In this document: in pieces, positions 1-64,000 of the stretch
Numbering within the stretch: position 1 is the first letter of the stretch
How the letters are laid out: each line of letters begins with the position of its first letter
Source: Selaginella moellendorffii
Taxonomy: Eukaryota; Plantae; Lycopodiophyta
Reading direction: 5' to 3'
NCBI RefSeq assembly: GCF_000143415.4
Contig: NW_003314329.1
Span: 143,421 to 207,420 of the forward strand
Length of the DNA: 64,000 bases
Program-made: the position numbers and the translations under genes
The notes under the pieces: generated by a model
What the model was told of the DNA's origin: nothing
What the model saw: only the letters and a program-made list of their open reading frames with translations
The model's database searches: none

Positions 1-13755: not shown

Positions 13756-14173
13756 CTTTGGGTCAACTTTCGGCTGATCCCACTTGGTAGCCTGAGGTTC
13801 TTGGTGTTCAGCCACACCTTCTCCCCAGCTTGGAACTCTACTTCCCGACGCTTTAGGTTCGCGTACTTGGTTTGCCTTTGTTGAGCCCGTTCCAAGGAAT
13901 CCCTCACTAGATTCCAAATGTTGAGTCTTTCCGCCGTGAATGCCTCCACTGCAGGTAGCTCTCCATGATACTCGACCACGCCGAGTTCCACAAGACCTTC
14001 AATAGCTCGCCCATTGATGACTTCCCATGGACTCACCCCGATGCTCGAATGTGGTGAGTTGTTATAACACATTTCCGCAAGTCCCAAATGACTTACCCAA
14101 TCGGTCTGGTCTCCTGAGACATAGCATCGCAAATAATCCTCCAGCTGGCTATTCACCCTTTCCGTTTGTCCAT

Positions 14174-14219
14174 CTATCAAGAAGTGTTAGTGCCATCAAC
14201 TTGACTTAATACCCCATAC
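14174..14219 (-). other. 46-nt GT-AG intron in integrase
   Basis: AG|GTATGG...ACTAAC ACTTCTTGATAG|AT. Removal restores HPQIDGQTER in frame. Confidence 0.7.
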
Positions 14220-14609
14220 CTATCTGTGGGTGATAGGCTGTGCTGAATTTCAACTTGGTGCGATACTGTTCCAGGAGGGTTCTCCAGAACCTACTGGTGA
14301 AGATTTTATCTCGATCTGAGATAATCTCTTCTGGCCTTCCCCACACTTGAACCACTTGTTCGAAGAACAGCTTTGCCACACCTTCCGCATCCACTTCCGT
14401 TGTGGTGGGTATGAAATGTGCCATCTTCGAAAATCGGTCCACCACCACGAATATCGCATCAAACCCCTCGCTTGGGGGAAGTCCCGTGATAAAGTCCATC
14501 GTAAGACATTTCCACAGACGATCTGGAATTGGGATGCTTTGCAACAAGCCCCCACTAGCCTTAGTCACGGCTTTGACTTGCTGACATGTTGGACATGTCT
14601 TTACATAGT

Positions 14610-15204
14610 TGTAAGCTCCTGAGTTTGGACTTCCCGAGAGGTCACCCAGCCCAGTACTATTCAAACCCAAGGACGCTTAACTCCAACTATCCCAAGACCC
14701 TTAACCGATTGGAAAAGGGGGTGCACTCTTATTCATGGGCCCTTTCCCTCTATATTTGAACCCCTATGGACCGTCTCTCGAGTCGTTCCCTTTGGTTGCT
14801 TACAATCCACCACGCTTCCCTGCAAGTTCACGCCCTCGTGAACGGAAGCTGAGAGCCGCAGCTCTCCTGAGAGCCCCGCTCTCTTGACACCCTACCCCTT
14901 GGGTCGAGCCGAGCGGGAGCAAACTGGACCAGCCAGATGTCAATTAACATGTGGTGTGATTCCCTTAGCCAACCAACAGAGTCGGACCCGAGACCCCTCT
15001 GATACCAAATGTAAGCTCCTGAGTTTGGACTTCCCGGGAGGTCACCTAGCCCAGTACTATTCAAACCCAAGGACGCTTAACTCCAACTATCCCAAGACCC
15101 TTAACCGATTGGAAAAGGGGGTGCACTTTTATTCATGGGCCCTTTCCCTCTATATTTGAACCCCTATGGACCGTCTCTCTAGTCGTTCCCTTTGGTTGCT
15201 TACA
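14610..15204 (-). mobile_element. Full-length Cassandra TRIM with 5S-rRNA-containing LTRs
   Basis: Two 195-bp LTRs (14610-14804, 15010-15204; TGTAAGC...GCTTACA; 4 differences). 5S-like core AGTTAAGCGTCC...GGCTGGGTGACC..GGGAAGTCC. PBS TGGTATCAGAG at ~14997-15007. 205-bp non-coding interior. Confidence 0.93.
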
Positions 15205-16148
15205 AGAAGGTCCAAGCGATCCAGGAATGGGAGTGACCATCGAATGTACACGAGTTAAGGGCATTCTTGGGGCTATGCAACTACTATCGAAAGTTTATCA
15301 GACACTATTCGAGAGTAGCCCTGCCCTTAATGGACCAAACGGGAAAAGGGAAGATTGTATGGACAGCGGAATGCAAGGCGGCATTCGTCCACCTCAAAGG
15401 GAAGTTGAGGAAGGCCCCCGTGTTGGCATTACCAGATTTTGGTAAGGACTTTGAGGTAGACATGGATGCTTTGGACTTTGCGCTGGGCCCAATTTTGAAG
15501 CAAGACAACCATCCTGTAGCATTCTTCTCGAAGAAGTTGGACAAGGCTCAACGGAAGTGGCCTGCCCACGAGAAGGAATTGTTCGCGGTGGTCAAGGCGC
15601 TCAAGGAGTGGCGACACTACCTTGGGAGACACTTCAAGGTTTACACGGACAATGTGGCAACGAAACACTTCTTGTCACAGCCCGACCTGAGAGGGAAACA
15701 AGGTCGGTGGGCTAGTGCCTTGGCCGAGTTTGATTGCGAGATTCTGTACAAGCCTAGGAAGAGCAACATCGTGGCGGATGCGCTAAGTCGAAAAGCGAGC
15801 TTGAGGTTGGCGATATCTAGCGCAACAGCAACCTTCTGGGACGATGTGCGGACAGCATATGAGAATGATGGTCTAGCACAAGAAGTGTTGCTGAGGAATC
15901 TAGAGGCGCGGGAAGCTCACTAGAGAGGTGAGCTGCCAACGGAAGAGAAAACAGGTTATGCGGAACGCAATGGACTCATCTATTACAAGCAAACGAGGGT
16001 GTATGTTCCAGAAGGGGAACTAAGGAAGGTAGCCTTAGAAGAGTGTCATGACAGACCTCTTGTGGGACACGGTGGAGTGTCCAAGATGATGGGCTTACTC
16101 AAGAGAAAGTACCATTGGCCAGATATCGCTAAGGACGTCCAAGACTAT
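15205..16148 (+). pseudogene. Inverted segment of chromovirus pol (RT connection, RNase H, integrase N-terminus)
   Basis: EKVQAIQEW...FLGLCNYYRKFI, DMDAL, EKELFAVV, YTDN, NIVADALSR, ECHD...GHGG...DVQDY. Joins seamlessly to RT at 30144 and to integrase at 14609. Confidence 0.92.
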
Positions 16149-19100
16149 TGTAAGCGACTAAATTTTCCATTCTACTTTAGTCACTTAACCACACCTCCGA
16201 CCACTTGGAGGGGTCTCATTCACAACCTCTATCAGTCCAATTCAGGACTTGGGACTTGCTAGCCCCAAGAATGGCATCCATGCCACTCAACACTTGCACC
16301 TGGTCCAAGTGCTCCATGTGTCTGGTCCCAAGACCGACACCCAAAGGTACCACTGACATCTCGGCCCGTTACGCTAAGGCCATGCCCATTCACCTTTGCT
16401 GCACTAGTGGTCCAATACCACTTGCATCACCATCCCGTCTCTCCAAGACTGGGCCATCTGTCCACGAGTGGTCATCCTAGATCCACTCCTTAGCATCCTT
16501 GGGATTCCCACAGACCTGGGGAATCGCCTTCCCCAAAGTCCCTTTGTCAGTTCCTACCAAGTCCCTTTCTGCCCCTGGCCGTGTTTGCAAACACTGCCAC
16601 TGGATCGAGGCCCACAAGCCCGACCACTAAGTCCCACGGTCCTCTGGGACTTCCTCACCACACGACTGTATCCTTGGTCACTACCCCAGGGGACTGCTCC
16701 TCTTCCTTTCCACAGTCTGGGCCTTTGGGACAACATTTCGGAACACCGTGGCCTTACGCGAGCCACCTGGGTACTCTCCTCGCCTTCTGCCCTTGGGTGC
16801 TCTAGCCATGGGCTTAGAGCGGGTTTTGTTGAGCCACACCAGGTATCCAAGTAGGTAGTGCCACCCACACTTGGACTGGGAGCATCGGCCAGTCGATCTC
16901 CCGGGGGAACTAGAGCCGGCTCTTGAACACTTCACCAAGCTACCCCGCTTGTCGGTCCGTGTTCACTCTAGTCTTGGACTTCCCAATGGGCAGCTCATCA
17001 CCCAACACTGGGTCCGGCCTTCTTGGGCCGAATTGGCCTTTCCTGGCCAAACTGGCTCCACTGCAGTCCTCCCCCTACTATACTTTTGGAGCTCACCAAA
17101 CCCCCCAGGGTCTGGGAGACGAACGCTTTGGGCTTTCACCCTCTCAGGCTCCGGACTCGGACTCGGACTCGGACTCGGATTCGGACTCGGACTCGGGCTC
17201 GGGCTCGGTCTCGGCCTCGGCCTCGGCCTCGGTCTCGGTCTTAGTCCCGATCTCGGTCTCGGCCTCGGTCTCGGTCTCAGTCCCGATCTCGGTCTCGGTC
17301 TCGGTCTCGGTCCCGGTCTCGGACTCCATCTCGGACTCCATCTCGGACTCCATCTCGGGTCCATCTCGGGTCCATCTCGGACTCGATCTCGGACTCCATC
17401 TCGGGTCCATCTCGGACTCCATCTCGGACTCCATTTCGGGTCCATCTCGGGTCCACCTCGGACTCCATCTCAGACTCCATCTCGGACTCAATCTCGGGTC
17501 CATCTCGGACTCCACTTCGGACTCCAACTCGGGTCCATCTCGGACTCCACTTCCATCTCCAACTCGAGTCCATCTCGGACTCCACTTTGGACTCCAACTC
17601 GGGTCCATCTCGGACACTCCCACGTGTCATGTGTTGGTCCTTTTGGGTCCCTTTTTGGAGCCTCGCCTTTTGCTCGCTTCGTGCTCGTTCCTCGAGCACT
17701 TCGTTGGGAGTTCCACTCTCGCTCTTGACTTTTCAAGTCGGAGCTTTTGGTCCAAACGTGTTACGCTCATTTGGCTCTCGCTCCGGCCACTACCATGTGG
17801 CGCCCTTCCGGCTCCACTTTGGGGCCTAGGGATTTTGTGTCTCACAACTCCACCACCCATAGACGAAGTTCGATGTCCTCATCGAACGGTAAACCCTTTC
17901 ATAAAGTAACACCCACACGTGTTACCATTTCCATCCTTGGCACCTAGCCAATCTTTGTCTATGGTTTGACACCAAAGGCTCACCATGCCTTGTCCATCCT
18001 TTAAGGAGTGTAGTCTCTCCAACTTAGAGACTGATTAGACCACATGTAATGGTTCTCTCCTTTTATTGGTTTAGTTCTCGCTAAACCTCTTAGAGACCCT
18101 TCTCTAAGTCAATCCCACTACTCCTTCTCGAGTAGTCTCAATTTCCATCGATATAACCTTTGCACTTTGGAACTTTGAATTTTGACTTCTTGCAGTCAAT
18201 TTCCTAGGTGTCTCCGACACCTTGCCTTGCACCTTTTGTGCAACTCCACTTCCCATCCTAGGAAGTTCTCTACTCGAGGGCACCATCATCCTCTCTTCTA
18301 TTTCGTGCCAAAGTTCCAGTTATCATACTTTGTGCTAGGGCTGTTCATGGCCCTATCATTTGGCTACCTTACCGCTCCCTCCCTTGGAGCTTCCACTTTC
18401 GCCAAATCGGAGCATTTCGGAATCCCTCCTTGGAAACACACTTCCTTTCCCGCAACTTGTTAGCGTCCAACACATTAGTGTTCCTCGCCTAACTTTGTCA
18501 CTTGGATTCCTTCCAAGGGATTCCACGGCCCTATCTTGGCCACTCATCTTTTGCTCCTATCCGTTGATTGTTGCACCAAGCAACATCGAATCTCTACCTC
18601 CCTCCTTGAGGTATTGTTTCGGTTCCATAGCAAAGACTCTTCTTTGCCAAGTCCGGAGGATGTTCACCCCTAGTACGTCTCTTTAGCATCTTCTGCTATG
18701 GGCTCTATCCTCGGCCCAACTTTGTGATCCTCTCATGGGTCTCTTTAGAGACTACTTTCCTTGGACACACTATGCCATCACGATGACATAGCTCATTTCC
18801 CTAAGGTGCTTTTCCCACTTGGTCACCTTGACCAAGCCACACCATCATCAATAGTTCAAATCAACACTTTGAACTAGGAACCTTATTCCTTAACCCAAAC
18901 AAGGACCTTGTCCTTATTTAGCCATAAGATCACCTAGTGATCTCACCTCGGCACCTTAACAGGTTTGCCAATAGGTACTAGGTCTTCAAGACCTTTAACT
19001 TGTTAACTACGACCCCGGGGGCATCCCCCACACTTGGCGGTGTGCCCAAGCCAGCCCTTCCGGCCAAGGGTCCATAGCAACTGAGATTAGGTGTCCCCAT

Positions 19101-19193
19101 CTCACTCACCACGTCCTTGGTGCCACTTGCACCAAAGCGTTCAAGTTAGATATGCTGAGCTTTCACACTAAGCAATCTAACCGTGCATCATGA

Positions 19194-22100
19194 TGTAAGC
19201 GACTAAATTTTCCATTTTACTTTAGTCACTTAACCACACCTCCGACCACTTCGAGGAGTCTCATTCACAACCTCCATCAGTCCAATTCAGGACTTGGGAC
19301 TTGCTAGCCCCAAGAATGGCATCCATGCCACTCCACACTTGCACCTGGTCCAAGTGCTCCACGTGTCCGGTCCCGAGACCGACACCCAAAGGTACCACTG
19401 ACATCTCGGCCCGTTACGCTAAGGCCATGCCCATTCACCTTTGCTGCACAAATGGTCCAATACCACTTGCATCACCACCTCGTCTCTCCAAGACTTGGCC
19501 ATGTGTCCACGAGTGGTCATCCTAGATCCACTCCTTAGCATCCTTAGGATGCCCACAGACCTGGGGAATTGCCTTCCCCAAAGTCCCTTTGTCAGTTCCT
19601 ACCAAGTCCCTTTCTGCCCCTGGCCGTGTTTGCCAACACTGCCACTGGATCGAGGCCCACAGGCCCGACCACTAAGTCCCACGGTCCTCTGGGACTTCCT
19701 CACCACATGACTGTGTCCTTGGTCACTACCCCAGAGGACTGCTCCTCTTCCTTTCCACAGTCTGGGCCTTTGGGACAACATTTCGGAACACCGTGGCCTT
19801 ACGCGAGCCACCTGGGTACTCTCCCCACCTATCGCCTTTAGGTGCTCTAGCCATGGGCTTAGAGCGAGGTTCCGTTGAGCCATGCCTGGTATCCAAGTAG
19901 GTAGTGCCACCCACACTTGGATTGGGAGCATCGGCCAGTCGATCTCCCGGGGGAACTAGAGCCGGCTCTTGAACACTTCACCAAGCTACCCCGCTTGTCG
20001 GTCCGTATTCACTCTAGTCTTGGACTTCCCAGTGGTCAATTCATCACCCAACACTGGGTCTGGCCTTCCTGGGCCAAACTGGCCTTTCCTGGCCAAACTA
20101 GCTCCACTGCAGTCCTCCCCCTACTATACTTTTGGGGCTCACCAAACCCCCCAGGGTCTGGGAGACGAACGCTTTGGGCTTTCACCCTCTCAGGCTCCGG
20201 ACTCGGACTCGGACTCGGACTCGGACTCGGACTCGGATTCGGACTCGGACTCGGGCTCGGGCTCGGTCTCGGTCTCGGTCCCGATCTCGGTCTCGGTCTC
20301 GGTCTCGGTCCCGGTCTCGGTCCCGGTCTCGGTCTCGGTCCCGGTCTCGGTCTCGACTTCGGACTCCATCTCGGACTCCATCTCGGACTCCATCTCGGAC
20401 TCCATCTCGGACTCCATCTCGGACTCCATCTCGGACTCCATCTCGGACTCCATCTCGGGTCCATCTCGGGTCCATCTCGGACTCCATCTCGGACTCCATC
20501 TCGGGTCCATCTCGGACTCCATCTCGGACTCCATCTCGGACTCCATCTCGGGTCCATCTCGGGTCCATCTCGGACTCCATCTCGGACTCCATCTCGGGTC
20601 CATCTCGGACTCCATCTCGGACTCCATTTCGGGTCCATCTCGGGTCCACCTCGGACTCCATCTCGGACTCCATCTCGGGTCCATCTCGGACTCCACTTCG
20701 GACTCCAACTCGGGTCCATCTCGGGTCCACCTCGGACTCCATCTCGGACTCCATCTCGGACTCCATCTCGGACTCCACTTCGGACTCCAACTCGGGTCCA
20801 TCTCGGGTCCACCTCGGACTCCACTTCGGACTCCAACTCGGGTCCATCTCGGACTCCACTTCGGACTCCAACTCGAGTCCATTTCGGACACTCCCACGTG
20901 TCATGTGTTGGTCCTTTTGGGTCCCTTTTTGGAGCCTCGCCTTTTGCTCACTTCGTGCTCGTTCCTCGAGCACTTCGTTGGGAGTTCCACTCCCGCTCTT
21001 GACTTTTCAAGTCGGAGCTTTTGGTCCAAACGTGTTACGCTTGTTTGGCTCTCGCTTCGGCCACTACCATGTGGCGCCCTTCCGGCTCCACTTTGGGGCC
21101 TAGGGATTTTGTGTCTCACAACTCCACCACCCATAGACGAAGTTCGATGTCCTCATCAAACGGTAAACCCTTTCATAAAGTAACACCCACATGTGTTACC
21201 ATTTCCATCTTTGGCACCTAGCCAATCTTTGTCTATGGTTTGACATCAAAGGCTCACCATGCCTTGTCCATCCTTTAAGGAGCGTAGTCTCTCCAACTTA
21301 GAGACTGATTGGACCACATGTAATGGTTCATCCTTTTATTGGTTTAGTTCTTGCTAAACCTCTTAGAGACCCTTCTCTAAGTCAATCCCACTACTCCTTC
21401 TCGAGTAGTCTCAATTTCCATCTATTGAATGTTTGCACCTTGGAACTTTTACTCTTTTGACTTTTTGGGAGTAAATTTCCTAGGTGTCTCCAACACCTTG
21501 CATTGCACAGATTGTGCAACTCCACTTCCCTATCCTAGGAAGTTCATTACTTGAGGGCACCACCATCCTCTCTTCTATTTCGTGCCACCTTGGGCACTAA
21601 GTTCCATTTATCATACTTTGTGCTAGGGCTGTCCATGGCCCTATCATTTGGCTACCTTACCGCTCCCTCACTTGGAGCCTTTACTTTGCCAAATTGGAGC
21701 ACTTAGGAATCCGTCCTTGAAAGTCCGCTTCCTTTCCCACAAGCTGTTAGCATCGAACACATTAGTGTTCCTTGGCTAACTTTGCCATTTGGATCCCTTC
21801 CATTAAATTCCATGGCCCAAACTTTGGCCACTAGTCCTTTGATCCTATCCTTGATTGTTGCACCCAGCAACATCGGATCGCTACCTCCATTTTTGAGGTA
21901 TCCTTTCGGTTCCATAGCAAAGACTCTTCTTTGCCAAGTCCGGAGGATGTTCACCCCTAGTATGTCTCTTTAGCATATTCTGCTATGGGCCCTATCCATG
22001 GCCCAACTTCGTGACCCTCCCATGGGTCTTTTATAGAGACTACTTTCCTCGGACTCACTATGCCATCGGATGGACATAGTTTATTTCCCTTAGGTGCTCT

Positions 22101-25100
22101 TCCCACTTGGTCATTGCGACCAAGCCACACCATCTTAAACAGTTCAATTTCAACATTTTGAACCAGGAACTTCATTCCTTAGCCAACCAAGGACCTTGTC
22201 CTTATCTGGCCATAAGATCACCTAGTGATCTCACCTTGGCACCTTAACAGAGTTGCCAAGAGGTACTTGGTCTTCTAGACCTCCAAGTTGTTGACTATAA
22301 CCCCGGGGGCATCCCCCACACTTGGCGGTGCACCCAAGCTAGCCCTTGCGGCCAAGAGTTCATAGCAACTGAGATTAGGTGTCCCCATCTCACTCACCAC
22401 GACCTTGGTGCCACTTGCACCAAAGCGTTCAAGTTAGATATGCCGAGCTTTCACACTAAGCAATCTAACCGTGCATCACGACTCCGAGGCATCCCTCGCT
22501 TGGCGGTGTGCCCAAACCAGTCTCCCCACTGAGAGTCCATGACCACCGAAATATGAGTGTCCTCATATTCCAAACCATCACCACGCCCTAGTGATTTGGG
22601 ACTCGAACCCAAGCACTAGAGGGTCGGGACTCGAACCCAACCTCCGTATATGCATCTACGGACGGCATCACACTAGATGCCTGGCGTGACTCCCCACGCC
22701 GGTGCACCAACCTATTTTTAAAGCGCGCTACTGATCACAGCTTAGGAACCTAGTTCCTCCACACTGCCAAGTCCTCTCACTTGACATGTCTGTGATCATG
22801 CATGGACTCCTCCATGCTCGGCCCCATGGCCCACCCTTTTTGAAGTTATCACCTTCAACTAGGGTCTTTGTTCCCCCGACGTGCCAATCTCACTTGGCAA
22901 GTTCTCCGACCATTGTAACATGGTTCCTGCATAAGCGTGAAAGTCCTTGACCATCGACTTTCGTTCAAAGCCCCCTCTTTGAACACTTGGGAACTACTTC
23001 CCTAACCTTGATAACCTTGCCTCATGGCAAGCTTCAAGACCACGCTTTTGCTGCGCCACTCTGATTTTGCGCGTTCCATGAACCATTTACACTTGGCCTT
23101 TCTAGGTACTACGCTACCTAGAATCGTCTTTGGGAACCTTGAAGGAACTCTATCCCTCAGCTTGCTAAGGCCTCCCTTTTTGCAAGCCTTCCAAATGCCA
23201 TATAGTCTAACATGGACAATTCCATATTTTAGACTCTCCATGGCATCACGGTTGCTAGCGGCAACACCCTTGAGCCCCCACTTCATTTTCCACTCCCAGC
23301 TGGCATAACCAACCTTGGTTATGCCCTTTGATTTCTATGGTTCAGTTCCATCCCAACACTACTTGCCTTTGGCTTCACACCTTTCCTTCGGTCATTCTCC
23401 TCCAGACCAGGAGGATAGCTTTGCACTTTCTATCATGCCTTAGCAAGTATTCTTAGGGATGAACCTACCCAATAGCCTAGGGAGTGGTTCCTCAATCCGG
23501 GTATGCTCAGCTTATAATCCCACACACTAGGGTTACATTGTTGCTTATGGGCCTTTACATGCCCATCACTAGCCTTGCCAAAATTCCATTTTTGGCTTTG
23601 TCCAACTTGGGTAGACAGTCCTCTCCTGTCTCCGCAACCTTGAACATTTGGATAGCACCTTCTATCCATCATTCGCTAGGGACTTAGTCCCTTGGGCTTT
23701 ATCCATTGCCCTCGCGACATCAAACACCACCTCTTGGTGTTCTAGAGTGTTCGAGTGTCCCAATGACGGCTTCCTTGACAATGAGTATTTCCTTTCATGA
23801 CATTGACTTACTATATCGCAACATAAGCAATTTATCCCCCGTAAGGGTATATCTAACTTCTTTATACCATTAAGAAGTCTTGGGTAGTTACCTTCTACCC
23901 GCTTAACCAATTATCTTGCACCTCTTGCTTAGTTGCCCCAGAGCTGTCAAGTCTTACAACTCATTGCTTGGTGCTTCCACACCTCCATCATTATCTGGGT
24001 CACCACACTCCAACCGCATGCCTTCCAGCTTAGGCCTTGCCATTCCCATTTCCATTGGGACTCCTTTGGCAAGGGGTCCTCATGAACCCAACAACATAGC
24101 CTCAAGGTATCACACCTTGGCACATTTGGTGTCTCCAGACCATCGGCTCCACGAGCCTACCTCTATGACACTTTTTCTTTGTGTCTAAGTCTTTGCCAAG
24201 ACCAATACCGCTCTTTCTCATGCCAACCATTTGTTAGCACGGCACCATAGAGGTCACACACAACTTTGTGTCAAAGTTGTTTTCTATTTGGGAACACCTT
24301 TCCCACGACTTTTAGCACGGCACATTTTGCCATCGATGAGATACCCTCTGTTCTCATCCTTGGATCCTATGATCCCCCCCCATCCTTCGTGGGGTAAAAC
24401 ACACCTCAGTCCAAATGCTTCCATCAGTCCTTTTAGGACCATCCCTTGACTCTACTTGAGTCGTCTAGCAACTTTGGACTTGGTTAATCCACCAACCCGT
24501 AAGGTCCTACTTGTGAGGCACTAGCTCACTGGAATACACTTCTTGCATTCCTGTCCTACTCAAAAGGACTATTTTCACAAGTGTTACTCCGACACTTGAT
24601 TTTGTTCTCTGGGGGCAACCTTTGCCCCTTAGGACTACTTGTCCATGTGATGAGAACACCAACTCATCCACTTAATACACCCCCAACGCCTGGGGTTGTT
24701 CCAGCATTTATAAGAGGTAGCCCCGGCTACCTTTTCAAGGACTTGAGTCCTCTTCCGTATTTGACCTCCCACGGTCATTACTTCTGGTCTCACATTCATG
24801 AGCACCAACCTCAACTATATGAGGAAAATCTTGTGACTCCTTTATTGTTTTGGAGTCTCTATCTTTCCCGTGATCCCAACTATAGTTGTTTACCACAACT
24901 ACATTAGCCAGTTTGCTAAGTCAAACGCTCATCTGGATCACATCCTCAACTCTTTGAGAAAAGCCATCTACTGTTCCCAAGATCCCAAAGTCGTTCCATT
25001 ATTGGCCCTTTTCTATCCACCACCTCGTCTACAAGTTTGCACATGAACTGTAATGGAGAGCCATGTCTTCCCGACTTGCTACTCCTCAAGGATAGGCCCA

Positions 25101-27074
25101 CTCCTCGGACCTTCCGATGCCAACACTAGTGGTGATATACTTGAGCACCAATAAAAGTCGGACTAAGGAACAGCTCCGATACCAGATTGTAAGCGACTAA
25201 TTTTTCCATTCTACTTTAGTCACTTAACCACACCTCCGACCACTTGGAGGAGTCTCATTCACAACCTCCATAAGTCCCATTCAGGACTTGGGGCTTGCTA
25301 GCCCCGAGAATGGCATCCATGCCACTCAACCTTTGCACTTGGTCCAAGTGCTCCACGTGTCCGATCCCATGACCGACACCCAAAGGTACCACTGACATCT
25401 CGGCCCATTACGCTAAGGCCATGCCCATTCACCTTTGCTGCACAAATGGTCCAATACCACTTGCATCACCATCCCATCTCTCCAAGACTGGGCCATCTGT
25501 CTACGAGGGGTCATCCTAGATCCACTCCTTAGCATCCTTAGGATGCCCACAGACCTGGGGAATTGCCTTCCCCAAAGTCCCTTTGTCAGTTCCTACCAAG
25601 TCCCTTTCTGCCCCTGGCCGTGTTTGCCAACACTGCCACTGGATCGAGGCCCACAGGCCCGACCACTAAGTCCCACGGTCCTCTGGGACTTCCTCACCAC
25701 ACGACTGTGTCCTTGGTCACTACCCCAGAGGACTGCTCCTCTTCCTTTCCACAGTCTGGGCCTTTGGGACGACATTTCGGAACACCGTGGCCTTACGCGA
25801 GCCACCTGGGTACTCTCCCCACCTATCGCCTTTAGGTGCTCTAGCCATGGGCTTAGAGCGAGGTTCCGTTGAGCCATGCCTGGTATCCAAGTAGGTAGTG
25901 CCACCCACACTTGGATTGGGAGCATCGGCCAGTCGATCTCCCGGGGGAACTAGAGCCGGCTCTTGAACACTTCACCAAGCTACCCCGCTTGTCGGTCCGT
26001 ATTCACTCTAGTCTTGGACTTCCCAGTGGTCAATTCATCACCCAACACTGGGTCTGGCCTTCCTGGGCCAAACTGGCCTTTCCTGGCCAAACTAGCTCCA
26101 CTGCAGTCCTCCCCCTACTATACTTTTGGGGCTCACCAAACCCCCCAGGGTCTGGGAGACAAACGCTTTGGGCTTTCACCCTCTCAGGCTCCGGACTCGG
26201 ACTCGGACTCGGACTCGGACTCGGACTCGGATTCGGACTCGGACTCGGGCTCGGGCTCGGTCTCGGTCTCGGTCCCGATCTCGGTCTCGGTCTCGGTCTC
26301 GGTCCCGGTCTCGGTCCCGGTCTCGGTCTCGACTTCGGACTCCATCTCGGACTCCATCTCGGACTCCATCTCGGACTCCATCTCGGACTCCATCTCGGAC
26401 TCCATCTCGGACTCCATCTCGGGTCCATCTCGGGTCCATCTCGGACTCCATCTCGGGTCCATCTCGGACTCCATCTCGGACTCCATCTCGGACTCCATCT
26501 CGGACTCCATCTCGGGTCCATCTCGGACTCCATCTCGGACTCCATCTCGGACTCCATCTCGGGTCCATCTCGGACTCCATCTCGGACTCCATTTCGGGTC
26601 CACCTCGGACTCCATCTCGGACTCCATCTCGGGTCCATCTCGGACTCCACTTCGGACTCCAACTCGGGTCCATCTCGGGTCCACCTCGGACTCCATCTCG
26701 GACTCCATCTCGGACTCCATCTCGGACTCAACTTCGGACTCCAACTCGGGTCCATCTCGGGTCCACCTCGGACTCCACTTCGGACTCCAACTCGGGTCCA
26801 TCTCGGACTCCACTTCGGACTCCAACTCGAGTCCATTTCGGACACTCCCACGTGTCATGTGTTGGTCCTTTTGGGTCCCTTTTTGGAGCCTCGCCTTTTG
26901 CTCGCTTCGTGCTCGTTCCTCGAGCACTTCGTTGGGAGTTCCACTCCTGCTCTTGACTTTTCAAGTCGGAGCTTTTGGTCCAAACGTGTTACGCTCGTTT
27001 GGCTCTCGCTTCGGCCACTACCATGTGGCGCCCTTCCGGCTCCACTTTGGGGCCTAGGGATTTTGTGTCTCACA
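19194..27074 (-). mobile_element. LARD copy 2, nested in copy 1 with non-matching flanks
   Basis: LTRs 19194-21120 and 25188-27074 with PBS and PPT. Flanks CATGA and CCGTA; ~1.36 kb of host sequence missing. Confidence 0.9.
20197..20890. repeat. LTR-internal minisatellite (6-bp GGACTC/GGTCTC followed by 11-12-bp TCGGACTCCATC/TCGGGTCCATC units), present in every LARD LTR
   Basis: Also at ~17150-17616, 26190-26843, 29423-29912, 45858-46486, 52887-53460, 58607-59175 and 63748-64000. Related arrays in the chromovirus LTRs (12578-12856, 33544-33818). Confidence 0.95.
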
Positions 27075-30000
27075 CCGTAAGGGTATATCCAACTTCCTTA
27101 TGCTATTAAGAAGTCTTGGGTAGCTACCTTCTACCCGTTTAACCAATTATTTTGCACCTCTTGCTTAGTTGCCTCATAGTTGTCAAGTCCTACAACTCAT
27201 TGCTTGGTGCTTTCACACCTCCATCATTATCTGGGTCACCACACTCCAACTGCATGCTCTGCAGCTTAGGCTATGCCATTCCCCTTTCCATTGGGATTCC
27301 TTTGGCAAGGGGTTCTCATGAACCCACCAACATAGCCTCAAGGTATCACACCTTGGCACATTTGGTGTCTCCACACCATCGGCTCCACGAGCCTACTTCT
27401 ATGACATTTCCCCTTCGTGTTTAGGTCTTTGCCAAGACCAACACCACTCTTTCTCATGCCAACCATCCGTTAGCACTGCACTATAGAGGTCACACACAAC
27501 TTTATGTCAAAGTTGTTTTCTTCTGGGAACACCTTTCCCATAACTTTAGCATGGCACATTTTGCCATCGATGAGATACCCTCTGTTCTCATCCTTGGATC
27601 CTATGATCCCCCCCCATCCTTTGTGGGGTACAACACACCTCAGTCCAAATGCTTCCATCAGTCCTTTTAGGACCATCCGTTGACTCTACTTGAGTCATCC
27701 AGCAGTTTTGGACTTGGTTAATCCACAGACCCGTAAGGTCCTACTTGTGAGGCACTAGCTCACTGGAATACACTTCTTGCATTCCTTTCCTACTCAAAAG
27801 GACTATTTTCACAAGTGTTACTCCGACACTTGATTTTGTTCTCTGGGGGCAACCTTTGCCCCTTAGGACTACTTGTCCATGTGATGAGAACACCAACTCA
27901 TCCACTTAATACACCCCCAACTCCTTGGGTTGTTCCAGCATTTATTAGAGGTAGCCCTGGCTACCTTTTCAAGGACTTGAGTCCTCTTCCGTATTTGACC
28001 TCCCACGGTCATTACTTCTGGTCTCACATTCATGAGCACCAACCTTAACTAAATGAGGAAAATCTTGTGACTCTTTTATTGCTTTGGAGTCTTTATCTTT
28101 CCCGTGATCCCAACTGTAGTTGTTTACCACAACTACATTGGCCAGTTTGCTAAGTCAAACGCTCATCTGGATCACATCCTCAACTCTTTGAGGAAAACCA
28201 TATATTGTTCCCAAGATCCCAAAGTCGTTCCATTATTGGCCCTTTTCTATCCACCACCTCGTCTACAAGTTCACACATGAACTGTAATGGAGAGCCATGT
28301 CTTCCCGACTTGCTACTCCTCAAGGATAGGCCCACTCCTCGGACCTTCCGATGCCAACACTAGTGGTGATATACTTGAGCACCAATAAAAGTCGGACTAA
28401 GGAACTGCTCCGATACCAAATTGTAAGCGACTAAATTTTCCATTCTACTTTAGTCACTTAACCACACCTCCGACCACTTGGAGGGGTCTCATTCACAACC
28501 TCCATCAGTCCAATTCAGGACTTGGGACTTGCTAGCCCCAAGAATGGCATCCATGCCACTCCACACTTGCACCTGGTCCAAGTGCTCCATGTGTCTGGTC
28601 CCAAGACCGACACCCAAAGATACCACTGACATCTCGGCCCGTTACGCTAAGGCCATGCCCATTCACCTTTGCTGCACTAGTGGTCCAATACCACTTGCAT
28701 CACCATCCCGTCTCTCCAAGACTGGGCCATCTGTCCACGAGTGGTCATCCTAGATCCACTCCTTAGCATCCTTGGGATGCCCACAGACCTGGGGAATCGC
28801 CTTCCCCAAAGTCCCTTTGTCAGTTCCTACCAAGTCCCTTTCTGCCCCTGGCCGTGTTTGCAAACACTGCCACTGGATCGAGGCCCACAGGCCCGACCAC
28901 TAAGTCCCACGGTCCTCTGGGACTTCCTCACCACACGACTGTATCCTTGGTCACTACCCCAGGGGACTGCTCCTCTTCCTTTCCACAGTCTGGGCCTTTG
29001 GGACAACATTTCGGAACACCGTGGCCTTACGCGAGCCACCTGGGTACTCTCCTCGCCTTCTGCCCTTGGGTGCTCTAGCCATGGGCTTAGAGCGGGTTTT
29101 GTTGAGCCACACCAGGTATCCAAGTAGGTAGTGCCACCCACACTTGGACTGGGAGCATCGGCCAGTCGATCTCCCGGGGGAACTAGAGCCGGCTCTTGAA
29201 CACTTCACCAAGCTACCCCGCTTGTCAGTCCGTGTTCACTCTAGTCTTGGACTTCCCAATGGGCAGCTCATCACCCAACACTGGGTCCGGCCTTCCTGGG
29301 CCAAACTGGCCTTTCCTGGCCAAACTGGCTCCACTGCAGTCCTCCAGCTACTATACTTTTGGAGCTCACTAAACCCCCCAGGGTCTGGGAGACGAACGCT
29401 TTGGGCTTTCACCCTCTCAGGCTCCGGACTCGGACTCGGACTCGGACTCGGACTCGGACTCGGATTCGGACTCGAACTCGGGCTCGGGCTCGGTCTCGGC
29501 CTCGGCCTCGGCCTCGGTCTCGGTCTCAGTCTCGATCTCGGTCTCGGTCTCGGTCTCAGTCCCGGTCTCGGTCTCGACTTCGGACTCCATCTCGGACTCC
29601 ATCTCGGACTCCATCTCGGGTCCATCTCGGGTCCATCTCGGACTCCATCTCGGACTCCATCTCGGGTCCATCTCGGGTCCATCTCGGACTCCATCTCGGA
29701 CTCCATCTCGGACTCCATCTCGGACTCCATGTCGGGTCCACCTCGGACTCCATCTCGGACTCCATCTCAGACTCCACTTCGGACTCCTTCTCGGGTCCAT
29801 CTCGGACTCCACTTCGGACTCCAACTCGGGTCCATCTCGGACTCCACTTCGGACTCCAACTCGAGTCCATCTCGAACTCCACTTCGGACTCCAACTCGGG
29901 TCCATCTCGGACACTCCCACGTGTCATGTGTTGGTCCTTTTGGGTCCCTTTTTGGAGCCTCACCTTTTGCTCGCTTCGTGCTCATTCCTCGAGCACTTCG

Positions 30001-30143
30001 TTGGGAGTTCCACTCTCGCTCTTGACTTTTCAAGTCGGAGCTTTTGGTCCAAACGTGTTACGCTCATTTGGCTCTCGCTCCGGCCACTACCATGTGGCGC
30101 CCTTCTGGCTCCACTTTGGGGCCTAGGGATTTTGTGTCTCACA

Positions 30144-32693
30144 CTTCTCTGGGTCCACCTTGAGCCCGTCCTGGCCCACCACATGCCCGAGAAACTTTAC
30201 CTCTTGTTGAGCAAAGTCACATTTGCTCTCTTTAGCATACAGTTTGTGTTCCCTTAGTTTCTCAAACACCTTCGCCAAGTGTTCGGCATGCTCCTCTAGC
30301 GTCTCGCTATAGATCAGGATGTCGTCGATATAGACGACCACAAAGTGATCCAGATAGGGTACAAAGATGTGGTTCATCAACGCCGAAAACGTTGCCAGCG
30401 CATTGCACAGCCCAAAGGGCATCACCAGAAACTCAAAACTCCCATACCTCGTTTGACAGGTTGTCTTCTCGACATCTTCCTCAGCTACCCTGATCTGGTA
30501 GTATCCTGACATTAGGTCAATCCTTGAGAAGTATTTTGCCTTTCCCAACCTATCGAACAGGTCCTCAATCCTTGGCAAAGGGTACTTGTTCTTCTTGGTA
30601 TACTTGTTGAGCAACCGGTAGTCTATGCACATGCGCATAGATCCATCTTTCTTTTTCACAAATAGCACCGGCGCCCCATACGGCGACTTGCTCAACCTAA
30701 CATACCCTTTGTCCACCAACTCCTTTAGTTGGCACTTGAGCTCCTTGAGTTCTTTTTTGTTCAAATGATAGGGGGGATGAACCACCGCCTCAGCACCCTC
30801 AACCAACTCAATCTTATGTTCTATCGGTCGTGCGGGGGGCAACCCCGCCGGTAGCTCCTCCGGCATGGTATCCTGGAATTAGTCCAACACCCGCTGGATC
30901 ACCAAAGGTACTTCTTCCGTTCCTTTCTTTTTGTCACTCTTCACCGAGAGTAAGCACAAAAAGGGTGCCTTAGTTCCTTTGGTGAGTTGTCCTCTCGTGG
31001 ACACCAGGTTTAAGCAGGATTCTTTGGCCTTGCTTTGCCCTACCTTTAAATCCTGGGCCTCCACCCTAGATCTTCTTCCTTGGGCATTCGCCAGTACCAC
31101 AAGGTTTCTACCTTGTCCATGCAGGGCTACCACGAACCGATTAAACCAATCCATTCCGAAGATCAGGTCAAATCCCACTATGTCTAACACGGTGAAATCC
31201 ATGTCTACTTTCCATGTCCCTACTTCGACTCTCGCTTGTCGAAGTACCTCATCGGTGCTTTGGCTACCTTGAACAAACTCTATAGTCCTTGGTTCGCCTA
31301 GCCACTGCACCATTAGTCCGGCTTGCCGGACTATGTCTGCAGCCACAAAATTATCCGAAGCACCCGTGTTAATAAGGATCTTAACAAAGCTACCTCCGAG
31401 ATTCCCTCGGAGGGCTAGTAGATGTCGCGAACAACTCTCTACCAAAGTTGCTCATGTAATGAGTAACTTTGAGTTAGGGACTGGATCACATACCTCAGTT
31501 TGGACTTCACCCGACTTGATGGCCATATTGGCTCTGGCCTTCTTCGGGTAGGGACATTCCCTCGAAAAGTGTCCCGCTTCACCGCAGTTGTAGCATACGT
31601 TGTTTCCCACGCTGCTATACGACCTGACCTTCTTATCCGTGGGCTTGTCTTTTTTCACTTGACTCCCCTACGTACTCACTCGCTGGCCACCAGATTTGCC
31701 TTTTCGAAACCCCGAGGACTCATTCTTAGAGAAACTCTTCTTGAATTTCCCCCTGCTATACGTTCCCCTTGTTGTGGCCCCTTTGCTAAATGTGGATCCC
31801 GACCCCGTCATGTTCCCCTTTTGCAGGTTATCATTGAAATGCACCTTGATGGCCGCATCCAACGCTTCCTTGTAGTTGGTCGGGTTCCAGCGCATCACCT
31901 CACCGCGAGCCCAGGTTTGCAAACCTGATATAAAGGCATGGAATGCATCCATATCCCCCATGTCCGTGACAAGTATCCTCTTTGCCATGAACCCGTTCAC
32001 ATATTCCTGGATGGTTCCAGTCTGCTTCAGCCTACTCAGCTCATCACTCAGATGCAGAGTGGCATTCGGAGGAACGTATGTTGTGCAGATCCTCGCCTTC
32101 ATCATGTCCCAGGTGGCCACCGGTACTTCGTTGGCCTCTGTTGTTCTCCACCAAGACTTGGCATTATCTGCCAAGTATGGTTTTGCACATGGGACCTTCT
32201 CCGAGCTCGGTAACCGCAACGCTTGGAAGTAGTCCTCCATATCGTAAAACCAATCCTCCACAACCTTATAGTCGTTCACTCCCTTGAACACCGGTGGGGG
32301 CTTTGGTTTGTACTTGGGAACTGCCTGAGGGACTGATTCTACTTCGGTCTGTTCGACCTTGTCTGGTTTTGCCTCAGTCCCTGCCGAAGGGTCTGCACCT
32401 TCTGCACTGCCAGCATCCGCAGTCTTTCGCTTTTTCTTCCGCTTCTCGTCACGCTTTAACTTGCGTACGAGAGTCTCCAGCAGGGCATTGGTCTGTGCCA
32501 ACTGTCCTTCTAGCACGTCCAATCGAGCCTTGGACGACCGAACCTTGCCACCGGACTCCTATTTGGAAATTTCCTCACTGGAGTCCTCCTCATGCAAGGA
32601 TTCCTCATCCATAGCCTCTTGTTCGACCGGAGGCTCCAGCTCTGGCGGAGGTTCTGTCTCCACTTGGGTTCGCTTACGCCCTGCCCTTGCCAT
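30144..32693 (-). pseudogene. Chromovirus gag-protease-RT; single reading frame with nonsense codons
   Basis: Gag with CYNCGEAGHFSREC, protease ILINTGAS, RT RMCIDYR...VMPFGLCNA...YIDDILI. The ORF pieces are all in one frame, separated by TAG/TGA/TAA. Confidence 0.93.
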
Positions 32694-33898
32694 CTCCCAG
32701 CAATCCGCCTCTATCCTTCGCTAAAACTGGGGAAAAGGCTCCGATACCAAATTGTAAGCCACAAATTTTTCCCTTCCAATTTGCTAGCTTACCTCGTCTG
32801 TCCGTCCGACACTGCCTTGGCTTTTGCTAAGTTCCCTCGCCAAGGTTCTCGCCTATGGTACCAACTCCTACTTGGTCCTACTTGCTTTCAGCTACTCACT
32901 GCACGAGCAACGGAGCGTTAGCCATCCATCCACGGATTCCCAATCTCTCCCAATCCCCCTCCCTGGGTTAGACTGGATTTAAGGTTCAGCTACACTCCCC
33001 GCAAGCACAAGTAGCCAAGCACACCAAGCTTCCAGGTTCCTAACATCCCTTGGTACCACAAGACTTGATCATGGGACCCTCTAAATCCCAAGTCTTGGGT
33101 GCAACACTTGCTTCGGGACGCCGGGGCGAAACACCGTGGCCTAGCGGCCCGGTATGGGTACCTCTACCCCCCCACTTCCATCCCGAAGGAAGGCCCAAGC
33201 CCCTAGGAAGGGCAAGGACCAATGAGCCGCATGGTACTCATGTGGGGCACCACTCCACATGAGCCGGGAGCACCGCAATCGGTTTCCCTTTCGGGAGTGG
33301 GAGCTGCTCTTGAGCATTTCCATGGATGGCCCCTCTGGCACCAACCAAGTCCATGCTCACTCCCACCCAAGGCCCCTCGGTCCCAGTCCCAACCTCAAGT
33401 CAATTTGGGAGCCCCACTGAAAAGTCCCTTCTAAACTGGTTCCTGGACCTCACTATCCCTACTATACTTTTGGAACCCCCTGCAGCCCCCCCCCCCCTGG
33501 GAGACGCACGCTTTGGGCTTTCACCCCTTGACCCGTATTAGTATTTGGACTTAGTCTCTGGCTTGATTTCGGATCCGACTTCGGATTCGGTCGCGGACTC
33601 GATCTCGGACTCGAACTCGGACCCGATCTCGGACCCGACCTCGGACTCGACCTTGGACTCGGTCTCGGACCCGATTTCGGATCTCGGACTCTGTCTCAAA
33701 CTCGGTCTCGAACTCGGACTCAAACTCGGTCCCTAAGTCGGTCTCGGACTCGATTCCGGACTCTATCTCGAACTCGGTCCTAGAGTCGGTCGTGGATTCG
33801 ATCTTCGACTTGGTCCCATCCGATGAACTCCTTGTCATTTTGGTCATGCTTTTGGGGTTCCTTTAGCCTACAACACCTCGGCAAGTTGGTTCCTTACA

Positions 33899-34500
33899 GC
33901 TTGGGGTGAAAGTCCAAAGCGTGTGTTCCTCAAGGGGGGGGGGGACTATGGGGGGTTCCAAATGTATAGTAGGGATAGTGGGTAGGTCAGGCATGGCCGA
34001 CCAACCTGAGGCATAGTCTAGCTTCCGCTTGCGTGCCTGTCCTTGTTCTACGTCCGGCTTGAGTCTAAGCCCAAGTTTCATTCCATGCTAGTTGGTGGAG
34101 TACCCATGTCCTCGCATTAGGCCACCGGTATGCCGAAATAGTGCCAAACTCCGTTTGGCTCCGTTTTGCGTGCTAGTCCTAGCATTGGGATGTTGGTTAC
34201 TCAGGATTGTTCCAAGTCACTCCGGGCTCCTGTCCCTTCGCTCCTTGGGTTATATGATTGGGAGTTGCTCCGTGGTTCGGTTCCACCATTCTTTGGCTTC
34301 ATGCTTGGGAGTTTGGCACTATTCCTTTGTTCAGTGGCCCAAGGCCCTGAACCTCGGGTTCCTATGGACACGTGTCATAGACACATGGCATTTGTCACGT
34401 GGCATAAAGAGGGTTTAGGTTCCACTTCGTGGTGTTATCCTATGGTAAATCACCATAGGATAAAGGGTAAAAACCACATGCGCTACATTTGGTATCAGAG
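33899..34500 (+). mobile_element. 5' LTR (right part) and PBS of an older LTR element that hosts the chromovirus and the DNA transposon
   Basis: LTR end GCTACA at 34487, followed by PBS TGGTATCAGAG at 34490-34500. Shares the GGGTGAAAG..CCAAAG core with the other LTRs. Degenerate interior at 34501-35478 and 61650-63516. Confidence 0.65.
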
Positions 34501-36167
34501 GATGAGTCTTGGCAAGTACTATCCAATGAGATTGGGCAACTAATCTTGTTGCATATGCAGAGATGAAAACGATGATCCGAGTGGGTACACGTTTGGGTGC
34601 AAAGACTTCGCATTGGTTCCTTAGGTATGGATTTGGTTACCTTGTTGTACGTTATGATGTGAACTTGCTCTTGGGCTCATAGGATGGATTTGAGATGCCC
34701 CATTTGCATGAGTTTGCGCTTGGGCTCGTGTGTAAGGCACATTAGCAACTCAAGGTTACATTTTGAGTTGGCAGGATTAATGTTAGCCTATCGGTGGTTC
34801 CATGAGTTGTTCCAGTGGTTCCATGAGTTGTTCTATGTACCATGGGTGAAAGTAAACCTTCCCTGGGTTTGCTATGAGTGGCAATAGGCTGGTCTGTAGT
34901 TATTTAGCACGGCACTAGTGGATCTTTCTTGGGCATGATTACAAGTGGATCAATCAAGACTATAGTGATTAGTCTATTCGTTCAAGTAGTCATTGCTGTG
35001 CTCTCTCATAAACTTTTCTTGGATTGGACTGAAGGCAGTGTGAAAGCAAGCTTGAGGTTTAGTCAAAGATGAGACTGAAAAGAGAGTCGTTAGGGACGAA
35101 GAATCAAACACGTAAATCATTTTCTCTTCTTGGAGAGATGATTTGCAACGAGGTGTTAACTCATTGCTCATATTCATATTATGCAATCAAGAGTCCCTAC
35201 CTTGATGCATCTTGGAGATGATGGTCTTACAAATGGTGAGTTGTGGGATGGATGGCGGTGAAGTGCTATACCATTTTGTCTAGGCTTGCTATTGGAAGAA
35301 TTGAGTTGCAATGCTCAATTCTTTTCAAGGGAACTTTGCTATTGCTCCTTGAATAGCTTGGTGTTGGATTAGTGTTGAGTTTGGTCAGATAGAGAGTGGC
35401 ATGAGCTTGTCCGTGTTGTGAACCAGAGTTGGTGGTATTAGGTGTTATAAAGCTCTATTAATGGAGTTTGGCATATGTAAGCTCTATTTCGTTAAAGTGG
35501 GATTTCTTCAGTAAAATGGGACTAGGTACAAATTTTCAAGTATTTGAAAATGACGTGAAATTATATGTTTTTTGTCCAGGGGCTAGACATATCTGGGGCA
35601 TGGTGACTAGCGTGGTGACTTTGTGTCCAGACTGAGTCCATCTGGTTGTATAATAAATCTCATTGTCAAGGTGAACAAGCCGAATCTGAAGCTAAAGAAA
35701 AGCGATGGCATGCGCGCACACACTATTTGTTTGTTCATTGAGCGTGTGGTGAGCTTTCCAAGATGAACGTCATTCCTATTAGCCAGACATATAACTTAAT
35801 GATGAGAACATTTAGATATTATTCAATGTTATCTTTTTCTAACGAATCTAATTGTGAAGGTGTAGCAAGAGGCATTGCTAGTCTAGAGAAGTCATTTAAC
35901 TCATTTGACCCTTAGTGTATTTTCATGAAACTAAATAACATTCATATTATTAAGGAATTTCTCTAGTACCTTTTTTTTACGACATAGAGGCTTGCATTTC
36001 TTTCAAAGGTGATTTAGTAAAAGGCCTGAGGGCACATGCCATTCTATTTCTCAGACCGGTATTAAGATATACTAGTGCAAAGGGCCACATGCCATCACGC
36101 CTCCTCTGATTCAGATTTAGATTGTTCACCTTGAAATAAAATACATTAGAAACTTAGTAAAGGAATA

Positions 36168-39100
36168 TTAATGAATCTCACCTTGAACCCGGGTTATGAA
36201 TGCTCTTGCTGCATCTCTTGCATGGTCTGGCAAGGTGATGGTGGCACTCTGCTTCCGCATCCAACCATGCACAACATTATCCACCGATATGCTTATGCTG
36301 GGATCCCTTGGATTCAGCACCCATCTCTTTTCTAGGCAATCCTTCGTATATCCGGAACTTGGCTTGAACCACTCCATAGTTACATTGAAGGAGTTAGTTT
36401 CCGCGTCCTCCTCTGCATCAGTGATGCAGCGCCCCACCCATATCATTTGTTTTTTATTACTGGGTCTGACAAGCATGACCATTCCTTTGCAGACCTGTAT
36501 TGGATTGAATGCTGATCTGGCTTCTTGTTCCTCGGCCCACAATAGTGATCCTCAACATCGTTATCTGTCACTGCATTTCCAGAGGACATTGTTCCGCTAC
36601 TATCTGGTGCTCTGGGTTCTGGCCAAAAGGACTCTTCCAATTCTTCATATACAACCGGCCCATTTTGGATAGCAGATATAATCTTCTCCTAGTATTCGAG
36701 CAAAGGCTTGCACCTCTTAAAATAGGATTCTCCACCAAACACCAACCCCCTCTTCCAGAAGGCAATATGCTGTCTAATCCCGGCCACTATACTTTCCTGG
36801 TCTTTGAGTCCATCCGGGTGCATCGGCCGTGGGGAACCCTGAGGAATCATAGGTTCCCCAGTTATGGGATCTCTCTTGAAGAATTCAATGCCATCCACTG
36901 GCAGCCACACTGTGTCCCATTCTCTCATCTTGTACCTCATCACTGGAGCACCGTCACGCATGCTGAAATGAAACTGAAGAGGCTTGGAGTGGCCAATCAG
37001 CATTTCGGATCCGTCCCTGATGTAGCCTCTTACAAACCCCTTAAAGTCTGGAACCTCTGTCACAAGTGCAGCTTCAACAGTGCCTTTGATGCAATTTTGG
37101 AATTCATCGTAGAGTTGTGGGAGGGTGAGGACATTGGATCGCCGGAGGGACTCTGCCAGGTGACTGAACATGGCATCAACGTCTTCATGAGTGTGCCCAA
37201 CCATGAGAAAGCCAAGTGTAACCGTTTCAAATATGCCTTTGGCAACAAGCATCGCCAAGTACGCGAAGACGTACATGTTTTTGTTCTCACTGCCAGCATT
37301 GTCTGTTTGGAGCAGAAGATGGGGTGGAAGGCCACATCGGCCGCAAGAACTTCCTTGAGATTCTACTTCGTTTGGATGAGGCTGTGCATTCACCGGGCGA
37401 CCAGCCTCGTCGGAATGGCATGAGGCCTCACGTGATAACCCTACAATCTGACGGCCAACATATTCACTGGGATGGCATGGGGCCCCACGCGATACTGCAA
37501 GCCTTTGCTCCTCCTCCAGCTGAACCCTGTATGGGGTTCGATCGACAAGGGCCTTATGCAAGGGTTGGCCGTTCAGCTCAGTCTGCGCACTTTGCAGAGA
37601 CCTTAAGTGTTTTGCTAGGGACGCAATCATCATGTTTGCACCCCCGCCACCCCATAGAGGTACAAAGAAGTTCCCATAGTTCTGGGCACCATGCCCATGA
37701 GCGATTATGCCAAACAGAGACACAGGCAGCTGCATGGATGAAGAGATTGCCTTGGGGGCAGGATTGAGTCGAGGTAAGCACGTCTTTTTCTGGTCCATTT
37801 TGTCGTGGATGCAGAGGTAAGAGTCAGGTCTCTCCATAGAGAGAATCCTGTTATGATAATATGCAGTCCTGCAGCTTCTCTACTCGATGTTGTGGTCGAG
37901 CCGCCTTCTAACCAACGTCTCTCGCTCTTGAGCGCTGCAAGAATTCTTCGACAAAGCCATTTTGATAGCAGTGCACTCGTCACACTTTGAAAAGCTGGAG
38001 TACTTTCCTATACTCACATCCCTGAACCTGTTGCTCCACAATCTACTAAATCTAGATTGGCTCAGCTTCCTGTAGCCATTACTCTGGAGTTCCCGATTCA
38101 CATCTTCCAATATGGCCCCCTTGGTATACATGGAAGGGAGAACTCGTTGGGTGTCTCGTGTTCCATCTTCCAAGAGGCGGGTTTTATGTGGTTGCTGCTC
38201 GCTACATGTCTCGACAAACCTCTTGAAGATTGCCTCTCCATATACAACATGACCCCTAGTTTTGTGCGTACCGTCGTTCCCATGGACTGCCTGTTGAACC
38301 CTTTGTTCCTCGAACTCAGTTTTGATTCTGTAGAATGTGCTTCGAGGGACTCCATAAATGATTCTCCATGCCTTCATGCAGACCAAACCCCTCTGGAAGA
38401 CCATGCCCCCCACCTGATGTTCTGAAGCATCAATAGATGACCGTAATGCCTCATACACAAAATTGCAAGCTGCCTTCCAGGACAATGTCTTGTATCTTGC
38501 TCTCTCCTCTTCAATAGCATCCCAATCAGCATGTTGACAGCACCTCCTCTTGCAACAAGCAACTGTCGAGACCATTCGAACCTCCATCGCCATTTTCTGC
38601 CTTTTCGGTTCGTTGCTCAGATCCCTTTGGCTGCGCTGTAGGAAGGTGTACTTTCTTTTCCCATGAAGAGATGTTCTGTCATCAGTTGTAGTGGTGTTTG
38701 ATTGTGAATCCTTCACATTCTCAAACACTAAATGCCTCAATTTCCACCGCACAATGCTTCCAATAGTCAGACTGTTTTCTTCTGTGTCAACAACCTCTAA
38801 AATCGCAACTCCAATATCATCCCAGCCCAATTCTTGATTAGCAACCGCATCTCTTGGATCGACAACTGTGGCTAAGCCCTCAGCTACCACCTCCCCCTCG
38901 GGGTTGTTTAGAAACACCTTTGCCTGAATCCATGTAGCACGGTTCTTAAGATCCACGGAGGGAACATGCGTCGCACTTGCGCTGTCCCCAACATCTGCTT
39001 TCTTCTGCAGATTTTTCAAGGCAACAACAACATTTACCCCGACGACCATCTCTCCTCGTTCAATAGTAACCACATTCCCATCGAAGACAGTCTCTACTGA

Positions 39101-39232
39101 TACAGCAGCATTGCCTTCCCCAAGCCTTTGACAGTGTATAACAAAGTTCCGATCCATAGACACAAGGGTCCCTTTTGCAACTCTCTTCCCACCATTCAAA
39201 ATGTAAACCTTTTCCCCAACCCTGAAGGCCAT
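36168..39232 (-). pseudogene. DDD transposase, Sola-like; two in-frame stops (37880, 36689) and a frameshift near 36520
   Basis: FSKCDEC...H, IHDKMDQKK, LQTDNAGSENKN, FLMVGHTHEDVDAMFS. Superfamily assignment rests on motif recall plus the 4-bp TSD. Confidence 0.8.
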
Positions 39233-39305
39233 TCTGAAAGTGCAAAAAAGAAGTTAAGACCATACAAAAAATGATTGGAGAATGGCCTAAATCATAACAT
39301 ACCAA

Positions 39306-39495
39306 ATAGCATGAGGCCACATGCCATTATTCAAACATGCTATTGACACCCACGTGAAATTTCGCATTCACAAAATTGGCATGAGGCCTCATGCCATCTT
39401 GATATACACACAGCTGCAGGCAAGTAAAAACATACATGACAATACGCTAGCCATGAAATTGCAAGGGCCCAAGATGGCATGTGGCCTCATGCCAT
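39306..39495. promoter_or_regulatory. Cluster of three 22-bp palindromes ATGGCRTG-N6-CAYGCCAT upstream of the transposase ATG
   Basis: Copies at 39306, 39376 and 39474. Representative of >20 copies confined to this transposon. Confidence 0.8.
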
Positions 39496-40518
39496 TTCTA
39501 AATGTGGTCCTAAACCATTCCATGGTGAACATACCAGGAAGCACAAGTGCCGAATATCAAGAGGAAGCGGTAGCCACACCAAAGACAGTGCCGCTCGCAA
39601 CACCGCAACTACTCGTAGCGCCGCTCGCAACACCGCAACTGCTCGTAGCGCCGCTCACACAAACTGCCACTCGCATAAACTGCCGCTTGCAATGGCGCTC
39701 GCAATGCCGCAACCGCTTGTAAACGCATAAACCACAGCTCACAATGCCGCTTACACAAGCAGCGCTCACTGCGCTCAGCGGAACCAAGAACACGGCACAC
39801 AAAAATGATAGACCTAGGAATGAGTTCGAGAATTCAAAAATAACACACGCTTGAACGTCACATCAAATCCTCTGACAAACCAGATCTTATGATTCCTTTG
39901 ACAAATTTCAAACTGAGTAGCTTCTAGACTTTGCTGTCGGAGGTTGAACTTTGTCACATCATGTCCTTGCCTCGATCCAGCTGTGCCATGTCAGTGATTC
40001 GAACTTTGCCATGCCATGTCAGCGATCCGTGCCAAGATTATTCGCCGTGTAAAGGAATAATTATGCTGTGTGTGTACGTCCATTTATGGCAATATAAGGC
40101 CACACGCCATTCAAATAATAATGCTAGTCGAGCATTTTTTGGTGCATTTTTGGGTTCAAAATTGCATGAGCCCACATGCTATAAAGTTTACCTGTACCAA
40201 AAATAGAAACAGCTTTATTTACTTGGGAATTTAAATGGTTGAGGCATTTTTAAACTTACAAACACATGCCCTACTTACATTCATTTGGTTGCTTAAAATT
40301 CAAAAATATTATAAACCTTTCTTTTTGCATTTTCAATGTTTTCAATTATGGTTTTTGATTTTCGCAGGACCAGCCTAGTAATCTATTTGCATCCCGTCAT
40401 GTTTATAGCTAGCTTTCGTTTGTCCCCTTCGCTAGCCTGAGATACATCTGCTCAGCATCTGCCTCTTACAGCATTTGCCCAGAAAGGGCATCTTTCTTCA
40501 CGCAGCATTTGCCACATG

Positions 40519-40543
40519 TTTAGGGTTAGGGTTTAGGGTTTAG
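40519..40543 (+). repeat. Interstitial telomeric/telo-box repeat (TTTAGGG)n in the divergent-promoter region
   Basis: tttagggttagggtttagggtttag. Confidence 0.8.
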
Positions 40544-42210
40544 CAATTCAGTAGCTTGATAAACATGCAAATACAGAACTTGATGCAAAATCCTTTGATA
40601 TGTCACAATGCCCCTAGGACTATAAACACATTTCAATAGAGAGGGTCCTTTCATTTCATAACTCTTTACGTAGATCTTGGTGAAACCAGAGTTAGTGAAG
40701 TTGGTTTCTTGTGATTCCGCATCTGATTGTGATGTCCCTTTGCAGTGTCGATGGAAAGGTCAATGCACACCAAACTGTAGAATCTTGGAGCAAAATAACG
40801 GTCGGATCTATGGCAAATGCCCCTGAAACATTGTAAGGCTCGTGTGGTCTCATGTGGTGTCCGATCGAGATGCTTCTTTGCAGGGTCATCAAGAAGGACA
40901 TTGTATACCATTCTGTAAAATCTAGTTGCAATCTAACGGTTAGATCTCCAGGAAACTCAAAACAATCTCGCGCGTGTCAGAATATTCTAGGAATATACTC
41001 CTATGTGCTCCTGAAAATGGCATGCGGCCCCACGCCATTCAAGAGATAACGCCAGATGACGCCGAGCATTTTTTGGTGCATTTTTTGGGATCAAAATTGC
41101 ATGAGCCCACACGCTTGAACGTCACATCAAATCCTCTGACAATTTATTTAGCTGAACATCTGGCATTTTTGGAAATACAAGATGCTTTAGAATATCCAAT
41201 CATGCATGGTATAAATATAGCGAGGGTATTAAATGATATCCCAATCATGATCTTTCTTTTGGATTTCGCGTGCATGCAGTCCGAGGAATGATGACGTTGC
41301 GGATTTCTTTTGGATTTCACGCATGCGCGCGCCGATCCAGAAATTAATGGTGGCGCCCAAGTCCGAGGAATGATGACGTGGCGGGATTACCAACCGTCGT
41401 GACATTTCGCGCGTGTGAGGTTAGGTTTTGCATTTTGCTTCGTACTCGCGCTCGCACACTCGCGCTCCCATCGCGCTCCCACTCGCGCTCCCACTTCTCT
41501 ACAGGTTTCTCGTGTGCATCGGCGTCCACTCGCGCTTGCATCACACTCGCGCTCGCATCGCGCTTGCATCACGCTCGTGTGCATCGGCGTCCACTTCAAG
41601 ACACACCCAGTTTGTAACTTCGCCGCCAACTCCGCCGCCCACTCCGCCACCCACACGCAGCCCACTTGGCGTCCCGGGAGATTTCAGCGCCACTCTCCAA
41701 CTGTAAGTGGCAGAGTAGCCTTGCTGCTACGATCCGCTGCACACACAGTGCACATTCGCCAGCGAGTCCGGTTGTCACGCCTCCATTCGGCTTCAAATGG
41801 TAAGTCTTTTAGGCCAAGTAGAAAATGGCATGAGGCCACATGCCATTCAGTAGCAACATTGGCATGCACCGATTGGGCTCTCGAGTGCAGTCCGGTTACA
41901 GATGGTGTGTAGCCTCACGCCATCTTAGGATGCAGCCTCAAGACATCTGATGCAGTGGTGAATGGCGTGTGGCCTCACGTTATTTCCAGCTGCTAGCTTT
42001 TCTTCTGTCAGCTCTAATTGTTGTGCATTTCTGAACAGGCGAGGAATTGCGTTCTTCTTCCAGCCACTGTCAATGTGGATGCAGAGAAGGGGGAGGAGCT
42101 CACCAGTTGGACTTTTGGGATGGAAGGCGAGGATCTGAGGCTGTACAACACAGATGGTGGGAGAAAAGAATGCATGGGGATCCTCATCCAAGTGACAGAC
42201 ACTCCATGCA

Positions 42211-45200
42211 TTGGGGGTGTATTAAGTGGATGAGTTGGTGTTCTCATCACATGGACAAGTAATCCTAAGGGGCAAAGGTTGCCCCCAGAGAACAAAATCA
42301 AGTGTCGGAATAACACTTGTGAAAATAGTCCTTTTGAGTAGGACAGGAATGCAAGAAGTGTATTCCAGTGAGCTAGTGCCTCACAAGTAGGACCTTACTG
42401 GTCTGTGGATTAACCAAGTCCAAAACTGCTGGATGACTCAAGTAGAGTCAACAGATGGTCCTAAAAGGACTGATGGAAGCATTTGGACTGAGGTGTGTTA
42501 TACCCCACAAAGGATGGGGGGGGATTATAGGATCCAAGGATGAGAACAGAGGGTATCTCATCGATGGCAAAATATGCCATGCTAAAGTTATGGGAAAGGT
42601 GTTCCCAGAAGAAAACAAAACTTTGACATAAAGTTGTGTGTGACCTCTATGGTGCAGTGCTAACGGATGGTTGGCATGAGAAAGAGCGGTGTTGGTCTTG
42701 CCAAAGACTTAGACACGAAGGGGAAATGTCATAGAGGTAGGCTCGTGGAGCCAATGGTGTGGAGACACCAAATGTGCCAAGGTGTAATACCTTGAGGCTA
42801 TGTTGGTGGGTTCATGAGAACCCCTTGCCAAAGGAATCCCAATGGAAATGGGAATAGCATAGCCTAAGCTGTAGAGCATGCAGTTGGAGTGTGGTGACCC
42901 AGATAATGATGGAGGTGTGAAAGCACCAAGCAATGAGTTGTAGGACTTGACAACTATGAGGCAACTAAGCAAGAGGTGCAAAATAACTGGTTAAACGGGT
43001 AGAAGGTAGCTACCCAAGACTTCTTAATAGCATAAGGAAGTTGGATATACCCTTACGGGGGATAAGGTGCTTGTGTTGCGATATAGTAAGTCAATGTCAT
43101 AAAAGGAAATACTCATTGTCAAGAAAGCCATAATTGGGACACCCAAACACTCTAGAACACCAGAAGGTGGTGTTTGATGTCGCGAGGGCAATGGATAAAG
43201 CCAAGGGACTAAGTCCCTGGCGAATGATGGATAGAAAGTGCTATCCAAATATCCAAGGTTGCGGAGACAGGAGAGGACTTTCTACCCGAGTTGGACAAAG
43301 CCAAAAATGGAATTTTGGCAAGGCTAGTGATGGGCATTTAAAGGCCCATAAGCAACAATGTAATCCCAGTGTGTGGGATTATAAGGTGAGCATACCCGGA
43401 TTGAGGAACCACTCCCTAGGCTATTGGGTAGGTTCATCCCTAAGAATACTTGCTAAAGCATGATAGAAAGTGCAAAGCTATCCTCCTGGTCTGGAGGAGA
43501 ATGACCAAAGGAAAGGTGTGAAGCCAAAAAGCAAGAAGTAAGGGTATAGAACCGAACCGTAGGAATCAAAGGGCATAACCAAGGTTGGTTATGCCAGCTG
43601 GGAGTGGAGAATCAAGTGGGGGCTCGAGGGTGTTGCCGCTAGCAACCGTGATGCCATGGAGAGTCTAAAATATGGAATGGTCCATATTAGACTATATGGC
43701 AACTATAAAGCTTGCGAAAGGGGAGGCCTTAGCAAGCTGAGGGACAGAGTTCCTTCAAGGTTCCCAAAGACGATTCTAGGTAGCGTAGTACCTAAAAAGG
43801 CCAAGTGTAAATGGTTCATGGAGCGCGCGAAATCAGAGTGGCGTAGCAGAAGCGTGGTCTTGAAGCTTGCCATGAGGCAAGGTTATCAAGGTTAGGGAAG
43901 TAGTTCCCGAGTGTTCAAAGAGAGGGCTTTGAACGAAAGTCGATGGTCAAGGACTTTCACGCTTATGCAGGAACCATGTTACAATGGTCGGAGGACTTGC
44001 CAAGTGAGATTGGCACGTCGGGGGAACAAAGACCCTAGTTGAAGGTGATAACTTCAAAAAGGGTGGGCCATGGGGCCGAGCATGGAGGAGTCCATGCATG
44101 ATCACAGACATGTCAAGTGAGAGGACTTGGCAGTGTGGAGGAACTAGGTTCCTAAGCTGTGATCTGTAGCGCGCTTTAAAAATAGGTTGGTGCACCGGCG
44201 TGGGGAGTCACGCCAGGCATCTAGTGTGATGCCGTCCGTAGATGCATATACGGAGGTTGGGTTCGAGTCCCGACCCTCTAGTGCTTGGGTTCGAGTCCCA
44301 AATCACTAGGGCGTGGTGATGGTTTGGAATATGAGGACACTCATATTTCGGTGGTCATGGACTCTCAGTGGGGAGACTGGTTTGGGCACACCGCCAAGCG
44401 AGGGATGCCTCGGAGTCGTGATGCACGATTAGATTGCTTAGTGTGAAAGCTCGGCATATCTAACTTGAACGCTTTGGTGCAAGTGGCACCAAGGTCGTGG
44501 TGAGTGAGATGGGGACACCTAATCTCAGTTGCTATGAACCCTTGGCCGTAAGGGCTAGCTTGGGTGCACCGCCAAGTGTGGGGGATGCCCCCGGGGTTAT
44601 AGTCAACAACTTGGAGGTCTAGAAAACCAAGTACCTCTTGGCAACTCTGTTAAGGTGCCAAAGTGAGATCACTAGGTGATCTTATGGCCAGATAAGGACA
44701 AGGTCCTTGGTTGGCTAAGGAATGAAGTTCCTGGTTCAAAATGTTGAAATTGAACTGTTTAAGGTGGTGTGGCTTGGTCGTGATGACCAAGTGGGAAGAG
44801 CACCTAAGGGAAATAAACTATGTCCGTCCGATGGCATAGTGAGTCCGAGGAAAGTAGTCTCTATAAAAGACCCATGGGAGGGTCACGAAGTTGGGCCATG
44901 GATAGAGCCCATAGCAGAATATGCTAAAGAGACATACTAGGGGTGAACATCCTCCGGACTTGGCAAAGAAGAGTCTTTGCTATGGAACCGAATGGATACC
45001 TCAAAAATGGAGGTAGCGATCCGATGTTGCTGGGTGCAACAATCAAGGATAGGAGCAAAGGACTAGTGGCCAAAGTTTGGGCCATGGAATTTAATGGAAG
45101 GGATCCAAATGGCAAAGTTAGCCAAAGAACACTAATGTGTTCGATGCTAACAGCTTGTGGGAAAGGAAGCGGACTTTCAAGGACGGATTCCTAAGTGCTC

Positions 45201-45434
45201 CAATTTGGCGAAGTAAAGGCTCCAAGTGAGGGAGCGGTAAGGTAGCCAAATGATAGGGCCATGGACAGCCCTAGCACAAAGTATGATAAATGGAACTTAG
45301 TGCCCAAGGTGGCACGAAATAGAAGAGAGGATGATGGTGCCCTCAAGTAATGAACTTCCTAGGATAGGGAAGTGGAGTTGCACAATCTGTGCAATGCAAG
45401 GTGTTGGAGACACCTAGAAAATTGACTTCCAAAA
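42211..45434 (+). mobile_element. LARD internal-region fragment without LTRs, opposite orientation to the other copies
   Basis: Reverse complement of ~21466-24685. No LTR ends and no TSD. Confidence 0.88.
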
Positions 45435-45627
45435 CTTCACCGCCAACTCCGCCGCCCACTCCGCCACCCATACGCAGCCCACTTGGCGTCCCGGGAGATT
45501 TCAGCGCCACTCTCCAACGCAGTGTCGATGGAAAGGTCAATGCACACCAAACTGTAGAATCTTGGAGCAAAATAACGGTCGGATCTATGGCAAATGCCCC
45601 TGAAACATTGCAACTCCAATATCATCC

Positions 45628-47488
45628 TGTGAGACACAAAATCCCTAGGCCCCAAAGTGGAGCCGGAAGGGCGCCACATGGTAGTGGCCGAAGCGAGAGC
45701 CAAACGAGCGTAACACGTTTGGACCAAAAGCTCCGACTTGAAAAGTCAAGAGCGGGAGTGGAACTCCCAATGAAGTGCTCGAGGAACGAGCACGAAGCGA
45801 GCAAAAGGCGAAGCTCCAAAAAGGGACCCAAAAGGACCAACACATGACACGTGGGAGTGTCCGAAATGGACTCGAGTTGGAGTCCAAAGTGGAGTCCGAG
45901 ATGGACTCGAGTTGGAGTCCGAAGTGGAGTCCGAGATGGACTCGAGTGGGAGTCCGAAGTGGAGTCCGAGATGGACCCGAGTTGGAGTCCGAAGTGGAGT
46001 CCGAGGTGGACCCGAGATGGACCCGAGTTGGAGTCCGAAGTGGAGTCCGAGATGGAGTCCGAGATGGAGTCCGAGATGGAGTCCGAGGTGGACCCGAGAT
46101 GGACCCGAGTTGGAGTCCGAAGTGGAGTCCGAGATGGACCCGAGATGGAGTCCGAGATGGAGTCCGAGATGGAGTCCGAGGTGGACCCGAGATGGACCCG
46201 AAATGGAGTCCGAGATGGAGTCCGAGATGGACCCGAGATGGAGTCCGAGATGGAGTCCGAGATGGACCCGAGATGGACCCGAGATGGAGTCGGAGATGGA
46301 GTCCGAGATGGAGTCTGAAGTCGAGACCGAGACCGGGACCGAGACCAGGACCGAGACCGAGACCGAGACCGAGATCGGGACCGAGACCGAGACTGAGGCC
46401 GAGGCCGAGACCGAGCCCGAGCCCGAGTCCGAGTCCGAATCCGAGTCCGAGTCCGAGTCCGAGTCCGAGTCCGAGTCCGAGTCCGGAGCCTGAGAGGGTG
46501 AAAGCCCAAAGCGTTCGTCTCCCAGACCCTGGGGGGTTTGGTGAGCCCCAAAAGTATAGTAGGGGGAGGACTGCAGTGGAGCCAGTTTGGCCAGGAAAGG
46601 CCAGTTTGGCCCAGGAAGGCCAGACCCAGTGTTGGGTGATGAGCTGCCCACTGGGAAGTCCAAGACTAGAGTGAACACAGACCGACAAGCGGGGTAGCTT
46701 GGTGATGTGTTCAAGAGCCGGCTCTAGTTCCCCCGGGAGATCGACTGGCCGATGCTCCCAGTCCAAGTGTGGGTGGCACTACCTACTTGGATACCGGGTG
46801 TGGCTCAACGGAACCCGCTCTAAGCCCATGGCTAGAGCACCCAAGGGCAGAAGGCGAGGAGAGTACCTAGGTGGCTCGCGTAAGGCCACGGTGTTCCGAA
46901 ATGTTGTCCCAAAGGCCCAGACTGTGGAAAGGAAGAGGAGCAGTCCTCTGGGGTAGTGACCAAGGACACAGTCGTGTGGTGAGGAAGTCCCAGAGGACCG
47001 TGGGACTTAGTGGTCGGGCCTGTGGGTCTCGGTCCAGTGGCAGTGTTGGCAAACATGGCCAGGGGCAGAAAGGGACTTAGTGGGGACTGACAGAGGGATA
47101 TTGGGGAAGGCTATCCCCCTTGTCAGTGGGCATCCTAAGGATGCTAAGGAGTGGATCTGAGATGACCACTCACGGATGGTTTGCCTAGTCTTGGGGAGCC
47201 AAGACTGTGATGCAAGTGGTATTGGACTACCAGTGTGGCAAAGGTGATTGGGCATGGCCTTAGCGTAACGGGCTGCTATGTCGGTGGTACCTTTGAGTGT
47301 CGGTCATGGGATCGGACACGTGGAGCACTTGGACCAAGTGCAAATGTTGAGTGGCATGGATGCCATTCTCGGGGCTAGCAAGTCCCAAGTCCTGGATTGG
47401 ACTTATGGAGGTTGTGAATGAGACTCCTCCAAGTGGTCGGAGGTGTGGTTATGTGACTAAAGTAGAATGGAAAATTTAGTCGCTTACA
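45628..47488 (+). mobile_element. Solo LARD LTR
   Basis: TGTGAGA...GCTTACA with TSD CATCC (45623-45627 / 47489-47493). Confidence 0.93.
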
Positions 47489-47703
47489 CATCCCAGCCCA
47501 ATTCTTGATTAGCAACCGCATCTCTTGGATCGACAACTGTGGCTAAGCCCTCAGCTACCACCTCCCCCTCGGGGTTGTTTAGAAACACCTTTGCCTGAAT
47601 CCATGTAGCACGGTTCTTAAGATCCACGGAGGGAACATGCGTCGCACTTGCGCTGTCCCCAACATCTGCTTTCTTCTGCAGATTTTTCAAGGTTTAGGGT
47701 TTA

Positions 47704-48483
47704 GCATTTTGCTTCGTACTCGCGCTCGCACACTCGCGCTCGCATCGCGCTCCCACTTGCGCTCCCACTTCTCTACAGGTTTCTCGTGTGCATCGGCGTC
47801 CACTCGCGCTTGCATCACACTCGCGCTCGCATCGCGCTTGCATCACTCTCGTGTGCATCGGCGTCCACTTCAAGACACACCCAGTTTGTAACTTCGCCGC
47901 CAACTCCGCCGCCCACTCCGCCACCCACACGCAGCCCACTTGGCGTCCCGGGAGATTTCAGCGCCACTCTCCAACTGTAAGTGGCAGAGTAGCCTTGCTG
48001 CTACGATCCGCTGCACACACAGTGCACATTCGCCAGCGAGTCCGGTTGTCACGCCTCCATTCGGCTTCAAATGGTAAGTCTTTTAGGCCAAGTAGAAAAT
48101 GGCATGAGGCCACATGCCATTCAGTAGCAACATTGGCATGCACCGATTGGGCTCTCGAGTGCAGTCCGGTTACAGATGGTGTGTAGCCTCACGCCATCTT
48201 AGGATGCAGCCTCAAGACATCTGATGCAGTGGTGAATGGCGTGTGGCCTCACGTTATTTCCAGCTGCTAGCTTTTCTTCTGTCAGCTCTAATTGTTGTGC
48301 ATTTCTGAACAGGCGAGGAATTGCGTTCTTCTTCCAGCCACTGTCAATGTGGATGCAGAGAAGGGGGAGGAGCTCACCAGTTGGACTTTTGGGATGGAAG
48401 GCAAGGATCTGAGGCTGTACAACACAGATGGTGGGAGAAAAGAATGCATGGGGATCCTCATCCAAGTGATAGACACTCCATGC
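47704..48483 (+). repeat. Direct duplication of 41430-42209
   Basis: Near-identical sequence at offset 6274. Confidence 0.92.
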
Positions 48484-51400
48484 AGTTCCATGGAAGAATA
48501 TGGACTGGCACTTGTGGTAGAGACAGCGTCTGCCTTCAAGATCCACCTTGCACATCCTAGCGGCTTCCCGGAGGGGGGCAGCGGCTATGAGGAATTCCTA
48601 GAGGGAGCTAGGGAGAGGTTGTCCTGGAGGCCCACAATTTCAAAGACGCTGCGGGTCTATGAAGATCACATGGAATCCACGGACCTCACCTACGGCGATG
48701 TTCAAAAACTATATTCCAACATTGAGCCGTTGAGAGTGCCTCCAGTTCGCGAAGCGAAGGGGAAGGGGGTCGATCTGGAAACTACCCCGAAGCAGAAAAG
48801 GGTGGTCAAGCTCAAGCCGACGTCCGAATCTCCTCCAAAAAAGAAGCTACTCGGTGATGCCATTGCCTCGGGTTCGAACACTACACCCACCAAAAAGAAG
48901 AGCCGCAAAGAGCAGAAAGAGCAAGAAGAGGCAGCAAAAATCGTCACAGATAATAGTACTTGTTACTATTCCAACAAAGTATATACAATCGACGTGATCC
49001 GTATCGACATCCAAAGCAAATACAACCACAGGCTAGTATCTTATGAGTGGGTGGAGAAACTGAAGCAGAAGATGCTGGCAAGTCCAGTAACACCCGACAT
49101 CGCAGACGTGATCCCCTACTACCGAACAATGAAGGGCGAGACGAGGTTTCCAGACTTGATCAATAGGAAGGTGTTGGACAATCAGAACATCCGGTTCTAT
49201 GCCGTCTCCGGGCAGCATTCTAGCTTGGCAATGCAAGAGATAGTTGTGGATATTATGGTGGGCGAGGAGGTGAAGAAAGTCTTCAAGACAAGAGTTGTCC
49301 GCCTGATAAAAGGCAACTTGCCCCTCCGATCTATCATATACATCTCCCACGCGCAGAATGTCAAGCAAGAAACGTGCTACAAATCGGGTCTGCACGAGAC
49401 ATTGGCACGAACACGGAAGCTCTGGGTTCAACTGAAGAAGCCACAAAAACCAGGACAAGGACGTGCACTAGTAACTAGCGCCTGGCAGGTAAGCCTCGTT
49501 GCATGTGGCATAGCATGTGGCCTCACGCCATTTCCATTGTAGGAATTCTCGAGTCCTCTCTCAAAAACACTGGGGGTCAATGACACACTCAGCATCCATA
49601 ACATTCTACTCGCGACAAAAGTTATTTTTGACAAAGGGGTAGATGTGCTGAGGAGGTACCATGACGGGGAGTTGCCAAACTCAATGGGTGTGGAGGACGG
49701 CCGGAAGCCCAATGATTTGAAGCTCAACGCCTTGCGTTTTTCGCAATCTCTAGACGACGACGACCTTCTGACAGTGGCTAATGCTCTTCTACGTGGTGAG
49801 GTTGTCTTCAACAAGACCAAAATGACTCCCGGCCATATTGTGACATACGAGGACTTGTGCACGACTCTGAGAGCTCGTGCGCTATTGAAGGATTGGATCT
49901 TCAAGCAAGTGGCCGTGGAGAGGGTGAGCATCGACACCACGCAAGAGATGATGGAAGTGCTGGAGTTGTCAAATGAAGACATCGACGAGTACGTGAAGGG
50001 GGCCCCCAAGTTCATCGATCTGCTGTGGGATGCCACGAAAAGTAAAGCTGAGAAGTTGGATCAGTATCCAAATTTCATTAAGATTGATGTCGACCGCCGG
50101 CTTCAGAAACAGCTCGACCCCGCAGCAGAGGCCTATCGAGAACCTTACCGGGTATACTTGAATTCGGATGAGGATCAAAGGTGGAGGAGCATCGTTTCCC
50201 GCTGAGATGAGCAGGTCAAGAACATCTTTTGTGTGATGGACTTCACAAACGAGGAGATCACTCATGCAGACGAAGTCAGCTCCATCATTGACTTGATGGT
50301 GGGACTTGCAGAGGTGGAATCTTGAGTCCACTATATGATCTACGACTCCGAATCCTATCACAAGTTCTGAAAGGCCTTGAACGAGGTGAAGGCTCGGTTG
50401 AAAGGCAAGGAGATGCGGGAGATCCATGGGATAATGGCTAAGAAGAAGATACCGACGAATGTCCACATCTTCACACTCGCCCTTGTTATTGGTCCTGCAA
50501 CAGAGTGGGACTGGAGTGACTTCCCAGCTTCGTTCGACAAGGCCAATCGAATTGATCTGAGGGAGGTCAATTTACCCGTGCCTGAGGAACTGAAGACGGC
50601 TATGGAGCTTTCCAATCCAAAGAAAGCTCCAGGTACAGCATGGGAAATGCTCAGCTGGGTCTTCAACGCAATAGCGGGTGGGTCACCTGCTTCCGACTCC
50701 AAGGGCAAATGCGTTGTCGAGTACAACTGCGGCGGACTATTCTTTCGAGCCGCACTACTCAAGGGTGTCCCGTGTGTTGCTGTGACAAACTCCATTGAAG
50801 AGGTGACTTCAATGGAGCATATAATTACAGTTGCCAAAGAAAAACAGTATCTTCTCTGCGAACCTGGTGAGTACACACTTTAAGTTTAAATGTTATCTCA
50901 CAAGCTCTGTATGCAGGAGCGTGGCCACCCCCAGATGCTGAAACGGCGTTAACAGCTACTGTTGAAGATACCCATGTTGGGCCGAGCTCACAACCTGCAC
51001 AAGGTAAGGTCACGTGAGGCCTCACGCCATTTTGATTATAGATCGTTGTGAATATTCAGACACGAGGACTGAAAAGCGCACTGGTGGCGCGTCGAAGAAG
51101 GACAAATAGACAAGCAATAGGAAAAAAGGAGGTACAAATTATATTTGCAATGGCGTGTGGTCTCATGCCATTCCTTGCAGGAGACACTTCTTCAAAGGCA
51201 AAACAGGCAAGCACCAGCCAAGCTCAAACTGACAGTGGTCATAAAAAGCGAAAGCACGTTGGACAGTCGTCGAGATCAGAGGCGTTTGATTCAAAAAGGA
51301 AGAAGGGCAACGAAAAGATGATAGGTAATGCCTCGCGGTTATGACGTGTGTGCTCATGCCATTCATTGCAGATCAAGGGTTGAGTGAAAGCAGGTAGTCA

Positions 51401-54400
51401 CCACATCCTGACTCAGATTCCTATGGCGGACTCCCCTTCCCCAATCTCAATGGAGAGGTACAATGGATGAGGGATGCTTTTCAAGTCAGGGCCACATTTT
51501 TCTCATCTCGTCGTCTTCGAAGGGTGCAAGAACGTGCAGAAACCATGTTAAGACAGTCGGGTGAGGATACGGTCCTAGGTCACGCACTAAAACAGGCTAT
51601 GGATGTCTTGTATTTTGAGATGGAGACTCGGCCAGATGATTTTCCCAAGATGGTCCTGGAAGAACAAGCCATCCAGCCTGAGCAGCCTATGGAAGAAATG
51701 CAGGAGGGGGATGAGGAGCTAGAGAAAGATAATGAGCAAGAAGAGCAGAAGGACGAAAAGGAGGACAAAGAAGAGGAGGACGAAGAAGAGGAGGACGAAG
51801 AGGACTTGGATGGTCCTCACAATGGTGACGATCACAATAACGACGACGACGATGATGACGACGATGGCCAGCCTGAGGTGGCCAAAGAGCAGCGTGTAAG
51901 CGACTAAATTTTCCATTCTACTTTAGTCACTTAACCACACCTCCGACCACTTGGAGGAGTCTCATTCACAACCTCCATCAGTCCAATTCAGGACTTGGGA
52001 CTTGCTAGCCCCAAGAATGGCATCCATGCCACTCCACACTTGCACCTGGTCCAAGTGCTCCACATGTCCAGTCCTGAGACCGACACCCAAAGGTACCACT
52101 GACATCTCGGCCCGTTACGCTAAGGCCATGCCCATTCACCTTTGCTGCACTAGTGGTTCAACACCACTTGCATCACCACCTCGTCTCTCCAAGACTGGGC
52201 CATGTGTCCACGAGTGGTCATCCTAGATCCACTCCTTAGCATCCTTAGGATGCCCACAGACCTGGGGAATTGCCTTCCCCAAAGTCCCTTTGTCAGTTCC
52301 TACCAAGTCCCTTTCTGCCCCTGGCCGTGTTTGCCAACACTGCCACTGGATCGAGGCCCACAGGCCCGACCACTAAGTCGGGGACTTCCTCACCACATGA
52401 CTGTGTCCTTGGTCACTACCCCAGAGGACTGCTCCTCTTCCTTTCCACAGTCTGGGCCTTTGGGACAACATTTCGGAACACCGTGGCCTTACGCGAGCCA
52501 CCTAGGTACTCTCCCCACCTATCGCCTTTAGGTGCTCTAGCCATGGGCTTAGAGCGAGGTTCCATTGAGCCACGCTTGGTATCCAAGTAGGTAGTGCCAC
52601 CCACACTTGGACTGGGAGCATCGGTCAGTCGATCTCCCGGGGGAACTAGAGCCGGCTCTTGAACACTTCACCAAGCTACCCCGCTTGTCGGTCCGTATTC
52701 ACTCTAGTCTTGGACTTCCCAGTGGTCAGTTCATCACCCAACACTGGGTCTGGCCTTCCTGGGCCAAACTGGCCTTTCCTGGCCAAATTGGCTCCACTGC
52801 AGTCCTCCCCCTACTATACTTTTGGTGCTCACCAAACCCCCCAGGGTCTGGGAGACGAACGCTTTGGGCTTTCACCCTCTCAGGCTCCGGACTCGGACTC
52901 GGACTCGGACTTGGATTCGGACTCGGACTCGGGCTCGGGCTCGGTCTTGGCCTCGGCCTCGGTCTCGGTCTCGGTCCCGATCTCGGTCTCGGTATCGGTC
53001 TCGGTCCTGGTCTCGGTTCCGGTCTCGGTCTCGACTTCGGACTCCATCTCGGACTCCATCTCGGACTCCATCTCGGGTCCATCTCGGGTCCATCTCAGAC
53101 TCCATCTCGGACTCCATCTCGGGTCCATCTCGGACTCCATCTCGGACTCCATCTCGGGTCCATCTCGGGTCCATCTCAGACTCCATCTCGGACTCCATCT
53201 CGGGTCCATCTCGGACTCCATCTCGGACTCCATTTCGGGTCCATCTCGGGTCCATCTCTGACTCCATCTCGGACTCCATCTCGGGTCCATCTCGGACTCC
53301 ATCTCGGACTCCATTTCGGGTCCATCTCGGGTCCACCTCGGACTCCATCTCGGACTCCATCTCGGACTCCATCTCGGGTCCATCTCGGACTCCATCTCGG
53401 ACTCCAACTCGGGTCCATCTCAGGTCCACCTCGGACTCCATCTCAAGTCCATCTCGGACACTCCCACGTGTCATGTGTTGGTCCTTTTGGGTCCCTTTTT
53501 GGAGCCTTGCCTTTTGCTCGGTTCGTGCTCGTTCCTCGAGCACTTCGTTGGGAGTTCCACTCCCGCTCTTGACTTTTCAAGTCGGAGCTTTTGGTCCAAA
53601 CGTGTTACGCTCATTTGGCTCTCGCTTCAGCCACTACCATGTGGCGCCCTTCCGGCTCCACTTTGGGGCCTAGGGATTTTGTGTCTCACAACTCCACCAC
53701 CCATAGACGAAGTTCGATGTCCTCATCGAACGGTAAACCCTTTCATAAAGTAACACCCACATGTGTTACCATTTCCATCTTTGGCACCTAGCCAATCTTT
53801 GTCTATGGTTTGACATCAAAGGCTCACCATGCCTTGTCCATCCTTTAAGGAGTGTAGTCTCTCCAACTTAGAGACTGATTGGACCACATGTAATGGTTCA
53901 TCCTTTTATTGGTTTAGTTCTCGCTAAACCTCTTAGAGACCCTTCTCTAAGTCAATTCCACTACTCCTTCTCGAGTAGTCTCAATTTCCATCGATATAAC
54001 CTTTGCACTTTGGAACTTTGAATTTTGACTTCTTGGAGTCAATTTCCTAGGTGTCTCCGACACCTTGCCTTGCACCTTTTGTGCAACTCCACTTCCCATC
54101 CTAGGAAGTTCTCTACTCGAGGGCACCATCATCCTCTCTTCTATTTCGTGCCAAAGTTCCAGTTATCATACTTTGTGCTAGGGCTGTTCATGCCCCTATC
54201 ATTTGGCTACCTTACCGCTCCCTCCCTTGGAGCTTCCACTTTCGCCAACTCAGAGCATTTCGGAATCCCTCATTGGAAACACACTTCCTTTCCCGCAACT
54301 TGTTAGCGTCCAACACATTAGTGTTCCTCGCCTAACTTTGTCACTTGGATTCCTTCCAAGGGATTCCACGGCCCTATCTTGGCCACTCATCTTTTGCTCC

Positions 54401-57400
54401 TATCCGTTGATTGTTGCACCAAGCAACATCGAATCTCTACCTCCCTCCTTGAGGTATTGTTTCGGTTCCATAGCAAAGACTCTTGTTTGCCAAGTCCGGA
54501 GGACGTTCACCCCTAGTACGTCTCTTTAGCATCTTCTGCTATGGGCTCTATCCACGGCCCAACTTCGTGACCCTCCCATGGGTCTTTTATAGAGACTACT
54601 TTCCTCGGACTCACTATGCCATCGCACGGACATAGTTTATTTCCCTTAGGTGCTCTTCCCACTTGGTTATCACGACCAAGCCACACCACCTTAAACAGTT
54701 CAATTTCAACATTTTGAACCAGGAACTTCATTCCTTAGCCAACCAAGGACCTTGTCCTTATCTGGCCATAAGATCACCTAGTGATCTCACCTTGGCACCT
54801 TAACAGAGTTGCCAAGAGGTACTTGGTTTTCTAGACCTCCAAGTTGTTGACTATAACCCCGGGGGCATCCCCCACACTTGGCGGTGCACCCAAGCTAGCC
54901 CTTACGGCCAAGGGTTCATAGCAACTGAGATTAGGTGTCCCCATCTCACTCACCACGACCTTGGTGCCACTTGCACCAAAGTGTTCAAGTTAGATATGCT
55001 GAGCTTTCACACTAAGCAATCTAACCATGCATCACGACTCCGAGGCATCCCTCGCTTGGCGGTGTGCCCAAACCAGTCTCCCCACTGAGAGTCCATAACC
55101 ACCGAAATATGAGTGTCCTCATATTCCAAACCATCACCACGCCCTAGTGATTTGGGACTCGAACCCAAGCACTAGAGGGTCGGGACTCGAACCCAACCTC
55201 CGTATATGCATCTACGGACGGCATCACACTAGATGCCTGGCGTGACTCCCCACGCCGGTGCACCAACCTATTTTTAAAGCGCGCTACAGATCACAGCTTA
55301 GGAACCTAGTTCCTCCACACTGCCAAGTCCTCTCACTTGACATGTCTGTGATCATGCATGGACTCCTCCATGCTCGGCCCCATGGCCCACCCTTTTTGAA
55401 GTTTTCACCTTCAACTAGGGTCTTTGTTCCCCCGACGTGCCAATCTCACTTGGCAAGTTCTCCGACCATTGTAACATGGTTCCTGCATAAGCGTGAAAGT
55501 CCTTGACCATCGACTTTCGTTCAAATCCCTCTCTTTGAACACTCGGGAACTACTTCCCTAACCTTGATAACCTTGCCTCATGGCAAGCTTCAAGACCACG
55601 CTTCTGCTGCGCCACTCTGATTTCGCGCGTTCCATGAACCATTTACACTTGGCCTTTCTAGGTACTACGCTACCTAGAATCGTCTTTGGGAACCTTGAAG
55701 GAACTCTGTCCCTCAGCTTGCTAAGGCCTCCCCTTTCGCAAGCTTTATAGTTGCCATATAGTCTAACATGGACAATTCCATATTTTAGACTCTCCATGGC
55801 ATCACGGTTGCTAGCAACAACATCCTCAAGCACCCTCTTGATTCTCCACTCCCAGTTGGCATAACCAACCTTGGTTATGCCCTTTGATTCCTATGGTTCG
55901 GTTCTATCCCCTTACTTCTTGCTTTTTGGCTTCACACCTTTCCTTTGGTCATTCTCCTCCAGACCAGGAGGATAACTTTGCACTTTCTATCATGCCTTAG
56001 CAAGTATTCTTAGGGATGAACCTACCCAATAGCCTAGGGAGTGGTTCTTCAATCCGGGTATGTTCACTTTATAATCCAACACACTGGGATTACATTGTTG
56101 CTTATGGGCCTTTACATGCCCATCACTAGCCTTGCCAAAATTCCATTTTTGGCTTTGTCCAACTCGGGTAGACAGTCCTCTCCTGTCTCCGCAACCTTGG
56201 ACATTTGGATAGCACCTTCTATCCATCATTCGCTAGGGACTTAGTCCCTTGGGCTTTATCCATTGCCCTCGCGACATCAAACATCACCTTCTGGTGTTCT
56301 AGAGTGTTCGAGTGTCCCAATGATGGCTTTCTTGACAATGAGTATTTCCTTTTATGACATTGACTTACTATATCGCAACATAAGCAACTTATCCCCCGTA
56401 AGGGTATATCCGACTTCCCTATACTAGAAGTCTTGGGTAGCTACCTTCTACCCGTTTAACCAGTTATTTTGCACCTCTTGCTTAGTTGCCTCATGGTTGT
56501 CAAGTCCTACAACTCATTGCTTGGTGCTTGCACACCTCCATCATTATCTGGGTCACCGCACTCCAACTGCATGCTCTGCAGCTTAGGCTATGCCATTCCC
56601 ATTTCCATTGGGATTCCTTTGGCAAGGGGTTCTCATGAACCCACCAACATAGCCTCAAGGTATCACACCTTGGCACATTTGGTGTCTCCACACCATCAGC
56701 TCCACGAGCCTACCTCTATGACACTTCCCCTTCGTGTTTAAGTCTTTGCCAAGACCAACACCGCTCTTTCTCATGCCAACCATCCGTTAGCACTACACCA
56801 TAGAGGTCACACACAACTTTGTGTCAAAGTTGTTTTCTTCTGGGAACACCTTTCCCATAACTTTAGCATGGCACATTTTGCCATCGATGAGATACTCTTT
56901 GTTCTCATCCTTGGATCCTATGATCCCCCCCCATCCTTTGTGGGGTACAACGCACCTCAGTCCAAATGCTTCTATCAGTCCTTTTAGGACCATCCCTTGA
57001 CTCTACTTGAGTCGTCTAGCAGTTTTGGACTTGGTTAATCCACTGACCCGTAAGGTCCTACTTGTGAGGCACTAGCTCACTGGAATACACTTCTTGCATT
57101 CCGGTCCTACTCAAAAGGACTATTTTCACAAGTGTTACTCCGACACTTGATTTTGTTCTCTGGGGGCAACCATTGCCCCTTAGGACTACTTGTCCATGTG
57201 ATGAGAATACCAACTCATCCACTTAATACACCCCCAACTCCTTGGGTTGTTCCAGCATTTATTAGAGGTAGCCCCGGCTACCATTTCAAGGACTTGAGTC
57301 CTCTTCCGTATTTGACCTTCCACGGTCATTACCTTTGGTTTCACATTCATGAGCACCAACCTCAACTATATAAGGAAAACCTTGCACTGTTCCCAAGATC

Positions 57401-59448
57401 CCAAAGTCGTTCCATTATTGGCCCTTTTCTATCCACCACCTCGTCTACAAGTTCACACATGAACTGTAATGGAGAGCCATGTCTTCCCGACTTGCTACTC
57501 CTCAAGGATAGGCGCACTCCTCGGACCTTCCGATGCCAACACTAGTGGTGATATACTTGAGCACCAATAAAAGTCAGACTAAGGAACAGCTCCGATACCA
57601 AATTGTAAGCGACTAAATTTTCCATTCTACTTTAGTCACTTAACCACACCTCCGACCACTTGGAGGAGTCTCATTCACAACCTCTATCAGTCCAATTTAG
57701 GACTTGGGACTTGCTAGCCCCAAGAATGGCATCCATGCCACTCCACACTTGCACCTGGTCCAAGTGCTCCATGTGTCCGGTCCTGAGACCGACACCCAAA
57801 GGTACCACTGACATCTCGGCCCGTTACGCTAAGGCCATGCCCATTCACCTTTGCTGCACTAGTGGTTCAACACCACTTGCATCACCACCTCGTCTCTCCA
57901 AGACTGGGCCATGTGTCCACGAGTGGTCATCCTAGATCCACTCCTTAGCATCCTTAGGATGCCCACAGACCTGGGGAATTGCCTTCCCCAAAGTCCCTTT
58001 GTCAGTTCCTACCAAGTCCCTTTCTGCCCCTGGCCGTGTTTGCCAACACTGCCACTAGATCGAGGCCCATAGGCCCGACCACTAAGTCCCACGGTCCTCT
58101 GGGACTTCCTCACCACATGACTGTGTCCTTGGTCACTACCCCAGAGGACTGCTCCTCTTCCTTTCCACAGTCTGGGCCTTTGGGACAACATTTCGGAACA
58201 CCGTGGCCTTACGCGAGCCACCTAGGTACTCTCCCCACCTATCGCCTTTAGGTGCTCTAGCCATGGGCTTAGAGTGAGGTTCCATTGAGCCACGCTTGGT
58301 ATCCAAGTAGGTAGTGCCACCCACACTTGGACTGGGAGCATCGGCCAGTCGATCTCCCGGGGGAACTAGAGCCGGCTCTTGAACACTTCACCAAGCTACC
58401 CCGCTTGTCGGTCCGTATTCACTCTAGTCTTGGACTTCCCAGTGGTCAGTTCATCACCCAACACTGGGTCTGGCCTTCCTGGGCCAAACTAGCCTTTCCT
58501 GGCCAAACTGGCTCCACTGCAGTCCTCCCCCTACTATACTTTTGGAGCTCACCAAACCCCCCAGGGTCTGGGAGACGAACGCTTTGGGCTTTCACCCTCT
58601 CAGGCTCCGGACTTGGACTCGGACTCGGACTCGGACTCGGACTCGGACTCGGATTCGGACTCGGACTCGGGCTCGGGCTCGGTCTTCGCCTCGGCCTCGG
58701 TCTCGGTCTCGGTCCCGATCTCGGTCTTGGTATCGGTCTCGGTCCCGGTCTCGGTTCCGGTCTCGGTCTCGACTTCGGACTCCATCTCGGACTCCATCTC
58801 GGACTCCATCTCGGGTCCATCTCGGACTCCATCTCGGACTCCATTTCGGGTCCATCTCGGGTCCACCTCGGACTCCATCTCGGACTCCATCTCGGACTCC
58901 ATCTCGGGTCCATCTCGGACTCCATCTCGGACTCCATTTCGGGTCCATCTCGGGTCCACCTCGGACTCCATCTTGGACTCCATCTCGGACTCCATCTCGG
59001 GTCCATCTCGGACTCCACTTCGGACTCCAGCTCGGGTCCATCTCGGGTCCACCTCGGACTCCATCTCGGACTCCATCTCGGACTCCATCTGGGGTCCATC
59101 TCGGACTCCACTTCGGACTCCAACTCGGGTCCATCTCGGGTCCACCTCGGACTCCATCTCAAGTCCATCTCAGACACTCCCACGTGTCATGTGTTGGTCC
59201 TTTTGGGTCCCTTTTTGGAGCCTTGCCTTTTGCTCGATTCGTGCTTGTTCCTCGAGCACTTCGTTGGGAGTTCCACTCCCGCTCTTGACTTTTCAAGTCG
59301 GAGCTTTTGGTCCAAACGTTTTACGCTCGTTTGGCTCTCGCTTCGGCCACTACCATGTGGCGCCCTTCCGGCTCCACTTTGGGGCCTAGGGATTTTGTGT
59401 CTCACACAGCGGAGGAAGGTCATACAAGACAAACCATCACGTAAATAA
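48071..59448 (+). pseudogene. Multi-exon transposon cargo gene: ParB/Srx-like domain, possible degenerate amino-methyltransferase fold, acidic tail; interrupted by a LARD
   Basis: Predicted introns 48074-48312, 49489-49542, 50867-50916, 51004-~51059, 51132-51180, 51325-51371; the first two splices keep frame. FYAVSGQHS resembles ParB GxxR. Three TGA (likely from CGA) at 50203-50370. Last codons resume at 59412 after the LARD. Confidence 0.65.
51895..59406 (-). mobile_element. LARD copy 3, complete (7.5 kb)
   Basis: LTRs 51895-53690 and 57604-59406. TSD CAGCG. PBS and PPT present. Confidence 0.95.
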
Positions 59449-59509
59449 TAGTACATCCATTCCTAACCTTTTACCATTTCTAACATTGTCTATGTAGGTC
59501 GTAGAGCAA

Positions 59510-61207
59510 ATGGTAAGTAGAGATTATTCAGTTGAATTTACAAACTCTAGCCTTTAGTGTCGAGGAAGGATAGTGCCAAGCAAGGGTCGAAACGTATGTC
59601 CAATCCTTCAGAATCAGCAGTGCGCCCAAGTGATATCGGTCCTAGTTCCTCAATAGCAGTTGATGGTAAATACAGTATAGTCGATTCAATGTGCTAATGA
59701 GTTTGTTTTTAGTAGCACGGGAGGATACCATCTCAATCGAAGGGAGATATTTGGACATGCATATGGATCCGCCAGTGGACTCTACTTGCCTGCAAGAGTC
59801 ATCAGAGCTGGTGGAGGCTACTATCCATATCAACGCCAAGCAAGCTGACCACGCTCCACTTGATGCTGCCCATACCACTGAGTCAATCTTGTCCACGTAT
59901 CCAACTGACGGTGACCAGGCGCCATTGGACCCGCATGAGGCCGCCCCAGCCGCCGAGCCGGTCGTATCCTCATTTCCAACGGACTCAACGTGTGCCCAAT
60001 CGTCTGACTACGCGCCGTTGGAACCTCCCTACACCGCCCCTACTGCCTGTTCGGTCATGTCCACTTTGCCAACAGAGGCACCAGCTGAAATGGCGTGTGA
60101 TCACACGCCATCGGAACCACCCCATGCCACTGTTGAGCCAGTTGTACCAGAGTCTACAGCTGAAATGGCATGTGCCCACACGCCATCGGATGCGATTGAC
60201 CCCACATTGCAGAGGAGAGTATTTCCGCCCTTCACGTTTCCTCGACCAAAACCCTCTCAACGACCATCGGGAGCACCATTCGCTAATATTGTAGATGGTA
60301 AAATTGACTTGTACCATTTTTTATGCTGACGCATTTCATTTCAGAGTCACGGCGAAGGTACTGTATCATTTTTGATCTGAACGGTGTCCTTTTCTCCCAT
60401 GAGCGTGGCTCGTCCTCGAATGTCATTGCACCCTCCAAAGCCTGCGGTCGCAAGTTGGTCAAAAGAGACAGATTCACATTAATCACACGGGAGAAACTGC
60501 GGGATCTAATAATGACCATGCGACACTTAAAACAGAGGGCCGGGTTCAATTTGCAATTGGGAGTTTGGACATCTATGATGCGCCACAATGCATTAACGTT
60601 GCTACAGATGATGCACGATCAGACGCGAGTAATATTACCATTTGACTTTCTCCTAACGCAGGAGGATTGCTTGACTATGGTCCATGTGAGGGGTAGCAAG
60701 CCCATCTTCGTCAAGCCAGAGGCTGTAGTGATGAACCGGAGTGCTAGGTCAAGTGAAATCCTCATCATCGATGACTCGCCGATTAAAACTGCAGCGAACA
60801 CGCACACATATGCAGTGCACCCCATCTCTTGCAGTATGGAAACTAGGGAGAAGAAACCGTATGTTCTGGGGGACCTTGCAAAATGGCTTGGAGCGATGGT
60901 GATAGAGAACCGGCCAGTCCAGGAGGTGGCTGCAGAAATCAACCAAATGGCAGATGGAACGGTATATCAGAAACCATTTGATCTGACAGACACCAGTCAT
61001 CATTTATGGCATGTATATTGTCTAGCCAAGCACTATCCGCATCTCCATAATCTGCTCAACCGGATGGGTTCTTCGACCACTGAACATGAGCGTGGACGTA
61101 TTAGAGAAGAGATGGCATTACTATTGGGTTTAAATCCTGATAGTGTGGAGAGTGATGAAATTCCAAGATTATTGTATAGGCGTTGGAGGCAAAAAATAAC
61201 AGTCTGA
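59510..61207 (+). CDS. FCP1/NIF HAD phosphatase-like cargo gene, join(59510-59512,59551-59593,59713-60297,60345-61207)
   Basis: Three GT-AG introns (38, 119 and 47 nt) give one open frame: a Pro/Ser/Thr-rich N-terminus followed by DLNGVL...GVWTS...DDSP. Confidence 0.75.
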
Positions 61208-63516
61208 GATGGCATGTATTTATTTAAAAATGTAACTTATTATGGCATGGGGTTCCATGCCATTGTATTAATATTAAAAGACAATTCTTTGAGAGGATTT
61301 GCATTATACTAGAAGTGTTACAGCATGTTATTGGAAGTCTACGAAGTTGTTTTATTAATAAGGGGAAAGTAAAGATTGAATGGGGACTTGGGCTCCACCT
61401 AGACTTGGAGCAACTGAGCCAATATTAAAAGGATGGAAAGAAATTGGACGACGATGACAAGGAGAAGAGAGAGGTGAAGCAGTGGCAGGGGGAGGAGAAG
61501 TGATTGAGTAGACATTTCCTTGTTTAAAATAAAATGGCATGTGCCTCAATGCAGTTGAATTTTGTTATATTTATATACTATATAAAGGTTTGGAAACCTT
61601 ATTTTACAAGTGGGATAATGACAATTCCCACTTTAACGAAATAGAGCTTATGTTGCATTTTGTCAAATCGAGTTAACACTTGATACTCACATAAACCTTT
61701 GAAGTAATGACATTGGCATTGCTGGTGGTGTTGCTCAATTGATGATCAAATCATTGTGATACTTATATCATATCCATGTGATAATGAGCAATGTGATTAC
61801 GAAGTTGCTTGGTTAAATGATGATTGACCCCAAAGTGGTTGATGGAAAAGCTAGTCTACTTGCACGTAGTAGCATTGTAGTAGCTTTGACTAGATTCTCG
61901 ATGATGGTCCATTATGCTAAGCTTAAGTTTGTTCCTTGTTCCTTGAGGGTTTGCCCATGAGGTGTTGGAAAACAGTTGTAGTATTCATTTGCTATAGCTC
62001 ATCAGTTAATTTGTTAACACTTGGAGTAGATTATCGAATGGAGAAGGTGTGTAGTTGACGCATTGACATCACTAGCACTTATGTTAGTGGAAGTGGCATT
62101 GTTATTCGAGTGATGAGGAATTTTCCTTAGAGCTTGATTTTTCATGTCATTTTTCTTGTTAGTGTTTTGGCTTCACATTGTATCTTGAAAGTGATTGAAG
62201 AAGAGTGTAGTGCAATGTGGATATCCAAAGATATGGTCTTCGTGATCAAGCCTTGGATGTTCCATTTGCATTTTACGGATGTCAGTGTTGGATGTCAAAA
62301 GAATGGGCAAAAAGGATGTTAGATGCTTAAGCATATTATGGGACCATGAGAATTTGTGTCGAGGTGAACCTATATGAAATTGTAGGTAGGAGGAAGTTGG
62401 TTGAGTCTTGAAACTTTGTATTCCTGGACTGAGAGTCATTCTTTCTCTGGGATGGAAATTTTCCATAAATTTTCTTAGACTTTTCCACTGGCTGATCTGT
62501 TGATCACTTTGTTCGAAAACCATTTCGTTTTTGTAAGCCAATACAAACTAGTGAAGGGGGTGGAGTTGACTTCAATTGGCTTAGACCTTAGTAGGTAGTT
62601 TGTATAATGCGACCGAAAGGGATGCTAACTTTTGGGGCTAAGGCAATTGAGTTGGATAGAGTCTAGAGTTAGTGTAGAAAAGTGGCCATTGTGCTTTTCT
62701 AAGAAGGGTGACCCTTGTGCCTTTCTTCTGTGGTATTATGCTTGGTGGCAGGTTACACCTTGCATTTCGTAAGACTCTATGAGAATAGTGAGCTCTCACT
62801 GATCTTGACTTGGTTTTGGTGGCTTTGCACCTTGGCTGAGGATGGTGATGTCCAACTTAGTTGTTTGCAGTTGAGATGTTGATACCTGTATTATAGCTTT
62901 GTTTATAAGGAGGTTATATACCGATATGAGTTCATCTCATAGTCTTCACTTTAGTTTTGACTAAGTGTTGATCATGCATAGCTGGCCTCTTCAAGGCATG
63001 CTCAGAGCCATTGGCTAAACGTGTTGGTGAGCTTATCACGGCTGAGTTGGATTCAAGTTGTCTCTTAGTTCGTGCTTGTCCATGAACCTTTATCTCATAC
63101 CTGGGGTATTACGTTCTTGTTGGACAAGTGTGTAACTCGATGGCATGAGTTTAGTGTTGGGTCTTATGAAAGGCAAATTGAAGAGTGATTGTTAGTTGTT
63201 TGGCAACTAGTGATTGCTTGTAGACTTTGTCAAGGACTATTGACACTTGCTTCACTCGATGAAGATTTATCAGTGATGGGTTTACTTTATCGGATGGTGT
63301 TGCTGAGGATCGTGTCGTTTGACTTACATGGGTTTTCCATGTTGATATATTGATTCAACCTCTGTTGATATCATTTTATTGCATTTAGTTCATGGTGTTG
63401 GATTTCATTGAGTTTTGGATGTGGTGAATCACTCCTTGATGAAGTGTTATCTATACCTGAGTATTATTGAAGGATTGGTCTCAGATACTATGTATAGTAT
63501 CTTCGACTTTGGTTAG

Positions 63517-64000
63517 TGTGAGACACAAATCCCTAAGCCCCAAAGTGGAGCCGAAAGGGTGCCACGTAGTAGTGGCCGAAGCAAAAGACAAATGAGCATA
63601 ACACGTTTGGACTAAAGGCTCTGACTTGAAAGGTTGAGAGCGGGAGTGGAACTCCCAATGGAGTGCTCAAGGAACGAGCATGAAGCGAGCAATAAGCAAG
63701 GCTTCAAAAAGGGACCCAAAAGGACCAACACATGACATGTGGAAGTGTCCAAGATGGAGTCCGAGATGGACCCGAGTTAGAGTCCGAGATGGAGGCCGAG
63801 ATGGAGTCCGAGATGGACCCGAGATGGAGTCTGAGATGGAGTCCGAGATGGACCCGAGATGGAGTCCGAGATGGAGTCCGAGACGGAGTCCGAGATGGAG
63901 TCCAAGACGGAGTCCGAGATGGAGTCTGAGACGGAGTCCGAGATGGAGTCCAAGATGGATCCGAGATGGAATCCAAGATGGAGTCCGAGAAGGACCCGAG
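63517..64000 (+). mobile_element. Diverged LARD-family LTR, cut by the window end
   Basis: Starts TGTGAGACAC, similar to 45628 onward, and contains the GATGGAGTCCGA array. Confidence 0.85.

Follow-up and report, generated by a model that had tools for sequence, protein, structure and literature searches.

To our knowledge, retroviral-type integration of cDNA is taken to be strictly cis, with both ends of one molecule inserted at one site. An inverted segment flanked by elements that each carry one TSD copy per site is the known product of ectopic recombination between inverted LTR copies of one family. In alternative (reversed-ends) transposition of maize Ac/Ds and in composite IS-mediated inversions, one enzyme synapses the ends of two copies, which leaves an inversion or a deletion with element tips and target duplications at its borders. 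In vitro, concerted integration by retroviral and Ty1 integrases joins like ends of different molecules a few bases apart on opposite strands, and full-site integration by Ty1 integrase succeeds when the donor oligonucleotides are U3-only or U5-only, so that the like ends come from separate molecules (PMC8487063). Aberrant retroviral integration, in which one end is joined by host repair, gives deletions, large duplications and, rarely, inversions of flanking host DNA (PMC5041404). Finally, intact LTR elements without matching TSDs have been ascribed to inter-element unequal recombination, as for Cassandra in pear; in Rosaceae, 11-31% of the intact Cassandra copies are of this kind (PMC4079214).

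The locus described here lies in a window of 64,000 nucleotides, the whole stretch of Selaginella moellendorffii DNA that was analysed, and resembles each of these systems in part. As in ectopic recombination within one family, a segment is inverted and each element keeps one TSD copy per site, but here the two elements come from different families, point the same way, share only 8 bp and are non-chimeric, and the breakpoints are the last LTR bases. The outcome is like that of Ac/Ds and IS elements; the ends of those elements are excised from the chromosome, whereas the donors here would be two free cDNAs newly inserted by a retroviral-type integrase. The in vitro reactions used oligonucleotide donors in a test tube, whereas this locus would record two coupled events in a living genome and a heritable inversion. 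Cassandra and the outer LARD are also like the intact elements without matching TSDs, a class that the inner LARD fits fully; in contrast to that class, the TSD partner that each of them lacks is found, reverse-complemented, beside the unrelated element next to it, and no DNA is deleted (compare PMC4079214). The features concerned are as follows.

11789-33898, minus strand: host Ty3/gypsy chromovirus (LTRs 11789-12935 and 32753-33898; TSD GCTTG on both flanks)
12936-14604, minus strand: 3' part of host pol (integrase core 14209-14604, chromodomain 13259-13663; Pfam)
14605-14609, plus strand: ATAGT, a copy of target site 1, adjoining the U5 tip of Cassandra
14610-15204, minus strand: Cassandra TRIM (LTRs 14610-14804 and 15010-15204; internal region 14805-15009; PBS TGGTATCAGAG on the minus strand)
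15205-16148, plus strand: inverted host pol segment (RNase H 15267-15920, integrase zinc finger 15999-16148), starting with AGAAG (site 2 copy) and ending with ACTAT (site 1 copy)
16149-30143, minus strand: outer LARD-like non-coding LTR element (LTRs 16149-17846 and 28422-30143; tips TGTAAGCG...TCTCACA)
19194-27074, minus strand: inner LARD, a member of the outer element's family nested within it, without TSD (flanks CATGA / CCGTA)
30144-30148, plus strand: CTTCT, the second copy of target site 2, adjoining the U3 tip of LARD
30149-32752, minus strand: host gag 31671-32522, protease 30882-31445 and RT 30126-30866 (Pfam)

The 944 bp between Cassandra and the LARD-like complex lie on the opposite strand to the surrounding host, with RNase H and the integrase zinc finger on the plus strand and gag, protease and RT (together 30126-32522), the integrase core and the chromodomain on the minus strand (Pfam). 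When the reverse complement of 30149-32752, the segment 15205-16148 and the reverse complement of 12936-14604 are joined in that order, a single frame runs across both junctions, restoring the peptides ...KVDPEK/VQAIQEW... and ...DVQDY/VKTCPTCQQVK..., the second of which aligns without gaps to an independent integrase at 9874-10515. As the frame is restored at both junctions and the second is gapless, no base was lost or gained. The sequence-only reading had proposed both that this pol segment is inverted and that no base is missing, and the domain strands and the restored frame agree with it on both counts. With 15205-16148 turned back, the host has the canonical order of a chromovirus, gag-PR-RT-RNaseH-IN with a C-terminal chromodomain (Pfam domains Retrotrans_gag, RVP_2, RVT_1, RT_RNaseH, Integrase_H2C2, rve and Chromo). 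An exact-protein look-up of the 247-aa RT open reading frame that runs into the LARD gave no match.

The insertion scars were read directly at all four junctions. Cassandra is bounded by ...ACATAGT/TGTAAGCTCC at 14610 on its left and by ...GGTTGCTTACA/AGAAGGTCC at 15204/15205 on its right, and LARD by ...CAAGACTAT/TGTAAGCGAC at 16149 and ...GTGTCTCACA/CTTCTCTGG at 30143/30144. The adjoining pentamers form two reverse-complement pairs, ATAGT with ACTAT and AGAAG with CTTCT, each 5-bp scar being divided between Cassandra and LARD just as had been claimed beforehand, and turning the segment back gives each element a perfect 5-bp TSD, ATAGT and CTTCT respectively. Two U5 ends are paired at ACTAT/ATAGT and two U3 ends at AGAAG/CTTCT, and the 3'-OH polarity worked out from the junction reads is consistent at all four joints. 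The earlier placing of the breakpoints at the LTR termini also stands: all four tips of Cassandra and the outer LARD are intact, both breakpoints are the last base of an LTR, and the outer LARD tips match exactly those of another LARD, at 51895-59406, which has the normal TSD CAGCG. Three other insertions of the family in the window have normal 5-bp TSDs (GCTTG, CAGCG and CATCC). A swapped-scar inversion at this locus is thereby confirmed. A chance origin of the swapped TSDs was rejected, since two swapped 5-bp matches have p ~1e-6 and the frame is exact at both junctions.

The smaller element is a Cassandra TRIM by its size, its 5S-like LTR stretch and its PBS. It measures 595 bp, with LTRs of 195 bp around an internal region of 205 bp, and has no coding capacity, as befits a miniature element. 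Each LTR holds a 5S-rRNA-like stretch on the minus strand (14613-14700 and 15013-15100; Rfam 5S_rRNA), although these matches (33.2 and 28.9 bits; E=2e-4 and 3e-3) do not reach the gathering score of 38 and have a 32-nt internal gap. The PBS TTTGGTATCAGAGG, which we take to be complementary to initiator tRNA-Met, adjoins the LTR on the minus strand. The larger element has the long LTRs around a long non-coding internal domain that define a LARD (LTRs of 1.7-1.9 kb, an internal region of 3.9-4.1 kb and, in a full copy, a longest internal ORF of 137 aa). LARD elements of the barley type have longer LTRs than these, and we therefore use the label LARD-like. Host, Cassandra and LARD have in common the PBS TGGTATC(A/G)GAG, the PPT core GTGGTGGA and tips of the form TGT(A/G)AG...GCTTACA, so that Cassandra and LARD may plausibly both have been substrates of one chromovirus-type integrase.

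We propose, at about even confidence, that what is observed (the topology, tips that are intact, two 5-bp duplications, and terminal, PBS and PPT motifs in common) is best read as one compound integration, in which a Cassandra cDNA and a LARD cDNA occupied one pre-integration complex with the same chromovirus-type integrase and underwent synapsis of their ends in trans. One intasome would consist of the two U5 tips and insert them at ATAGT with the normal 5-bp stagger; a second, made up of the two U3 tips, would insert these at CTTCT, again with a 5-bp stagger and at a distance of 939 bp on the same DNA. Such joining would necessarily invert the DNA between the sites and divide each 5-bp duplication between the elements. 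In a variant leading to the same product, the cDNAs would be joined U3-to-U3 and the two U5 ends inserted, after which the U3 junction would be processed and inserted nearby. The integrase reaction alone would explain why the breakpoints fall on the last LTR base, and the signature expected of pairing in trans, four intact tips and two regular TSDs that are each common to one tip per element, is present. We infer the co-presence of the two cDNAs, their synapsis in trans and the simultaneity of the insertions from this end product; that the cDNAs were co-packaged is pure conjecture. Trans-paired integration, as suggested by the sequence-only reading, is partly supported: it fits every base, the polarity, the motifs and the ages, but the recombination that was offered as its alternative would yield an identical product. 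Since two normal insertions and a subsequent exact flip would leave the same end sequence, this locus by itself cannot discriminate between the two readings. In a limited literature search, no earlier report turned up of two retroelement cDNAs paired in trans in vivo.

Two further points count against trans pairing. The shared termini that it requires also supply the microhomology for its main rival, and it needs two complete cDNAs in one complex as well as a lineage that survived a transient chromosome break.

The rival that survives best, which we hold possible though rather unlikely, is that Cassandra and LARD were inserted independently and normally, at ATAGT and CTTCT, and that the spacer was later inverted in place, through two template switches or a reciprocal exchange within GCTTACAA/TTGTAAGC. 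These sequences, the Cassandra U3 tip and the LARD U5 tip, form an inverted match that lies exactly at both breakpoints, the facing tips sharing 7 bp, or 8 bp with the adjacent A, and 12/14 bases overall; a switch at an inverted repeat gives a loss-free inversion, as is seen. The locus also has signs of recombination activity in an inner LARD that resembles a crossover product, and intact elements without matching TSDs are common and conventionally ascribed to recombination. Against this, eight exact base pairs are far below what homologous recombination uses and provide no substrate for its ordinary form, and the search for longer inverted homology between the right end of Cassandra and the left end of LARD, window self-BLAST included, found none beyond the 12/14. 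The extended inverted homology, of tens of bp or more, and the chimeric repeats that homologous recombination between inverted repeats needs are both absent here. Nor is the terminal 8-mer privileged, with 26 other inverted 8-mer matches within 1 kb either side, and of the 665 inverted 8-bp pairs spaced 200-2000 bp apart in 26.8 kb of LARD copies that are about as old or older, none is flipped. Furthermore, 944 nt is a long stretch to be copied from the wrong template in a template switch.

An assembly error, in which two normal insertions are real and the assembler flipped the short piece between high-copy repeats, is unlikely, and we leave it only a slim chance. A flip at the repeat boundaries would on its own give swapped TSDs, and the window is a repeat nest beside rDNA with odd patches of 100% identity elsewhere. 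The piece, however, ends on the last base of each element with correct tips on both sides, and its misplacement would need an overlap of only 8 bp, which no assembler uses; the window contains no Ns, and both novel junctions must exist in reads. We find it barely credible that homologous recombination acted between inverted same-family copies whose traces were then erased, or that a mosaic of two host copies arose from Cassandra x Cassandra and LARD x LARD exchanges. Such recombination is the usual explanation of swapped TSDs, but Cassandra and LARD are unrelated and in the same orientation, neither breakpoint has a chimeric LTR or a second-copy remnant, and in the mosaic version both elements must have hit the same two sites in two host copies. 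One-ended integration followed by host repair was rejected, as in proviruses of that kind one end is as a rule abnormal, often truncated, and lacks a regular short duplication (PMC5041404), whereas at this locus the four ends are perfect and untruncated and both TSDs are regular and perfect.

The ages of the elements are compatible with a compound insertion. The two LTRs of Cassandra differ at 4/195 positions (2.05%) and those of the outer LARD at 15/1180 (1.27%, non-tandem parts), which bears out the similarly low divergence of about 1-2% that had been estimated by eye. Dating both LTR pairs, which the sequence-only reading had put forward as a check, gives a result compatible with one date, although the comparison is a weak one with almost no power, as there are only four Cassandra differences (Fisher p=0.33). 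Both elements are far younger than the host chromovirus, whose LTR pair is 5.06% diverged (p=1e-7). Divergences of 1-2% are in any case the rule among the LARD copies of the window, which also counts against the age argument.

Tentatively, and with somewhat less than even confidence, we suggest that an LTR-retrotransposon integrase of this lycophyte recurrently synapses the ends of two cDNAs in vivo, often those of a Cassandra co-packaged with a larger non-autonomous element, to give coupled double insertions, with inversion or deletion of whatever lies between the two nearby sites. If so, this would be an undescribed, enzyme-driven source of small structural variants, rearranging host DNA without any homology and opening a new route by which repeat-rich genomes acquire small inversions and deletions. 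It would mean that pairing of ends from two molecules by the intasome, as seen in vitro, also takes place in vivo, and would suggest indirectly that a single particle can reverse-transcribe two non-autonomous RNAs. It would also account for part of the class of intact elements without TSDs that is now ascribed wholly to recombination, and would change how such elements are counted in estimates of DNA removal rates.

Finally, the LARD, which had been described as a single element, proved to be two nested LARDs with four LTR copies, an outer pair (L1/L4) and an inner pair (L2/L3). This four-LTR structure was considered as a clue to the inversion and turned out to be a separate matter. L1 and L4 are sister LTRs with private variants in common. 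In the inner LARD, 1357 bp of the outer internal region are replaced, and the differences between L2 and L3 are mosaic, with 21/24 of them within LTR columns 14-321. An inner pair older than the outer (2.3% against 1.27%) was considered and dropped, as the inner divergence is 0.66% outside this patch, which is consistent with nesting in the outer LARD. To judge from these sequences, the best explanation of the inner LARD is ordinary unequal crossing-over, in which the left LTRs of two LARD insertions probably took part.

The inversion within the host element, and the exchange of target site duplications (TSDs) between the two younger LTR elements that flank it, are real and exact. The host is a Ty3/gypsy chromovirus with 1147-bp LTRs that diverge by 5.06%, and it is minus-sense; read on the minus strand, a PBS (TGGTATCGGAG) adjoins the right-hand LTR and a purine tract the left-hand LTR. 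The features concerned are as follows.

11789-33898, sense minus: host chromovirus, GCTTG on both flanks
31671-32522, minus: gag (Pfam)
30882-31445, minus: protease (Pfam)
30126-30866, minus: RT (Pfam)
16149-30143, sense minus: LARD-like non-coding element (outer)
15205-16148, plus: inverted host pol segment, Cassandra at left, LARD at right
15999-16148, plus: integrase zinc finger (Pfam)
15267-15920, plus: RNase H (Pfam)
14610-15204, sense minus: Cassandra TRIM, 595 bp, 195-bp LTRs
14209-14604, minus: integrase core (Pfam)
13259-13663, minus: chromodomain (Pfam)

The sequence-only reading had proposed this inversion, and the Pfam domains bear it out, with RNase H and the integrase zinc finger on the plus strand and the remaining host domains on the minus strand. 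The TSDs are swapped as it described, the order from left to right being ATAGT, Cassandra, AGAAG ... ACTAT, LARD, CTTCT. When the host is restored as the reverse complement of 30149-32752, 15205-16148 as it stands and the reverse complement of 12936-14604, a single frame crosses both joints (slashes), which translate as KVDPEK/VQAIQEW and DVQDY/VKTCPTCQQVK. As an independent ruler for the second joint we used an integrase fragment of a different retroelement (9874-10515, plus strand; 35% identity to the host integrase), with which it aligns free of gaps; the inversion is therefore exact to the base and, as had been claimed, no base is lost. Turning the segment back gives both Cassandra and LARD a perfect 5-bp TSD, and the 5-bp TSDs of three other insertions of these families within the window (GCTTG, CAGCG, CATCC) are normal.

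The LARD, previously taken for a single element, holds four LTR copies (L1 to L4, starting at 16149, 19194, 25188 and 28422). L1 and L4 are the LTRs of the outer LARD, which bears the swapped flanks, because they have many private variants in common and differ at only 15/1180 non-tandem positions (1.27%). L2 and L3 bound a further element.

19194-27074: inner LARD, L2 to L3, flanks CATGA (19189-19193) and CCGTA (27075-27079)

From its sequence, the inner LARD looks like the product of an unequal crossover in which two LARD insertions, 1.36 kb apart and in the same orientation, recombined through their left LTRs, an ordinary origin. Its two flanks compared show no TSD, the outer internal region lacks 1357 bp where it sits, and L2/L3 differences cluster in LTR columns 14-321 (21 of 24 positions, with only 6/910 elsewhere). 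Arrays of 12-bp period (also 11 and 23 bp) occupy every LARD LTR (17116-17650, 20156-20890, 26144-26845, 29410-29912), with a weaker form in the host LTR (12480-12860); their copy number differs between sister LTRs, inflating naive divergence to 3.0% vs 1.27%.

We propose, with evenly balanced confidence, that Cassandra and LARD cDNAs underwent a trans-paired double integration. Because all three elements are minus-sense, the ATAGT/ACTAT target site carries the U5 tips of Cassandra and LARD, and the AGAAG/CTTCT site their U3 tips. Both cDNAs would have been together in a single complex, with a U5/U5 intasome acting on the ATAGT site and a U3/U3 intasome on the CTTCT site, which lies at a distance of 939 bp; the same reaction could otherwise yield a deletion, with one element lost on a circle. 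All four 3'-OH joints have a polarity consistent with the proposed double integration, and Ty1 integrase in vitro performs full-site integration with like ends from two donors (PMC8487063). A literature search of partial coverage gave no account of two different elements that share their TSDs reciprocally; in Rosaceae, 11-31% of intact Cassandra copies lack matching TSDs, which was ascribed to inter-element recombination (PMC4079214).

In sense reading the tips are TGTAAGGAACC...GGCTTACA (host), TGTAAGCAACC...GAGCTTACA (Cassandra) and TGTGAGACAC...TCGCTTACA (LARD). The PBS, which in Cassandra we take to be of the initiator-tRNA type, and the PPT core GTGGTGGA are common to all three, and LARD retains a stretch resembling the host 3' internal region together with the host's 12-bp LTR tandem repeats; this makes it reasonable to suppose that one chromovirus machinery may mobilise them all. 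The similarly low LTR divergence noted earlier by eye (~1-2%) holds, at 4/195 (2.05%) for Cassandra against the 1.27% of LARD, which are compatible in what is, with four Cassandra differences, a weak test (Fisher p=0.33). Most LARDs in the window are 1-2% diverged, and the host is far older than both elements (p=1e-7).

If both elements had inserted normally and the segment between them had later been flipped in place by template switching at an inverted match, the final sequence would be the same as under trans-paired integration; we consider this possible but less probable. The locus recombines and the facing tips do offer microhomology, the 7-bp GCTTACA of the sequence-only reading being present but extended by one adjacent A to 8 exact bases (12/14); however, the 1 kb to each side contains 26 further inverted 8-mer matches, 0/665 inverted 8-mer pairs are flipped in 26.8 kb of LARD copies, and 944 nt would be a long detour for a template switch. 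A short segment flipped by the assembler is very unlikely, because correct element tips at both sides of both junctions leave an 8-bp overlap as the sole usable one. We exclude an ordinary inversion by recombination between inverted copies, since the elements are unrelated, co-oriented and non-chimeric with only those 8 bases matching exactly, and homologous recombination with its traces erased is barely credible. Aberrant one-ended integration (PMC5041404 type) does not fit, as none of the ends is damaged. What probability remains falls to something else.

The host lies in a 54-kb nest of LTR retrotransposons that follows rDNA at the window start (35S region 1-5827, minus strand).

1-1712, minus: LSU rDNA
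1885-2038, minus: 5.8S rDNA
2360-4169, minus: SSU rDNA

A block of 1686 bp, made up of the first 28 nt of 18S and the spacer upstream of it, is found again at 59965-61650 with 98.8% identity, which places the entire nest between the starts of two rDNA units. Within the nest, 38801-42210 forms with 45433-45627 and 47489-48484 a scrambled patchwork of duplicated pieces (86 bp at 97.7%, 92 bp at 100%, about 221 bp at 100%, 795 bp at 99%) in the reverse of source order. Enclosed by these pieces are part of a LARD internal region, truncated (42211-45432, minus), and a solo LARD LTR (45628-47488, TSD CATCC); the patchwork may have arisen by templated repair or segmental duplication, or may reflect a problem of assembly. 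Each Cassandra LTR carries a stretch resembling 5S rRNA (Rfam E=2e-4 and 3e-3), and 70 bp of ITS1 (2184-2253, in the 5.8S/18S interval) are 85.7% identical to this 5S-like start of the LTR.
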